DNA from: a virus
Reading direction: 5' to 3' (one strand)
IMG/VR virus record: IMGVR_UViG_3300035156_000072
Coordinates: 1 to 55,913 of that record
Length of the DNA stretch: 55,913 nucleotides
The translations under genes were made by a program, and so were the position numbers. The notes under the pieces are model-generated. The model saw only the letters and a program-made list of their open reading frames with translations, had not been told where the DNA came from and did no database searches. Positions 1-55,913 of the stretch are shown here, piece by piece (position 1 is the first letter of the stretch; every line of letters starts with the position of its first letter).

Positions 1-127
1 AATTACGCACGGTATCGCGAGGTATTCGACGGGTTTCTAGAGGGCGCGTTGCAGCATTGGGGAACCATTGTGACGTACCACGTTGACCAAGCACGGGAGC
101 GCATCAAATGACCATCGCGGATGATTT
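1..127. repeat. terminal direct repeat, copy 1 (identical to 55787..55913)
   Basis: The first 127 nt (aattacgcacgg...gcggatgattt) recur exactly as the last 127 nt of the window. This is typical of a circular contig closed by a k-mer overlap, or of a short terminal redundancy. Confidence 0.9.
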
Positions 128-563
128 CGATATCCTCGCAATCTTGCAAGGTGCGGTGATTGCAGCCGTTGCAGCGGTTGACCCTGAATTACCTGTCAAG
201 GCAGTTGGTCGCACGCAAACATCACCCGACCCGTCCACACCTGTTGCCTTGGACGGGCAACGATATGTAGAGATTGTGTGGATACCTAACAACCCGACCG
301 GGGCGTTTTGGGGCAACGAACAAAACCACATGGGATTGTTGCGCATCGTACTGCATTGGCCGAACGATGACGCAGGCGCATACACGCCCGGCGCGGTTCT
401 AGCTGGTATCGCGGCGGGGCTTCCCAAGGGTCAGAGGTTCGGCACGGGTCCGCATGGTGTGCAAATCTATGAGCCGCCGTCGCTCATGTCACCTATTGGC
501 TCGCCAACCGAAACGCTGTATCCGTGCAGCTTGCGCTATACCGCTTTTCGCCAAGGAAACTAG
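108..563 (+). CDS. tail terminator / tail completion protein (gpU/DUF4128-like)
   Basis: 151-aa ORF. Its ATG overlaps the stop of the gp10-like gene (ATGA) and it lies directly upstream of the major tail gene. The sequence pattern resembles tail-terminator families from memory. Confidence 0.5.
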   Translation: MTIADDFDILAILQGAVIAAVAAVDPELPVKAVGRTQTSPDPSTPVALDGQRYVEIVWIPNNPTGAFWGNEQNHMGLLRIVLHWPNDDAGAYTPGAVLAGIAAGLPKGQRFGTGPHGVQIYEPPSLMSPIGSPTETLYPCSLRYTAFRQGN

Positions 564-567
564 AACC

Positions 568-1368
568 ATGACCCTGCGTCGTCTGTTGCTTTCAACCGTC
601 GTGGCGCGAGCCGTGGCATATTTCAATACTAACGCCGCGTCGAAGCTGTACATCAGTTCGACGGCCCAACCGACCGCGCTTGATCAAGCCGGGTATGAGG
701 GCTTGACGTGGGTTCAGGTCAAGGGCGTTGGCTCGCACGGCGAGGTTGGTTCAAGCACCAACATGCTCACGTATGATACGTGGGATGATGACACCGTGCA
801 AAAGGCCAAGGGTCTTACGGACGCCGGTTCGCCAACTGTCGAGTTGGCGCGCGACGCGACCGATCCGGGGCAAATCCTGATGCGCACCGCCGCTAACGGT
901 AATTTCAATTGGGCGTTCAAGATTGAGCGCAACGACAAGACCACACCGACCGGCACCGGCACTGTGCGTTACAACCGTGGTCTGGTGGCGGGTCCGACCG
1001 TGCCGCAGGGTCGTAACGAGGATTTCGACCTAGAAGTGTTCACGCTTGGTTTGCAGCAAAAGCAAATCACCGTCGATCCTACGTCGGCGGGCAATGCCCC
1101 GTTGCTTACGGTCGCCCCTGCAATCACCGGTACGGCGCAAGTCAATTCGCTGCTCACGGTCAGCAACGGCACGTTTACCGGCGACGCAACGCTTGTGCGC
1201 AGCTACCAATGGTTCATCGGCGGCGTCGCCAAGTCCGGTGCCACCGCGAATACATATCTGCCTGTCACGGCGGATATCGGCAAGGTGATCACCGCACGCG
1301 TCACCTGCACCAACCTTGCCGGGGTCGCACAAGGGTTCGCGCCGCCAACGTCAGCGGTTATCGCCTAA
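568..1368 (+). CDS. major tail (tube) protein with C-terminal Ig-like domain
   Basis: Internal ATG at 568 preceded by AAGGAAAC. It sits before the chaperone and tape-measure genes. The C-terminus (YQWFIGGVAKSGATANTYLPVTADIGKVITARVTCTNLAG) is an Ig-like decoration motif. A strong terminator follows. Confidence 0.7.
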   Translation: MTLRRLLLSTVVARAVAYFNTNAASKLYISSTAQPTALDQAGYEGLTWVQVKGVGSHGEVGSSTNMLTYDTWDDDTVQKAKGLTDAGSPTVELARDATDPGQILMRTAANGNFNWAFKIERNDKTTPTGTGTVRYNRGLVAGPTVPQGRNEDFDLEVFTLGLQQKQITVDPTSAGNAPLLTVAPAITGTAQVNSLLTVSNGTFTGDATLVRSYQWFIGGVAKSGATANTYLPVTADIGKVITARVTCTNLAGVAQGFAPPTSAVIA

Positions 1369-1409
1369 TAGGCACCGCGCCGGGCTTTAGCCGGGTTGAC
1401 AAAATTAGA

Positions 1410-1437
1410 GGGGCGGTCGAATGTGACCGCCCCTTTT
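1410..1437 (+). terminator. intrinsic terminator after major tail gene
   Basis: GGGGCGGTC-gaatgt-GACCGCCCC followed by TTTT. Confidence 0.75.
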
Positions 1438-1459
1438 CTATGTTACGGAAACACTACCC

Positions 1460-1870
1460 ATGGCCGACATTAGCGCAATCAAGCCGGTTGAACGCATTGT
1501 AGAAATCGTGCACCCCGGCACTGATGAAAACATCGGCCTGCGCTTCACGCTGTTGTCGCTGACCGATCCGCGCATGTCCGAAATCAGACGCCGTATCCAA
1601 GACCGCAACATTCAAAAGCAGGCACGCGGCAAGGAATTGACCGCGCTAGACATTGAAAACAATGTCACCAAGCTTGCGTTTTCTGCGTGCACCGGTTGGG
1701 AATGGCACAAGGATGCAGCAGGCGACAAAACCACCTTTAACGGTGAACAACCCGATTGGAATGAGGCGAATTTTAAGCGTGTCGTTGCTGAGTTGGGTTG
1801 GATCGAAGCGCAACTGACCAAAGAAATCAGCGACGAAAAGGCTTTTTTTACGGCATCCAGCGGGAGCTAA
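1460..1870 (+). CDS. tail assembly chaperone (gpG-like)
   Basis: 136-aa ORF between the major tail and tape-measure genes. It ends just after a T7 slippery run. Confidence 0.7.
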   Translation: MADISAIKPVERIVEIVHPGTDENIGLRFTLLSLTDPRMSEIRRRIQDRNIQKQARGKELTALDIENNVTKLAFSACTGWEWHKDAAGDKTTFNGEQPDWNEANFKRVVAELGWIEAQLTKEISDEKAFFTASSGS

Positions 1871-2283
1871 CCGACGCAATCGCTGTACATGTCCGGTATG
1901 AAATGCCGGACGAAGGGTTGAACGGTGAAGCGCCACGCACACGGCGCGAGCGCAATGCGGCGCACGGTATGGAACACCTGTCGCCCGATCCGATAGAGCT
2001 TTCACCGCCTGCGCAAGAATATTGGCAATGGTACTTTGAAAAGCCCGGTGGTCTGTCGCGGTGCGTGCGGCGTGTGCGTGGTGGTGTATGCGAACCGGTT
2101 CCACCGTCCGAATTGATGGCGTGGATTGCCGAAAACCGCCGCATTGTGCACGCTTGGGAACGTGCTATTTTGCGCGCCATGGATGACGCATATTGCGACG
2201 CCGTGAACCAAGAGCTTACCGAATTCCGTGAGCGTTCGTCAGCACCGACGACACCGCCGGGGGCATCGAAAAAGGGCGGCTGA
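1460..2283 (+). CDS. tail assembly chaperone, -1 frameshift fusion product (gpGT-like)
   Basis: ORF 1798..2283 is in the -1 frame relative to 1460..1870. It overlaps the end of that ORF and stops 3 nt before the tape-measure ATG. Slippage on T TTT TTT (1843..1849) would join ...EKAFF to YGIQRELTD... Confidence 0.65.
1843..1849 (+). promoter_or_regulatory. -1 programmed ribosomal frameshift slippery heptamer TTTTTTT
   Basis: The zero frame reads GC-T TTT TTT-ACG. This is an X XXY YYZ type site in the canonical G/GT position. Confidence 0.65.
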
Positions 2284-2285
2284 CC

Positions 2286-4946
2286 ATGGCTGATATTGCT
2301 GAAATCGGCGCGCGCTTTGACAGTTCCGAATTGAAGGAAGGCGGCGCGGCTATTCGTGCGCTGGTGCCGCCCGCCAAGCAGGCAGAGGCGGCGGTCGATA
2401 AGCTGGAAACCGCCCTAGGGCAGTTGGCGGCGGGGGCGGCGAGTGCGGACACCAAGCTTGATCAGGTCGCCGCGACTGCCGGGGCCATGCCGGGGCAACT
2501 AGGAAGCGCCGCAGCGGGCGCACGGTCGCTTGGTGGCGCTCTAGGCAACATCAGCAGCGGAGGCACCGCAGAGCGCGGCGTGCGCGGCCTAGGTTCAGCC
2601 ATTGAGGCGGCGGGCAAGGCGTCCAAGCTGACGACCGCCGACATGCTAAATTTAGGGAGGCAGGGCGCGGATGTGGGCGTGACGCTCGCAATGGGCATGA
2701 ACCCTTTTATGGTTGCCATACAACAAGGCCCGCAAATCCTTGACGCCTTGCAGGTTGCAGCCATTCGCACGCAATCAACGGTTGGTGGTGTATTCAAACA
2801 GTTGCTTGCAACGGTCATGCCTTTGATTGTTTCGGTTGGTTTGCTTGTTGCAGCACTAGGGTTGGTTGCAGCCGGTTTTGCGCTGTGGTCCGTGGGTGAA
2901 AAATCAGCACTAGGTTATGAGAAGGCGGTTAGCGGTGTAGGACGTGCAGCGGGCATTACCGCCACACAACTGCGCACACTGACAATCGCGGGTGCGGAAC
3001 AGGGCAACATCAGCATCAAGGCGGCGCAAGAACAAGCGACGGCTTACCTTGCAACAGGTCGCATTGGTGGTGAAGTAATTAGCGGGCTGCTCGCTATCGG
3101 TAAGGATTACGCGTCCTTTGTCGGTAAAGACATGACGGCGGCGACCAAAGAGCTTGCAACGGCATTCGCTGACCCGACAAAGGCGGCGGTTGACCTAACG
3201 CGCCAATTCGGTCTGTTGAACCAAGAGCAAATAAAACAAATCAAATCAGCCATGCAGGCGGGTGACCGTCTAGGCGCACAACGAATTCTGCTAGACGCCC
3301 TGACCGTTGCGGCCAAGGGTCATTCGTCACAGGTCGGTGAAATCACGAACGCATGGGACGCTGTAGGTCGCGCAATCAGTAATGCAATCACCAAGCTTGG
3401 TGAATTTATGTACATGACCGAAAGCGAGAAGCTGCAACGTGATATTAACTTTCGGTCAAGTGTAGAGCGCACGGGCGGCCCGCGCGGGCCGGGACAAACG
3501 CGCCTGTACAATGAAGCGGGCGCGCGAGCATCGGGCGTACAAAGTGCCCGCGCGGTACGTGAAGCCGCAGCGGCGGAACGTGCACGTGTTGCCGCTGCAA
3601 ACATGGCCGCACAGGACCGAGTGGATAACGCCGCAACGCGTTCGCGTTCTAGCGGCGGTAAAACAAGCGGTGAAAAGTTTTCAGACATTGTTGATGGTAG
3701 CAAGCGCGACGCTGCGAGCGTACAAGCACAAATCGACGGTATCAACAAAACTACGGCTGCGGCGGCTTTGCTGACCAATCAGCAAAGGTTGCTAAATGAA
3801 GCCGCGTCCAAAGGTCTAACGCTTACGCCGGTGCAAACATCGCAACTGATGGCGCTCGCCGGTACGTTGACGGATTTGCAAGAGAAGCTGCGCAACTTGG
3901 AAGGTTTCAAAGAAATCAGCGAGGGTGCAGCAAAGCAGTTGACCACAATAACCGACATGACTGCTGAAATCGGGTTGACCGGTGAAGCGCTTTACAGATA
4001 CCGCGCTGAAATGGCGCTGTTGAATGAAGCGACCGCGAAACATATAGAGTTGGACGCAACGCAACGCGCGTCGCTGATAGCGACCGCCGCTGAAATCGGT
4101 AAGGCGACGGCGGAAGCGGAACGAATGAAGTTCGTTTACGATGCGGTTGGTCGCAGCATGGAAACGACCACGGGTCTTAAAGAGCAACTGTCATACATCG
4201 GTCTGAACGCCGACGAGGTAATCAGGCTGCGCAATGAAAATGTGTTGCTTGCCGCAGCACGTGCGCAGAACATCAACCTTACGCCCGACGACATAGCGGC
4301 GCTAAAGCAGGTTGCGGGTGAACAATCCAATGTAGAGATTGCAATTCGTCGCACCACGGAAGCACTCGACTTTGCCAAGTCCGCAACGCGTGGGTTCATT
4401 GGTGATCTGGCGAGCGGTCTAAAGCAAGGTGAAAGCCTGTGGCGCACGTTCGGTAACGCCGTGGTCAACGTGCTAAACAAAGTCTTGGACAAGCTGCTTG
4501 ATGCAGCGGTTGACGGTCTGTTTTCGGGTGGCAAGGGTAAAGGCGGCGGCGGGTTCCTTTCGACTATCTTTAAGGCTGCAATGTCGGGTTTGACCGGCGG
4601 CGGAAAGGTCACAGCGGCGGCAAAGGGCGAGGTTCTAGGCAGACCCACGATGATCGCACACGCCGCCGGGGCGACCTTGGCAGGCGAGGCGGGCAAGGAA
4701 GCTGTCGTACCGCTACAGCGCGGCCCTGACGGCTCGCTAGGCGTCCAAATGTACGGTGGCGGCGCTGGTGGCGGCGGTGTGAGCGTTCACGCCCCTATCA
4801 ACGTGTACCAAACGTTTGAAGGCGTCCTTAGCGGTGCCGATGTGCAGAACATCGCCAAGGGCGCTGCGCAGGTGGCTAAAGACGAAATGAAGCGCGAGGT
4901 TGTTCCGCTCCTCTCGCAATACCAACGCGACGGGGCAATTGTCTAA
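2286..4946 (+). CDS. tail tape measure protein
   Basis: 886 aa, Ala/Gly/coiled-coil rich, with a central hydrophobic segment and Gly-rich C-terminal stretches. Canonical position after the G/GT chaperones. Confidence 0.9.
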   Translation: MADIAEIGARFDSSELKEGGAAIRALVPPAKQAEAAVDKLETALGQLAAGAASADTKLDQVAATAGAMPGQLGSAAAGARSLGGALGNISSGGTAERGVRGLGSAIEAAGKASKLTTADMLNLGRQGADVGVTLAMGMNPFMVAIQQGPQILDALQVAAIRTQSTVGGVFKQLLATVMPLIVSVGLLVAALGLVAAGFALWSVGEKSALGYEKAVSGVGRAAGITATQLRTLTIAGAEQGNISIKAAQEQATAYLATGRIGGEVISGLLAIGKDYASFVGKDMTAATKELATAFADPTKAAVDLTRQFGLLNQEQIKQIKSAMQAGDRLGAQRILLDALTVAAKGHSSQVGEITNAWDAVGRAISNAITKLGEFMYMTESEKLQRDINFRSSVERTGGPRGPGQTRLYNEAGARASGVQSARAVREAAAAERARVAAANMAAQDRVDNAATRSRSSGGKTSGEKFSDIVDGSKRDAASVQAQIDGINKTTAAAALLTNQQRLLNEAASKGLTLTPVQTSQLMALAGTLTDLQEKLRNLEGFKEISEGAAKQLTTITDMTAEIGLTGEALYRYRAEMALLNEATAKHIELDATQRASLIATAAEIGKATAEAERMKFVYDAVGRSMETTTGLKEQLSYIGLNADEVIRLRNENVLLAAARAQNINLTPDDIAALKQVAGEQSNVEIAIRRTTEALDFAKSATRGFIGDLASGLKQGESLWRTFGNAVVNVLNKVLDKLLDAAVDGLFSGGKGKGGGGFLSTIFKAAMSGLTGGGKVTAAAKGEVLGRPTMIAHAAGATLAGEAGKEAVVPLQRGPDGSLGVQMYGGGAGGGGVSVHAPINVYQTFEGVLSGADVQNIAKGAAQVAKDEMKREVVPLLSQYQRDGAIV

Positions 4947-5638
4947 TGACCATCACACCGCGCATTTACGAATTCCCAAACATCAAAATCAGCAAGCAAC
5001 TGTTTTCGGTGCCGGGTGCGGTTGTGGACGGCGGTTACACGCGGGGCGGTGCGCGGGTGTCGTCACCTGAACCGGGCGGTTACAGCATGCTTGAAATACA
5101 ACCCGCCATGCAGGTCGCGGAATTCGTTTACCCAATCGCATCATGGCTCATGTCGAAAACCAACGGCGAGATACTGCGCATTCGCCTTGCGCCGACACCG
5201 CAGGTCGCGGGCGCTCTTGCGTTGCGCAGCGGCGGTGTGCCGTGGGGTGCGCAAGGCTTCTACCCTGATGTGCAATGGTCTAATCAACAGAATTGGGCCG
5301 GTGACACCATCGCCGGGTTTACTGCGGTCGCGCTTGAGGGCACGAACGTTGTAAAAATCGACATGACCGCACAAGGTCCGATCCTACAAGCCGGTCACGT
5401 ATTCGGACACGGTAACGTATCGTATCTTGTTGATGAAATCTCATACGACAACGCGGGTATTGCCACTGTCGTCACCAAGCCGCCTTTGCGCTCAACCATT
5501 GGTATCAATGAAATTGCTTTGCTGCGCCCGTACTTTTTGGGTCAGATTAAGGCGAGTGACTTTCGCACAACATATGACGCAGACCAAAACGGCAACATAC
5601 AACTAGGTATGATCACACTTAGCGAGGTCATCGTATGA
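4946..5638 (+). CDS. minor/distal tail protein
   Basis: 230 aa. Its start overlaps the tape-measure stop (TAATG). Assigned by position only. Confidence 0.45.
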   Translation: MTITPRIYEFPNIKISKQLFSVPGAVVDGGYTRGGARVSSPEPGGYSMLEIQPAMQVAEFVYPIASWLMSKTNGEILRIRLAPTPQVAGALALRSGGVPWGAQGFYPDVQWSNQQNWAGDTIAGFTAVALEGTNVVKIDMTAQGPILQAGHVFGHGNVSYLVDEISYDNAGIATVVTKPPLRSTIGINEIALLRPYFLGQIKASDFRTTYDADQNGNIQLGMITLSEVIV

Positions 5639-6294
5639 GTGCGTTCTACGACCTGATAGATGAATACCTAGGCGATGACGACGCGCTAAGTGATATACGC
5701 ATCATGGTGCGCCGCCTGTGGTTCTATGATTTCAACGGCTATCCCTTGCGCCTGTGGCAAGGCAAAGGGCGACTGTTCACAGAGGATGGCAACGTATGGC
5801 TTGGAACCATTGACGCCAACGACCGCGACTTACATCAGACGCCCGCCATTCAAGACGGGCGCGACGGCTCAAGCGCCACTTACACGCTTGGCATGACGCT
5901 ATTTGACTTGCCCGGTCAACCGGCGGGTGCGCTGTATGAAGCGATCAAAGCGCAGCAATGGCGCGTAACCAAGCGCAATGTTACCTGTTACATGGTGGTG
6001 GTCAAAGAGGGTGAAGCATTGCGCCCGATGACACCGATTGCATACTTTCAACAACTGGTCATGTTATCATCTAAGTTCTCGGAAGTCCTAGAGGCTGACA
6101 ACGACGGCAAAATCATTACAAAATATAAAATCAACGTCACCGCCAAAGACAACAACTTTGGCCGCTCAAACGTGCCCGGCGGTACATATGCTGACACGAT
6201 ACAAAAGCAGCGTGCGAAGGAATTGGGTGTAACCGATGATCGCGGGTGCGAATTCCTCGCGTTGCTGGCGAACCGCACGTACCAAATTCCATGA
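5635..6294 (+). CDS. minor tail protein
   Basis: 219 aa, with ATGA overlap to the upstream gene. Assigned by position in the tail-tip module. Confidence 0.45.
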   Translation: MSAFYDLIDEYLGDDDALSDIRIMVRRLWFYDFNGYPLRLWQGKGRLFTEDGNVWLGTIDANDRDLHQTPAIQDGRDGSSATYTLGMTLFDLPGQPAGALYEAIKAQQWRVTKRNVTCYMVVVKEGEALRPMTPIAYFQQLVMLSSKFSEVLEADNDGKIITKYKINVTAKDNNFGRSNVPGGTYADTIQKQRAKELGVTDDRGCEFLALLANRTYQIP

Positions 6295-6695
6295 CCGTTG
6301 ATGAAACCTTGCACCTGTGGCGCACCACGGGCTTTGTATGGGGCCAATCCGACTGCCTGCTGTCCATAGGCGATTACGGCGCACGGAATGGCGCTGTGGA
6401 CGTGGCGAGCGGGTTCCGGGGCACCTACGACACAGAGGAAGGCGCACAGGCGGCTATGGACGCCGCAGGCGGCGCTATGGCCCTTGTTGCCCGCATGGGT
6501 TGGCTTGAGACGCGCGAGCCGGTCAGGGGCGACGTGGCGGTGATCAATCTAGGCGGTATCGGCCCGGCGTCGCTTGCGATACCTTACGGGGCGCTTTGCA
6601 CAGGCGAGGGGTTCGCCTTTAGGCGCACCATGGGCGTGTGTGAAATACCGCGCCGGTTCGCTCGCATCATGAAAGCTTGGACATGCCCCCTGTAG
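6291..6695 (+). CDS. tail-associated NlpC/P60-like peptidase (gpK / GTA-type cell-wall peptidase-like)
   Basis: Internal ATG at 6291 overlaps the upstream stop (ATGA). It has a WGQSDC Cys motif near the N-terminus and lies before the J-like gene. Confidence 0.5.
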   Translation: MTVDETLHLWRTTGFVWGQSDCLLSIGDYGARNGAVDVASGFRGTYDTEEGAQAAMDAAGGAMALVARMGWLETREPVRGDVAVINLGGIGPASLAIPYGALCTGEGFAFRRTMGVCEIPRRFARIMKAWTCPL

Positions 6696-8908
6696 CCGCT
6701 GCATTCGCTGCAATCGCATCATACGTCGCAACGGCGTATGCGGCGTTTCAGGCAACGGCAATCGGTACGTGGATTGCGGCTAACGCGTTCCTTGCAAACG
6801 TCATCGGGTCCATCGTTCTAAGTGTTGGTATCCCGCTCATTCAATCCCTGTTCACAAAGAAAGGAACGGGAACGAATGTAGAGGCGGGCAAGGTCAACGT
6901 GCGCATCACTGAACCGCCGCGTTGGTTGGCGGCTGGTAAGATGCGTCAGGGCGGCGGCGTCCTGTTTGGTGAGTTTGATGCACTCGGTAACTTTTGGTAC
7001 GTTGTCGTGCACGCCGACAGTATTCTAAAGCCGGGTTATTCGTACATCCTTGACGATATCCCTGTGACTGTTGACGGTTCAGGCTATGTCACCACCAATG
7101 AGTTTTGCTTAAACGACAAAAAGGAATTGTACACCGGAAGCGGTACGCGTGTGCCGTATGTGCAGATTTTCACAACCACGTACACAGAGAGCAACCCGAC
7201 ACCGCCGGGCATCGCTGCGCTGACCGCTGCAATTCCGACTTGGACCGCCGCGCACAAGCTTGTTGGAACCACCTACAGCGTCGTCAAAATGGGCGCGTTG
7301 AGTATGGAGGATCGATACAAAATTTACAAATGGCGCGGGCCGTTCGGTCTAGGCGAACCGGCGGTTGGTGTCATTGGTGAATGGTCGAATGCGTATGACC
7401 CGCGCGACGGCACGCAGACCAACGGTGTACCGTCAACCTACAAATACAACCAAGGAAACCCCGTCCTTATTTGGGCTTGGTTCCGCACGCATCGCTACGG
7501 TCGCAACAAGCCGCGCACTGATATCAATTGGACGCGCATAGCGGAGCAAGCCGCAATCTGTGATCAGATGGTTAGCAGTTTGGCGGGGTCGCGCAAACGC
7601 TACATGTGCGGCACGTCGATACCAGAGGATAAAGAGCGCGCGACCGCTGAACAAGAAATACTGATGAGCATGGACGCGGTTCTAATGTTCGATAGCGACG
7701 GCAAATGCTGGCCGCGTGTCGGGTATTACGTCGCGCCAACGCTCAAGCTGACGCGCAACCGTGATATCGTCGGAATGGAAAGCGTTGAGGCGCAGAACGG
7801 CGAGAGCGAGACGCAAGGCGTGATTGTCCGGTACATGTCACCGGAAGCCAATTTTACCGTTCAACCGGCGGCGGCTTGGTACAACCCGAATTACTATGTG
7901 CCCGGTGAAGCCGCAACGTTCCTAACCATCGATATCATCACGTGTCAGAACCACGGGCAGGCGATGACGCTTGCGAAGGCAATAGGTATGCGGTCGCAAC
8001 CGCGTTATAAGCTTTTGCCAACCGTAGGATTGCGCGGGCTGCGTGCCCGTCAAGAGCGCATTGTAAACCTGCTATACGACAACACGTTTTCAGGTGATCA
8101 CGAAATCGCAACGCCGGTTGAGGTGGATACTAACGGCTTTTTCTGCGGCTTTGGGATCGTGCCTGTGGACGCTAATAGGTGGACGCTGTTGAGCGGCGAG
8201 GAACGCGCCGCGCCGGTCGTCAATGACACCGTGCGGACGGGCGCACCAGATGTACCGGCTGGTGTGGCGGTCGCGTTCAACGACAGTCGTGTTTATGCCA
8301 CGTTTGTTGCACCGCCTCGCGAAGATGTGGTGTATCAATTCCAATACATCGCGAGTGTTGACCTACCGTCCGCTCAATGGCTTGATATGTCTGTTGACAT
8401 GCTCAATTCGTTTGCCATTAGTGGTACGGTTAATTCGTCGGTTGAGTACAAGGTACGGTGGCGTTCGTCATCGTCGGGCGGTTCTGTCACAGCTTGGTCA
8501 TCGCTTTACACTCTGACGCCTGTGGCTAATCAGGTCGCTACACTCAACAGTTGGATCGTAGAGGTTTCAGCGGGAACACCTGTCATACATGTTGATAGCA
8601 CGGGCGCGTTGACCATTGATGATCACACGCGCCGATATTCAGACGGTCACGCGGATGTGGCTGTGGATGGTGCAGCTATCGCGACGGGGCTTGCAGTAGG
8701 TGACACGCGCTCAATCGGTTACGACGACCCGGCGCGTGTGGGTGGTGCGGTGACTTACAACCTGTACGCCGACGACAACGACGCGCACGTTTCGGCGGCG
8801 TATCCGGGGCGGCACTATGTCGGCTTTTTCACGGTTCCTGCGACGGGCAGCGGGTCGGGAGGCGGTGGTGGCGTGCCCGGCGGGTCATCGCAATATGACC
8901 TACCGTAG
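6677..8908 (+). CDS. host-specificity / tip attachment protein (gpJ-like)
   Basis: 743 aa, the largest tail-tip ORF. It has a hydrophobic N-terminus as in GTA/lambda J-like proteins and a Gly-rich C-terminal end. Confidence 0.6.
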   Translation: MDMPPVAAAFAAIASYVATAYAAFQATAIGTWIAANAFLANVIGSIVLSVGIPLIQSLFTKKGTGTNVEAGKVNVRITEPPRWLAAGKMRQGGGVLFGEFDALGNFWYVVVHADSILKPGYSYILDDIPVTVDGSGYVTTNEFCLNDKKELYTGSGTRVPYVQIFTTTYTESNPTPPGIAALTAAIPTWTAAHKLVGTTYSVVKMGALSMEDRYKIYKWRGPFGLGEPAVGVIGEWSNAYDPRDGTQTNGVPSTYKYNQGNPVLIWAWFRTHRYGRNKPRTDINWTRIAEQAAICDQMVSSLAGSRKRYMCGTSIPEDKERATAEQEILMSMDAVLMFDSDGKCWPRVGYYVAPTLKLTRNRDIVGMESVEAQNGESETQGVIVRYMSPEANFTVQPAAAWYNPNYYVPGEAATFLTIDIITCQNHGQAMTLAKAIGMRSQPRYKLLPTVGLRGLRARQERIVNLLYDNTFSGDHEIATPVEVDTNGFFCGFGIVPVDANRWTLLSGEERAAPVVNDTVRTGAPDVPAGVAVAFNDSRVYATFVAPPREDVVYQFQYIASVDLPSAQWLDMSVDMLNSFAISGTVNSSVEYKVRWRSSSSGGSVTAWSSLYTLTPVANQVATLNSWIVEVSAGTPVIHVDSTGALTIDDHTRRYSDGHADVAVDGAAIATGLAVGDTRSIGYDDPARVGGAVTYNLYADDNDAHVSAAYPGRHYVGFFTVPATGSGSGGGGGVPGGSSQYDLP

Positions 8909-8956
8909 TGCGCGAATTTCGACTAAACACGGTCAAGCCATCAGCTAGGATTTGCC

Positions 8957-10687
8957 ATGACGGACCCGGTACAGACACTCCGCGAGGCGCTTTACGGAAA
9001 CCCGCCGGTTGCGGACTACAAGCCGTCGCGGGAGGGCACCCTAGCGGCGTTCACGGCGCTTGCTGACACCGTTGAGGCTATCGGCACGGCGGAAGCGCTA
9101 ACCGGCGTCCTAATATACAACACGCTAACCGCGATGAATTTGGACCTGACGCCGGTTGCAAATAAACTCGCAATTGTCATTTCAGGCGGCAATGCGCTTT
9201 ATCGCAAGATTGGCGGCACCGGTACAGGTTCGTGGGTTGCGACCGGTCTTGCGTTCAATCAACAACCACTTATCGACCGCCTAGACGACACAATGATCTT
9301 GGTCGAAAGCGCGTCGCAAGATTTCGTATTTCGTGACGGCAACGGCTTTGTTCTGGCGTCGCTTGGACCTACTCGCGTCCGTGGGTTCAACGGTAGTTCC
9401 GGCGGTGGTGGTGGCGGTCTGGAAAAGTCATCGGCGGCGGGCGGCTTGGTCGTCACTGATGACGATGGTTACAAAGCGATTGAGAGCAAAACACAGACTT
9501 TCAGAGCAGACCGTCAAAATCGCTCCAACACCCAAGCCGTCCACAACGCCGCGCCGCAACAACGCGCTACAATTCGTAAAATGCTTGCGAACGTGCGCAA
9601 CGGTGTGCGTCAGCGCATGGCGATTGCGGGTGATAGCATCACCATGCCGTATTTCGGCTCAACTGATGCGTATTTTGGTATCGCCAACGGGCGCAAGGGT
9701 TCGTGGGTCAACCACATGGCCCGTATTATGACTGCACAGGGTTTGCCTTGTAGCACGCAATCATGGGCGGGCGGCGGTAACTGTGAACAAGGCGGTACGG
9801 GTTTCAGCGGGCCGGGCGGCACTCTCGCGCTCAACGACGCTGACCCGCGTATCACCATACCTAAAGCGGACGGCGGCGGTGCAGGGTGGTTGAAACTCAC
9901 GTCACTTAAAACCGTTGGCGGGTACGTGTATAGTTCCAATGGTGACTTGCGCCCGCTGGTGTTCACGCCGGAAAAGGCGACCAAGAGTTACGAATTCTGG
10001 ATTGCCAATTCGGGTGTCGCGTCCACCGCAGATTTGCAAATTGACGGTGTGACGGTTTCCAGCGTCAGCGTGGGTGCAGGGGCGGGGTTCACTCGCTACA
10101 CCGTCACCGCCGCGTCAGAGGGGATGCACACCTACGGCGTCAAGTCGCAATCCGCAGCCGTGGTGCGTGTCGCGGGCGGTATCGCCATGACGACCGCACC
10201 GGAGCTAGACATTATCAACATGGGTTGGGCTGGTGCCTCTACTCGCGATTGGTTGCTTGCGACTAACCCTTGGCAACCTCTTAACGCGCTGCGCAACCTC
10301 GCAATCAATCACGTCACGCTAGCCATTGGTGTGAACGATTGGATGAGCCGCACTTATACGCCGGGCGACATTATCCAAGCATCCGAAACCTTTACCAACC
10401 TTGTCAGCATTGGGCAGGCGCTACAAACGGCGGGCATCGGTGTTAACTTTGTGGTGCCGTTCCCGTCCCGCTTCACCGCGCAACCGTTGAGCATTCAAGC
10501 GCCGTATATGGAAGCCGTGCGCAACGCCGGGCGTCGGTTGAATGTGGGTCCGATACTCGACTTGCCGCAGCATTTCGGTGTATGGGACAGGGCGAATTCG
10601 CAAGGGTTCGTTGAGGATAACGTGCACCCTAACATCATCGCTCAAGCTGACATGGGCGCTCTTGCCGCCCGCGCTTATTCCCTGTGA
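8957..10687 (+). CDS. tail fibre/spike protein with C-terminal SGNH (GDSL) hydrolase domain
   Basis: 576 aa. SGNH blocks are visible: AIAGDSIT (GDS), IGVNDW (GxND) and DNVHPN (DxxH). The RBS is AGGA. Confidence 0.7.
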   Translation: MTDPVQTLREALYGNPPVADYKPSREGTLAAFTALADTVEAIGTAEALTGVLIYNTLTAMNLDLTPVANKLAIVISGGNALYRKIGGTGTGSWVATGLAFNQQPLIDRLDDTMILVESASQDFVFRDGNGFVLASLGPTRVRGFNGSSGGGGGGLEKSSAAGGLVVTDDDGYKAIESKTQTFRADRQNRSNTQAVHNAAPQQRATIRKMLANVRNGVRQRMAIAGDSITMPYFGSTDAYFGIANGRKGSWVNHMARIMTAQGLPCSTQSWAGGGNCEQGGTGFSGPGGTLALNDADPRITIPKADGGGAGWLKLTSLKTVGGYVYSSNGDLRPLVFTPEKATKSYEFWIANSGVASTADLQIDGVTVSSVSVGAGAGFTRYTVTAASEGMHTYGVKSQSAAVVRVAGGIAMTTAPELDIINMGWAGASTRDWLLATNPWQPLNALRNLAINHVTLAIGVNDWMSRTYTPGDIIQASETFTNLVSIGQALQTAGIGVNFVVPFPSRFTAQPLSIQAPYMEAVRNAGRRLNVGPILDLPQHFGVWDRANSQGFVEDNVHPNIIAQADMGALAARAYSL

Positions 10688-10698
10688 TCGGATAGAAA

Positions 10699-11427
10699 AT
10701 GACCAAGCACGTATTTGTAAATTCTGACGCCGACTATTCGGGGCTAGGGTTCGGCGTTGATGTAAACTTTCCGTTTTTCGACGGTATCGGACCCATGGCC
10801 GCTTACCTGTGGTCGCTGACGCTTGAGCCTACGCCGGGTCGCGACGTGAGCGAAAATGGGCTAGACGCCACGCTTATCGGCCCTGTTGGGCCTGATGCAA
10901 CCGGCGTCACGTTCGGTGACACGAATTACGCGTTGCTTCCATTCTCCGGTGTGGACCTGTTGTCGAGCGGCGGCGTGGCGACGATTTTCATTGTCACCAA
11001 AACGCCCGCATCTGCTGACCATCGGGTGATCGGCAACGCGTCCGTGGGTGATGCGCTCTTTATTCAGGATCAGGCAGACAACACCACGGTTGGTTATGCG
11101 TTCGCTGGTGCGAATTCCAACGCGACCGGGCCGGGTATCGTCACACCGGGGCGTGGTACGAATTTTATCTGTCATGCGTTCGTGATCACGCCAACGATCG
11201 GCTATCTGTACCGTGGCGTGCCCGGTAGCAATACCATGACGCTTGTTGCAACCACGTCCTTTACGGGCACACCGACCGGCGGCATAGGCTTGGTGCGTAT
11301 CGGTGAAACCGGCACATCGCGTCACTTTGCGGAGTTGTTCTATCGCAAGCAGTTGAACGCCACGCAACTTGGCGAAATTAAAGCCATGATCACCAACGAA
11401 GCCGCTAAAATCGGCCTGACAATCTAA
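10699..11427 (+). CDS. hypothetical tail-associated protein
   Basis: 242-aa ORF between the fibre gene and the lysis genes. No motif recognised with confidence. Confidence 0.5.
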   Translation: MTKHVFVNSDADYSGLGFGVDVNFPFFDGIGPMAAYLWSLTLEPTPGRDVSENGLDATLIGPVGPDATGVTFGDTNYALLPFSGVDLLSSGGVATIFIVTKTPASADHRVIGNASVGDALFIQDQADNTTVGYAFAGANSNATGPGIVTPGRGTNFICHAFVITPTIGYLYRGVPGSNTMTLVATTSFTGTPTGGIGLVRIGETGTSRHFAELFYRKQLNATQLGEIKAMITNEAAKIGLTI

Positions 11428-11440
11428 GGAAGTTGGACAG

Positions 11441-11599
11441 ATGCAAAAGTACGACGTTGTGCACAAGATGACGGGCAACATTATCAAGCAGGATGTAGGC
11501 AAAACCTACAAGGTGCCAAGCGACGAATACGAATTGCGCACGCATCGCCCGGTTGAGAAGCCCGCCCCGTCCGGTTTCGCACCCGACCAACAATCATGA
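11441..11599 (+). CDS. small hypothetical protein (52 aa)
   Basis: The ATG is preceded by AAGGAAG and the stop overlaps the endolysin ATG (ATGA). It is below the ORF-track cutoff. Reads MQKYDVVHKMTGNIIKQDVGK... Confidence 0.4.
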   Translation: MQKYDVVHKMTGNIIKQDVGKTYKVPSDEYELRTHRPVEKPAPSGFAPDQQS

Positions 11600-12297
11600 C
11601 GCGCGTAACCGTCCGTGACGTGCAAACGTCAATCGGCGTCACGGTCGATGGTCAGTTTGGCGACAAGTCAAAGACGGCGTTTCTCGCCAAGCTGACCAAC
11701 GCAAACCCGGCGCGGCTGACGTTGGCAGATTTCGAGCGCACCGCATCTGACCTGCGTGCGCCTCTCGCCATCGTGCGAGCCGTCAACAAGGTGGAAGCGC
11801 CGCGCGGTGCGTATGACCCCGCCGGGCGTCCAACGACGCTATACGAACGCCACGTATTCGCTCGCAACAGTGCGCCGGTCGGACGGTTCAACCTTGCGGT
11901 TCCTGACCTGTCGGGCGGGCCGTATGGGCGGGGCGGTTATGGTGCCTTGTCGGCGCAATATGGCAAGCTGTGCCGCGCCATGGCCCTAGACCCGCATGCC
12001 GCCCTGTCTGCATGCTCATGGGGCGCGTTTCAGGTGCTAGGCGAGAATTGGCTAGGCATGGGATATGCGTCGCCATGGGATATGGTTCAGACGCTCGCCA
12101 CGGGCGGCGAACCGGCGCACCTAGAGAGCTTCGCCCGGTTCGTGCAGATGAAGGGTCTAGAGGATGAATTGCGCGCCTGTAAGCCGGGCGACCCGGAAAG
12201 CTGCGTACCGTTCGTGCGCGGCTATAACGGGGCCGGGTTCCGTGAATTCAACTACCATGTCAGCCTGTCCGATGCGGCGTTGGCGTTCTCGCGTTAA
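11596..12297 (+). CDS. endolysin: peptidoglycan-binding domain plus N-acetylmuramidase (DUF3380-like)
   Basis: The N-terminal VQTSIGVTVDGQFGDKSKTAF is a PG_binding_1-like motif. The remainder resembles the DUF3380 muramidase family. It sits at the head of the lysis cassette. Confidence 0.75.
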   Translation: MTRVTVRDVQTSIGVTVDGQFGDKSKTAFLAKLTNANPARLTLADFERTASDLRAPLAIVRAVNKVEAPRGAYDPAGRPTTLYERHVFARNSAPVGRFNLAVPDLSGGPYGRGGYGALSAQYGKLCRAMALDPHAALSACSWGAFQVLGENWLGMGYASPWDMVQTLATGGEPAHLESFARFVQMKGLEDELRACKPGDPESCVPFVRGYNGAGFREFNYHVSLSDAALAFSR

Positions 12298-12344
12298 GAG
12301 GTTATAAACGGCGAACAAATCACCCCTAAATTCAGGTCTGGTAC

Positions 12345-12737
12345 ATGCCGCCGCGTAAGACACCCGACATGTTACCGCACCTGAATTTCAACGGTGAAGA
12401 AATACCGCGCGATGATCCGCGCCTTGACGCAACCGTACTTGTGTTGTCGCAAATTCGCGACAGTCTGATTTCATTGTCAACGACCGTTACAGACGTTCGC
12501 GACCGTGTGATCAAAATGGAAACACAGAACGCCTTGGGGCAGTTGCAGGAATTCAAAGCGGAGTTCGAAAAGTACAAGAGCGACCGCGAGAAACTCAAAG
12601 AAACTGCATTCGACCGCATCAGCAAGCTTGAGCTACAGAACGCGCAATGGCGCGGCACATTCTTACCGCTCACAATCCTAGGCACAGGCATCATGGCCGC
12701 AGTCGTTGCGTTCGTTATGGAAGCGGTGTTGAAATGA
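12345..12737 (+). CDS. membrane-anchored coiled-coil protein (lysis-cassette accessory, function unknown)
   Basis: 130 aa with a coiled-coil centre and one C-terminal TM helix (FLPLTILGTGIMAAVVAFVMEAVL). Confidence 0.5.
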   Translation: MPPRKTPDMLPHLNFNGEEIPRDDPRLDATVLVLSQIRDSLISLSTTVTDVRDRVIKMETQNALGQLQEFKAEFEKYKSDREKLKETAFDRISKLELQNAQWRGTFLPLTILGTGIMAAVVAFVMEAVLK

Positions 12738-13120
12738 CATTTTGGCAGATGCTTGACCGTTGGGACCAACGGCGTGCGAAACTTTCTGAACGCCAGTGGG
12801 TGACTATCGCGGTAATTGTGCTGTTGTTCTATCTGTTGCGGATGGCGCAGCATGATAAGTCACTTTGGGATGTTGAGGTATTCAAAGTCATCATACAGGC
12901 CGTTGCACTTACCGGCGTCCTCAACATGATTCTTGCGTTTCACTTTGCAGCGAACAAGGGTGACGATATCAAGGCAGAGAACACCGGCAAGGCGTTTGAC
13001 GCTTTGCATGCCACCGCTAACGCCGCGACGGCGACCGCACAAGCGGCGCAAGCTGCGACCGATGCGAGCGCAACCGGCAAGGCAGATGATCCTGTACACA
13101 TTGCGGATGATGCGAAATGA
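12734..13120 (+). CDS. putative holin
   Basis: Internal ATG at 12734 overlaps the upstream stop (ATGA). It has two predicted TM helices and a charged Ala-rich C-terminal tail, and lies next to the spanin genes. Confidence 0.5.
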   Translation: MTFWQMLDRWDQRRAKLSERQWVTIAVIVLLFYLLRMAQHDKSLWDVEVFKVIIQAVALTGVLNMILAFHFAANKGDDIKAENTGKAFDALHATANAATATAQAAQAATDASATGKADDPVHIADDAK

Positions 13121-13479
13121 CATGGCTTGTGGGTAAGATTGGCGAACGCGCCGCACAGTGGGTGTTGTTCGCCGCGCTCATCTGTCTGTTCATCCTTGGT
13201 GGTTTGGTGATTTTCCGCGCCGTGTCACACCGCCTGCATGTGCAAGCGGAGGCACAGGCGGAACAGACCACGGCAAGCGGTACGGCGTTGGCTGATGCTG
13301 CGGCTGATGCGGTCAACGAGGTTGCGGCGCAGTCGGTGCGCGAGACAAAGATTGACGCCGCTACGGCGGTCGCTCTTGAGAGGATAGACCATGCGGAAAA
13401 CCCTGCTGACGTGCGCGGCGCTGTCGTTGACGCTCTGTGCCTGCGTGACGCGTCCTATTGTGAGCATCCCGCCCGCTAG
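13117..13479 (+). CDS. i-spanin (inner-membrane spanin subunit)
   Basis: N-terminal TM helix (WVLFAALICLFILGGLVIF) followed by a coiled-coil/Ala-rich periplasmic part. The o-spanin gene starts inside its 3' end. Confidence 0.6.
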   Translation: MTWLVGKIGERAAQWVLFAALICLFILGGLVIFRAVSHRLHVQAEAQAEQTTASGTALADAAADAVNEVAAQSVRETKIDAATAVALERIDHAENPADVRGAVVDALCLRDASYCEHPAR

Positions 13480-13750
13480 CTGCGCCGGGCTGGTGCCTGA
13501 CGCATGGGTCATTCCGGTGCCCGGTACGCCCCTCCCGGCAGCTAGGACGCCCCGCGCGACGCCGCCGGGCGCTGACCGCGCTACGGTTCTACAGGCGGCC
13601 CTAGATGACGCCATGGACGCTGTACGGGATTGGGCGGGGGCGTTCGTGTCTGAGGGCGGTCAACGGGTCAAGGCAAACGAACGCACCGCTGCATCCGTGG
13701 GGATAATGCAGCGGTGCGAAACGATGGTGAATGCCGCGAGGCCGGGTTAG
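13391..13750 (+). CDS. o-spanin (outer-membrane lipoprotein subunit)
   Basis: Signal peptide with lipobox (MRKTLLTCAALSLTLCAC) and a Pro-rich mature part. The gene overlaps the i-spanin gene out of frame. Confidence 0.65.
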   Translation: MRKTLLTCAALSLTLCACVTRPIVSIPPASCAGLVPDAWVIPVPGTPLPAARTPRATPPGADRATVLQAALDDAMDAVRDWAGAFVSEGGQRVKANERTAASVGIMQRCETMVNAARPG

Positions 13751-13965
13751 ATTTCAGCAATATAACCGATACCAAAGCCGTTGATATCTTTGCAACGTAC
13801 TTGGAACCCCGAAACGGTAAGGTTGCGCCCGTCGTATTTCATCAACGGTTCGATTTCGTAACCAATGTAGGTTTCGTTGATCGCTTCGATTTCTAGCGCC
13901 GCGTTAAGAGCTTCACGCGCATTAGCGAAAAGCTTGGCTTGCATAGATTGTTGAATGCGAAACAT
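13747..13965 (-). CDS. hypothetical protein (72 aa)
   Basis: The ORF starts directly after a conserved promoter-leader cassette (SD TAGGGATTAAGACCG-ATG). Confidence 0.55.
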   Translation of the reverse strand: MFRIQQSMQAKLFANAREALNAALEIEAINETYIGYEIEPLMKYDGRNLTVSGFQVRCKDINGFGIGYIAEI

Positions 13966-14050
13966 CGGTCTTAATCCCTAAAGCGCGTGACCGGTGCGGC
14001 CCGCTGTGACACCCGTGTACGACCACATGTAACAGGTGTCAAGCAATAAT
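13963..14050 (-). promoter_or_regulatory. promoter-leader cassette (TTGACA variant, type-B leader)
   Basis: Minus strand reads ATTATTGCTTGACAC-N16-TACACG-GGGTGTCACAGCGGGCCGCACCGGTCACGCGCTTTAGGGATTAAGACCG-ATG. The leader is shared with 24686..24775. The DNA polymerase stop codon lies inside the -35 element. Confidence 0.55.
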
Positions 14051-16057
14051 CAGTTTGCGTGCCTCCGCGACGTAATACGCGTAATTCACGTTATCCCAAC
14101 GGAACGCCGCAGCGTCGTTGCACTCTGCGACAAGCCATCCGGCTTCAAAGCTGGTGGTTACGGCGTCGTACTTGCTCTTGTTTTTGGTGCAGACCGTTTC
14201 ACACCATGCGCCGCCGGTTTCAGCCATGCGCTTGTTGTAGTCGGCTTCCGTGACCTTGGGTGCCCTCTTGAACGCGCCCGGCGGTCCTTTGGGTGGCGCG
14301 ACCTTGGTTAGCTGCGCACCGTTGAGCGCCACGTAATACCGGCTGGTGCGCTGGATTTCGACGCCGCCTAGGTACAGGTTATCCGCCTTGGTCACCTTGG
14401 CGCGGCACATAAAGTCAAACGGGTCCGAGTGCAGCCTAATGTACGTTTCCGGGTCGATACCATGCACCATGGCGGCGACAGCGGCGCGAATGCTTACGAT
14501 GTTGCCTAGGTCTTTATGCCACGACGGCGGCGACGCCTCCGATATGGACGCGGCGTAACCCTCGCCGGGTGTCGGGTGCCAATACGCACCTTTTTGCTTA
14601 AGCTTGCCCTTGGTGTCTCGCGCTATGTAGTTGTTAACGTCGCGTATCCACATGTGACTGTACGACACATCCTCAAGCGTAAGCTTTGTATATTCCTGCC
14701 ATTGCGTTTGTATCTCGACCGCCTGCGGTTCGTGGTCGCGGTGTATCCTGTACGTGATACCGTCCGTGTTGATCTGAATAATCTGAAACGTGGGGACGGC
14801 CAGCAACCATTCCGCAAGCATGCAAAGCATAAGTTGACCATTGATTGTAATGGTCATGGTGAATTGTGGGTCGTAAAACGGGCTGTATTTGTTGTTGCTG
14901 TTGCCGTATGTGCCGTTACCCGCAAGCTTGTAAGATGCGTTCTCAACCGTGCCTTTTGCATACAAGGCGCGCTCTTGAGGAAGCTTGGCGTATTCGTCAA
15001 CGAATACGTCGCCAAGGTGCGCCGGGGCTAGCCGGTTGACGATGGCGATTGAAGGATACAGGCCGGTCACGTCGATATCACGTATCAACCAATCCTCGCT
15101 CGCAACGACGCGTTGCGGCGGAACCGACCCGTGAATTCCGCCTGTCCCGAAATGGAATTCCAACCCGCCGACGTGCGCCGACAGGTCGCTAAACACACCC
15201 TTGGTTTTGATCACCGCATCGGGGTCGTCAAGGTCGTCAGGGGTCAGAACCTTCGACTGCATGTACGCTAGCACGCGCTGAAATTCCGGGTTGCTGAACC
15301 GAATGTAAGGAAAAATGATATCAGCCAGCGCAATCTTGTACCGGGCGGTTTGACGCATCACTCTGCGCCCGCTGCTGCGGTCGTAGCAGACGTGATCACC
15401 TAGGCGCTGTTCAAGGATTTTCGCGCCAATCTTGGTGTCGTTGTAGTTTAGAACGTCAACACCGAATTGCGGTATCAGACCTTCGCGGAACAAAAGCGCT
15501 TTCATGGAGTAATGCGCAAATTGCTTGGTCTCGGTCACGTCATGGACGTTGTACGGGATTAGCTTTGTGTCGCGGTCGGTCTCGGTGATCGGCTGACCGA
15601 ACACAATGGGGCTATCAACTACGGTGCGCGACCGCATGTTGATTTGCAGCGCCTTAAGGCTGGTGGTTTTGGCCTTGTTATTGAAGTGATGCACTAAGAA
15701 AAGATCAACCTGCGGCGCAAGTCGCTCATTCGCCCATATCATCAACCCAAATCGGTTGTCTCCTTGTGACGCGAAAATCTCTTGGTTTTTGGCGTAAATG
15801 TCTGCGTAAGTGCAGTTGGGATGCGTCCAAATGTAGTGCAATATAACGTAGTCATATCCGACGTTATTAAAGCCGATCATAGGTATCTGAAACGTGTGCA
15901 GATAGTGCAACCAATCAAACAACTGGTAACGGTCGTCGCGAAACTCGCTGATTTCCCATGTGCTGCGCCAATCACCGTGCAACGCCTCTGCGCTCAACGT
16001 CCAACAATTCGGAAGCGTCTCAATGTCATACACGATGGCTTGATCAAAAATGCTCAT
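14039..16057 (-). CDS. DNA polymerase, family-B-like, with 3'-5' exonuclease domain
   Basis: 672 aa. Exo motifs: YDIET, GFNNVGYDYVIL, YNVHDV. Pol motifs: DVTGLYPS (A), KLAGNGTYG (B), QINTDGI (C). Confidence 0.8.
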   Translation of the reverse strand: MSIFDQAIVYDIETLPNCWTLSAEALHGDWRSTWEISEFRDDRYQLFDWLHYLHTFQIPMIGFNNVGYDYVILHYIWTHPNCTYADIYAKNQEIFASQGDNRFGLMIWANERLAPQVDLFLVHHFNNKAKTTSLKALQINMRSRTVVDSPIVFGQPITETDRDTKLIPYNVHDVTETKQFAHYSMKALLFREGLIPQFGVDVLNYNDTKIGAKILEQRLGDHVCYDRSSGRRVMRQTARYKIALADIIFPYIRFSNPEFQRVLAYMQSKVLTPDDLDDPDAVIKTKGVFSDLSAHVGGLEFHFGTGGIHGSVPPQRVVASEDWLIRDIDVTGLYPSIAIVNRLAPAHLGDVFVDEYAKLPQERALYAKGTVENASYKLAGNGTYGNSNNKYSPFYDPQFTMTITINGQLMLCMLAEWLLAVPTFQIIQINTDGITYRIHRDHEPQAVEIQTQWQEYTKLTLEDVSYSHMWIRDVNNYIARDTKGKLKQKGAYWHPTPGEGYAASISEASPPSWHKDLGNIVSIRAAVAAMVHGIDPETYIRLHSDPFDFMCRAKVTKADNLYLGGVEIQRTSRYYVALNGAQLTKVAPPKGPPGAFKRAPKVTEADYNKRMAETGGAWCETVCTKNKSKYDAVTTSFEAGWLVAECNDAAAFRWDNVNYAYYVAEARKLIIA

Positions 16058-16198
16058 GTGCGCTCGCTAATCGGCCCGGCGCACATGTAGCACGCCGGGC
16101 CGGGTCAGAATGGGATATCGTCGGCTAGGCAGGGATAACCTCGCCGCCCGTAAGGGCATGGCGTCCCGCCACGGACGCCACACGTCTTACAGACGGTT

Positions 16199-17170
16199 TC
16201 AACGCGGGGGCATGCCGGGCATTGCAGGCATACCCGGTGCCGCAGGTGCGCCGGTCACGCCAGCGACGAAATCGGGCGCAGGCGGCGGAAGCTGCGGCGC
16301 GGGCACCCACGCGTTGTTGATCAGCCAATGCTCGCCGGGCGTACCGGCGGCATGAATGTGCGCCGGGTCCGTAGGTCGCACAGGCCCGGCGGGAGGCGCA
16401 GGGGGTGCCATTGGCGGCGGCGGGGGCGGTGCAGCCATGGCGGGCGGCGGGGTCATACCCGGCATGCCACCGGGAGCCGCAGGCGGCGGTGCAGCGCCCA
16501 TGCCGGGCATCGCACCAGCGCCGGGCGTGTGGACCGGCGTAGTGGACGCGCCGGGCGGGAGGGCATAGGTGCGCCCGCCGAATGCCGCCTTGGGGTCAAT
16601 CGCGTTGGCGGTGACGATTTCAGGGCCGTAAGCGACCCATTCGACCGCACGGGGGTTCACATAGATTGAGGGCGTGTTGGTGCCTACAGCCGGTTCGCAC
16701 TTAAAGTGCGTGGCAACCGACACGTAATCGCCACACTTGATGGCTTCCGGCGCAAGTTGATCATATCCGCCGGTTGTCGGGTTCAGCTTGAAAATCGGAA
16801 CGCTGCTGAAATACTCGTTAACCCGTTGCGTGAACCCAAGCACGATACAACCGGCGTAACCTTCGCGGTTGCTGTAAGGCACACCCTTGCTGTCAACCGT
16901 GTCACCGTCCACATACTTGTACGCAAAGCGACCGGGGATACCGGACGGGTATGCGCTCGCAATCTCTTGCGCCATGACGGGCCATGTGTTCGCTGCGAAT
17001 TCAGCCTTGGGATACGCAACCCCGAAACTGATTTCCATGATTTCTTTACCCGTCTTAGGGTCAATTACAGGTAGCTTGGTGGTGTTGTCGCGCTTTACAC
17101 GCGGTGTCGTCACCGAACCCCACACCAAGCGACCCAAACCGGTCTGATGCTCAACGCCGTCCTTACTCAT
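16199..17170 (-). CDS. ssDNA-binding protein (T7 gp2.5 / DUF2815-like) with Pro/Ala/Met/Gly-rich C-terminal tail
   Basis: 323 aa, located between the polymerase and the DUF2800 nuclease. This pairing is typical of the DUF2800-DUF2815 replication module. The last ~125 aa are low complexity. Confidence 0.5.
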   Translation of the reverse strand: MSKDGVEHQTGLGRLVWGSVTTPRVKRDNTTKLPVIDPKTGKEIMEISFGVAYPKAEFAANTWPVMAQEIASAYPSGIPGRFAYKYVDGDTVDSKGVPYSNREGYAGCIVLGFTQRVNEYFSSVPIFKLNPTTGGYDQLAPEAIKCGDYVSVATHFKCEPAVGTNTPSIYVNPRAVEWVAYGPEIVTANAIDPKAAFGGRTYALPPGASTTPVHTPGAGAMPGMGAAPPPAAPGGMPGMTPPPAMAAPPPPPPMAPPAPPAGPVRPTDPAHIHAAGTPGEHWLINNAWVPAPQLPPPAPDFVAGVTGAPAAPGMPAMPGMPPR

Positions 17171-17176
17171 GGTGTC

Positions 17177-18316
17177 TTATCCTCTTTTGCCTAGCAGACG
17201 ATTTGCCCGCGTTGTTGCGCTGGAACGTACCAGCTTTGCGCCGATTAACGGGCGTTCGGTGAAGGCGGCGACAACCGCAGCCGGGACGCCCCGGCGTTTT
17301 GCCTCCGCTGGTGTGACGAACCCGGCGGGCTTGGTCAAATCCTTACCCGTCGCCATGCTCAATGTCGCCGCATCTAACCCGGCTTTCCACCGGGTGTTTG
17401 CGTATTGAGGGTCACGCCCGTAATTCGGTATGACGCGACCCGTGCTGATGCGATGCGACGCCATTTCGCGCAATGCCTCAAGCTGGTTTGTGAGCGTAGC
17501 GAGCGCAGTCGTTTTCACGTCCAATTCATACGACAACGCGTCATCGGGTATGTCGTTAGGTACGGCGCGTTCGCTCGCATCAATCGCGTTGAGCGCCGCA
17601 GCGTGTGCCGCCGGGCAGATGGCGAGCGCGTGGCAACCTTGACATTGCGGACCCGTGTTGAGTATGTCGCCAAGGCTGGAAAGCTTGGTGTGCAGTTCGG
17701 TGTAAAGCGCCATGAGCGTCGCATAGTCGATAGACCACGTGCGCAAAATGCCGTCAGGGTGATACGGGCGCGGCTGGTGTATCCGTAAGTCAATCCGTGT
17801 CGGCTGTATCTGGCGTGTGACGCAGTAACCGATGGCATGCCAAATCAGCGACCAATGCCCCTGCGGCTCAACCAACCGCCAACCGTATTTCAGGTCATCA
17901 ACGGTCAAAACACCGGTATCGGGTCGCCACTTGATGTGATCGGCGCGACCGTTTACGCGCCACACGTCGCAACCAAATGACGTGTCGGTTTCCATTTCGC
18001 CGCAGTCAAGTTCTGACAAATACTGCGCAACGTGTTCCGCCATGTCACCCGACATATAAATTCCGTTGGGTGCCTTGCGGTCAATCAATTCCTCAAGCGT
18101 GCAAGCGTTGTTGAACGCGGCGAGCGCCATATAGTGCGCTGCGGTTCCCTCATCACGTGCCGTTGTATCGGGTGGCGGTAACGGTGCGCCCGCATCATCG
18201 TAAAAAACTGTATCGGCGGGAGGATACGCAGGCATGTTGCGCGAACCTTCGCATGCGATGATGCGTGGTAGTGCGTCTGCGGTCGTTACAAACATGCCTG
18301 CGTTCCCCTGTGTCAC
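17177..18316 (-). CDS. PD-(D/E)XK nuclease, DUF2800 / Cas4-like with C-terminal Cys cluster
   Basis: VDDLKYGWRLVEPQGHWSLIWHAIGY resembles the DUF2800 core. A cysteine cluster follows (CQGCHALAICPA). Confidence 0.6.
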   Translation of the reverse strand: MTQGNAGMFVTTADALPRIIACEGSRNMPAYPPADTVFYDDAGAPLPPPDTTARDEGTAAHYMALAAFNNACTLEELIDRKAPNGIYMSGDMAEHVAQYLSELDCGEMETDTSFGCDVWRVNGRADHIKWRPDTGVLTVDDLKYGWRLVEPQGHWSLIWHAIGYCVTRQIQPTRIDLRIHQPRPYHPDGILRTWSIDYATLMALYTELHTKLSSLGDILNTGPQCQGCHALAICPAAHAAALNAIDASERAVPNDIPDDALSYELDVKTTALATLTNQLEALREMASHRISTGRVIPNYGRDPQYANTRWKAGLDAATLSMATGKDLTKPAGFVTPAEAKRRGVPAAVVAAFTERPLIGAKLVRSSATTRANRLLGKRG

Positions 18317-18319
18317 TGT

Positions 18320-19129
18320 TTACCAGCGACCATCTTGTTGCATCACCTGAACGGCCCAAGGCACAATGCGAGGATCATTCAACACGATAACGTCGGTGAT
18401 GACGTTGAGCGTAACGCCGAACGCAGTTGCGATTTTCTGCGTCAGTTCAGCCATATATTCCGGCGTAATCAGCGGTAGGCCGTCCGCACCCTTAATTTGG
18501 GTTTTCAGGCCGATTTGCTGCATGAAGCCGCTGAAATCCAGCGTTGCAGGGTCAACGGCTGCGGCGACAGGCTCCGGGGCTGGTGCAGGCATCGGAGGCG
18601 CGAGAGGCGGTGCCGGGGCGGCTTCCACGGGCGGTACGGGCATAGGCGGCGCGAGAGGCGGTGCCATGGGGATTGGCGGCGCTTCGACCGGAGGGACGGG
18701 CAACGGCGGTGCCATGGGAATTGGCGGCACGGGGACGGGCGCGGGCATGGGAACCGGAGGGGCGACGGGTGGTGTAGGAAGCGCCGGGGCCGGGGCTTGA
18801 GCGCGGGCAGCGCGTTGTTCCGCTTCGACCTGCGCAACTAGCTCATCACTGACGCCGCGCCGCTGACGCCATAGACCCTTGGTGGTCAACGTCGGCTTTT
18901 CGCTGTGAATGCGGGCGTCATGTGAAATGCCGTTGGCGTCCACCTGACCCGGTGCGGCTGCGGTATCGCCCGGCTGCGTATCGTCATCGTCGCCACCGGG
19001 TGCGGCGGGCATCGGCGGAACGGGCGGCGTAGAGGGTGCCGGAGCGGCGACGGCTGCGCCGTCCGGTAGCGAGGCGAGAACGGCGGCAATTACCGCTGCG
19101 CTACCTTCGATCATAAGGGATAGCTTCAT
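18320..19129 (-). CDS. hypothetical protein with proline-rich tandem repeats
   Basis: 269 aa with RBS TAGGAG. The central part reads PVPMPAPVPVPPIPMAPPLPVPPVEAPPIPMAPPLAPPMPVPPVEAAP, encoded by imperfect ~50-60-nt tandem repeats. The C-terminal domain is globular. Confidence 0.6.
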   Translation of the reverse strand: MKLSLMIEGSAAVIAAVLASLPDGAAVAAPAPSTPPVPPMPAAPGGDDDDTQPGDTAAAPGQVDANGISHDARIHSEKPTLTTKGLWRQRRGVSDELVAQVEAEQRAARAQAPAPALPTPPVAPPVPMPAPVPVPPIPMAPPLPVPPVEAPPIPMAPPLAPPMPVPPVEAAPAPPLAPPMPAPAPEPVAAAVDPATLDFSGFMQQIGLKTQIKGADGLPLITPEYMAELTQKIATAFGVTLNVITDVIVLNDPRIVPWAVQVMQQDGRW

Positions 19130-19242
19130 GGTTTGGGTTAGCTCCTATGGCGAGAATGTCCGACCGTGATAAACATTATACCGGGCTAGGTCTAGCTATT
19201 TTTTATCCGCCCGGCTAAAGCACGCAATAGGAGAATAGCGCC

Positions 19243-19854
19243 ATGGTCGATTATGTAATTCCTTGCGAGACGCTGACACGTCTTATGAGTGTAGCCACCG
19301 ACAAATATGGTCCGTGGTTTGATAGCGTCCGCATCGATAACGGGTTGGCCGTCGCTAGCAATAGTAAGTTTGTAGTCTGTGAGAGGCTGCTAGTGGACGT
19401 GGTGCCCGGCGTCATTCACATTCGCAACGATGCTGCGTTGATGGCGCAATGCGCTCAAGAGGCGCCATGGAATAGCAATCTGACGATTACGGTGTTGCCC
19501 GAATTCGGACTTGCGAGCGCTAAAACCACGCTTGGTTATCTGCACACCGCCAACCCTGTCATATTCGATGCGGAGCGCAGCAAATTCGACGGGTGGCGAC
19601 AGGTGTTCGACCGCGTGCGCGAACCGGCACCGGAGGCAAGCGGGGCGATGTATTGGAACACTGACACAATCGTCATGCTGTCGCGCGCAAGCCCGTCCGG
19701 TGCGGTTGTGTTTGAGGAACGGATTGACGCGAACCGGGGTGCGCTGTTGCGCGACAGTATCGATCCGAATTGGTGTGCAATACTAGCATCGTATCCAGAG
19801 GGTGAAGATGCGCTAGTGACGCCCGCAACGCTTCCGGCATGGTTGACCGCATGA
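19243..19854 (+). CDS. hypothetical protein (203 aa), first gene of the rightward DNA-metabolism operon
   Basis: The RBS TAGGAG lies 9 nt upstream of the ATG. No motif recognised. Confidence 0.6.
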   Translation: MVDYVIPCETLTRLMSVATDKYGPWFDSVRIDNGLAVASNSKFVVCERLLVDVVPGVIHIRNDAALMAQCAQEAPWNSNLTITVLPEFGLASAKTTLGYLHTANPVIFDAERSKFDGWRQVFDRVREPAPEASGAMYWNTDTIVMLSRASPSGAVVFEERIDANRGALLRDSIDPNWCAILASYPEGEDALVTPATLPAWLTA

Positions 19855-20276
19855 TACCCGCCAATTGCCTTGTTCCGCACAAGCCCGATGAGGGCAAATA
19901 CGGCGACTGTCTGCGCGCCTGTATCGCAACCATGCTGTCGCTGGATAGCGAGGATGTGCCGCACTTTTACCACGACGGCTGCGACGGTGACACAGGGCAC
20001 GCGCGCATGGTGGAATATCTCGCATCGCAAGGCTTGGTGGTTGTGGTACTTAGCGGCGGCGAGAGCGGGACGCGTGACGAGATTGTTACGCAATTCGGCA
20101 CCGCCAACCCGAATGCGCCTTATATGCTTTTTGGCGGTATGCCCGGCGGCGGTGATCATGTCGTTGTGTGCAAGGGTGGCGCGGTGTTCCATGATCCGGC
20201 GTGGATCAAGGTAATGATGAGCGGCCCAACATCGCAAGGTGTGTGGTTAATCATGGTTCTGGTGCGTGCCGCTTGA
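19851..20276 (+). CDS. hypothetical protein, possible papain-fold (C39-like) Cys/His enzyme
   Basis: ATGA overlap with the upstream gene. GDCLRACIA (candidate Cys nucleophile) and GGGDHVVVC (candidate His) are spaced as in small cysteine peptidases. Weak assignment. Confidence 0.35.
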   Translation: MIPANCLVPHKPDEGKYGDCLRACIATMLSLDSEDVPHFYHDGCDGDTGHARMVEYLASQGLVVVVLSGGESGTRDEIVTQFGTANPNAPYMLFGGMPGGGDHVVVCKGGAVFHDPAWIKVMMSGPTSQGVWLIMVLVRAA

Positions 20277-21916
20277 GCGACCTACGCGACATTTATCAAG
20301 CGCAAATGGAGCGCGAGACTTACGACGCTTGGACGGGTGGCGCGCGCACCGTCTTGGGCGTGCTTCCGACAGGCGGCGGCAAGTCCGTATACCTCAACAA
20401 CATTGTGCAGCGTGAACACAGCGCGGGAGCGGTAACCGCAGAGGTTGCGCACCGCACAGAGCTTGTGTCGCAACTGTCATCACATGTGGCGTCCCGTGGC
20501 ATATTCCACCGCATCATTGCACCAAAGGATGTGGTTTCCGGCATCGTCGCAGAACACCGCGAATTGTACGGGCGTTCATTCGTAAACCCCGATGCAAACG
20601 CAGCGGTTGCCGCAATCGATACACTGTTAGCCCGTGCGTCGCAGTTGCAGTCGTGGTGCGAACAAGTCGATTTGGTGTGCGGTGATGAGGGGCACCACTG
20701 GCTAAAATCCAACAAATGGGGTCGCGGGTTCGGTATGTTCCGCAACGCGAAAGGGTTGTTGGTAACCGCTTCGCCCTCGCGTACAGACGGTATGGGGCTA
20801 GGGTCGCACCATGATGGTCTAGCGGATCACATGGTGATCGGGCCGAACATGCGCCAATTGATCGATATGGGCGCGCTGTGTGATTATGAGCTTGTGTGCC
20901 CAACGTCCGACTTGGAAGCCGGGCCGGATGATTTCAACAAGGAAGGCGAATTGTCACCCAAGCGCGGACGGGTGCTGTCGAAAAAATCTCGCATCGTCGG
21001 TGATATCGTGTCGCGGTATCTGCAATTTGGATACGGCAAGCGCACAATTGTATTCGTCACGGACGTTGAGACGGCGGGCGAGGTCGCAGCGAAATTCAAC
21101 GCGTTTGGCATCACCGCAGCGGCGGTGAATGGCGAGACTGACCGCGCCGTGCGTCGCGAGTACATCAAGCGGTTCCGTGACGGTCGGTTGACCGTGCTAG
21201 TCAACGTCGATTTGTTCGGTGAAGGTTTCGACGTACCAGCGTGTGAATGCGTGATCATGGCCCGCCCAACCGGCTCGCTTGCCGTGTACCTGCAACAGTT
21301 CGGGCGTGCGCTGCGTCTGATGCTTGGCAAGCTGTACGGCCTGATTATCGATATGGTCGGTAATTTCAAGCGCCACGGTTACCCTGACAAATTCCACGCG
21401 TGGTCACTCGACCGGCGCGACAAAAAAGCCAAGGTCATACCCGACCCGGAATTAATCGACCTGACCGGGTGTCGCCATTGCAGCAAGCCATATGAACGCG
21501 TGTTGCCCGCCTGTCCGTGGTGCGGCATGGAACCGCCTGCACCTGTCGGCGGGGCGCGCACCTTGGACGTGGTTGACGGGGATATGACCCTGTTAGACCG
21601 TGAGACGCTAGCCGCCATGCGCGCCGCCGCGATGCTTGAGGAACCTAGCGCGGTTGGCGGGCGTGTCGCAGCCGTCGCAGGGGGCGCAGCGGGGCAAAGC
21701 ATCGCCAACAAGCAAGTTGCCCGCATACAGGCACAGCAACGGCTTGAGGCGGTATTTAATCAGTACGCCGGGGTGCAGCGTTCCAAGGGTCGCAGCGACC
21801 GTGAGACGCACAAGCGCATATACATGACATTGGGTTGCAGCGTCCTAGAGGCGATGGCGCAACCGCGCGAGGATATGGAGCGGTTAGCCGCAACGGTAGA
21901 GGGATGGTATCGATGA
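20273..21916 (+). CDS. SF2 DEAD/DEAH-box helicase (ResIII-like) with C-terminal zinc ribbon
   Basis: Walker A is LPTGGGKS, motif II is GDEGHH, and helicase-C motifs include QQFGRALR. The zinc ribbon reads CRHCSKPYERVLPACPWC. The start is taken at a TTG overlapping the upstream TGA; ATG 20306 is an alternative. Confidence 0.8.
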   Translation: MSDLRDIYQAQMERETYDAWTGGARTVLGVLPTGGGKSVYLNNIVQREHSAGAVTAEVAHRTELVSQLSSHVASRGIFHRIIAPKDVVSGIVAEHRELYGRSFVNPDANAAVAAIDTLLARASQLQSWCEQVDLVCGDEGHHWLKSNKWGRGFGMFRNAKGLLVTASPSRTDGMGLGSHHDGLADHMVIGPNMRQLIDMGALCDYELVCPTSDLEAGPDDFNKEGELSPKRGRVLSKKSRIVGDIVSRYLQFGYGKRTIVFVTDVETAGEVAAKFNAFGITAAAVNGETDRAVRREYIKRFRDGRLTVLVNVDLFGEGFDVPACECVIMARPTGSLAVYLQQFGRALRLMLGKLYGLIIDMVGNFKRHGYPDKFHAWSLDRRDKKAKVIPDPELIDLTGCRHCSKPYERVLPACPWCGMEPPAPVGGARTLDVVDGDMTLLDRETLAAMRAAAMLEEPSAVGGRVAAVAGGAAGQSIANKQVARIQAQQRLEAVFNQYAGVQRSKGRSDRETHKRIYMTLGCSVLEAMAQPREDMERLAATVEGWYR

Positions 21917-22410
21917 CGTGCCGCGCCGTCATCAGTCCGTGTGGGTTGTTCCGATACCTCATTGAGCAAGAGCTAACAGGCGACGGCCCTAGTGCGTCGG
22001 TGTGCATGGTCAACCCGTCAACGGCGGATGGTGTCGTATCGGACGCGACCAAGCGAAAGCTTGACGGGTTCGGCGCGCGGCTCAATTGGTCGCGGTACAG
22101 CATCGTCAACAAGCACGGGTTCAGGGCAACGGATGTGAATGCGCTAAAAGTCGCACCGGACCCGATAGGCCCGTTGAATGACAATCACATAATAAGCGCA
22201 ATGCTCGCCACCGATATAACCGTTGTCGCATGGGGCGCACTAGGTAAGTTGCCGCCGCAGCTTCGCAACAGATGGCGCGTGGTCGCCGGAATTGCCGCCG
22301 CGCTCAACCGTCCGCTTTATTGTTGGGGTGTCTGTGCAGATGGTCACCCGAAACACCCGGTCATGATCGGTTACGACAGTCAACTTGTAGAATGGAACCC
22401 GCCGCTATGA
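21913..22410 (+). CDS. DUF1643-family protein
   Basis: ATGA overlap with the helicase stop. It carries the characteristic MVNPSTAD motif near the N-terminus. Confidence 0.55.
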   Translation: MTCRAVISPCGLFRYLIEQELTGDGPSASVCMVNPSTADGVVSDATKRKLDGFGARLNWSRYSIVNKHGFRATDVNALKVAPDPIGPLNDNHIISAMLATDITVVAWGALGKLPPQLRNRWRVVAGIAAALNRPLYCWGVCADGHPKHPVMIGYDSQLVEWNPPL

Positions 22411-22889
22411 CACATAAGCTATACGCAGGCATTGGCGCACGTGCGACGCCACCGGACGTGTTGCAGCGCATGCAGGGTATCGGGCTGATGCTCGCAATGA
22501 GCGGGTGGAAGCTGCGCAGCGGCGGGGCGCACGGTGCCGATTTAGCGTTTGAGGTCGGGTCGTCATCGGCGGGTGTGAAGCCTGAAATTTTTGTGGCGCT
22601 CAACGCCTCGCGCAACCCGGCGTGGTTCAACCATGCTAGCAAATATCACCCGAAATGGGATAGCCTGTCGCGAGGGGCGCAACAGTTGCACGCGCGCAAT
22701 TCGGCAATCGTCCTAGGCGCTGACCTGCAAACCCCTGTGCGGTTCATTGTCTGTTGGACGCCGGGCGGGGCTGTGACCGGCGGCACCGGTCAAGCGCTGC
22801 GCATCGCCGCTGACTACAGCATACCGGTGTTTAACCTCGCCACGGATGGCGCAGAGTTAGACATGTGGGCTAAGACGGCGCAGCTATGA
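22407..22889 (+). CDS. DprA/Smf-like Rossmann (SLOG-type) protein
   Basis: ATGA overlap with the upstream gene. Contains AGIGARATP...LRSGGAHGADLAFE and ...CWTPGGAVTGGTGQALRIA, as in short DprA-like phage/plasmid proteins. Confidence 0.5.
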   Translation: MTHKLYAGIGARATPPDVLQRMQGIGLMLAMSGWKLRSGGAHGADLAFEVGSSSAGVKPEIFVALNASRNPAWFNHASKYHPKWDSLSRGAQQLHARNSAIVLGADLQTPVRFIVCWTPGGAVTGGTGQALRIAADYSIPVFNLATDGAELDMWAKTAQL

Positions 22890-23647
22890 TGCAGGCCTGC
22901 ATCATCGGCAATCAAGCGATGTGGTTAGGTGACTGCCTAGACATGATGCGCCACATACCCGCCGGTTCGGTTGATATGGTACTCTGTGATCTGCCTTACG
23001 GCACAACCGCTTGCGCATGGGATCAAGTTATACCGTTTGAACCGCTATGGCGCGAGTATTGGCGCGTGTGTAAGCCTAACGCGGCGGTTGTGTTGACCGC
23101 CTCGCAACCGTTCACGTCGGCGCTGGTAATGTCGCAGCCGGAAGCGTTTAAGGTTGAGTGGATTTGGCGCAAAAATGCGGGATCAAATTTTGCAGCCGTC
23201 AAATTCGTTCCAATGAAAGAACATGAAAGTATTTGCGTATTTGGTAAAGGTCGGACGGTGTATAATCCCATCATGCAGCAAAGAGCCGAAAGCGGTTTTG
23301 CAAGACAGAAAACACCCGTCAAATCCAATACTAAAGCCGGTCAAACAAATGACGTTTATGGTGTTGGTAAATCAGTTTCTAAAATGATTGGGACAGAACG
23401 TGTGCCATCATCGGTGCAAGATTTCAAACGTGAACGCGGTCTGCACCCAACACAAAAGCCGGTCGCGCTCTTTGAGTACCTGATTAAGACGTACACCAAC
23501 CCCGGCGAATTGGTCTTAGATAATTGCAGCGGGTCAGGTACAACGGCTGTCGCAGCGCAAGCGACCGGTCGCCGGTCGATATGTATTGAACGTGACCCCG
23601 GCTATTATTACCAGAGCGTAGGGCGCATGTTAGGGGCTGTGCAATGA
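22886..23647 (+). CDS. DNA methyltransferase (N6-adenine/N4-cytosine, beta class)
   Basis: Motif IV is CDLPYG near the N-terminus. Motif I region reads HPTQKPVALFEYLIKTYTNPGELVLDNCSGSGTT near the C-terminus. Confidence 0.85.
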   Translation: MMQACIIGNQAMWLGDCLDMMRHIPAGSVDMVLCDLPYGTTACAWDQVIPFEPLWREYWRVCKPNAAVVLTASQPFTSALVMSQPEAFKVEWIWRKNAGSNFAAVKFVPMKEHESICVFGKGRTVYNPIMQQRAESGFARQKTPVKSNTKAGQTNDVYGVGKSVSKMIGTERVPSSVQDFKRERGLHPTQKPVALFEYLIKTYTNPGELVLDNCSGSGTTAVAAQATGRRSICIERDPGYYYQSVGRMLGAVQ

Positions 23648-24045
23648 GCAAGGGTCATAGCGAAGCATGGGTAGCGCAACAGGCGCAGTTGCAGCATGTG
23701 CGGCTGTGCAATGGTCCGGTGTTCAGAAACAACAATGGCGCGTGCACCGATGAAACGGGGCGGCTAATCCGGTACGGGTTAGGCAACATATCAAAGCAAA
23801 TGAATGATGAAATCAAATCATCTGATTACATCGCCATAACACCAACGCTGATATTGCCGCATATGGTCGGGTATTCACTCGGTGTGTTCACGGCGTATGA
23901 GACTAAGCCGGAAGGGTGGCGCTTAACACCGGGCGACAAGCGTGGTAACGCTCAAGCCAAGTTTCACCAGATAGTACGGGACGCGTGCGGCTTTGCAGGG
24001 TTTGTGACCGGGCCTGACGATGTTGCGAGGATCATAGGGCGATGA
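23644..24045 (+). CDS. VRR-NUC-like PD-(D/E)XK nuclease
   Basis: ATGA overlap with the upstream gene. Pattern is SSDYIAI...FTAYETKPEG...AQAKFHQIVRDACGFAGFV (D...E-x-K...Q). Confidence 0.45.
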   Translation: MSKGHSEAWVAQQAQLQHVRLCNGPVFRNNNGACTDETGRLIRYGLGNISKQMNDEIKSSDYIAITPTLILPHMVGYSLGVFTAYETKPEGWRLTPGDKRGNAQAKFHQIVRDACGFAGFVTGPDDVARIIGR

Positions 24046-24344
24046 CACACACGACCCACGGGCAGACGGTCAGACAGGCGATATTGGACGCCGGGCTAGC
24101 CCTGTGGCGCTCCGATGGTCCGCAGGCCGTCAGCGCCCGGCGTATCGCGTCGCAACTAGGCATGACGCACGGTAACGTCAGATACCACACGCGCGAGGCG
24201 GCGACGGTCAGCGACGCCGTGGCGGTTGAGGCGGTGCGCGTCGCGTGTCCCGTGGTGGTGCCGCAGCTAATCGCGTGCCGCCATGCTGCGGTTGCAGACA
24301 TGGCGGCTGATGAGCGGCGGGCGTGGATGGCCGGGGCGGGTTAG
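24042..24344 (+). CDS. TetR-type HTH domain protein (DNA-binding domain only)
   Basis: 100 aa. RQAILDAGLALWRSDGPQAVSARRIASQLGMTHGNVRYH matches the TetR N-terminal HTH pattern. No ligand-binding domain is present. Confidence 0.5.
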   Translation: MTHTTHGQTVRQAILDAGLALWRSDGPQAVSARRIASQLGMTHGNVRYHTREAATVSDAVAVEAVRVACPVVVPQLIACRHAAVADMAADERRAWMAGAG

Positions 24345-24688
24345 TCGGCGGCTGCGAACCCGCCATGGTCTGCGATGACTTGTGCAATGATGCTCACCGG
24401 CACCCAACCATAAACCGTTTCGGTTGGTGCGCTGGCGTCTTCGACATAGGGCATAAACGCCTCGACCCGTTCGCTTGGGAAACCCAACTCAACCGCATCA
24501 TACGGACCATTTGAATTGCGCGGCGAACAATAATGAAAAGCGCTCGCCTGCATTGAAAATGACAAACCACCCTGCGTTTTGATTGGTGGTACTTGCTCCA
24601 AGTGTTCTGCCAAAATCGGGTTGTCTGAACGGCGCTTGTTTGCGTCAAGTCGGTTCAACAGTTCGGCTTCAATTTCTTGAACGGTCAT
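24341..24688 (-). CDS. hypothetical protein (115 aa)
   Basis: The start is taken at internal ATG 24688 (MTVQEIEAELL...), which abuts the conserved leader and SD (TTTTGGAGCGCGTACTC-ATG). Confidence 0.55.
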   Translation of the reverse strand: MTVQEIEAELLNRLDANKRRSDNPILAEHLEQVPPIKTQGGLSFSMQASAFHYCSPRNSNGPYDAVELGFPSERVEAFMPYVEDASAPTETVYGWVPVSIIAQVIADHGGFAAAD

Positions 24689-24775
24689 GAGTACGCGCTC
24701 CAAAAGCGTGACCGGTGCGGCCCGCTGTGACACCCTTAAATCACGGCGCAACGGTTGGTGCAAGAGTTATTTTGC
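24686..24775 (-). promoter_or_regulatory. promoter-leader cassette (type-B leader)
   Basis: Minus strand reads AAAATAACTCTTGCAC-CAACCGTTGCGCCGTGA-TTTAAG-GGTGTCACAGCGGGCCGCACCGGTCACGC...ATG. Confidence 0.55.
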
Positions 24776-24868
24776 AAGCAGAGTGCAGATAAACATAACG
24801 CCACCGAAAAGACCCAAAACCAAACCGACAATTAGACCTAGGATGTATGCTCTAAGTTCGTTGCGCAT
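24767..24868 (-). CDS. small hydrophobic peptide (33 aa)
   Basis: MRNELRAYILGLIVGLVLGLFGGVMFICTLLAK has a single TM helix. The stop TAA lies inside the AAAATAA element of the next promoter cassette. Below the ORF-track cutoff. Confidence 0.35.
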   Translation of the reverse strand: MRNELRAYILGLIVGLVLGLFGGVMFICTLLAK

Positions 24869-25160
24869 ATTTCAATCTTTCATACCACGCCGCCACACCC
24901 GGCAAATCCGGGTGCGCGTGTATCCATTGGCCGGTGTGTGGTGACCATTCGGTGCGCCACCACGCGTCAAGCGCCGGATTGCCCGTCCGCATATCAGGAC
25001 GGATACGCAGCGACAGGGCGTCAAATTCCGCGTCCGATACCAGCGGTGCCGCCTGTAGCTCATAAGCGTATGCGTACACCGCAAGCATGATGCGCCGTTG
25101 CCGCTCACGTTCGACGGGCGAACCCCATTTAAAGAGAGCGGGGGCAGGGTGGCCGGTCAT
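24852..25160 (-). CDS. hypothetical protein (102 aa)
   Basis: The start is taken at internal ATG 25160 (MTGHPAPALF...). It contains AVYAYAYELQAAPLVSDAEFDAL, which resembles the N-terminal helix pair of NAD-dependent ligases. Confidence 0.5.
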   Translation of the reverse strand: MTGHPAPALFKWGSPVERERQRRIMLAVYAYAYELQAAPLVSDAEFDALSLRIRPDMRTGNPALDAWWRTEWSPHTGQWIHAHPDLPGVAAWYERLKYAQRT

Positions 25161-25199
25161 CTTTTTTATCCCAACGCAGACCGCACCAACACACCATTT

Positions 25200-25269
25200 C
25201 GTCGCCCTCTGACCGGGCGGTGCACGTTCGCCAGCTTGTGACGGGTGCACGGGCGGTCAGAGGGCGACG
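25200..25269. repeat. 16-bp perfect inverted repeat with two internal GGTGCACG boxes
   Basis: CGTCGCCCTCTGACCG (25200..25215) pairs with CGGTCAGAGGGCGACG (25254..25269). The 38-nt loop carries GGTGCACG twice. The element is intergenic. Confidence 0.8.
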
Positions 25270-25277
25270 GCGGCGCA

Positions 25278-25772
25278 TCAGAGGGGCTTACCGGTCATGG
25301 GTGGTGTAATGCTGTAGTCAGCCGGGCGCGCGTCACGCATCACGAACGGTGCAGCGGACGTGGGGAATTCGTCGCGACGTTCGCCCCACATGATGTGAAA
25401 ATCGGTCCCTTTACCCTTGCCGGTCATGGCGTCGAAAAAGTTGTTATGTGCTGCGCTGTAATACACGTAAGGCGGTATCTCGCCGCCCGCGCTGATGGTC
25501 TGCACCACGTCTTGTATGGTCACGGGTTGCAGGTCCATTGCGATGGTTTCCGCCGGGCGCGTGCGTTCCATGCTCGCCATGAGTGAAGCGAACCCGACCC
25601 ATTCGCCACGCGGCGACAGGTCAGCGACAATCGCCTCTGTGAGTTGCTTGGCGACCGCTGCGTTGCCTAGCACGCCGCTGATGTAGTGCCGCAGGTCGTC
25701 AACCAACGCCTCATGTTCGGTTGCAAAATCGGTTCCCGCGTCGCTGCGGAAACATACGGTGCGTTGGGCCAT
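25278..25772 (-). CDS. hypothetical protein (164 aa)
   Basis: The start is taken at internal ATG 25772 (MAQRTVCF...), 1 nt after the upstream TGA. Confidence 0.55.
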   Translation of the reverse strand: MAQRTVCFRSDAGTDFATEHEALVDDLRHYISGVLGNAAVAKQLTEAIVADLSPRGEWVGFASLMASMERTRPAETIAMDLQPVTIQDVVQTISAGGEIPPYVYYSAAHNNFFDAMTGKGKGTDFHIMWGERRDEFPTSAAPFVMRDARPADYSITPPMTGKPL

Positions 25773-25773
25773 G

Positions 25774-26073
25774 TCAGATATCCAGAGGGGCGAGAGAGAA
25801 AGCGACGTAACCCGGCTCAATGCCGTATTGACCGCCACGCAGGACGAACCCGATTTTAAAATCAAGGTCTGGTTTGTCAGAACCAAACGGCGGCGCTGCT
25901 GGTGCAAAACCCTGCGGCGCTCCCGGCGGCGTACCGTTAGGAACCCAAGTCAGCGTAACGCGGTCGCCGGTCTGAAACATGCGGTCATCGCGGCGAACCT
26001 CAAAGGTTTTGTCACCGCGCTGCACAGCACGATATGCCGCACCGTGTGTCTTTAGTATGTGGTGATTTGCCAT
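25774..26073 (-). CDS. ASCH-like / DUF3850 protein
   Basis: HILKTHGAAYRAVQRGDKTFEVRRDDRMFQTGDRVTL matches the DUF3850 pattern (HxLK...G.K.fEiR.nDR.f..GD). Confidence 0.6.
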   Translation of the reverse strand: MANHHILKTHGAAYRAVQRGDKTFEVRRDDRMFQTGDRVTLTWVPNGTPPGAPQGFAPAAPPFGSDKPDLDFKIGFVLRGGQYGIEPGYVAFSLAPLDI

Positions 26074-26078
26074 GGTGG

Positions 26079-26357
26079 TCAGTGTTCCTCTGTTAGTCTG
26101 TCAAGCAATGCCGCGCGCCATGCTGGTACGTCGGCTTCCATTGTGCTGTATGTTTCGCAGACGGTTAATTCACCGTTACGAACGAACGTGAACGCGAGAG
26201 TGCGCCCGTTCTGTGTGATGCTCACAAGCGCCGCCCGGTCACGGTGCATCATCTGCACCTGTTCAAGCGATTGGCGCGCATCGGCTATGTGCTTATCAGC
26301 TTCGCGCAACGATACCTCTGCGGCTTGAGCGCGTTTGCGCCAATCTGTGCCGAACAT
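26079..26357 (-). CDS. hypothetical protein (92 aa)
   Basis: ORF in the operon, with 1-nt overlap to the upstream gene end. Confidence 0.55.
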   Translation of the reverse strand: MFGTDWRKRAQAAEVSLREADKHIADARQSLEQVQMMHRDRAALVSITQNGRTLAFTFVRNGELTVCETYSTMEADVPAWRAALLDRLTEEH

Positions 26358-26968
26358 CAGACGGATACCGGGAGCTTAAACAAAGCGTTCAGTTGCGCAG
26401 TCGGAAGCGCTGGAAGTTGCGGTTTAGGCGCGGTTTCACTCGGAACGAACGGCGCAATTTCAGGCCATGCGGCTAACAGTTTCTCGACTGTGAAAAACGT
26501 GTCAAGCGTTGCGCTCAATTGCTGGTGCGCATCGGTGATAGCGCTATTCAACGCGTCCGCAGCGTGCAGGAATTCTTGTGCGTCGGAGCCAATAGACGTG
26601 CGCACGTTGTATGCCTCAACACATTGATTGTGTTTGTCATATGGAAACCGCCTGTAAACCGCCTCGCCGCTTCCAAGGATCAAACGCAGTCGATAATGCG
26701 GCGCGTTGCCGTGGCGACTGAACGAACCGTTAAAGGTGAAGCGGTGCGCACGGTCACCAATCTCAACGTAAATGTCGTCATCGGTCGGAAGCATCCCTGT
26801 ACGCAGTTTCTCCATAGTCTCACGTTCGATACGCTGGAAAACATCGCAATAGATGCGGTCAGCAAGTATGATCTGCCTGTCGCGCATCGCCCAACAATCC
26901 GACAGGAACCGATGTGTAATAGTAGCGTCAGCAATCTTTGCGCGCGTGTCGTTTATCAATCGGGTCAT
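26357..26968 (-). CDS. hypothetical protein (203 aa)
   Basis: The start is taken at ATG 26968 (MTRLINDT...), preceded by CAGGGATACGAC. ATG 26995 is an alternative. Confidence 0.55.
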   Translation of the reverse strand: MTRLINDTRAKIADATITHRFLSDCWAMRDRQIILADRIYCDVFQRIERETMEKLRTGMLPTDDDIYVEIGDRAHRFTFNGSFSRHGNAPHYRLRLILGSGEAVYRRFPYDKHNQCVEAYNVRTSIGSDAQEFLHAADALNSAITDAHQQLSATLDTFFTVEKLLAAWPEIAPFVPSETAPKPQLPALPTAQLNALFKLPVSV

Positions 26969-27036
26969 GTCGTATCCCTGTGTAAGTCGGTGCAAGGGTT
27001 AGGCCGGTGCGTAACAGGCTGTCAAGCACTATTTGG
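26969..27036 (-). promoter_or_regulatory. promoter (TTGACA variant of the cassette family)
   Basis: Minus strand reads AAATAGTGCTTGACAGCCTGTTAC... It shares TGCTTGACA-CCTGTTAC with the 13963..14050 element. Confidence 0.45.
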
Positions 27037-27073
27037 CACGTTTTGGCATTGACCGCCAGACACGGCTAAGGCT

Positions 27074-27259
27074 ATGCCGTTACCCATGTCGGGGAAAACA
27101 CTTACGATCACCGGGCTTGCCCTATATATGGGGTGGAGCAAGCGCAGCACCTACAGAATGTTGAATGACGGGCGTTTTTCAGTCCCGCCCATTCCCGGCA
27201 TGTCGCCCCGGCGTTGGAACGTCGAGGATGTGGACGCGTGGCGGGCGGTGCATCAGTGA
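27074..27259 (+). CDS. small HTH DNA-binding protein (AlpA/excisionase/MerR-like fold)
   Basis: 61 aa. LTITGLALYMGWSKRSTYRMLNDGRF...RRWNVEDVDAW fits the pattern. The RBS is TAAGG. Confidence 0.5.
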   Translation: MPLPMSGKTLTITGLALYMGWSKRSTYRMLNDGRFSVPPIPGMSPRRWNVEDVDAWRAVHQ

Positions 27260-27720
27260 ACAATCGTTGCAAGCTGTATAGACATTTCGCAGCCGATGAC
27301 ACGTTGCTGTATGTAGGTATTTCGCTCACTATACTACAGCGCACTATATCGCATCGTGGCGGGGCCGCGTGGTATGATCAAATAGTCAAGATTACCATAG
27401 AAACCTATGATACGCGTGAAGCTGCTTTTACAGCGGAAACACTCGCTATACAGAACGAACGCCCGTTATATAATATTGATAAAACACCACGCAGACGTTT
27501 TGGCGTTCGCAAGTGTCCAGACCATTTGAAAAATATTACATACGGTAGGCAGGACTTGGCGGGCATCTTGGGGTGCACTTGCGAAACGATGTTGCGTTGG
27601 TCAAAACAGTGGGCGAATTTTCCGCAACCCATGCAAGGTGTTTGGCCCGATAGGTGGGATAAAACCAAAGTCGATGATTACTTGTCATCGATACACTTTC
27701 CGGGTTTCACGCAGTCATGA
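27256..27720 (+). CDS. GIY-YIG-like nuclease domain protein with C-terminal HTH-like region
   Basis: The GTG start overlaps the upstream TGA. LYRHFAADDTLLYVGIS...R...H...EAAFTAETLAIQNERPLYNI fits the GIY-YIG pattern. The region is visibly lower in G+C. Confidence 0.45.
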   Translation: MNNRCKLYRHFAADDTLLYVGISLTILQRTISHRGGAAWYDQIVKITIETYDTREAAFTAETLAIQNERPLYNIDKTPRRRFGVRKCPDHLKNITYGRQDLAGILGCTCETMLRWSKQWANFPQPMQGVWPDRWDKTKVDDYLSSIHFPGFTQS

Positions 27721-30107
27721 GCATGCAGGATTATGCAGCCGCCCATGCCTATCTCTGGTGCCTGCTAGGCGCTGACCCGGACGTAACGCCTGTATCGTTT
27801 CGAGTGATCCACGACACAGATAAAACCGTACCGGCGCATTCGTATGACGGCACCTTGCCGCAACTATGGCCCACGCTGCTAGGGTATCAGGCGGCGGGTT
27901 ATGGCGTGTTTGTCAACATCAACGTACTGGACGGTCAAGGGCGAGAGCTACAGAACGTCGCCGCGATACGCGCGCACCCTGTTGACCTTGATAATCTGTC
28001 GGCTCGTCAGAATTACGACCGCGCGGCGGCGTCCCTCCCTTCACCTGCAATGGGCGTGCAATCATCACCGGGTAAATTCCATGTGTATTGGACCGTTGCG
28101 CCGTATCGCGACAATGAGCGGTACACGCTGGTGCAACGCAAGCTGCGCCAACTGTACGACGGTGATAAAGCCGTCATCGATCCTACCCGCGTGTTGCGCC
28201 TGCCCGGTACGCTCAACCTCAAGCGCAGCACACCCGGCGGGCAGTATTACGACGGCTCGTCGCCGCACCTTGTCACCGTATGGCCCTTGGCGGGCTATGG
28301 CGTTCGGCACGACGTGGCGACGCTTGAGGCGTCCCTAGCGGCGGTCAACGTCATTGACGGCGGCATAGGCACCCGACACGACCTAGGCGACCCGGCGCTT
28401 GCTGCGCCGTCGTGGGAATGGTGTGTCAGGGCGCTTGAGTTAGCAGACCCGAACAACATGGACCGGGGCGAGTGGATTGCGTTCATGTCGGCGTGGAAGC
28501 AGGCCGCGTGGTCGCTCGCAACACCGGATGTGGTTGAAGCTGCGTTTTATAATTGGTGCGCCCGGTATGAGAAAAACGACCCCGGCGAGAACACCAAGCA
28601 GTTCACCAGCATTCGCAACACAGAGCTAGGTTGGCGCTCGCTTGTGGCGCGCGTGCCGTCCCTTAAGGCGCTCGTCACCTTGGACGGCAAGGATAAGACG
28701 GGGCTGGTGCCGGGTGCGGCTGCGGCGGTGCCTGCCATGCCATCAGGTGACGGCGCAACACCACCCACGCCCGTACCGTCGCAGCCGGGCGCACTGGATT
28801 GCAGCGGCGAGTTCCTGACGCACCTAGAGCAACAGGAATGGTTCAAGGGTTGCGTCGCCATTGAGCGACAGGGCGAAATCATGACGCCTAGCGGGCGGTT
28901 CATGGGGCCGGGCCAATTCAACATGCGGTACGGCGGTAAACAGTTCATCATATCGTCAGCGGGTAAGGCGACGGATGAGGCGTGGAAGGCGGCGCTACGG
29001 TCAACGCTGTGGACGATACCCAAGGTTGACCATATCCGGTTCCTACCCGATCACCCGCAAGGCGAGATTGTCGTTGATCAACTAGGGCGTCGCGGCGTCA
29101 ACACGTACATTCCGGTGCAGATGCAGCACAAGCCCGGTGACGTGACACCGTTCACGCATTTGGTTGAGCAAATGTTGCCTGTCGAAAGTGACCGCAACAT
29201 TTTGTACGCTTACCTCGCGCACAATGTGAAATTCCCCGGCTATAAAATTCGTTGGGCTCCGATGATACAGAGCGCAGAGGGTGCCGGTAAAGGTATTCTA
29301 ATGCGCGCCATGCAAATGATTATTGGCGACATGTATTGTTATTCACCCAAAGCGCAAGAGTTGGTGAAATCGGGTAGCACGTTCAACGGTTGGATGCGCG
29401 CCAAGCTGCTTATTGTCGTCAACGAAATCAAGGTTGATGAGCGACGCGAGTTAATCGAAATCCTTAAACCCATGATCAGCGATGACCGCGTTGAGGTCCA
29501 AAGCAAGGGTATTGATCAGGAAATGGAGGACAACCCGGCTAACTGGATATTCTTTAGCAACTTTAAGGATGCAATACCTATCAGCCAGAACGGACGCCGG
29601 TACGCCATCTTTTACAGTGCGCTGCAAAGTGCGGCTGACCTGTTAGCACGTGGCATGGACGATGTGTATTTCGGGCGGCTGGTGGCGTGGCTCAAAGCGG
29701 ACGGTGCAGCCATCATTGCCGATTGGCTGATGCGGCACCCAATCACCGTTGACACCATGCCGGGGCGCGCCCCTGACACGTCCTGCATGGCAGAGGCGCG
29801 CTTGATCAGTCGCGGCCCGCTAGAGCGCATGGTCGCGGAAGCCGTTGAGGATGGAATTGCGGGCTTCCGGGGCGGCTGGATTAGCTCGCTTGCCGTACTG
29901 CGCCGGATCAAGGAAACGGGCGCTGTGGGGCGCACTGTGAGCATGCAGACGGTAACGACCGTCCTAGAGGCTATGGGCTATCAAGCCTGTGGTCGCGCGC
30001 CTCGCATGTGGCCTGCGGAAAGCATGGAGATTAAGGCGCAACTGTACCATTGGGCGCAGGTTGCGCCCGTCGCGGATTACGGACGGGCGCAAGGGTATGA
30101 GGGTTAG
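27717..30107 (+). CDS. primase-helicase: RepB'/AEP-like primase, PriCT-2-like region and SF3 (D5/P4-like) helicase
   Basis: 796 aa. Primase motifs: VDLD, SSPGKFHVYW, RVLRLPGTLNLK. PriCT-like region: RGEWIAFMSAWKQAAW. Walker A is SAEGAGKG and Walker B is LLIVVNE. Confidence 0.8.
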   Translation: MSMQDYAAAHAYLWCLLGADPDVTPVSFRVIHDTDKTVPAHSYDGTLPQLWPTLLGYQAAGYGVFVNINVLDGQGRELQNVAAIRAHPVDLDNLSARQNYDRAAASLPSPAMGVQSSPGKFHVYWTVAPYRDNERYTLVQRKLRQLYDGDKAVIDPTRVLRLPGTLNLKRSTPGGQYYDGSSPHLVTVWPLAGYGVRHDVATLEASLAAVNVIDGGIGTRHDLGDPALAAPSWEWCVRALELADPNNMDRGEWIAFMSAWKQAAWSLATPDVVEAAFYNWCARYEKNDPGENTKQFTSIRNTELGWRSLVARVPSLKALVTLDGKDKTGLVPGAAAAVPAMPSGDGATPPTPVPSQPGALDCSGEFLTHLEQQEWFKGCVAIERQGEIMTPSGRFMGPGQFNMRYGGKQFIISSAGKATDEAWKAALRSTLWTIPKVDHIRFLPDHPQGEIVVDQLGRRGVNTYIPVQMQHKPGDVTPFTHLVEQMLPVESDRNILYAYLAHNVKFPGYKIRWAPMIQSAEGAGKGILMRAMQMIIGDMYCYSPKAQELVKSGSTFNGWMRAKLLIVVNEIKVDERRELIEILKPMISDDRVEVQSKGIDQEMEDNPANWIFFSNFKDAIPISQNGRRYAIFYSALQSAADLLARGMDDVYFGRLVAWLKADGAAIIADWLMRHPITVDTMPGRAPDTSCMAEARLISRGPLERMVAEAVEDGIAGFRGGWISSLAVLRRIKETGAVGRTVSMQTVTTVLEAMGYQACGRAPRMWPAESMEIKAQLYHWAQVAPVADYGRAQGYEG

Positions 30108-30289
30108 GCGACCGAACCGCCCGCCGCTTTCCAAGCGTCGTAAGCGTCGGCTTGAGCGTCTTGCGCGGCGTCGTAGTTCGCTTGCATTTCTGCCTTTTGC
30201 GAAGCCGGGGCGTTCATAAGGTCCGTCCAAGCGCGACCGGCGGCTTGTTGAGTGCGGATGGCGGCGGCTTCCAGTTGAGCGAGATTCAT
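30104..30289 (-). CDS. hypothetical protein (61 aa, Ala/Gln-rich helical)
   Basis: The ATG abuts type-A cassette copy 1. Confidence 0.55.
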   Translation of the reverse strand: MNLAQLEAAAIRTQQAAGRAWTDLMNAPASQKAEMQANYDAAQDAQADAYDAWKAAGGSVA

Positions 30290-30373
30290 GGTCTTAATCC
30301 CTAAAACGCGTCAGCGGTGTGCTGCGCTGAAACTGTTGTCGCATGGTGCAACGGTCGCCGCAAGAGTTATTTT
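30287..30373 (-). promoter_or_regulatory. promoter-leader cassette, type A copy 1 (87 nt, identical to 32954..33040)
   Basis: Minus strand reads AAAATAACTCTTGCGG-CGACCGTTGCACC...TTTCAGCGCAGCACACCGCTGACGCGTTTTAGGGATTAAGACC-ATG. Confidence 0.6.
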
Positions 30374-30500
30374 GCGCGCCTAGCGCAACCATGCGTACGG
30401 CGGGTTGAGCGACGGCGCAAAGGTACATGAGGGACAGGCCGCAGACTATGACCGGCACCCAACATAGGCCCGTCGTGGCGATGCAGCGGCGCAGACGCAT
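30294..30500 (-). CDS. possible small membrane protein (68 aa as drawn)
   Basis: It has an N-terminal TM helix (GLCWVPVIVCGLSLMYLCAV). The ORF reads through the promoter cassette, so the real product and its extent are uncertain. Confidence 0.3.
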   Translation of the reverse strand: MRLRRCIATTGLCWVPVIVCGLSLMYLCAVAQPAVRMVALGAQNNSCGDRCTMRQQFQRSTPLTRFRD

Positions 30501-30561
30501 TTAGGGCGCTCCCATGATGCAAGAGCGCCCTTTGTATCATGCGTTGCGGTGTGCGGCGAGG

Positions 30562-31749
30562 TTATGGGTTAACTTCAAACTCAACGACTTCAGCATAATT
30601 AACCGCCGCCGTGCTGATGAATTGGTAATATCGGAAAGGGGTCGCGTTCGGGCTGGAACAAGCAAGAACCTTGCGTTCCAGCGTCGAAAACCCGTAGCCG
30701 ACGCGCTCGTCTACGACAGTCCATGACACAGCGTCATTAGAACCCTCGACGCGCCACCCTTGCACGAAAGAGCCGCTTGTGTTTGAGGTAATCGCGTAGT
30801 TAGAGAGAACAAAAGCATTCGCAGCGCCGAAATCGCGGCGCAATATCCAACCGACTGCTGTTGAAGGCGGTAACCAGCGTGTCGCTGTTGAACCATCAAA
30901 TGCGCGGTATGCTTCAAAACCCGCGCCAGCCGTGCCGTCTGAATAGGCAACACTAGGTGCAGGCGTCGTGTTCGATGTCATGTTATTAGACAGCGGACCC
31001 GCGTTAGCGGTGTTCGTGCTAGGGTATGCGCGACCTGCGCCCCAGATAATGCGGACGCCGGAGCCGCCGCCGACGCCGCCGTTGCCCCTGCCGCCGCCGC
31101 CGTAAGTCTTCCCAGAACCACCCGAACCGGGGCCGCCGCTTGACCCGCCACCGCCCGCGCCGCCGCTTGACCCTTGGCCGAGAAGCCCGACGCCGCCCCC
31201 GTCGCCTCCAAAATAACCACCACCACCGCCACCGCCACCGGCTCCAGCGGTGCCATTGCCGTCTGTTTGGTCTGTGCCGCCCGCGCCGCCCCCGCCGGTA
31301 TAGCCGCCCGCGCCGCCCCCGCCTTGCGGCTGACTTGACACTGATGTTCCGCCTTGACCCCCCACGCCGCCTGTTGAACCCGAAAAGGTTCCGCCGTTAC
31401 CGCCCACTGAGCCGGAACCAGCACCACCGTTTCCTGCGGTGAGGAGGGCCAACGCCCCGCGCTTTATGCGCGTCAATGCTCCGCTCTCGTCAAAAACGAT
31501 TGTGAGAGTTTCACCCGGCGTTACAGGGATCGAAGCCGCGTAGGCTAACGCGCCACCACCGCCACCGCCGTATGCCCCGCCATCACCCCCACGACCTACG
31601 GCCACGGCGCTGATATTGGTCACGCCAGCGGGGACAACCCACGATGTGTTTGTGGTGAAGGTCTGTTGCCCGACCGCAGTAGCCACCGCCGCAGCGATGC
31701 TATTGCGCAGGTTACCAAGCGCAACACCAATGCCAAAATTGGCGGGCAT
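30562..31749 (-). CDS. glycine-rich fibre-like protein with C-terminal F5/8 type C (discoidin)-like domain
   Basis: The start is taken at ATG 31749 (MPANFG...), 1 nt after the upstream stop. The N-terminal WVVPAGVTNISAVAVGRGGDGG resembles a glycine-rich-domain motif and long G-rich tracts follow. The C-terminal FEAYRAFDGSTATRW...WRVEGSNDAVSWTVV is discoidin-like. Confidence 0.6.
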   Translation of the reverse strand: MPANFGIGVALGNLRNSIAAAVATAVGQQTFTTNTSWVVPAGVTNISAVAVGRGGDGGAYGGGGGGALAYAASIPVTPGETLTIVFDESGALTRIKRGALALLTAGNGGAGSGSVGGNGGTFSGSTGGVGGQGGTSVSSQPQGGGGAGGYTGGGGAGGTDQTDGNGTAGAGGGGGGGGYFGGDGGGVGLLGQGSSGGAGGGGSSGGPGSGGSGKTYGGGGRGNGGVGGGSGVRIIWGAGRAYPSTNTANAGPLSNNMTSNTTPAPSVAYSDGTAGAGFEAYRAFDGSTATRWLPPSTAVGWILRRDFGAANAFVLSNYAITSNTSGSFVQGWRVEGSNDAVSWTVVDERVGYGFSTLERKVLACSSPNATPFRYYQFISTAAVNYAEVVEFEVNP

Positions 31750-31750
31750 A

Positions 31751-32002
31751 TCAGTAGAAACCGACGATGTTTGCACAGCCGGTCAGGCCGGTCACGTTCA
31801 CGCGCTTGGCGTTCACAGAGAGGGTTTCACCGTTGGCAATGTTGGTGAACGTCGCCTGTGATCCGTCCGGGGCGACGATGACGCATGAGCCGCCGGTGCC
31901 GAACCGCAGGGCGCGCGGAAAGTTGCCCGACGTGCTTTTGGCGATGTTGTTGTTGTCGTCAGGCGTTACAGCGACGAAACCGGAGGCGGTGTTGTCAGAC
32001 AT
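31751..32002 (-). CDS. small beta-rich protein (83 aa), possible spike-base partner of the glycine-rich protein
   Basis: PRALRFGTGGSCVIVAPDGSQATFTNIANGETLSVNAKRVNVTGLTGCANIVGFY resembles small proteins found next to GTA or phage spike fibres. This is from memory and weak. Confidence 0.5.
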   Translation of the reverse strand: MSDNTASGFVAVTPDDNNNIAKSTSGNFPRALRFGTGGSCVIVAPDGSQATFTNIANGETLSVNAKRVNVTGLTGCANIVGFY

Positions 32003-32039
32003 GGCGCGGGCGTCCCTTGGATATGGAACGCCCTAGCTA

Positions 32040-32222
32040 TCATGTGACTGGCTGCGCCGCTAGCACCGGTTCGCATTGGACGCCGTGGCCTTGCCCCATG
32101 GCCCATTGAACGTGGTCTGAAAGCCATTTGCGGGCGTCCGACCGGCGCAGGTTGCACACCCGCTCCGATACGACAGGTGCGCCCGGCTGCGGCGTGGCGT
32201 AGGTGGTTACGCGGGTAATCAT
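32040..32222 (-). CDS. hypothetical protein (60 aa)
   Basis: The start is taken at internal ATG 32222 (MITRVTTYATPQ...), 1 nt after the upstream stop. Confidence 0.4.
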   Translation of the reverse strand: MITRVTTYATPQPGAPVVSERVCNLRRSDARKWLSDHVQWAMGQGHGVQCEPVLAAQPVT

Positions 32223-32223
32223 G

Positions 32224-32703
32224 TTACACAGGACTTTCAATGTCACCGCGAATACGGTCAAACGCTTCGCATTTATCATCGTCTGACAAATCGTCATCGT
32301 CATCAATTTCGTTTTCGTATTCATCACAAGCGGCTTCAACGCTATCCGCCCATTCCTCGCATTGGTCTATGCGTTCTTGCAACAGTTCGCCGCTAGCCGC
32401 ATATTGAAGCTGTTCCGGCATGTTATCTAGCTTCTCTTGTTGCTCTTGGCCGAGTGACCGAATGTCGTCGGCAAGGGCGCGAAGCGTATCAATGTCGGGC
32501 GCTTCCTGTACTGCGTCGTCAAGGTCATAAGCCTGACCTAGAAAATCCGACAATGTAAGTTGCGAACGTTTGGGGTAGGTTTTGGACCTTTTGACTATTC
32601 CGCCGCGCTGCATCTTAATGGCCCATGTGTAATACATGTCACCTTTTTCAATGCCTTGATTGGGATAGTCTTTGCGGGCTTTGCGATGGTGTACGCGGGG
32701 CAT
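32224..32703 (-). CDS. hypothetical protein (159 aa) with basic N-terminus and very acidic C-terminus
   Basis: The start is taken at internal ATG 32703 (MPRVHHRKARKDYPNQGIEKGDMYY...), preceded by AGAGAGG. The C-terminus reads EYENEIDDDDDLSDDD. Confidence 0.55.
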   Translation of the reverse strand: MPRVHHRKARKDYPNQGIEKGDMYYTWAIKMQRGGIVKRSKTYPKRSQLTLSDFLGQAYDLDDAVQEAPDIDTLRALADDIRSLGQEQQEKLDNMPEQLQYAASGELLQERIDQCEEWADSVEAACDEYENEIDDDDDLSDDDKCEAFDRIRGDIESPV

Positions 32704-32761
32704 GGTGTGCGCCTCTCTAGGGCTGGTGGCGCGGCTGTTACACCGCGCCGGGGTTGTGGGG

Positions 32762-32956
32762 TTAGCCAACCATGTTGACGCTGCGGACGATGTACCCTTC
32801 GCGCTTGGCGACTGCGGCGGCTTGGTTGCGATTGCGGCCGTAAACGGTGATGATTGCTTCACTACCCTTATGTGCCAATTCCTGCGGCATATTCACATAC
32901 ACGTCGTAGGCGTGATTTGCGGAAGGAACGTCGTTGAGTTGGATTTGAAGGCGCAT
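32762..32956 (-). CDS. hypothetical protein (64 aa)
   Basis: The ATG abuts type-A cassette copy 2. Confidence 0.55.
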   Translation of the reverse strand: MRLQIQLNDVPSANHAYDVYVNMPQELAHKGSEAIITVYGRNRNQAAAVAKREGYIVRSVNMVG

Positions 32957-33040
32957 GGTCTTAATCCCTAAAACGCGTCAGCGGTGTGCTGCGCTGAAAC
33001 TGTTGTCGCATGGTGCAACGGTCGCCGCAAGAGTTATTTT
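32954..33040 (-). promoter_or_regulatory. promoter-leader cassette, type A copy 2 (87 nt, identical to 30287..30373)
   Basis: Exact 87/87 identity with copy 1 by direct comparison. It lies immediately downstream of the tmRNA terminator. Confidence 0.6.
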
Positions 33041-33053
33041 TATGCCGTGCAAT

Positions 33054-33090
33054 AAAAAGCCCCGCCGCCACGGTGTGTGGCGAGCGGGGC
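33054..33090 (-). terminator. intrinsic terminator of the tmRNA gene
   Basis: Minus strand reads CCCCGC-T-CGCCAC-acacc-GTGGCG-GCGGGG followed by CTTTTTATT. Confidence 0.8.
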
Positions 33091-33395
33091 TAGTGGCGGC
33101 GTTCTGTTCACAAGTGCCGCCCGTCTCGGACTTAGGCCGCTTGGGCGTAAGTCAGGGGGTAGTTATCGTTCAGTGTTATTCTGTGCGGATTGGTTACCGC
33201 GCCCGGTGTATGTCGAAACCTGTCGGCCCCAAGGTTCGCAGCACGCCCGACCGGGCTTCTAGGGCGCTATCCCTAAATTCAATGCGGATGGTCGTTACCG
33301 TCGATGCAGATAACTTTAGCCGCGTGCTGCGAATGGTGGAGCCGCCGCGAATTGAACGCGGGTCCATACATAAGCCGGGCGACCCTAACCCGGCG
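33054..33395 (-). ncRNA. ssrA: two-piece (circularly permuted) tmRNA gene
   Basis: Order on the minus strand: T-arm, acceptor 3' strand and CCA (ends at 33334); a 103-nt spacer closed by a 12-bp stem; then GGGGCCGACAGGTTTCGAC... from 33230. GGGGCCG pairs with CGGCTCC, giving G3:U70. An inter-piece helix forms (CATACA/TGTATG and CCGGGCG/CGCCCGG). The tag ORF reads NDNYPLTYAQAA-stop. The 5' end is approximate. Confidence 0.85.
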
Positions 33396-33846
33396 GTATG
33401 TCAGGGTCAAGCGTCATCATCAGGCGATACCAAGCGTTGCGGTCGTTGTGCAGCCATGCGGCGAGCATGGCGAGTTCCCTACGCGTCGGCGGGCGGTCAG
33501 CCTTGGTGTTGTTACACGGGATGCAGGCCAGCAATATATTAGCGTCATTGGTGCCGCCTAGAGCGCGCGGTACAACGTGTTCCTTGGTCACATACCGGTC
33601 GCGGTGAAACAAGGCGGCGCACATGTAGCAATGGCCGTTCTGGAACGTCCAAAGGTCGCGTATCATGCTGTTGGGTATCAAACCGGTGATGTGCGAGTGC
33701 GGGTGGTAATATCCCTTTTCTATGCGCTTTGCGTATTTGCGCCGTGTGGCGAGAGCATCAGCGACGGACCCGGCGCGTATGGTCGCCGCTTGCCTGCGTC
33801 GCAAGCGTGTCAGTTCGCGTATCTCTCGCCACGTTGGTTCTGTCAC
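33385..33846 (-). CDS. HNH endonuclease
   Basis: GHCYMCAALF...EHVVPRALGGTNDANILLACIPCNNTK is an HNH motif. The start is taken at a GTG overlapping the upstream TGA (GTGA); ATG 33903 is an alternative. The stop lies within the 5' part of the tmRNA gene. Confidence 0.8.
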   Translation of the reverse strand: MTEPTWREIRELTRLRRRQAATIRAGSVADALATRRKYAKRIEKGYYHPHSHITGLIPNSMIRDLWTFQNGHCYMCAALFHRDRYVTKEHVVPRALGGTNDANILLACIPCNNTKADRPPTRRELAMLAAWLHNDRNAWYRLMMTLDPDIPPG

Positions 33847-34187
33847 GTCAGAGGGCGACCGCTTGCCGCGCACGGGCCATAGTGACCAAATGAGCGGGTG
33901 CAATCACGATGCGCCGGGCAACACAGGGTGCGCGGTACATATTCGACCGCTTCGCGCGTATACTCGCGGTCAAGCCGCTGCGCGTTGTCCAACATGGCGC
34001 GGATGTTCGCACGCTGTGACCGGCGAACCGTCACGACCTGACCATTGGCAAGGCGCACCTGTATGCTGGCGATGCGACCGGCGGCGACGGCTTGACACCA
34101 TGGGCGCAATATCTGGTTGTCAACGCCAACGCTGCGCCACCTGTCGGACGGGTCATGTCGCCATGTGCGCGGGTGGTGGTAGCTCAT
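33843..34187 (-). CDS. hypothetical protein (114 aa)
   Basis: ORF in a coupled operon, with ATGA overlap to the exonuclease gene. Confidence 0.55.
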   Translation of the reverse strand: MSYHHPRTWRHDPSDRWRSVGVDNQILRPWCQAVAAGRIASIQVRLANGQVVTVRRSQRANIRAMLDNAQRLDREYTREAVEYVPRTLCCPAHRDCTRSFGHYGPCAASGRPLT

Positions 34188-35137
34188 GACGCGAAGGCGG
34201 AAACGATGCGGTCAAGCACGTTGATTTGGTGTTGCCAATAGCCGGGGTCATCATGATCCACCCCGGCGGGTTCCGCGTTGTCGCGCATTGCGTTTAACGC
34301 CGCCCGAAAATTATCCGCGTGCGTTATTACATCCTGCATCGCTTCGACTTGTTGGGTAAGCCCTGCACTGTCGGCGGTGATTTTTACGCTAACCTCGCCA
34401 ATGCGCCGCGCGTCTCGCCATCCTCTGACGATGCCGTGAGCGTGGCATACGGCGCGGGCTTGGGTCACGGCGTCATCTAGGGCGTTGTGGAAGGTGCCGC
34501 CGGTCTTGAACGCCTCTAGGCAGGTTGCGGGGTCCATACCCGCCATGTCGAAGGCGGTTCGGGTGTCGCGCGGGCTGCGGTAGTGCCACGGGACGATTGC
34601 GGGGCGCGTGTCGATAATGCACTGACCGGTTTGGTCGAAAAGCATTTTGTAAGCGTGGCGCAACATTGGTTCATCCATGTTTTCACCATGGCACCATATG
34701 CGCAATCGACCGCTCATGCCGTGGCAAAGGTTGTCTAACCATTCCGCAAACCGGCGCAGACCTATGGCGAGGTCAACGCGGTCAGTCTCAAGCTGTGCGG
34801 CTGCGTCGGCGCGGTCAGGGTGTGACCACCATTCGACAGTTTGCGGGTCGCGGGTCAATGAGTATTTGTAGCAGAGTTGCGACGCCGGGTCCGCATGCGG
34901 GTAATTGGCGTCATGTGACCAACTGTCGGTCGTGTCGTCATAGTGCAACGCGTCGTCATACGGCACGCTTGGGTTCTCTACATTCTGGTAGAACAAACCG
35001 TGTGCGCTTTCGCCCTCGCGATCCCATACACGCCCGGTCATAGGGTCAAATACCACCGCGCCAATGCTGCGAATGTCGCGGCCCGGATCGGTGCCCCATG
35101 TTTCGAGGTCAAGCATGATGTGTACGGGGTCAGTCAT
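34184..35137 (-). CDS. DEDD-type 3'-5' exonuclease (DnaQ/RNase T-like)
   Basis: The start is taken at internal ATG 35137 (ATGA overlap). Exo I is IMLDLETWG and Exo III is FHNALDDAVTQA. Confidence 0.7.
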   Translation of the reverse strand: MTDPVHIMLDLETWGTDPGRDIRSIGAVVFDPMTGRVWDREGESAHGLFYQNVENPSVPYDDALHYDDTTDSWSHDANYPHADPASQLCYKYSLTRDPQTVEWWSHPDRADAAAQLETDRVDLAIGLRRFAEWLDNLCHGMSGRLRIWCHGENMDEPMLRHAYKMLFDQTGQCIIDTRPAIVPWHYRSPRDTRTAFDMAGMDPATCLEAFKTGGTFHNALDDAVTQARAVCHAHGIVRGWRDARRIGEVSVKITADSAGLTQQVEAMQDVITHADNFRAALNAMRDNAEPAGVDHDDPGYWQHQINVLDRIVSAFAS

Positions 35138-35415
35138 AAGTGTATCCCTCTGCGAAAAGCGGTGACGCTGCCCCAAGCGACATTTGAAAACGTGTGACCG
35201 GCGACCTTTGAGCCGCCGTGAAACATGACGGTGTATTGATCACCGTGTGTCATGCCGTGGGGTGGTTTTCCATAGGGCCAATCACAGCGTCGGCAATCGC
35301 TACGGAATATCCAACCATCGCGGTCAGGGTGCGGCGGTTGCGGGCGCGAGTTGCGGACCATTTCTAGGCCCTGCTTGCACAGCGCCTCTAGTTCCTTAGC
35401 CTGTGCCGGTGTCAT
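35134..35415 (-). CDS. hypothetical protein (93 aa)
   Basis: The start is taken at ATG 35415 (MTPAQAKELE...), which overlaps the upstream TGA. Confidence 0.5.
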   Translation of the reverse strand: MTPAQAKELEALCKQGLEMVRNSRPQPPHPDRDGWIFRSDCRRCDWPYGKPPHGMTHGDQYTVMFHGGSKVAGHTFSNVAWGSVTAFRRGIHL

Positions 35416-35642
35416 AGCGTGCGGCTCCAATACCAAAGCGCCAAGCGGAGGCGGGCGCGGTTAATCCAACCGGGGCGACGACTTGTGCCGTTGCGACCGG
35501 TGATGCTGTACGTGTCACGGTTGACCCATACATGCAGGGCAGGAAAATACACGGTGTCATCATCCGCATCGTGCGAGCCGGGCGCACCCTTGCTGATGTG
35601 CACGATGATTTGCGACACGGTGGGTGTGCGGGTGTGTGTCAT
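35412..35642 (-). CDS. hypothetical protein (76 aa)
   Basis: This is the C-terminal part of track ORF 35412..35780. The start is taken at ATG 35642 (MTHTRTPTVSQ...), which overlaps the upstream TGA. The longer version would overlap the upstream gene. Confidence 0.45.
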   Translation of the reverse strand: MTHTRTPTVSQIIVHISKGAPGSHDADDDTVYFPALHVWVNRDTYSITGRNGTSRRPGWINRARLRLALWYWSRTL

Positions 35643-36127
35643 ACGGTGCGCTTGTAGCTGAACGTGTAACCTTTGACAGACGGTACGCGACCGCGCAAGT
35701 GCTGCGATATCTGCGATTGTTTGATACCTAGCGCCTCTGCGGCGTGGGTCTGCGTTTCGTATGTCACGCCGTTGCTGCATGTGATGCTGCGACCGGCTGC
35801 GGCGTCATGCCCGTGCATGTTGCAAGGTGGTTTAGGTTCCTGCGCCATCATGTGCCGAAACGCCTCATTGCGGCAATCCAGCTTTTCGCCGGTCTGCACA
35901 ATCTTAAGGTAAATGTAAGAGCTTGGCTTGGTGATGCTGTGCCAATGCGTGTTGCGGTTCAGGTCCAATAGGAGCGTAACGTCACGCAGGGCGGCGGCGT
36001 TGATGTACACCAGCGTTGCGGCGTCCTTGTCGGGGTCATGTAGCCATACCTCATACACGCACCATTGCGCCGGGAGCTTGTGCGCGAGGTCCAAGATGGT
36101 GCAGGCGGTTTGGGGCGTGAGTGTCAT
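35639..36127 (-). CDS. putative DNA-binding protein (NUMOD1-like C-terminal HTH; possible degenerate GIY-YIG N-terminus)
   Basis: ITCSNGVTYETQTHAAEALGIKQSQISQHLRGRVPSVKGYTFSY resembles NUMOD1-type HTH modules. Confidence 0.45.
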   Translation of the reverse strand: MTLTPQTACTILDLAHKLPAQWCVYEVWLHDPDKDAATLVYINAAALRDVTLLLDLNRNTHWHSITKPSSYIYLKIVQTGEKLDCRNEAFRHMMAQEPKPPCNMHGHDAAAGRSITCSNGVTYETQTHAAEALGIKQSQISQHLRGRVPSVKGYTFSYKRTV

Positions 36128-36420
36128 TGCTTGGCTATCTCTGCTTCAATCGCTGCGACCTGCAACGGTGTTGCGATAATCGTTGGTACGCGGGTTATCG
36201 GGTCGATAAAATGCAGCGCGTCGGACGGTTCACGATAGAACCACACGTAACGCGGCGGGTGCGCACGCTTAAAGTTGCGTCGGGTGCCTTTGCGACCCTT
36301 CGCTTTGCTTGGTACGCGCCATCTGCACCACGGGCCGCGCACGTCACGCGGTGTGCGCGCTTGCTGTTCGGCGGTGCGTATCAGTATGCGAACGCCACCT
36401 AGCGAGCCGGTGAGTGTCAT
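36124..36420 (-). CDS. hypothetical protein (98 aa), basic
   Basis: The start is taken at internal ATG 36420 (MTLTGSLGG...), which overlaps the upstream TGA. The junction sequence is duplicated at 36117..36134. Confidence 0.5.
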   Translation of the reverse strand: MTLTGSLGGVRILIRTAEQQARTPRDVRGPWCRWRVPSKAKGRKGTRRNFKRAHPPRYVWFYREPSDALHFIDPITRVPTIIATPLQVAAIEAEIAKQ

Positions 36421-36578
36421 TGCTTGGTATTCCTGTAGCCTTGTGTTGCTTCTTGCTGCGACCAACCATCGCGCATTCGCTCAACGATTTTGCGTTCTCT
36501 TTGGGTGCGGCACTTTCCGCATTTGCCGTCGTAACCGGACGCTTTGCCGCGACCGCATTTGCACGTCTTGCCTGCCAT
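36417..36578 (-). CDS. small Cys-rich (zinc-ribbon-like) protein (53 aa)
   Basis: MAGKTCKCGRGKASGYDGKCGKCRTQRERKIVERMRDGW... Below the ORF-track cutoff. The stop overlaps the next ATG (ATGA). Confidence 0.4.
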   Translation of the reverse strand: MAGKTCKCGRGKASGYDGKCGKCRTQRERKIVERMRDGWSQQEATQGYRNTKQ

Positions 36579-36589
36579 CGGGTGCAGCG

Positions 36590-36820
36590 TCACGACGTGG
36601 GCTCCGATATCAGATGATAGACGCCGGGCGAGCTAAGGTGACCACGGCGCACAAACCCTAGGCAGTCGATACGGTATCCAAGCGTGCGCAACATGCTGAC
36701 TTGGACGCGGAATGAGTAGCGGTTGCCCGCTGTGCCCGGCGGAAATGGCCCATGCGTCGGTACAGGCGCGTTGCGCAGCGCTGCGATGATAGCAGCTTGA
36801 GCGAGCGTCAGCCGGGTCAC
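36590..36820 (-). CDS. hypothetical protein (76 aa)
   Basis: ORF in a coupled operon, with ATGA overlap to the upstream gene. Confidence 0.5.
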   Translation of the reverse strand: MTRLTLAQAAIIAALRNAPVPTHGPFPPGTAGNRYSFRVQVSMLRTLGYRIDCLGFVRRGHLSSPGVYHLISEPTS

Positions 36821-37032
36821 GTCCTAGCCCTCCATAGCAGGGGGCCGGTGCCGCTGGTGATACCGGAGCGGCGACAGGTGACCTTGCCGCCTAGCTCAAG
36901 CTTTTGCAGGGCGCGGCGTGCGGTGCTTTCGGACAGGTCGCAGGCGGCGGCTATCTCTGCGCTGCTGTGCCAATCCAGCGGGCTTGTACGCAGACGTGCG
37001 AGGACGTCACGGGTTGCGGGTGTGTGTTTCAT
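36817..37032 (-). CDS. winged-helix (MarR/ArsR-like) DNA-binding protein
   Basis: The start is taken at internal ATG 37032 (ATGA overlap). VLARLRTSPLDWHSSAEIAAACDLSESTARRALQKLELGGKV fits a winged-helix pattern. Confidence 0.45.
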   Translation of the reverse strand: MKHTPATRDVLARLRTSPLDWHSSAEIAAACDLSESTARRALQKLELGGKVTCRRSGITSGTGPLLWRART

Positions 37033-37247
37033 TTGCGGTGTGCCTTCCTTGTCACCTTGCGAGCGATGCGTTGGGCTTTGCGCTTGTTGCGCTTGAGACG
37101 TTGTTGCTTGGTGGGTCGCGGCGTTTGTTCCATGGCGTCCGCTATAATCCATTTCATAGCGTTACCGCTGAACGTGATTACGTCGCCCGGCTTAAATTCC
37201 CCCACGGGTGCGCTGCTGCCTGTCAGGTGTATGACGAATTCACCCAC
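37029..37247 (-). CDS. hypothetical protein (72 aa) with Lys/Arg-rich C-terminal tail
   Basis: The ORF ends ...QQRLKRNKRKAQRIARKVTRKAHRK. Confidence 0.5.
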   Translation of the reverse strand: MGEFVIHLTGSSAPVGEFKPGDVITFSGNAMKWIIADAMEQTPRPTKQQRLKRNKRKAQRIARKVTRKAHRK

Positions 37248-37539
37248 TTGCGGCGCCCTGTGGGGCGGGCAGGCTGTAGGTGAAGGGGTGACCCGGTTTG
37301 CGCGGCTGGTATTCGATCACGCGCGCTTCCAGTGCGAGCGAGAGCAACAGGGCGCGCACCTGTGCCGGTGTCAGGTCAACGGCTGCGGCGACCGCTTGGC
37401 AGGTACGGTGCGCCTTATGGGACGGGCGACCGTTGCGACGTGTGGCGCGGGCCATGCGGTCTAGGTAGTGCAGCACGTCGGCGCGTGTGTCGCGGTGTGC
37501 GCCATGCGGGCTGGATGTGTCGCGGGGTGTGGTTGTCAT
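37240..37539 (-). CDS. hypothetical protein, possible winged-helix
   Basis: 99 aa. AVAAAVDLTPAQVRALLLSLALEARVIEY suggests a winged-helix fold. Confidence 0.45.
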   Translation of the reverse strand: MTTTPRDTSSPHGAHRDTRADVLHYLDRMARATRRNGRPSHKAHRTCQAVAAAVDLTPAQVRALLLSLALEARVIEYQPRKPGHPFTYSLPAPQGAASG

Positions 37540-37799
37540 GTGTCGTCGTCCTCTGCGCAGTCATTGCACCGGCAATTGTCGTTCAGGTCGCACGGGTTGT
37601 GCCACCAGCCGCAACACGTGCATTCCATGGCGGTGTTGTCGAGTGCGTTGCAAAAGTCGCTGTTGGTGTCCGCACCCTCTGGTAGCTCCAATTGCTCAAG
37701 AGCGCCGTACAAGGTGGTGCACGTACCGTTGACGAATTCGCCAACCTCGCGACCGGCTGCTTGCCATTCATCGGGTGTGTCGGGTGCAGGTCGGGTCAT
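37536..37799 (-). CDS. acidic Cys-rich protein (87 aa)
   Basis: ECTCCGWWHNPCDLNDNCRCNDCAEDDDT. This is the first gene after the promoter at 37800..37846 and has almost no leader. Confidence 0.55.
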   Translation of the reverse strand: MTRPAPDTPDEWQAAGREVGEFVNGTCTTLYGALEQLELPEGADTNSDFCNALDNTAMECTCCGWWHNPCDLNDNCRCNDCAEDDDT

Positions 37800-37846
37800 C
37801 GGGTGACCATGGGCGGTGTTAGCCGGGTGGTCAAGCGATTATTATG
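37800..37846 (-). promoter_or_regulatory. promoter (TTGACC variant) giving a near-leaderless transcript
   Basis: Minus strand reads ATAATAATCGCTTGACC-N17-CATGGT-cacccg-ATG. Confidence 0.4.
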
Positions 37847-37954
37847 GGCGGGGTATTGGGTTTATAAAAGCGGCTCATTTATAACGTGTGCTGCAATTTG
37901 TTGCGGTGTGGGTCGGGGCGACGCGGGGTGTTACGTTTTAGCAATTGCTGCGTT

Positions 37955-38155
37955 AATTACATAATTTGGCGTTAAATTATAGTAATTTCCAAAGTGAGAC
38001 GTTCTATACAGGATGATTTTTATTATTATAAATAGTTTAAGAATATAAAAAGAATAAGTTATTATATAAAGTATATTAGACTTCCTCGGTGTATAGGAAA
38101 CCACCCTAGTTTCAACTTTATGTAATTGTGTAATTACAGCGCCATAATTGCTATA
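37955..38155. other. A+T-rich non-coding island (candidate origin or regulatory region)
   Basis: Hand count gives 28 G+C in 120 nt (37981..38100), about 23%, against G+C-rich flanks. There is no ORF on either strand. GTAATT/TAATTA motifs recur, along with palindromes AGCAATTGCT and TGTAATTACA. Confidence 0.6.
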
Positions 38156-38188
38156 AACGCAAAACGCCGTCCCTGTGTGGAACGGCGC
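38155..38188 (-). terminator. intrinsic terminator after 38222..38458
   Basis: Minus strand reads CGCCGTTCC-acaca-GGGACGGCG followed by TTTTGCGTTTAT. Confidence 0.7.
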
Positions 38189-38221
38189 TGCGGAGCGGGT
38201 CAGTAATTTATGGGCTGGTAA

Positions 38222-38458
38222 TTATGCGGCACGCAGCACAGTGATTGTAGCACCTTTCCAGTAAGCGCCTTCGATGCGGATGAAACCCTTAGCGGCAAGT
38301 CCGCGCAACGCTGTGCTTTTGAAAATGCCAACCGACGCAGCGACCGCAGCCTGTGCAACGTTGGCGGTGTATTCGCTGGTGAGAACCTGCACCGCCTGTC
38401 CGACATACTGCGACAGAGTGATCATGGCGTCAGCTTGGTTGTCGGTCAGGTTTGTCAT
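38222..38458 (-). CDS. hypothetical protein (78 aa), possible winged-helix
   Basis: The ATG abuts type-A cassette copy 3. This is a monocistronic unit ending in a terminator. Confidence 0.55.
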   Translation of the reverse strand: MTNLTDNQADAMITLSQYVGQAVQVLTSEYTANVAQAAVAASVGIFKSTALRGLAAKGFIRIEGAYWKGATITVLRAA

Positions 38459-38542
38459 GGTCTTGATCCCTAAAGCGCGTCAGCGGTGTGCTGCGTTGAA
38501 ACCGTTGTCACACATGCAACGAACCGATGCAAGAGTTATTTT
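38456..38542 (-). promoter_or_regulatory. promoter-leader cassette, type A copy 3 (diverged)
   Basis: Same 87-nt length as copies 1 and 2, with about 14 substitutions. The stop codon of the upstream gene lies inside AAAATAA. Confidence 0.6.
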
Positions 38543-38805
38543 GTAAGATAAGCCAACAACGCAGCGCGGTTCGCCTCGTTGAGCATGATTGTAACGCCGC
38601 GTTCCATTTCGTTACCACCGGCACCGCACCAATGCTCAACCACGTCCAATCGCAGCCATGGCGACGGGTTCAACGGTAGGTCGCCCTTGTAATCGGTGGC
38701 GGTCACGCACAGCGTCGTTGCGGACCCGTTTTTATGGCCGCGCACCTGCGGTACATCGTCAACGATGACAAGAGCGCCACGGCGGTTGGTGGTGGCGCGT
38801 ATCAC
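38536..38805 (-). CDS. hypothetical protein (89 aa)
   Basis: ORF in a coupled operon. Confidence 0.55.
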   Translation of the reverse strand: MIRATTNRRGALVIVDDVPQVRGHKNGSATTLCVTATDYKGDLPLNPSPWLRLDVVEHWCGAGGNEMERGVTIMLNEANRAALLAYLTK

Positions 38806-39140
38806 AGGCCCGGCACGATAGCGCCACCGCCTCTGATCATCTGTACGCCGTGCGTATCAGGCCCGCGATAAGCGAGCGCTGCGGTGCGTTGGTCAGGCGT
38901 CATTGTCACCATAAAACCGGTCATTGCGCGTGACACTGCCCTAGCCTCTGCGGCGTTGAGTTGGCGAGGCATCATCACACCCGACATACGCAGCCGCGCC
39001 GGGCTGGTGACGCCTAGGGCGGCGCACGCAGCCGCGATACAGGCCCGTGCACAGCCATCAGCGGTTTGACCGGCGCTGCGCACCCGAACCGTCGTGCTGC
39101 GCCCTGTGGCGGTGTCTGTGAAGGTTAGAGCGTATGTCAT
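38802..39140 (-). CDS. hypothetical protein (112 aa)
   Basis: ORF with 4-nt overlaps on both sides. Confidence 0.55.
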   Translation of the reverse strand: MTYALTFTDTATGRSTTVRVRSAGQTADGCARACIAAACAALGVTSPARLRMSGVMMPRQLNAAEARAVSRAMTGFMVTMTPDQRTAALAYRGPDTHGVQMIRGGGAIVPGL

Positions 39141-39394
39141 TTGTCCACATCAAAGGGTGCGTTGGTGGCGGTTGTGCGAGACATGAGACGACCAAACTTT
39201 TTGTTGAGCAAACCCGTTCGCGTCAAGGGTAAGTCGGGCCAATCAAGCGGTGCGTTGAACCACTTGAGTGCGCTTTCCTCCGTGTAAAAACGCGCTTCGA
39301 CTAATACACCGTTGACGAGTTGGCGACAAAACCAGCGTTTAACCGGTTTGTTCCACCAAGGGTGTTCAACGCCTCGCGTGCGAGCTACGGCCAT
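39137..39394 (-). CDS. hypothetical protein (85 aa)
   Basis: ORF in a coupled operon. Confidence 0.55.
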   Translation of the reverse strand: MAVARTRGVEHPWWNKPVKRWFCRQLVNGVLVEARFYTEESALKWFNAPLDWPDLPLTRTGLLNKKFGRLMSRTTATNAPFDVDK

Positions 39395-39642
39395 GCGACC
39401 ATTCTCCCTTTAGCCATGTTTGACAGTTGGCGCACAACAGTTGACGGCAACCCGTCCGCACGTAAGTCATATTCGCGGATTGTCGCGCCTGCACCAAGCG
39501 CCTGCAACGCCGCTACACGGTTTTTACCCTCTTTACGTGCGACGCACTCATAAACCCGGTACATCGTCGGGCTGATGCGTCGCACGTAACGGTGTGCAAC
39601 GCGGTCATGCCTGTAACCGGGTGCGCGGTATCGTTCTGTCAT
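39385..39642 (-). CDS. hypothetical protein (85 aa)
   Basis: The start is taken at internal ATG 39642 (MTERYRAPGY...), which overlaps the upstream TGA. Confidence 0.5.
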   Translation of the reverse strand: MTERYRAPGYRHDRVAHRYVRRISPTMYRVYECVARKEGKNRVAALQALGAGATIREYDLRADGLPSTVVRQLSNMAKGRMVAWP

Positions 39643-40001
39643 CGTAACGCCCCTGTCGCTATCACTTGCCCGTCGCATCGTACCTCATAGGCTGGAATGC
39701 GGTTGATGCGGTCAGGATCACCTAAATAACCCTCATCGTAACTAAACGTGCATGTTTCAATTGTGGATGTAGGCGAAACCTTCGCATCAGGACCGCTCGC
39801 ATATGGGTTCGTTGGCACAGGATATGTGACATGCGGTCCATAACGGCGCACGTCCGACCAAAACCGATCACGGCTCATGCGCCATGTCAGCTTCACTTTG
39901 TCATTACGCGTCAGCTTGCGATTGCGCCAATTGTCGCCAAAGAGCGATTGCATGGCTGCTGCGTAACGCTCGAACATTGCGTGAATGCTGAAATCTGTCA
40001 T
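39639..40001 (-). CDS. hypothetical protein (120 aa)
   Basis: The start is taken at internal ATG 40001 (MTDFSIHAMF...), which overlaps the stop of a 38-codon upstream ORF. Confidence 0.5.
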   Translation of the reverse strand: MTDFSIHAMFERYAAAMQSLFGDNWRNRKLTRNDKVKLTWRMSRDRFWSDVRRYGPHVTYPVPTNPYASGPDAKVSPTSTIETCTFSYDEGYLGDPDRINRIPAYEVRCDGQVIATGALR

Positions 40002-40114
40002 CTGCAACGCTCCATGCGCATCGCGCGCAACATGTGTTGAACCTGTTTGCGGTGACGACGCCACCAGCGACGGTTATAGATCAGCGCTTTGTCGAGTAGG
40101 TCGCGCCGGGTCAC
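39998..40114 (-). CDS. small basic ORF (38 aa)
   Basis: The GTG overlaps the upstream TGA (GTGA) and the stop overlaps the next ATG (ATGA). Reads VTRRDLLDKALIYNRRWWRRHRKQVQHMLRAMRMERCR. Below the track cutoff. Confidence 0.3.
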   Translation of the reverse strand: MTRRDLLDKALIYNRRWWRRHRKQVQHMLRAMRMERCR

Positions 40115-40377
40115 TTGGCAAGCTCCCAACGCATGATGCGTTCGTTACCAATCCAATATTCGGCGGAATACACCAACGCGCCTTGTTTGCGCTCATCATC
40201 GATTATGACCTTGCGCACCGCTTCGATTGCATCAGGTGTGCGAGAGCTTTTCATTTCGCAATGTGGTTCTAGAAAACCAATTGTGATGTTTTCGCCGTCG
40301 CGTTTAACGTGTCGGACTTTGAACGGTCGGGAATTGCCCGGTTCGCTGCACAAATCCATAATTGTTGCCATCTGCAT
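40111..40377 (-). CDS. hypothetical protein (88 aa), first gene of the leftward operon
   Basis: The ORF is preceded by SD TAGAGGG and a cassette-family promoter. Confidence 0.55.
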   Translation of the reverse strand: MQMATIMDLCSEPGNSRPFKVRHVKRDGENITIGFLEPHCEMKSSRTPDAIEAVRKVIIDDERKQGALVYSAEYWIGNERIMRWELAK

Positions 40378-40449
40378 AACCCTCTAGGTTGCGGCTGTAA
40401 TTGTCACCCCGTGTAACCATGCGCAACGGTTGATGCAACTGTTAATTTT
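40378..40449 (-). promoter_or_regulatory. promoter (cassette-family variant)
   Basis: Minus strand reads AAAATTAACAGTTGCAT-CAACCGTTGCGCATGGT-TACACG...TAGAGGGTT-ATG. Confidence 0.5.
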
Positions 40450-40510
40450 CCCCGGTCGGATAAGACGCTAGATATGGACGCGACATGGTGCGAGCGACTA
40501 TATCTAGGGC

Positions 40511-41128
40511 ATGGAGCCTGTAGCCTTCGCTAGCGCCTATCGCCAATTGCGACCGTCCGAACGGGCGTATGTTGACGGCTATGTGCAGGGCGTGGAACGC
40601 GAGGCGCACCGCAACCATGAGCGCATCAGCAACGCCCTGTACCGCCCGATTGCGCCTGATGTGGTGGAAGCGTCACGGGGCATGCTTGAGCGCCCCTTGG
40701 TGCGCGCCGCGATTAGCGAGCGCATCAACGACCTAGCCCGCGACAGTGAGCTAACAGTACCCCGCGTCCTCAAAGAGCTAATGGCGGTCAGCTTCGCCAG
40801 CATTGGCGATTACATGGAGGTTGGCGACGACGGACAACCGTATTTCAATTTGGCGAGTGCGACACCGGAACAATTGGCCGCAATCAAGTCGATTGAGATT
40901 GAGGAAAGCGGTTCGCCCATGGAGCGCAGCCATAAGCGCAAGTTCAAGTTCACCCTGCACGACAAGCTAGGCGGTCTCGCCATGCTTACAAAGTTCATGG
41001 GTATGCTTGACGCCGACAACCCGCATTGGCGCAACGATAACGCCCGCCCGGCGGCGCAGGGTGCATTGCCGGGCGGAACGTCTGTAGAGGGCGCGGGCGA
41101 CCGTTGGGCGCAGATGATCAATGGTTAG
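40511..41128 (+). CDS. terS: terminase small subunit (Terminase_2/P27-like)
   Basis: 205 aa located upstream of terL. The central region (ELTVPRVLKELMAVSFASIGDYM...FTLHDKLGGLAMLTKFMGML) resembles P27-family small terminases. Confidence 0.75.
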   Translation: MEPVAFASAYRQLRPSERAYVDGYVQGVEREAHRNHERISNALYRPIAPDVVEASRGMLERPLVRAAISERINDLARDSELTVPRVLKELMAVSFASIGDYMEVGDDGQPYFNLASATPEQLAAIKSIEIEESGSPMERSHKRKFKFTLHDKLGGLAMLTKFMGMLDADNPHWRNDNARPAAQGALPGGTSVEGAGDRWAQMING

Positions 41129-41129
41129 G

Positions 41130-41507
41130 TCAGTCGCACGCCCTATGCATGGCGCTTTTTGCAGTCGAATAGCGACCGCTGCGACAATCATAGTAAGTGC
41201 CGTTTTCCCGACGCTCTTGGATGCGAAACGGTCGGGGTGTTCTGATCACGCTGTAAACGCGATTGACGCGATAGCGACCGTCATTGCGAACGTACCACAA
41301 GCCGTCATCGCTGACCTTCCACGATGCAAGCGGCGGTTCGCATTCGTCAGCTACGGCGTCAATGCTCGCATTAACACGGTCAGCGTGCGCTTTAATCGTG
41401 GTTGCCAAATCCTGCAACACGCGAGCCGCAGACAAGTAAGCGCCATCACAGGCGTATGTGTGCGCCAATTCGCTGCGCTCTTTGATGTGGTCGCGCATAT
41501 CCATCAT
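41130..41507 (-). CDS. hypothetical protein encoded antisense between terS and terL
   Basis: The minus frame has normal codon usage and globular sequence (WKVSDDGLWYVRNDGRYRVNRVYSV). The start is taken at ATG 41507, preceded by AGAGG. The track ORF extends to a TTG at 41570. Confidence 0.5.
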   Translation of the reverse strand: MMDMRDHIKERSELAHTYACDGAYLSAARVLQDLATTIKAHADRVNASIDAVADECEPPLASWKVSDDGLWYVRNDGRYRVNRVYSVIRTPRPFRIQERRENGTYYDCRSGRYSTAKSAMHRACD

Positions 41508-41563
41508 GTAACCTCTCAAGCGCGTCATTGCGCAAGGGTCGCATGTAAGCTGCTCGCAACCGT

Positions 41564-43318
41564 GTGTCAACCGTCGTGATACCGCAGGGCGACATATTCG
41601 CGCCGTTGCGCCCGGCTGTCGGACGTGTCGTCAAGCCGTGGAAGCCGCACGCCCTGTCGCATGATGAATGGCCGCCTAACTACATCGGTTTGTACGCGTG
41701 GCGCATTGATGCGCTTACATCGCTGCGTAACGATGAGACATTGCTAGCGGATGCGAAGGCATATTACGCCACCCGCCCCGGCGAATTCATTCAACATTTC
41801 ATGGACACCTACAACCCGCGCAAACGCACTAAATGGGTCCCGTTCGTGTTCTTTGACAGGCAACAAGAGTTTATCGAATTCCTGCAAGAGTTGCTGCGTG
41901 ATGAGGAGAACGGCCTAGTCGAGAAGTGCCGCGATATCGGCGCAACATGGCTGGTGTGCGCCTTTAGTGTCTGGTGTTGGCTGTTTATCCCCGATTTCGC
42001 CTTTGGTTGGGGTTCGCGCAAGCAAGAGCTAGTGGACAAGCTAGGCGACCCCGATAGTATATTTGAAAAAATGCGCCTTTTGGTGCGTCGTTTGCCGCCT
42101 GAATTCCTGCCTAAAGGGTTCAAGACGCGCGACCACGCAACGTTCATGAAGCTTATTAATCCAGAGAACGGCGCAACGATTACAGGCGAGAGTGGCGACA
42201 ACATCGGGCGCGGTGGTCGTAAAGCCATGTATGGCAAGGATGAAAGCGCGCACTATGAGCGACCGGAAAAGATTGAGGCGGCGCTAGGCGACAACACCAA
42301 CGTGCAGCTTGATATCTCGTCGGTAAATGGCCTTGGTAACGTGTTTCACAGACGACGCGAGGCGGGCGTTGATTGGAAGCGCGGCGCATCGTTGCAGCCG
42401 GGCTACACGCGGGTATTCATATTCGATTGGCGGCACCACCCGGAAAAAGACCAAGCGTGGTACGACCAACGCAAGGCTAAAGCCGTCCGAGAGGGTATGC
42501 AGCACGTATTTGCGCAAGAGGTTGACCGCGATTACGCCGCAGCGGTGCAAAACACGGTCATCAGTTACGATTGGTTGCAAGCGTGCGTTGATGCACATTT
42601 GCTGGTGCCGCAGTTGCGCGAGGAACCGCCTAACGTGTGGATGGCGGGGCTAGACGTTGCCGATAGCGAGGAAGGCGACAGGAACGCCCTAGCGCTGCGC
42701 CAATGGGTCATACTGCGCCATGTAGAGGAGTGGGGCGAACGTGACCCCGGCGTGACCGCACGGCGCATGGTGGCGGCTGTACGCGTCCACAAGGGTATCA
42801 AGGTGCAATATGACCCCATTGGCGTTGGTGTCGGTGTAAAGACGGAATACAACCGGTTGCTTGATGACGACAAACTAACGCGAGGCGATGTAAACCTTAT
42901 CCCATGGAACGCAGGCGGCGCGGTCGTCAATCCGTTCCACCGCACCATACCTGACGATGAGCAATCGCTACTCAACAAAGACTTTTATAAGAACATGAAG
43001 GCGCAAGCGTGGTGGTCGCTGCGCACCCGTGTGTACAAAACGTGGTGTTGCGTCATGGCGATGCGCAACGGTGATGCTGTACCGAATTACCCGGCTGATG
43101 AGTTGATCAGCTTTGATAAGACCATGGGTGACGTGTTGCTCAAGCTGTTGAAGGAATTAGCCCAGCCGACCGCCGGTCAAAGTACTGATCTGCGCATGTT
43201 GATAGAGAAAAAACCTGACGGAACGCGCTCTCCCAACCTTGCTGATGCCGTGGTACAAGCGTTTTTCCCTGCACCGGAAGCGGGCGGGCAGGCTTACACA
43301 GGCGGATACAGCGGATGA
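41564..43318 (+). CDS. terL: terminase large subunit
   Basis: 584 aa lying directly before the portal gene (ATGA overlap). An ATPase N-terminal half and a nuclease C-terminal half are expected. Motifs seen include GATWLVC and GESGDNIGRGGR. Confidence 0.85.
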   Translation: MSTVVIPQGDIFAPLRPAVGRVVKPWKPHALSHDEWPPNYIGLYAWRIDALTSLRNDETLLADAKAYYATRPGEFIQHFMDTYNPRKRTKWVPFVFFDRQQEFIEFLQELLRDEENGLVEKCRDIGATWLVCAFSVWCWLFIPDFAFGWGSRKQELVDKLGDPDSIFEKMRLLVRRLPPEFLPKGFKTRDHATFMKLINPENGATITGESGDNIGRGGRKAMYGKDESAHYERPEKIEAALGDNTNVQLDISSVNGLGNVFHRRREAGVDWKRGASLQPGYTRVFIFDWRHHPEKDQAWYDQRKAKAVREGMQHVFAQEVDRDYAAAVQNTVISYDWLQACVDAHLLVPQLREEPPNVWMAGLDVADSEEGDRNALALRQWVILRHVEEWGERDPGVTARRMVAAVRVHKGIKVQYDPIGVGVGVKTEYNRLLDDDKLTRGDVNLIPWNAGGAVVNPFHRTIPDDEQSLLNKDFYKNMKAQAWWSLRTRVYKTWCCVMAMRNGDAVPNYPADELISFDKTMGDVLLKLLKELAQPTAGQSTDLRMLIEKKPDGTRSPNLADAVVQAFFPAPEAGGQAYTGGYSG

Positions 43319-44997
43319 CCAATCGCACGCGCATGCTTTCCACCACGGCGCTGCACGCCCTTGCGCATGCCAATGAGCCGGGGCCGGTTACGCCGGGTTT
43401 CGTCGCTGACCCGGCAACCGCTGTGGCGCGTGGTGTCGGTACGCAGGGCACAGGCAACGCCGCTGATGACCCATACATGAGGCGTGCGCCCGACATGCTG
43501 GCGATGGTGCCTTATTGGGATTTGTCCGACTGCATCGTTGATGGGTTGGACGCAATGAAGCTTGCGGGTAAGGTGTACCTGCCCATGTTCCCTGATGAGG
43601 ATGCGGCGGCGTATGCGTTCCGCTTGTCATACGCAAAGATGACGAACGTATTCCGCGACAGTTGCGAAAGCCTGTCCAACAAGCCCTTTGAAAAAGAGGT
43701 CACGCTTGTTGAGGATGAGAACAACAAGCCGCCGGAACAAGCCCTAGAGTTTTGCGAGGATGTGGACGGGTCGGGTAACAACCTGACCGCATTTGCGGTA
43801 TCCACATTCTTTAATGGTATCGTCAGCGCAATCGACTGGATCATGGTCGATTATGACAAGCCCGACCCGAATGTGCGCACTGTTGCAGACGCCAAAGATG
43901 CTGGTGTGCGCCCCTATTGGTCGCATGTACTAGGACGCAACGTGCTTGAGGCGCGCGTAAAGGTCATCGCTGGTAAAGAGGTTCTGACCTATGCCCGTGT
44001 GCTTGAGCCGGGTAAGGTTGACCGTGTGCGTGTGTTTGAGCGCAACGCATCAGGTGTTGTCACATGGGAATTGCGCGAGAAGCGCGACACTGAAATTGAT
44101 AGCCCGCTAGGTCGCACGCGGTTTCATATCGCAGCCGATGACGACGGCAACGCAGAAAAAGGCACAATCACAATCGGCGTTATTCCGCTGGTGCCGTTCT
44201 ACACCGGGCGTCGCGATGGTCGCACGTTCAAGTTTTTTCCTGCGATGCGCGACGCCGCAGACTTGCAAGTCAACCTGTATCGCAGCGAATGCGGGCTGGA
44301 ACACATTAAGGTGCTAGCCGGGTATCCCATGCTTGCCGCCAACGGTATCGCACCGCCCAAGGATGCAGCGGGCAAGGTCACCAAGCTTGCGGTTGGACCG
44401 GGCCGCGTCCTGTACTCCATACCGGACGGTGCAGGCAATTATGGCTCATGGGCGTATGTGCAACCAGATGCGGCGTTGCTCACGTTCCTTGAAAGCAACA
44501 TTGAAAACACCATCAACCAACTGCGTGAAATCGCACGTCAGCCGCTCACGGCGCAATCAGGCAATATCACCACCATCACCGCCGCTATCAGCGCAGGTAA
44601 GGCGAAATCTGCGGTGGGTCAGTGGGGCTTGGCGCTAAAGAATGCGCTAGAAAACGCCATGGTGCTTACAATGATGTGGATGGGCGTTAAGCAGGATACA
44701 TACGACCCTGCGGTGTATGTCTATACCGACTTTGACGAATTCACAGAGGGTAAAGACCTAGAGACAATCGACGCAGACCGTGAACGTGGCGATATCTCGC
44801 GTGAAACGTTGTGGGAAGAAAAGAAACGCCGTGGTATCTACAGCGACGAATTCACACCAGAGCGCGAGGAACAACGGTTGTTGGACGAAACACCGTCCGA
44901 CACGGGCGACGATATCGACCCTGACGCACCGCCTGTAACCGGCACAAAACCCGCCCCGCGTGTCCCGCGTAAGGCTAAGACAGAGGAAACAGTATGA
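43315..44997 (+). CDS. portal protein (DUF4055-like)
   Basis: 560 aa, immediately downstream of terL, with an acidic C-terminus. Confidence 0.8.
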   Translation: MTNRTRMLSTTALHALAHANEPGPVTPGFVADPATAVARGVGTQGTGNAADDPYMRRAPDMLAMVPYWDLSDCIVDGLDAMKLAGKVYLPMFPDEDAAAYAFRLSYAKMTNVFRDSCESLSNKPFEKEVTLVEDENNKPPEQALEFCEDVDGSGNNLTAFAVSTFFNGIVSAIDWIMVDYDKPDPNVRTVADAKDAGVRPYWSHVLGRNVLEARVKVIAGKEVLTYARVLEPGKVDRVRVFERNASGVVTWELREKRDTEIDSPLGRTRFHIAADDDGNAEKGTITIGVIPLVPFYTGRRDGRTFKFFPAMRDAADLQVNLYRSECGLEHIKVLAGYPMLAANGIAPPKDAAGKVTKLAVGPGRVLYSIPDGAGNYGSWAYVQPDAALLTFLESNIENTINQLREIARQPLTAQSGNITTITAAISAGKAKSAVGQWGLALKNALENAMVLTMMWMGVKQDTYDPAVYVYTDFDEFTEGKDLETIDADRERGDISRETLWEEKKRRGIYSDEFTPEREEQRLLDETPSDTGDDIDPDAPPVTGTKPAPRVPRKAKTEETV

Positions 44998-45167
44998 GAG
45001 AAGCGGCAAATCTAGGCTTGGCGACAACCGCCGAATTGATCGAAGAATTAGCAGCGCGTGCGCGTGTGGGCGGTTATGCCGAATATCGCACCGTTGATAT
45101 CGACGGTGAGTCAGACACCAGCGCCGACACCCTGCAACAAGCCGTTGCGGACGTGACGGCGAAATAA
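44994..45167 (+). CDS. small acidic hypothetical protein (57 aa)
   Basis: ATGA overlap with the portal stop. Below the track cutoff. Reads MREAANLGLATTAELIEELAARARV... Confidence 0.4.
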   Translation: MREAANLGLATTAELIEELAARARVGGYAEYRTVDIDGESDTSADTLQQAVADVTAK

Positions 45168-45240
45168 TCCCCGCCCCGGCGGGTTAACCCAAGCCGCCCA
45201 TTCGGATGAATGGCGGCGCAATCGGTCGGATGGCCGGAAA

Positions 45241-46074
45241 GTGAATAACACCATGCGTATCAACACCCGTCACCTGTTGCTGACTGCAACGGCGCTGCAT
45301 GCGGTCGCATTCGAGAACCGCCCCGGCTGGAAGATGGACGGTGACAAGCTCGCCACCGACGCCAACGGCAACCCGATTTACATTGACGACGCCGGGCGCG
45401 AAATCGTCACGGAAAGCGGCACCATCGGTCGTCTGAACGGTGAAGCGAAGCAACACCGTGAGCGCGCCGAAAAGGCGGAAGCGGCTGCAAAGAAATATGA
45501 GGGTATCGACCCGGAAGCCGCACGCAAGGCGCTTGATACGGTCGGTAAGCTTGATCAAAAGCAGCTTATCGACGCGGGCAAGGTTGATGAGGTCAAGCAG
45601 CAAATCACCGCGCAATATGAGACGCAACTAAACGAGGTCAAGCAGGTCAACACTACGTTGCAAGCGGAGCGCGACGGCTTGATCAAGTCCAACGCGTTCA
45701 CCAAGTCCAAGTTTATCAGCGAACGTGTCGCTGTGCCGCCCGAAATGTTTGAAAAGACATTTGGTGACCAATTCAAGGTCGAAGATGGCAAAGTCGTACC
45801 GTATGGCCGCGACGGTAACCCTGTGTACTCCAAAAAGCGCATGGGCGAGATTGCGGATGTTGATGAAGCGTTTGAAATCATCCTTGAAACCTACCCGCAC
45901 AAAGACACCGTGCTTAAGGCTGTGCAGAATGGCGGGTCGGGCAACAACGGTGGCGGCGGTCAACGCGGTCAAGGCCGGTTCCTGCCTCGCGCCACCTTCG
46001 ACGCCATGGAGCCGGGCGCAAAGGCCGCAGCGGGCGAGCAAATCCGCAAGGGCGAGTTGACGCTACAGGAATAA
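45241..46074 (+). CDS. capsid scaffolding protein
   Basis: Coiled-coil rich, lying between the portal and capsid genes. GNPIYIDDAG...GIDPEAARKALDTVGKLDQKQLIDAGK resembles scaffold families. The start is uncertain (GTG 45241, ATG 45253 or ATG 45334). Confidence 0.6.
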   Translation: MNNTMRINTRHLLLTATALHAVAFENRPGWKMDGDKLATDANGNPIYIDDAGREIVTESGTIGRLNGEAKQHRERAEKAEAAAKKYEGIDPEAARKALDTVGKLDQKQLIDAGKVDEVKQQITAQYETQLNEVKQVNTTLQAERDGLIKSNAFTKSKFISERVAVPPEMFEKTFGDQFKVEDGKVVPYGRDGNPVYSKKRMGEIADVDEAFEIILETYPHKDTVLKAVQNGGSGNNGGGGQRGQGRFLPRATFDAMEPGAKAAAGEQIRKGELTLQE

Positions 46075-46106
46075 CCTGTCACACAGGAATTCCCCTCTGA
46101 CCGAAA

Positions 46107-46138
46107 CCCCGCCCGGCTAACGCTAGGCGGGGTTTTTT
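46107..46138 (+). terminator. intrinsic terminator after scaffold gene
   Basis: CCCCGCC-cggctaacgcta-GGCGGGG followed by TTTTTT. Confidence 0.8.
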
Positions 46139-46428
46139 CATGCCTGCTGGTCACACCATGCGATGACCGCAGCAAGGTCAAGCCCGGCGCTCCGGTGCAC
46201 AGCGACAGGTGCCTTGCCCTCGCGCAACGCCGCATCGCTGACCGTGTGCGCGTCCGTGACGATGTAATAATCATCAAACGAACCATCAGCGTTGGCAGGC
46301 CCTCGCGTTTCGTAAATGCCGAACCGGTGCAACGCATAGAACGCGACGGCAACGCGAGTGTGCTTGACGAAAAACCGGTCTGACCGGCTATCCGTCAAGC
46401 TGCGCCACGTGAGCGACGGGACGGCCAT
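46138..46428 (-). CDS. hypothetical protein (96 aa), antisense cassette
   Basis: ORF coupled to the upstream 62-aa gene by a 1-nt overlap. Confidence 0.55.
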   Translation of the reverse strand: MAVPSLTWRSLTDSRSDRFFVKHTRVAVAFYALHRFGIYETRGPANADGSFDDYYIVTDAHTVSDAALREGKAPVAVHRSAGLDLAAVIAWCDQQA

Positions 46429-46616
46429 TAGGCCGCCTCGCGCATAACGTCAGCGAACGTCAGGATGCGGTGGCACCCATTGTCGTTGAACGTGTAGCCA
46501 CGCGAACCATTCGCGAACGGCATGGGCGACGACATGTCAGGAATGACAGTCAGACCGATAAGCGTCATACCCTTGCGGGCAAGAGCGGCGAGGGTCTTTT
46601 TAGAAAAGTCATTCAT
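46428..46616 (-). CDS. hypothetical protein (62 aa), antisense cassette
   Basis: The start is taken at internal ATG 46616 (MNDFSKKTLAAL...), which abuts the cassette leader (GAAAGGGCGCACC-ATG). Confidence 0.55.
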   Translation of the reverse strand: MNDFSKKTLAALARKGMTLIGLTVIPDMSSPMPFANGSRGYTFNDNGCHRILTFADVMREAA

Positions 46617-46706
46617 GGTGCGCCCTTTCAAGGCTGGTGCGGCGAGTGCCGCGTTGAACGTGTTAGCTGTATGTCACGCGCAACGAACCAGTGCAAGAGT
46701 TATTTT
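46614..46706 (-). promoter_or_regulatory. promoter-leader cassette (family member, distinct leader)
   Basis: Minus strand reads AAAATAACTCTTGCAC-TGGTTCGTTGCGCGTGA-CATACA... Confidence 0.55.
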
Positions 46707-46828
46707 CAAAAGAACACCCGCCATACCCACAACGCCGCAACGGGCATGAGGCACAGGGCGCACCACCCGGCGGCGACGAACCACACGTACCATGGCGTGC
46801 GCGGTTCAGGGTTTGGTGTGTAGGTCAT
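46706..46828 (-). CDS. small hydrophobic peptide (40 aa)
   Basis: MTYTPNPEPRTPWYVWFVAAGWCALCLMPVAALWVWRVFF. The SD is GAGAGGG. The stop lies directly before AAAATAACTC. Below the track cutoff. Confidence 0.4.
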   Translation of the reverse strand: MTYTPNPEPRTPWYVWFVAAGWCALCLMPVAALWVWRVFF

Positions 46829-46896
46829 AATGCGCCCTCTCTAGGCTGTGTGGTGAAAGTGCCGGGATATAGCGCCCGGCTCGCTTGGTGCGTGCG

Positions 46897-47115
46897 TTAA
46901 GGTATGCAGACCTCAAAGCGACCGTCTGCCGTGGCTTCCACCGTACCGGGCATGTTGTAACCAAAGTCGTAACCGGCGGCACGGTCAATTATTGCGTTGT
47001 GCTTTGCGGCGGTCGCACACCTGTCGGCTTCCTCTCGCGTCTTGTAGGTTCGCCAACCTACCTTAATGCCGCTGCGGTAATCGTCAGCGGAAGGGTATTC
47101 CATACGGTCGGACAT
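46897..47115 (-). CDS. hypothetical protein (72 aa), antisense cassette
   Basis: The start is taken at internal ATG 47115 (MSDRMEYPSADDY...). This is consistent with the promoter TTGCAC-N17-TATTGT located upstream of it. Confidence 0.5.
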   Translation of the reverse strand: MSDRMEYPSADDYRSGIKVGWRTYKTREEADRCATAAKHNAIIDRAAGYDFGYNMPGTVEATADGRFEVCIP

Positions 47116-47195
47116 TATCAGTTTCCGTGTAAAGCGCATAATTGCGCAATCACCACAATAGACCATTGCAAGAGTTGGTGCAAGAGTTATTTTTA
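47116..47195 (-). promoter_or_regulatory. promoter (cassette family; TTGCAC-N17-TATTGT)
   Basis: Minus strand reads AAAAATAACTCTTGCAC-CAACTCTTGCAATGGTC-TATTGT. It is divergent from the capsid gene. Confidence 0.55.
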
Positions 47196-47336
47196 TACGT
47201 CACCGTCACACGTGACCCCTTGCCGTCCATAACGGCTCAAGCTATCACGGGCGTTGCCTGATGTTGGATGACGGACGGCGCTCTAGGTCGGATGACCTGT
47301 TACGCCATTCAACCCATCATTAGGAGCGCCCGCGCC

Positions 47337-48602
47337 ATGCGCAGCACCAATCAAACCATGCTCGCCAGCGTCGGCGGTATGTCCCTCATTCTCGCATCGG
47401 GCCAAGCGCCCGCCATCATGACCCCGGCTTACGCGAACACCCTCGCGCCGCTGGTGGGTTCGATTTATGATGCGTTCTACATCATCAGCCGTGAGCTTAC
47501 GGGCTTCCTGCCATCGGCCATGCGGTCGCCGGGTGTGGAACGCGCTGCACTGAACCAATCGGTCAGCTATCCCATCGCGCCTACGCAAACCGCCTACGAT
47601 ATCGTACCGGCGATGACCATTCCTGAACCGCCCGACAACGCGTTCACCACGGGCACCATGGCAATCACCAAGTCGCGTGCTGTGCCGTTCGGCATCACCG
47701 GCGAGGAACAACGCAGCCTCGCGGTTCCGGGTTCGCCGGGCATCGTTTCGGTGCAGGCCATGTGGATCGCGGAAGCGCTGCGCACGCTCATCAACGAAAT
47801 GGAGGTTGACCTCGCTGTCGAAGCTGCGGCCAATGCCTCGCGTGCCTATGGCACTGCCGGTACGACGCCATTCAACACCTCAAGCGAGTTGACGGACGCC
47901 GCGCAAATCAAGAAAATCCTTGATGACAACGGCGCACCGCTCACGGGCCGTTCGATGGTCATGAACACGTCGGCTGCGGCGAACCTTATGACGGTCAAGA
48001 ACATTTCGCGCGCAAATGAAAACGGGTCGCAACTGACCCTGCGTACCGGCGAATTGCTTGACCTGTTCGGTATGTCGCTCAAGCAATCGGCGCAAGCGGT
48101 CAACAAGACCAAGGGCACCGGTACGGGCGCAACCACCAACGCCGCTGGTTATGCGGTCGGTGCGCAGGTGATCACGCTTGCGTCGGCTGGTACGGGCACC
48201 ATCACCGCTGGTGATGTGGTCACGTTCGCGGGCGACACTAACAAGTACGTGGTTATCCCCAACGGTGGCGACGCCGACGTGTCCAACGGTGGTACGTTCA
48301 CCATCGCTGCGCCCGGTCTGCGTGTCGCTATCCCGGCGTCCGCAACGGCCATCACGGTCGGTGGTTCGTATGCCGCTAACGTCGCGTTCAGCGCCGATGC
48401 GCTGCACATCGCCATGCGTGCGCCTGCCATCCCGCAAGAGGGCGACGCCGCCGCTGATCGCATGATGCTCATGGACCCGTTCACGGGCATCAGCTTTGAG
48501 TTCGCGATTTACGTCGGGTACAAAAAGGTGCGGTACGAAATCGGCATGGCGTGGGGTGTGAAGGCGGTCAAGCGTCAACACATCGCGTTGCTGCTAGGCT
48601 AA
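47337..48602 (+). CDS. major capsid protein
   Basis: The start is taken at ATG 47337 (MRSTNQTML...), 9 nt after TAGGAG. 421 aa. It is followed by a strong terminator and lies after the scaffold gene. Confidence 0.8.
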   Translation: MRSTNQTMLASVGGMSLILASGQAPAIMTPAYANTLAPLVGSIYDAFYIISRELTGFLPSAMRSPGVERAALNQSVSYPIAPTQTAYDIVPAMTIPEPPDNAFTTGTMAITKSRAVPFGITGEEQRSLAVPGSPGIVSVQAMWIAEALRTLINEMEVDLAVEAAANASRAYGTAGTTPFNTSSELTDAAQIKKILDDNGAPLTGRSMVMNTSAAANLMTVKNISRANENGSQLTLRTGELLDLFGMSLKQSAQAVNKTKGTGTGATTNAAGYAVGAQVITLASAGTGTITAGDVVTFAGDTNKYVVIPNGGDADVSNGGTFTIAAPGLRVAIPASATAITVGGSYAANVAFSADALHIAMRAPAIPQEGDAAADRMMLMDPFTGISFEFAIYVGYKKVRYEIGMAWGVKAVKRQHIALLLG

Positions 48603-48626
48603 TACGCCAACGCATGTTAGGGATTG

Positions 48627-48666
48627 GGCCGGGGTGCGGGTTTACCGCTCCCGGCCTTTTTCTTTT
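48627..48666 (+). terminator. intrinsic terminator after capsid gene
   Basis: GGCCGGG-...-CCCGGCC followed by TTTTTCTTTT. Confidence 0.75.
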
Positions 48667-48685
48667 GCAAAAGAACGGAACCAAC

Positions 48686-49183
48686 ATGCGTATTCATCTG
48701 TTTTCATCTGTTGCGCTCGTTGCGCTCGCTCACATGTCGGACACCTGCGAAACCGTGTCAGTTAACGGCGGTTTGCGTGTCAACAAGTCGGATTACGACG
48801 CCGACCAAGGCGACGGCGGCGCAAAGCAATACAAGCTGGATAGCGCCGCCAAGCAGGAAGCCAATGTGGACAACACCGCAGGCGTCGAAACCACCTTGCC
48901 GCCCGGCGTGACCGTTCCGCCCGCCCCGTCCGCTCCAATCCCGCTCGCACCTGATGGCACCGTACCGACCGCCGGTATTGTGACGGCAACGACCGCCTCG
49001 CCGGGTCAACTGCTGGTCAGTAAGGGCGGCACCGACAAAAAGCCCAAGTTCTACGTCGTCACCGTTGACGGCGGCGTCAGCACGCCCGTTGTTGACCGCG
49101 AGGGCATCGACAAGGCCGGATACGATAGCGAGGTTGAGGCATGGGAAGCCATTCGCCTCGTGCTGCGCGATAGCGTCCGCTAG
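48686..49183 (+). CDS. hypothetical head-associated protein (165 aa)
   Basis: Internal ATG at 48686, downstream of the terminator. It has a Pro-rich linker. Assigned by position only. Confidence 0.45.
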   Translation: MRIHLFSSVALVALAHMSDTCETVSVNGGLRVNKSDYDADQGDGGAKQYKLDSAAKQEANVDNTAGVETTLPPGVTVPPAPSAPIPLAPDGTVPTAGIVTATTASPGQLLVSKGGTDKKPKFYVVTVDGGVSTPVVDREGIDKAGYDSEVEAWEAIRLVLRDSVR

Positions 49184-49208
49184 GGCATAACCCTAGGATC
49201 ATGCTAAT

Positions 49209-49240
49209 ACGGCCCGTGGCACCCGCTGCGGGCCGTTTCT
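49209..49240 (+). terminator. intrinsic terminator
   Basis: ACGGCCCG-tggcacccgctg-CGGGCCGT followed by TTCT. Confidence 0.6.
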
Positions 49241-49256
49241 ACAGGGATTATGGGCT

Positions 49257-49763
49257 ATGGCTGACTATGGCACCAATGCGGGGTTTCTGGTGTACCACGC
49301 GGCACGTGGAAACGTCGTGTCACAGTTCAACGATGACACCAAGATAACCGCCGCACGTCTGGTGGCGTCGGAATGGCTTGACGGCAAGTACAGGGGTTTG
49401 TTCCCCGGCACCAAGATTGGTGGTCGTGCGCAGGTGCGCGAATGGCCGCGCTACAGCGCTTACGACGTGTACGGTGATGTAATCCCGTCAGAGGCGGTGC
49501 CGAACGAAATTGACAGTGCGGTGTATGAGGCGACGTATAAGCAGCTTACAACGCCCGGCTCGCTTAACGTCGATTGGACGCCACCCAAATACAAGCGCGC
49601 CTCTGTTGATGGTGCGGTAAGCGTCGAATACGTCACGTTCGCCAATGCGGCTGACACGCAAACCCGTTTCGCTGTTATCGATGCAATTCTCTCGCCAATC
49701 CTGACCGGTGGCGGCATTGGTTCCACAAGCGCCCTTAGCGGGCCGTCCGGTCGCGTTGGGTAA
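49257..49763 (+). CDS. head-tail connector protein (gp6-like / DnaT_2-like family)
   Basis: WLDGKYRGLFPGTKIGGRAQVREWPRYSAYDVYGDVIPSEAVPNEIDSAVYEAT matches the connector family pattern from memory. Confidence 0.55.
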   Translation: MADYGTNAGFLVYHAARGNVVSQFNDDTKITAARLVASEWLDGKYRGLFPGTKIGGRAQVREWPRYSAYDVYGDVIPSEAVPNEIDSAVYEATYKQLTTPGSLNVDWTPPKYKRASVDGAVSVEYVTFANAADTQTRFAVIDAILSPILTGGGIGSTSALSGPSGRVG

Positions 49764-49775
49764 TCGCCCATGCAA

Positions 49776-49807
49776 AACGGCCCGTCACATCGCTGCAACG
49801 GGCCGTT
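49776..49807. terminator. bidirectional hairpin between convergent genes
   Basis: AACGGCCCGT-cacatcgctgca-ACGGGCCGTT is a 10-bp stem with A/T flanks on both sides. Confidence 0.65.
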
Positions 49808-49832
49808 AAGTTATCGTGCCGGTGTGAAGCGA

Positions 49833-50321
49833 TTAAGCTTCGCGAACCACCAGAACCGATGCGCCTTGATAGGCGGCGGGGTCAACGTCCACCGCGTAAA
49901 AGCGCTTGGTGGCGACCCGCTTGGCCTTAAGCGGCGTCTTATGCACCTGCGTGACGTTGCCTGCGGCATCGGTCACCGTTTCGGTTTCATACACGATGGA
50001 GCCGTTGGCGTCCTTGGCATCCTGCATGTGCTTGCGGTTCTGGTTGCCGATGATGGTTTGCAGCGACTTGGCGTCGCGTTCAGCGAGCGCAAAGAATTTG
50101 CCGACTTCCAGCGTGTCGAAAGGAAACTTGGAACCGGGACCACGCGGCTTGTTGCGGGGCGGCACGGGCAGGTCACCGTTAATGGTGATCAGCTTGATCG
50201 GCGCATCAGCCTTGGCGGCGGGTGCGGCGGCGGTCGTGGTCGAAGCGGCGGCCCCGGCATCCTTGGAGGCGGCGAGAGCGGCGGAAGCAATGCCGAACGT
50301 GGCAATACGGGTGTGACGCAT
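49833..50321 (-). CDS. hypothetical protein (162 aa) with Ala-rich N-terminal region, antisense in the late operon
   Basis: The N-terminus MRHTRIATFGIASAALAASKDAGAAASTTTAAAPAAKADAP could be a signal peptide or an Ala/Lys low-complexity region. The C-terminal part is globular. Confidence 0.55.
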   Translation of the reverse strand: MRHTRIATFGIASAALAASKDAGAAASTTTAAAPAAKADAPIKLITINGDLPVPPRNKPRGPGSKFPFDTLEVGKFFALAERDAKSLQTIIGNQNRKHMQDAKDANGSIVYETETVTDAAGNVTQVHKTPLKAKRVATKRFYAVDVDPAAYQGASVLVVREA

Positions 50322-50416
50322 GGTCTGTATTCCTTGTGTTGAACGGTGTAAGCCGTAAGTGAGAATGTGTGTCTAAATGTGCCTGTATGGGCCGTCAATA
50401 GCCAAGTGGATAAAAA

Positions 50417-50788
50417 ATGACCTTCTATGACGACATGCAAAGCATCGCATCCGGCTTGTTGAACCAATTCGATCAAGGCGGGTTGCAATACATCGCACTG
50501 ACGCCCGGCACCGGACCTGTGGACAACCCCGGCGCACCAACGCTCACGGCGCACCCCTTCGCGGGTGTGTCGCGCGGTGTATCATTCCGTTATGTCGGTA
50601 CACCCGGCATGTCTGGTGCGCTTATCGTGGCGTCCGACTTGCAATGCACAATGCCGGTGTTACCCGGCGTCACACCGCAAATAACGGGCTTTGTGCAAGC
50701 GGGAGCGTCACGCTATAAAATCAAGTCTGTAATCAATATCCCGCCAACCGGCGTGACGGTCGCGCACAGGCTTATTTATGGCAAGTAA
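50417..50788 (+). CDS. putative head-tail adaptor/head-closure protein
   Basis: 123 aa. Assigned by position in the connector module only. Confidence 0.4.
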   Translation: MTFYDDMQSIASGLLNQFDQGGLQYIALTPGTGPVDNPGAPTLTAHPFAGVSRGVSFRYVGTPGMSGALIVASDLQCTMPVLPGVTPQITGFVQAGASRYKIKSVINIPPTGVTVAHRLIYGK

Positions 50789-51080
50789 AATAGGTGATTG
50801 GGTAGAGTGCCAATGTGGCAAGCCGCTTGCGCTAGTGTTGTTTATTCTGTGCGTCATCATCGGCCCTAAGTTCAATCTAGACGCCACCAACTACGGTATA
50901 TCGGTATTCACCGCCGGTCTGTTGCTGTTGACGGTCAACGGCGCACGGCGTAGCGATAAGGCCATGCACACCAAACTTGACGATCTAGAGCGCGCGGTGG
51001 GTGAAGCCCGGTCGGAAAATGCGCGCCTAGAGGAACGCACCGAACAAGAGATAGAGGCGGTGCGCGATGACGCCACGTGA
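50778..51080 (+). CDS. membrane protein resembling the low-affinity iron permease family (PF04120-like)
   Basis: Two TM helices followed by NGARRSDKAMHTKLDDLERAVGEARSENARLEERTEQEIEAV. The family motif, from memory, is N..R...A.H.KLDELI.A...A.N.L..LE. Confidence 0.45.
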   Translation: MASKIGDWVECQCGKPLALVLFILCVIIGPKFNLDATNYGISVFTAGLLLLTVNGARRSDKAMHTKLDDLERAVGEARSENARLEERTEQEIEAVRDDAT

Positions 51081-52722
51081 AAAGCTAGACGCGCTTGTGG
51101 ACCTGTTTGCGCCGGATATTCGGTCTGCGTTCCTTGCCGCAATTCAGGATGTGGTTGACACCGCCATATTAACGGACGTGATCACCGCGATTGAGAGCGG
51201 CGACCCGGAAGCGGCGTTTAGAGCGTTGGGGTTCAATGATGCGGCCATGCGTCCGATTACGTCGGCGCTTGAACGTGCTTTTGAACAAGGCGGCATCCTG
51301 ACCGGGCAGACGTTCCCCAAATACCTGAACACGGCAAGCGGTCGCGGTGTGTTCCGCTTCGACGTGCGCAACGCCCGTGCAGAGGCATATCTGCGTGACC
51401 ATTCATCAGAGCTAATCACCCGTATCACTGACGACGTGCGCAATACCGTCCGCAACACTCTAGAGGCGGGCATGCAGCGCGGCGACAACCCGCGCACCGT
51501 GGCGTTGGATATCGTCGGACGTAAGCCGCCGGGCGGCAACCGTATCGGCGGTGTCGTGGGTCTGACAACGCAACAGGAAGGGTGGGTGCGCAGCTATCGC
51601 ACCAAGCTTGAGACGCTAGACCCGGCTTTCGCGCGCATGGAGCTACGCCGCAAGGGTTCAGACGGTCTAGTCAATCGCGCCATCGCCAGCGGTAAGCCGT
51701 TGCCCGCTGAAACCATCGAAAAGTTGGTGACGCACTACAAGAGCAACGCCCTGCGGTATCGCGGCGAGAGCATCGGACGGACGGAAGCGCTACAGGCGCT
51801 CAACCGGTCAGAGTATGAGGCGACGTTGCAGGCTGTTGACCTAGGGGCGACCCGTGAAAGCGCCGTACAGCGCGAATGGGATAGCGCGGGTGATAGTCGG
51901 GTCAGGTTCAGTCACAGGGCGCTCAACGGTCAACGCGTGGGCCTGCGTGAACCGTTCGTTAGCCCGACCGGTGCCCGCATGCTGTGCCCCGGCGATACGT
52001 CGCTAGGCGCGGGCGGTGATGAGGTAATCATGTGCCGTTGCCGCGTCCGCACGATTATCGATTGGTTCGATATTGACGATGACGAACCGGCACCGGCTGT
52101 GGTCGCCAAGCCTAAGCCCAAGCCGGTTGCGCCTGCGGTGCCGTTGCGTGTGTCAGATGAGGAAAACGACCGTATAGCGCGCGAGTATGTAATTGCGAAC
52201 GGTAAACGCACCGGCACGGAACACTTGCTTTTGTACGATAGCAACACGGGTGTCGCTCTTGCACCTAAGCAGGGTTCCAAAAGTTCAGTTACGTTCACAT
52301 CCGAAATGCAGGCGTCAATTCGCAATCCGAACAACGCAATGGTTATTCACCACAACCACCCTAGCTCAACATCATTGAGCTTTGCAGACATGGATATCGT
52401 CGCAAACGAAATAGGCGCACGCACCATGTTTGCGCACGGTCAAAACGGTTCTTTGTATCGTGCAGAAAAAGGCGAGTTACCGCTTAAGAAGCAAAATTAC
52501 ACGTTGGTGAAAAATGAGGTAGTGCGAGAGTTGCAACGTGCAGTTAACGCCGGTGAAATCACGGGCGAGGATGCAACGCATCTGGTTGCACATTTCATAA
52601 ACTCTATATTGCACGTCAAAAAGCGCATCAATTACTCACATGACTTGCAAGGTTCAAGCTTAGAAGCTGCAACGCGCAATGCAACTTATTACAATCAACT
52701 GTTACAACGGTACAGAAAATGA
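51067..52722 (+). CDS. MuF / SPP1 gp7-like minor head protein fused to a C-terminal RadC-like JAB/MPN domain
   Basis: The MuF core reads FSHRALNGQRVGLREPFVSPTGARMLCPGDTS...VIMCRCRV. The C-terminal VIHHNHPSSTSLSFADMD is preceded by GTEHLLLYDSNTG, giving E...HxH-x7-S-xx-D. Confidence 0.75.
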   Translation: MTPREKLDALVDLFAPDIRSAFLAAIQDVVDTAILTDVITAIESGDPEAAFRALGFNDAAMRPITSALERAFEQGGILTGQTFPKYLNTASGRGVFRFDVRNARAEAYLRDHSSELITRITDDVRNTVRNTLEAGMQRGDNPRTVALDIVGRKPPGGNRIGGVVGLTTQQEGWVRSYRTKLETLDPAFARMELRRKGSDGLVNRAIASGKPLPAETIEKLVTHYKSNALRYRGESIGRTEALQALNRSEYEATLQAVDLGATRESAVQREWDSAGDSRVRFSHRALNGQRVGLREPFVSPTGARMLCPGDTSLGAGGDEVIMCRCRVRTIIDWFDIDDDEPAPAVVAKPKPKPVAPAVPLRVSDEENDRIAREYVIANGKRTGTEHLLLYDSNTGVALAPKQGSKSSVTFTSEMQASIRNPNNAMVIHHNHPSSTSLSFADMDIVANEIGARTMFAHGQNGSLYRAEKGELPLKKQNYTLVKNEVVRELQRAVNAGEITGEDATHLVAHFINSILHVKKRINYSHDLQGSSLEAATRNATYYNQLLQRYRK

Positions 52723-52877
52723 CAATAATTGACCCGCCTTCGCCCTTTGATCCTGTGCAAAAATGGCAAGAGTTTTTAGCAGAGTTGAAGGCTATTCAAA
52801 ATCCCGATCAAAGTGTTTTGGAAGCCATCACGGAAGCGCAACAGATGATTGCGGAGCTAAACGCCGCGACCGCCTAG
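52719..52877 (+). CDS. small hypothetical protein (52 aa) coupled to the MuF-JAB gene
   Basis: ATGA overlap with the MuF stop. Reads MTIIDPPSPFDPVQKWQEFLAELKAIQNPDQSVLEAITEAQQMIAELNAATA. Lower G+C. Below the track cutoff. Confidence 0.35.
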   Translation: MTIIDPPSPFDPVQKWQEFLAELKAIQNPDQSVLEAITEAQQMIAELNAATA

Positions 52878-53111
52878 GACGCCACGCGGGCCGTCGCGCA
52901 ATAAATAGTAATCGTGCATGAAATAGCTTTGCAGCGCCCATGCCTCTTTAAGCGCGGGCGACCATTCATCCTCGCGCCTGTACGCGTCCCATTCGTCGCT
53001 GAAACCCTCTGTGATGCACAGATTGTTAAATACGGTTTCAGCGTGTTCCCATAGGGTGCGTTTCTGCACAAGCGGCGACTGCACCTTAAAGCTAATCCGT
53101 GTTTCAGTCAT
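52857..53111 (-). CDS. hypothetical protein (84 aa), antisense cassette
   Basis: ORF with ATGA-type overlap to the upstream gene. Confidence 0.55.
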   Translation of the reverse strand: MTETRISFKVQSPLVQKRTLWEHAETVFNNLCITEGFSDEWDAYRREDEWSPALKEAWALQSYFMHDYYLLRDGPRGVLGGRGV

Positions 53112-53368
53112 TCCGGCGGCTCGCTAACCGTCACCATGATTGGCGGGTGTTGTGTCAGGTGCAGCAACCGCACTACCACGCTTTCACCTGCGTTGAGGCG
53201 CGCTAGCTCATCGGGTGTCGGCTTGTAAGCCGTGGTCAGCGCTGGTGCCTCATACCCTGCGACCGCATCGATCACGGTGTGATAATAAACCGCAAGCCCA
53301 AGGTATCCTTGGCTGCGCCCGATAATCTGTATGCGGTCGTGTTCGCCCGGCGGAATGGTGTTAATCAC
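53108..53368 (-). CDS. hypothetical protein (86 aa), antisense cassette
   Basis: ORF with 4-nt overlaps on both sides. Confidence 0.55.
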   Translation of the reverse strand: MINTIPPGEHDRIQIIGRSQGYLGLAVYYHTVIDAVAGYEAPALTTAYKPTPDELARLNAGESVVVRLLHLTQHPPIMVTVSEPPE

Positions 53369-54450
53369 GTGATACCTTTTATGTCTAGCGGTAGGTTAGC
53401 GGGCAGGATGTGTTTTAGCATGTTCATCGGGTCAAGCCATTCCGCCGGGTCCGTGCGTGGTGGCAATTGCTTGATATAATATGCGTCACGCTCCGGTGGG
53501 TGCGTTTCGTCAAACGCTTCCGACACAATACCAGCCTTACCATGGCGGCAATGCACGAAAGGCAAACTACCAATGCAACAGACGTTGAACCGGCGCAGAT
53601 AGGACGGGTGACCAAGCGCAAAGCTTATGTCTAGCAGGTTCAGGCGTTCGCCCGCGTCTTTAATGCGTACTGCGAATTGTGACTGTGACCCCATGTCGTG
53701 CCACGATATGTCAGAGCTAACCGCAATCACTGTGCAACGGTAACCTTGTTCCTCTAGTAAATCGATAACCGATATGATGAGGATGGCGCGCAACATGGCA
53801 TTTGCCGCAGATATGCCGCGCCACATCACCGTTTCAACGTACAAGGTGATGTTGCGATGTTTGGGTTGAGGCACCCGGCGCACCATGTGAGTGGGATTGC
53901 CTGCTAGCATGCGACCCACGTTCACAGACCCGCCCGCTAGGCTGTAGGCGCGACGTTTGTTGAGTGCGTGCGGTATGTCGAATTTCTGCGCCAATCCCCA
54001 ACCGTCTGACCAACCGTGGCGAGCGAGCGCCAAGGCTTCTTCAAGCGACGCGGTGCCGCTGAATTTCGCCATAACCTCGCTGGTTGACCAACCCTTATCA
54101 AAGGTGCCGTATTCGGTTGGTATGGGTAGCGCATCAACGAAATCAGCGAACGCGCCTAGGCTGGAAAAGCCGTAGAACACGATAGGGTTTTGGTCACGGA
54201 ACGTGCCTTGAAATTCCATGTCATCGCCAAAGCAGATGGTTTTGCCGCTGCGATGAAACGGTGACGGGATTTCGACCGGCGGCGGTGGCGTGTCGTCAAC
54301 CATCACAACGCCGGGCATGCCCTGCGCCTGCGTGCGGCGCATCAGGTCTAGGCTGTCGAAAAGCCATGCCTTAGACGTGCCGTCGTAACGCCCGCCCCAA
54401 CGCTTGAGTAAGTCACGGTATGGGAACGTGTGACCGGTTAGCCGTATCAT
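53365..54450 (-). CDS. hypothetical protein (361 aa), putative partner of the AAA+ ATPase
   Basis: It overlaps the ATPase stop by 1 nt. The N-terminal TGHTFPYRDLLKRWGGRYDGTSKAWLF is a small module seen in phage proteins. The position matches a CobT/VWA-type partner, but I saw no DxSxS MIDAS motif. Confidence 0.55.
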   Translation of the reverse strand: MIRLTGHTFPYRDLLKRWGGRYDGTSKAWLFDSLDLMRRTQAQGMPGVVMVDDTPPPPVEIPSPFHRSGKTICFGDDMEFQGTFRDQNPIVFYGFSSLGAFADFVDALPIPTEYGTFDKGWSTSEVMAKFSGTASLEEALALARHGWSDGWGLAQKFDIPHALNKRRAYSLAGGSVNVGRMLAGNPTHMVRRVPQPKHRNITLYVETVMWRGISAANAMLRAILIISVIDLLEEQGYRCTVIAVSSDISWHDMGSQSQFAVRIKDAGERLNLLDISFALGHPSYLRRFNVCCIGSLPFVHCRHGKAGIVSEAFDETHPPERDAYYIKQLPPRTDPAEWLDPMNMLKHILPANLPLDIKGIT

Positions 54451-55391
54451 CAGTCGTCAACCTTGGCGCGGTCCTTAGCGCTCATGCCCTTGAATAAATA
54501 AAGGGCCTCTGTATCGGACCATGACAACCCGGCGCGCAACGCTGCGCCGCCCATGGTGATCGCGCGAGACGACACCACGTGCCGTATCCGCTTATCCTGC
54601 ACCAGCTTACGCACGTGCCACACACGCTCAAGCCATGCGTCGGAGCCGCCTGCAAAGAGGCGTTCAAGGGTCAGGTCGTAATCAACATCAATGGTGGCGA
54701 ACCTGTCTAGTGATGCTGCGTCAAGTTCATTGCGTCCAACATAAACACGGTCTGCGCCCGTTCCATAGGTGTTAGCTGTTGCGACCATTCTAAAATCATC
54801 ATGACGGTGCACGCGTTCGGGTCTGTCGGGGAAACTTGCGTATCCATTCGCAAGTGCACTGTTTGCGGCGAGCAAGGCGCTTGCATCCCATGCGTCAATT
54901 TCGTCAGCGACCCAAACACCGCCATGTTCAAAAGCATGGCGAAAGGGCGTAGCGTGATATTTGCCATGACCGTCAACAAACCCCATTAGTTCGTGTGTGT
55001 CGTTGATTGTGTTCGTGATGTAGAACGGCAAGCGCAGCGCGTTGGACGCGTGTTCGCCTATGGTGGTTTTGCCGCACCCGGCGGGACCGACTAGCAATAT
55101 GGGGTGCCCCAAGGCGGCAATCTGAATAACGAGGTCGGTGCGGTAATGGGTCGCCACGGGGCTAGGGGCGGTCACCAGCGGCGCAGACGCCGGGCGGAAC
55201 ATGTTGAGGATCATTGCCGCTGCGGCGACCTGTGCCGCGCTAGGACGGTCTGCGCTGTCGTGGTACAGGTTGGTAAGCTGCACGTTGCCAAGAGCGTCTA
55301 GGGCGGCTGCGTCGTGACCCTTGGCGACTAGCGCCGCAATCGCGACGTGGCGGTTGGCGGCGGTCATGATAAAAGCGGGGTCATACGGCAT
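54450..55391 (-). CDS. AAA+ ATPase, MoxR / CobS / AAA_5 (dynein-related) type
   Basis: Walker A is LVGPAGCGKT and Walker B is VWVADEID. Sensor region is MVATANTYG and the Arg-finger region is LDAASLDRF. Confidence 0.8.
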   Translation of the reverse strand: MPYDPAFIMTAANRHVAIAALVAKGHDAAALDALGNVQLTNLYHDSADRPSAAQVAAAAMILNMFRPASAPLVTAPSPVATHYRTDLVIQIAALGHPILLVGPAGCGKTTIGEHASNALRLPFYITNTINDTHELMGFVDGHGKYHATPFRHAFEHGGVWVADEIDAWDASALLAANSALANGYASFPDRPERVHRHDDFRMVATANTYGTGADRVYVGRNELDAASLDRFATIDVDYDLTLERLFAGGSDAWLERVWHVRKLVQDKRIRHVVSSRAITMGGAALRAGLSWSDTEALYLFKGMSAKDRAKVDD

Positions 55392-55420
55392 GGTGCGGCT
55401 GTAGCGGATGCACCGGGGCG

Positions 55421-55897
55421 TTGCAACAGGATTTTGACCACGTGGCTAAAGCACGGCTAGGCAGAAAATACCCGTCAACCTTTGCGGCTGACATTGAGGG
55501 TATCGCAGAGTTGACAGACCGTCGCTTGCTAGCAGTTGCGCGTGCCTCGTTTAGCGACGTGATCGATATTGCGCAGACACCGACCGCTAAGGGCGGGCGC
55601 ATGCGAGTTGACACAGGATACTTGCGCGCATCGGGTCAATTCTCGCTCAACGGCATGCCAACCGGCGGCGTCCGTGGCGCAGACAACGCCGTCAAATACC
55701 AATACGACGATGGCAACAAACCGCTTAACGTGACGCTACTAGACACCGCCAAAATCGGTGCGGTGTTTCACTTTGGGTGGACCGCCAATTACGCACGGTA
55801 TCGCGAGGTATTCGACGGGTTTCTAGAGGGCGCGTTGCAGCATTGGGGAACCATTGTGACGTACCACGTTGACCAAGCACGGGAGCGCATCAAATGA
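55421..55897 (+). CDS. HK97 gp10-like head-tail (neck) protein
   Basis: GGRMRVDTGYLRASG...FHFGWTANYARYRE matches the gp10-family pattern. It uses a TTG start. The stop overlaps the ATG of the tail terminator gene across the circular junction. Confidence 0.6.
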   Translation: MQQDFDHVAKARLGRKYPSTFAADIEGIAELTDRRLLAVARASFSDVIDIAQTPTAKGGRMRVDTGYLRASGQFSLNGMPTGGVRGADNAVKYQYDDGNKPLNVTLLDTAKIGAVFHFGWTANYARYREVFDGFLEGALQHWGTIVTYHVDQARERIK

Positions 55898-55913
55898 CCA
55901 TCGCGGATGATTT
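55787..55913. repeat. terminal direct repeat, copy 2 (identical to 1..127)
   Basis: Exact duplicate of the window start. Confidence 0.9.

Follow-up and report, generated by a model that had tools for sequence, protein, structure and literature searches.

The Caulobacter-type two-piece tmRNA of the alphaproteobacteria reportedly goes back to the work of Keiler, Shapiro and Williams in 2000. In this type, represented by the Rfam family RF01849, an acceptor piece is followed by an intervening segment and then by the coding piece; the consensus has P2 segments of 5, 7 and 6 bp, U(-5)A(-4) ahead of the resume codon, NDN[Y/F] near the start of the tag, an AA-stop at its end and a 3' hairpin with an AACAGAA loop. 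All these features recur in the window, by which we mean the entire 55,913-nucleotide stretch of viral DNA analysed here (IMG/VR record IMGVR_UViG_3300035156_000072). Its tmRNA gene differs from the alphaproteobacterial type in having a canonical tRNA-like domain, an apparent lack of the PK1 region, one 3' hairpin fewer and a resume codon that is not GCN.

Two-piece tmRNAs of phages are already documented, with 53 in a 2021 survey, and tmRNAs of Bradyrhizobium elkanii phages were reported in 2025 (PMC9004378; PMC12656738); hence, the copy in the window is a structurally reduced form rather than the first of its kind. Complete tmRNAs, two-piece ones included, are found in lytic phages without SmpB (PMC9004378, PMC4131195, PMC12656738). 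Among these, the marine phages, namely the OM43 phage Melnitz, pelagimyophages and cyanophages, resemble the window in combining a complete permuted ssrA with a lytic lifestyle and the absence of integrase and SmpB, and their ssrA sits in an early transcription unit, to which the setting of the window gene can be likened (PMC9004378). However, they are large T4-like myophages of marine hosts whose ssrA is detectable by ARAGORN, and the Melnitz gene further differs in carrying a glutamine riboswitch (PMC9004378), whereas the window is of the siphophage type and related to phages of soil rhizobia. The virulent siphophages of B. elkanii (PMC12656738, GenBank PX020967-PX020982) share with the window a tmRNA and the absence of recognised lysogeny genes, and the ending of the window tag is of the Bradyrhizobium type; they infect alphaproteobacteria of root nodules. 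Their genomes are of ~62.9 kb as against ~55.8 kb, and the form of their tmRNA is not described (PMC12656738). Mycobacteriophages of the Bxz1 group likewise carry a tmRNA without a phage SmpB, but theirs is one-piece and unpermuted; the RNA of mycobacteriophage DS6A, also unpermuted and unlike the window, comprises the tRNA-like domain only, without a coding part (PMC4131195).

The window gene lies on the minus strand. A first-pass annotation made from the sequence had called it a two-piece permuted tmRNA gene, and the covariance model, the fold and the pairing table concur: RF04321 (tmRNA_permuted) matches 33390..33132 over its full length, model positions 1-213, and scores 57.3 bits where 47 is the gathering score (E = 1.4e-8 when the entire window is searched with all Rfam families). 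Its parts, all on the minus strand, and the gene directly upstream are as follows.

33385..33903 (-): HNH endonuclease ORF, directly upstream (Pfam HNH_5, 34.4 bits, E = 2e-8)
33334..33390 (-): acceptor piece, ~57 nt if its start is GGUUA (sequence, RF04321 alignment, pairing table)
33390-33386, 33381-33375 and 33370-33365 (-): 5' strands of P2c, P2b and P2a, within the acceptor piece
33361-33345 (-): T-arm CCGCG/UUCAAUU/CGCGG; stem strands 33361-33357 and 33349-33345, 5 bp, 7-nt loop
33344-33338 (-): acceptor 3' strand CGGCUCC, followed by the discriminator A (A73) at 33337 and the encoded CCA at 33336-33334
33231..33333 (-): intervening segment, 103 nt, predicted to be excised, with internal hairpins
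33057..33230 (-): coding piece, ~170 nt (sequence, RF04321, folding, pairing table)
33230-33224 (-): acceptor 5' strand GGGGCCG, within the coding piece
33223-33213 (-): D-loop analogue ACAGGUUUCGA, within the coding piece
33212-33207, 33206-33200 and 33196-33192 (-): 3' strands of P2a, P2b and P2c, within the coding piece
33132..33173 (-): reading frame of the tag, probably resumed at CUG (33173-33171); stop UAA at 33134-33132
33095..33121 (-): 3' hairpin GGCGGC-ACUUGUGAACAGAAC-GCCGCC; loop conserved in related phages and bacterial alphaproteobacterial tmRNAs
33053..33091 (-): intrinsic terminator; 14-bp GC-rich stem with one bulge, 5-nt loop and U5 tract, -29.9 kcal/mol

The permuted order is evident from the CCA lying upstream of GGGGCCG and the tag frame on the same strand, with 103 nt in between. 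The two strands of the acceptor stem pair at 7 of 7 positions, with a lone G:U at 3:70, and the pieces are further joined by P2a (CAUACA with UGUAUG, 6 bp) and P2b (CCGGGCG with CGCCCGG, 7 bp), both wholly Watson-Crick. Each sequence statement and coordinate given earlier for these elements, from the T-arm, acceptor strand, CCA and 103-nt gap to G3:U70, the inter-piece helices and the tag frame, proved correct, as did the gene end in a GC hairpin plus T5. Beyond these, we found a third inter-piece helix, P2c (GGUUA with UAACC, 5 bp), which is rivalled by a local hairpin, GCGG(UAACCAAU)CCGC, that is thermodynamically preferred in co-folding. The intervening segment is closed by a predicted 12-bp stem (33333-33322 with 33246-33235) that brings the CCA end beside the GGGG start; folded alone, the segment reaches -42.9 kcal/mol. 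All 42 bp of the T stem, acceptor stem, P2a, P2b, P2c and intervening-segment stem are intact. The same helices were regained in an unconstrained fold of the 342-nt region (z = -5.4; none of 100 shuffles equally stable), and co-folding of the two pieces returned the acceptor stem, P2a and P2b. Downstream of P2c, the coding piece continues through an 18-nt linker, the tag frame and the 3' hairpin, whose counterpart in the alphaproteobacterial consensus is ACCuGGCAACAGAA, to the terminator; a simple terminator scan did not call the latter, probably on account of the bulge.

After CUG, the tag frame reads AAC GAU AAC UAC CCC CUG ACU UAC GCC CAA GCG GCC and then UAA. The resume codon is not GCN; its context UAACA|CUG resembles the alphaproteobacterial consensus UAAaU|GCa in U(-5)A(-4). 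Translation would probably resume at CUG or at AAC, giving a predicted tag of (A)LNDNYPLTYAQAA in the former case and (A)NDNYPLTYAQAA in the latter; we favour CUG as the probable codon. The AQAA ending, along with the hosts of the cultured relatives, suggests Bradyrhizobium, Xanthobacteraceae, Rhizobium and Sinorhizobium as candidate hosts.

The other search tools responded unevenly to this gene. ARAGORN, proposed with the first-pass annotation as a check on permuted tmRNAs, made no call with its thresholds lowered as far as 70% (-ps90, -ps80, -ps70); a permuted call at -ps60 was dismissed, its tag being nonsense and spurious tRNAs appearing alongside it. The covariance-model check had a divided outcome: RF04321 scored above its gathering score, but the alphaproteobacterial model RF01849 (alpha_tmRNA) returned nothing at its gathering score of 50 bits and nothing listed in E-value mode. 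The betaproteobacterial model, RF01850, aligned weakly over its full length with 29.2 bits, below its gathering score of 84; the beta consensus tag is of the ANDE type, whereas that of the window is of the NDN type.

The window is a complete genome of ~55.8 kb, Rigallicvirus-like and rhizobiophage-like, of the siphophage type. The earlier statement that it encodes no integrase is borne out: Pfam revealed none among the neighbours of the gene or in ten of the larger ORFs that have no counterpart in the relatives, and the other large ORFs correspond to genes of P106B and X2_24, none of which is annotated as an integrase. P106B annotates an excisionase-like regulator, of which a homologue lies at 27074-27259 in the window. 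Nor was an SmpB found in the window genome, in keeping with the earlier reading of its ORFs; an approximate SmpB query gave noise only (best E = 1.3). The HNH ORF has no homologue at the loci of related phages and is specific to the window genome. Its stop codon UAG (33387-33385) falls inside GGUUA, the 5' strand of P2c, and thus the tmRNA gene is physically interlocked with phage genes; phage-specific repeats and phage ORFs flank it on both sides. No convincing promoter of its own was found for the window gene. A promoter-like match in the 3' end of the HNH ORF (TTGACC-N17-TAGGGT) was set aside because its start would fall inside P2b, such that the transcript would lose P2c and part of P2b.

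Comparable genes occur in the metagenomic relatives L147 (FSSH01000322.1) and L167 (IMGVR_UViG_3300049847_000341), which carry a two-piece tmRNA in syntenic position and orientation, convergent with the primase gene and downstream of exonuclease and NUMOD genes. These loci were recovered by querying with a three-sequence alignment of the primase, a single-protein query having found no related viral loci; the primase is 62% (L147) and 54% (L167) identical to that of the window. A tmRNA is present at the locus in 3 of 28 genomes (the window, L147 and L167), and 25 of the 27 relatives have none there. The permuted model gives 99.7 bits for L147 and 86.9 for L167, and the alphaproteobacterial model 93.5 and 103.9, respectively. 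Both genes resemble that of the window in a stem-closed intervening segment (37 nt and 86 nt, respectively) with UUG/UUC straight after the CCA, a homologous 3' hairpin and NDN...AA tags; the resume context of L147, UAAAU|GUC, likewise has U(-5)A(-4). They differ in being of the classic alphaproteobacterial type with a PK1 hairpin, and in their own upstream promoter-like boxes, TTGACA or TTGACC (read by eye; a simple sigma-70 scan did not call them), a region replaced in the window by the HNH gene. The 3' domains of the window and L167 are homologous, with none of 2000 shuffles reaching the score, whereas for the intervening segments of the window and L147 39 of 2000 did so; this latter similarity is only suggestive and was therefore not used as proof of common descent. 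The helices have changed in sequence while keeping their pairing: P2c reads GGUUA:UAACC in the window as against GAUCG:CGAUC and AAUCG:CGAUU in the relatives, and the C-G found at acceptor pair 5:68 of the window appears as G-C in L147. This three-gene comparison rests on covariance-model alignments, since a MAFFT alignment was scrambled in the middle.

Taken together, the RF04321 score, the fold statistics and the syntenic relatives place the gene far beyond chance. We consider it probable that the locus holds a genuine two-piece tmRNA gene encoded by the phage and derived by reduction from the alphaproteobacterial-type gene found at the locus of the sister phages, and we infer from its architecture a role in trans-translation. 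The earlier assignment to the alphaproteobacterial type holds in part: the tag and the 3' hairpin are alphaproteobacterial-like, whereas the tRNA-like domain, with GGUUUCGAC and a UUCAAUU T-loop, is of the canonical type, and neither lineage-specific model recognised the gene. An alpha-type domain (GGAUCGAC; T-loop GGCRGUA) is instead present in all 102 parsed bacterial genes and in L147 and L167. This contrast with the domain type of the presumed host clade bears on compatibility with the host SmpB and counts against an active gene. Similarly, the parts were first listed as all present; the tag frame, the terminator and the two parts of the tRNA-like domain are indeed in place, but the PK1 region is apparently missing. 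The PK1 pseudoknot is important for E. coli tmRNA. Judging from the sequence, it seems to be absent from the window gene because the linker from P2c to the resume codon is short (18 nt as against 37 nt in both L147 and L167), as is the distance from the 5' end of the coding piece to the NDN codons (60 nt, whereas 102 bacterial genes have 84-88 nt and L147 has 89 nt); moreover, the PK1 hairpin of RF04321 remains unaligned, with ~27 nt corresponding to PK1 missing. A hairpin of 3-4 bp around UAACC might act as a substitute. A more specific version of events, which we offer as a doubtful one, is that, in a single lineage of rhizobiophage-like viruses, a captured alpha-type tmRNA was remodelled to a minimal form, with a canonical domain, PK1 lost or reduced to a small hairpin around P2c, a non-alanine resume codon and a phage-specific tag middle. 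The canonical domain might have come about through gene conversion, or the gene might have been captured independently. Were the remodelled RNA active, nature would have provided a minimal two-piece tmRNA; an alphaproteobacterial SmpB could then do without PK1 and the alpha-type domain, and phages would be tuning the tag for their own ends.

For a functional phage-encoded tmRNA, we propose the following course of action. Transcription would proceed leftward through a series of early or accessory genes of which the tmRNA gene is the last, probably starting at an AT-rich promoter-like cluster at ~37.84-38.07 kb, passing an exonuclease-fold gene and the HNH gene, and ending at the strong terminator at ~33.06 kb. 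In the folded precursor, the 12-bp stem of the intervening segment would set the CCA end beside the GGGG start; host RNase P might then cleave immediately ahead of G33230, with host tRNA 3'-end enzymes trimming back to the CCA at 33334, freeing the 103-nt segment and leaving an acceptor piece of ~57 nt and a coding piece of ~170 nt. The 7-bp acceptor stem would keep these two pieces joined, along with a P2 helix built of 6-, 7- and 5-bp segments (up to 18 bp in all). Host AlaRS would charge the tmRNA by way of G3:U70 and A73, and host SmpB and EF-Tu would carry it to ribosomes stalled on broken mRNAs, where translation would resume at CUG or AAC, append (A)(L)NDNYPLTYAQAA and free the ribosome, the tagged protein passing to host proteases of the ClpXP type. 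The likely benefit to the phage would be that ribosomes are kept available while mRNAs are degraded or cleaved during infection.

The missing PK1 region and the short linker could also belong to a decaying relic. In this reading, insertion of the HNH gene displaced the promoter of an ancestral alpha-type phage tmRNA, which lost PK1 as well and is now inactive in trans-translation, persisting only as a transcribed 3' appendage and terminator of the operon. The want of a convincing promoter, the HNH stop codon within P2c, the failure of ARAGORN and the lineage-specific models, and the dispensability of a gene absent from 25 of 27 relatives would all fit such a history. We nonetheless regard it as unlikely: neutral decay at a divergence that leaves no shared 24-mer should have brought mismatches and stop or frame changes, yet 42 of 42 bp are intact, and it is the relatives that are less perfect, with one P2a mismatch each in L147 and L167. 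G3:U70, A73, the CCA, the NDN motif and the AA-stop are likewise all kept.

The tag itself bears on a further reading, in which the RNA is charged or binds SmpB but acts mainly as a modulator rather than a rescuer, competing with the host tmRNA by titrating SmpB or by adding a variant tag (...PLTYAQAA) that alters the fate of the tagged proteins. SmpB titration has been proposed for the tRNA-like-domain-only RNA of mycobacteriophage DS6A, and tmRNA inhibition by such a molecule has been reported (PMC4131195, PMC11915505). While the AQAA ending is of the type used by Bradyrhizobium, Pseudolabrys, Afipia and Nitrobacter, the middle of the window tag is unlike that of all 119 bacterial AQAA-type tags, which read APVAQAA; further, the tags of the window, L147 and L167 differ from each other, and the tRNA-like domain differs in type from that of the presumed host clade. 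Against this, nothing interrupts the tag frame, which shares its NDN motif and AA-stop with L147, L167 and the 119 bacterial genes: a pure decoy could do without a full coding part, a resume context and a conserved AA-stop, and the tag retains the N-terminal NDN and C-terminal AA conserved across the retrieved bacterial tags. We hold this reading to be distinctly improbable.

A last alternative, that the locus came from the host, marks an attP site used to integrate into ssrA, or arose by chimeric assembly, is effectively refuted. In its favour stand the frequent insertion of temperate elements into tmRNA genes, 3' fragments of which they carry (PMC4383910), and the excisionase-like regulator of P106B with its homologue in the window. 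Against it, and as the first-pass annotation had argued with regard to an attP remnant, the gene comprises the tag frame, the terminator and the two parts of the tRNA-like domain rather than a partial 3' copy; no integrase was found among the ORFs examined; phage ORFs and phage-specific repeats interlock with the gene on either side; the relatives hold a tmRNA at the same locus; and a 24-mer of the acceptor piece has no exact match in 185,579 species genomes, the JGI metagenomes and IMG/VR. A degenerate tag pattern had none in IMG/VR. Megablast of positions 32000-35000 against phages and blastn of the gene against plasmids returned nothing, and blastn of the gene against phages found no similarity to the marine phage tmRNAs, the sole match being a 41-nt T-arm stretch in a Bordetella phage. 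The exact 19-mer GGGGCCGACAGGTTTCGAC was set aside: its 22 IMG/VR contigs nearly all hold unrelated one-piece tmRNAs, and it is thus merely a conserved 5' end.

A phage-encoded two-piece tmRNA at this locus adds a soil-type, Rigallicvirus-like lineage to the viruses with such molecules, reports of which to date come mainly from marine and aquatic phages, and presents the gene as an optional cassette at a fixed locus. Its trimmed architecture, with an apparent loss of PK1, a canonical domain and an alphaproteobacterial-like tag, offers a natural test of the elements that trans-translation needs, and the diverging tags of the three phage copies a route to asking why phages carry tmRNA at all. 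Phage annotation based on ARAGORN can miss such genes. In L147, L167 and two Erythrobacter phages, the tmRNA is likewise unannotated.

The window carries a real two-piece tmRNA gene. Phage tmRNAs as a kind are already known, from mycobacteriophages and Bacillus phage G (PMC4131195); a 2025 tmRNA database holds 79 unique phage sequences (PMC11915505), and virulent Bradyrhizobium elkanii phages all encode one (PMC12656738). Among 18,146 phage genomes surveyed in one study, 133 unique phage tmRNAs turned up, 53 of them two-piece and 50 of these 53 marine or aquatic; the lytic phage Melnitz, which lacks an integrase, is included (PMC9004378). What draws attention here is a reduced architecture, residence as a fixed-locus cassette in a Rigallicvirus-like lineage and escape from ARAGORN. 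The first-pass annotation's reading of 33400..33050 on the minus strand proved exact when the sequence was re-read and a pairing table computed, which places the following in the acceptor piece (the upstream part, ending in CCA):

33361-33345, minus strand, T-arm CCGCG/UUCAAUU/CGCGG
33344-33338, minus strand, acceptor 3' strand CGGCUCC
33337, minus strand, discriminator A
33336-33334, minus strand, encoded CCA

The same table bears out the 103 nt claimed for the intervening segment, the pairing of GGGGCCG (33230-33224) with the acceptor 3' strand (7/7 pairs, the sole G:U at 3:70) and the proposed inter-piece helices CAUACA:UGUAUG and CCGGGCG:CGCCCGG. It adds two elements absent from that annotation: a third inter-piece helix, GGUUA (33390-33386) with UAACC (33196-33192), and a 12-bp stem closing the intervening segment (33333-33322 with 33246-33235). 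The claimed tag frame closes at UAA (33134-33132), and 3' of it the described hairpin plus T5 folds as a terminator (-29.9 kcal/mol) with a U5 tract. An Rfam scan matched the general permuted model RF04321 over its full length at 33390..33132 (57.3 bits against a gathering threshold of 47, E 1.4e-8), the sole Rfam family match across the window, and an unconstrained fold of the gene region regained the same helices (z = -5.4); the gene is thus not due to chance. The Rfam check proposed earlier, the alphaproteobacterial (alpha) model, went unreported in E-value mode, where the best lineage-specific model was beta_tmRNA (29 bits against a gathering threshold of 84). Hence, on sequence, the gene belongs with the general permuted tmRNAs and lies outside all three classical subtypes. 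ARAGORN, also proposed as a check, did not find it in a standard run or locally at down to 70% of its thresholds.

Related loci were gathered by alignment of three primases (18 metagenomic and 30 from IMG/VR, with flanks) and screened by Rfam scans and a regular expression for the permuted layout. Exactly two, both metagenomic relatives of the window phage, contain a tmRNA: L147 (primase identity 62%; tmRNA at 12685..12373, minus strand, 3 nt past the primase stop; 99.7 bits with the permuted model, 93.5 with the alpha model) and L167 (primase identity 54%; tmRNA at 3446..3077, minus strand; 86.9 and 103.9 bits, respectively). Both genes, of classic alpha type, lie at most ~120 nt from the primase stop, and the cultured relatives, Rhizobium phages vB_RglS_P106B (P106B) and RHph_X2_24 (X2_24), lack the gene. 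Counting the loci that reach at least 0.7 kb past the primase and the fully scanned X2_24, 3 of 28 genomes carry it; within this phage group the gene is thus an optional cassette with a fixed locus. In L167 the primase is followed, on the opposite strand, by the tmRNA, an exonuclease and NUMOD genes, an order identical to that of the window, where two additions are specific to this genome: a 2.67-kb block flanked by 87-nt repeats, and the HNH gene that lies 5' of the tmRNA. The repeat family, read on the minus strand, comprises:

30287-30373, 32954-33040 and 38456-38542, full copies
13967-14006, 24688-24727, 46675-46706 and 47162-47193, partial copies

These repeats are promoter/5'-UTR-like, the full copies ending ...UUUAGGGAUUAAGACC-AUG, with the AUG as start codon of a small ORF. 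The 87-nt copies at 30287-30373 and 32954-33040 are 100% identical and bound the block, which parts primase from tmRNA and holds small ORFs and the gene for a Gly-rich protein (30562-31776) that has an F5/8 type C domain; the arrangement suggests that a cassette was recently inserted or duplicated through recombination between the repeats.

A 127-nt exact overlap of the window's ends (1-127 and 55787-55913) marks it as a complete genome of ~55.8 kb (~55,786 bp); the repeat resembles an assembly overlap and indicates a circular or terminally redundant genome. Its primase (796 aa) is 55% identical to that of P106B and 51% to that of X2_24 (genus Rigallicvirus), and both phages are collinear with it in structural and replication genes at 35-65% amino-acid identity. 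The tmRNA falls in a lineage-specific accessory region (30.1 to 40.5 kb) made up of small leftward genes. Genes of note in the genome are:

33903..33385, minus strand, HNH endonuclease ORF directly upstream of the tmRNA (Pfam)
upstream of the HNH ORF, a 114-aa ORF
35176..34184, minus strand, Rv2179c-like 3'-5' exoribonuclease-fold gene (Pfam, 97 bits)
35639-36127, minus strand, I-HmuI NUMOD-like gene, homing-endonuclease-like (Pfam)
27214-27720, plus strand, weak GIY-YIG match, homing-endonuclease-like
26357-26995, minus strand, Nmad5 gene (nucleotide-modification-associated domain 5)
22886-23647, plus strand, N6/N4 DNA methylase gene

With the HNH gene, the window has three homing-endonuclease-like genes; the Nmad5 and methylase genes hint at phage DNA modification. 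The Rv2179c-like gene belongs to the same gene string as the tmRNA, 0.8 kb upstream of it; many relatives have a homologue at that accessory position, but the P106B homologue adjoins the DNA polymerase. That the gene product trims RNA 3' ends is pure speculation. The ORFs upstream of the tmRNA are closely packed, and the leftward string probably begins at an AT-rich promoter-like cluster at ~37.84-38.07 kb, preceded by a terminator-like hairpin (38189-38163). No convincing promoter was found for the tmRNA gene itself; the HNH ORF, which has no homologue among the related loci and whose stop codon falls within the GGUUA strand of the tmRNA 5' helix, may have displaced it.

The alphaproteobacterial layout attributed to the gene stands for its permuted order and the helix P2 that joins the two pieces, and falls for the tRNA-like domain and the alpha model. 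Covariance-model alignments give the alpha layout as P2 segments of 5, 7 and 6 bp, then the pseudoknot PK1 hairpin, a linker and the tag; the 5, 7 and 6 bp recur exactly in the window, all of them Watson-Crick. In contrast, the window has a canonical tRNA-like domain (ACAGGUUUCGAC, T-loop UUCAAUU), whereas L147, L167, the alpha consensus and 102/102 parsed bacterial genes have the alpha type (GGAUCGAC, T-loop GGCRGUA). The window also lacks one of the 3' hairpins seen in the alpha form. The gap from P2c, the third P2 segment, to the resume codon is 18 nt as against 37 nt in L147 and L167, and the coding piece runs 60 nt from its 5' end to NDN, as against 84-88 nt in parsed bacterial genes and 89 nt in L147. 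Judged by this spacing, the gene cannot form PK1 in its usual form; the claim that all parts are present holds for the tRNA-like halves, P2, tag frame and terminator only. Co-folding favours a small hairpin, GCGG(UAACCAAU)CCGC, which rivals P2c and might serve as a PK1 substitute.

We consider it probable that the gene specifies an active two-piece tmRNA. Briefly, it would close the leftward unit and be transcribed by read-through; the intervening-segment stem would bring the two ends together, and RNase P and tRNA 3'-end enzymes would free the ~57-nt acceptor piece and the ~170-nt coding piece. Host AlaRS would charge the product via G3:U70, host SmpB and EF-Tu would deliver it to stalled ribosomes, and translation would resume at CUG or AAC, add the tag and terminate. 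As noted at first pass, the phage appears to bring no SmpB of its own: Pfam detected none among the neighbours and ten of the larger ORFs unmatched in relatives, and a rough SmpB probe gave only noise. Doubts on activity stem mainly from the absence of PK1, the lack of a promoter and a tRNA-like domain unlike that of the presumed host clade, and a relic is conceivable, if unlikely. Against it, 42 structural base pairs are perfect despite strong sequence divergence, which argues for selection. P2c reads GGUUA:UAACC in the window and GAUCG:CGAUC and AAUCG:CGAUU in the other two phage genes, with pairing kept; at acceptor position 5:68 the window has C-G where L147 has G-C; and the 3' hairpins of the window (GGCGGC-ACUUGUGAACAGAAC-GCCGCC) and L167 (GGGGC-ACCUUGGAACAGAAC-GCCCC) are homologous, their score being equalled in 0/2000 shuffles. 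A role as decoy or tag-modifier seems more doubtful still. An origin as attP fragment, as host fragment or by chimeric assembly is highly improbable, in keeping with the initial dismissal of an attP remnant: the lack of an integrase noted there is borne out by Pfam for the same neighbours and ten ORFs, and the other large ORFs match P106B/X2_24 genes, none annotated as one. Recent capture or chimera was likewise rejected, the acceptor 24-mer from T-loop to CCA having 0 exact matches in 185,579 species genomes, JGI metagenomes and IMG/VR.

The codon ahead of AAC GAU AAC is CUG in the window, not GCN. Its upstream context UAACA shares U(-5)A(-4) with the consensus UAAaU|GCa and with UAAAU|GUC of L147, and hence favours the long frame over GAA CGA UAA. 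The predicted tags are (A)LNDNYPLTYAQAA for the window, (A)VTNDNYITEVRVAA for L147 and (A)DNDNQPVTALRIAA for L167. A degenerate scan of the 185,579 species genomes for NDN[Y/F]...AQAA-stop returned at least 119 true ssrA genes; among the 119 matches listed, every ssrA encodes (A)NDN[Y/F]APVAQAA, and the sources are Bradyrhizobium, Pseudolabrys, Afipia, Nitrobacter, Rhodoplanes and allied Hyphomicrobiales. The window tag ending thus matches that group, a weak hint as to the host.

Among deposited phages, only two, both of Erythrobacter, show partial similarity to the L147/L167 tmRNA genes, and neither has a feature annotated at the site:

OL955261.1, ~75761-76125, partial match in vB_EliS-L02
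PV416404.1, ~149975-150062, partial match in XM05

Alpha-type two-piece phage tmRNAs appear under-annotated. A further contig, unrelated to the window phage group (IMGVR_UViG_3300022752_000019, 164.6 kb), shows at ~1-420 a permuted layout of ...TCCACCA, ~150 nt and then GGGGCCGACAGGTTTCGAC, with the predicted tag ANNTNAFAPVALAA.
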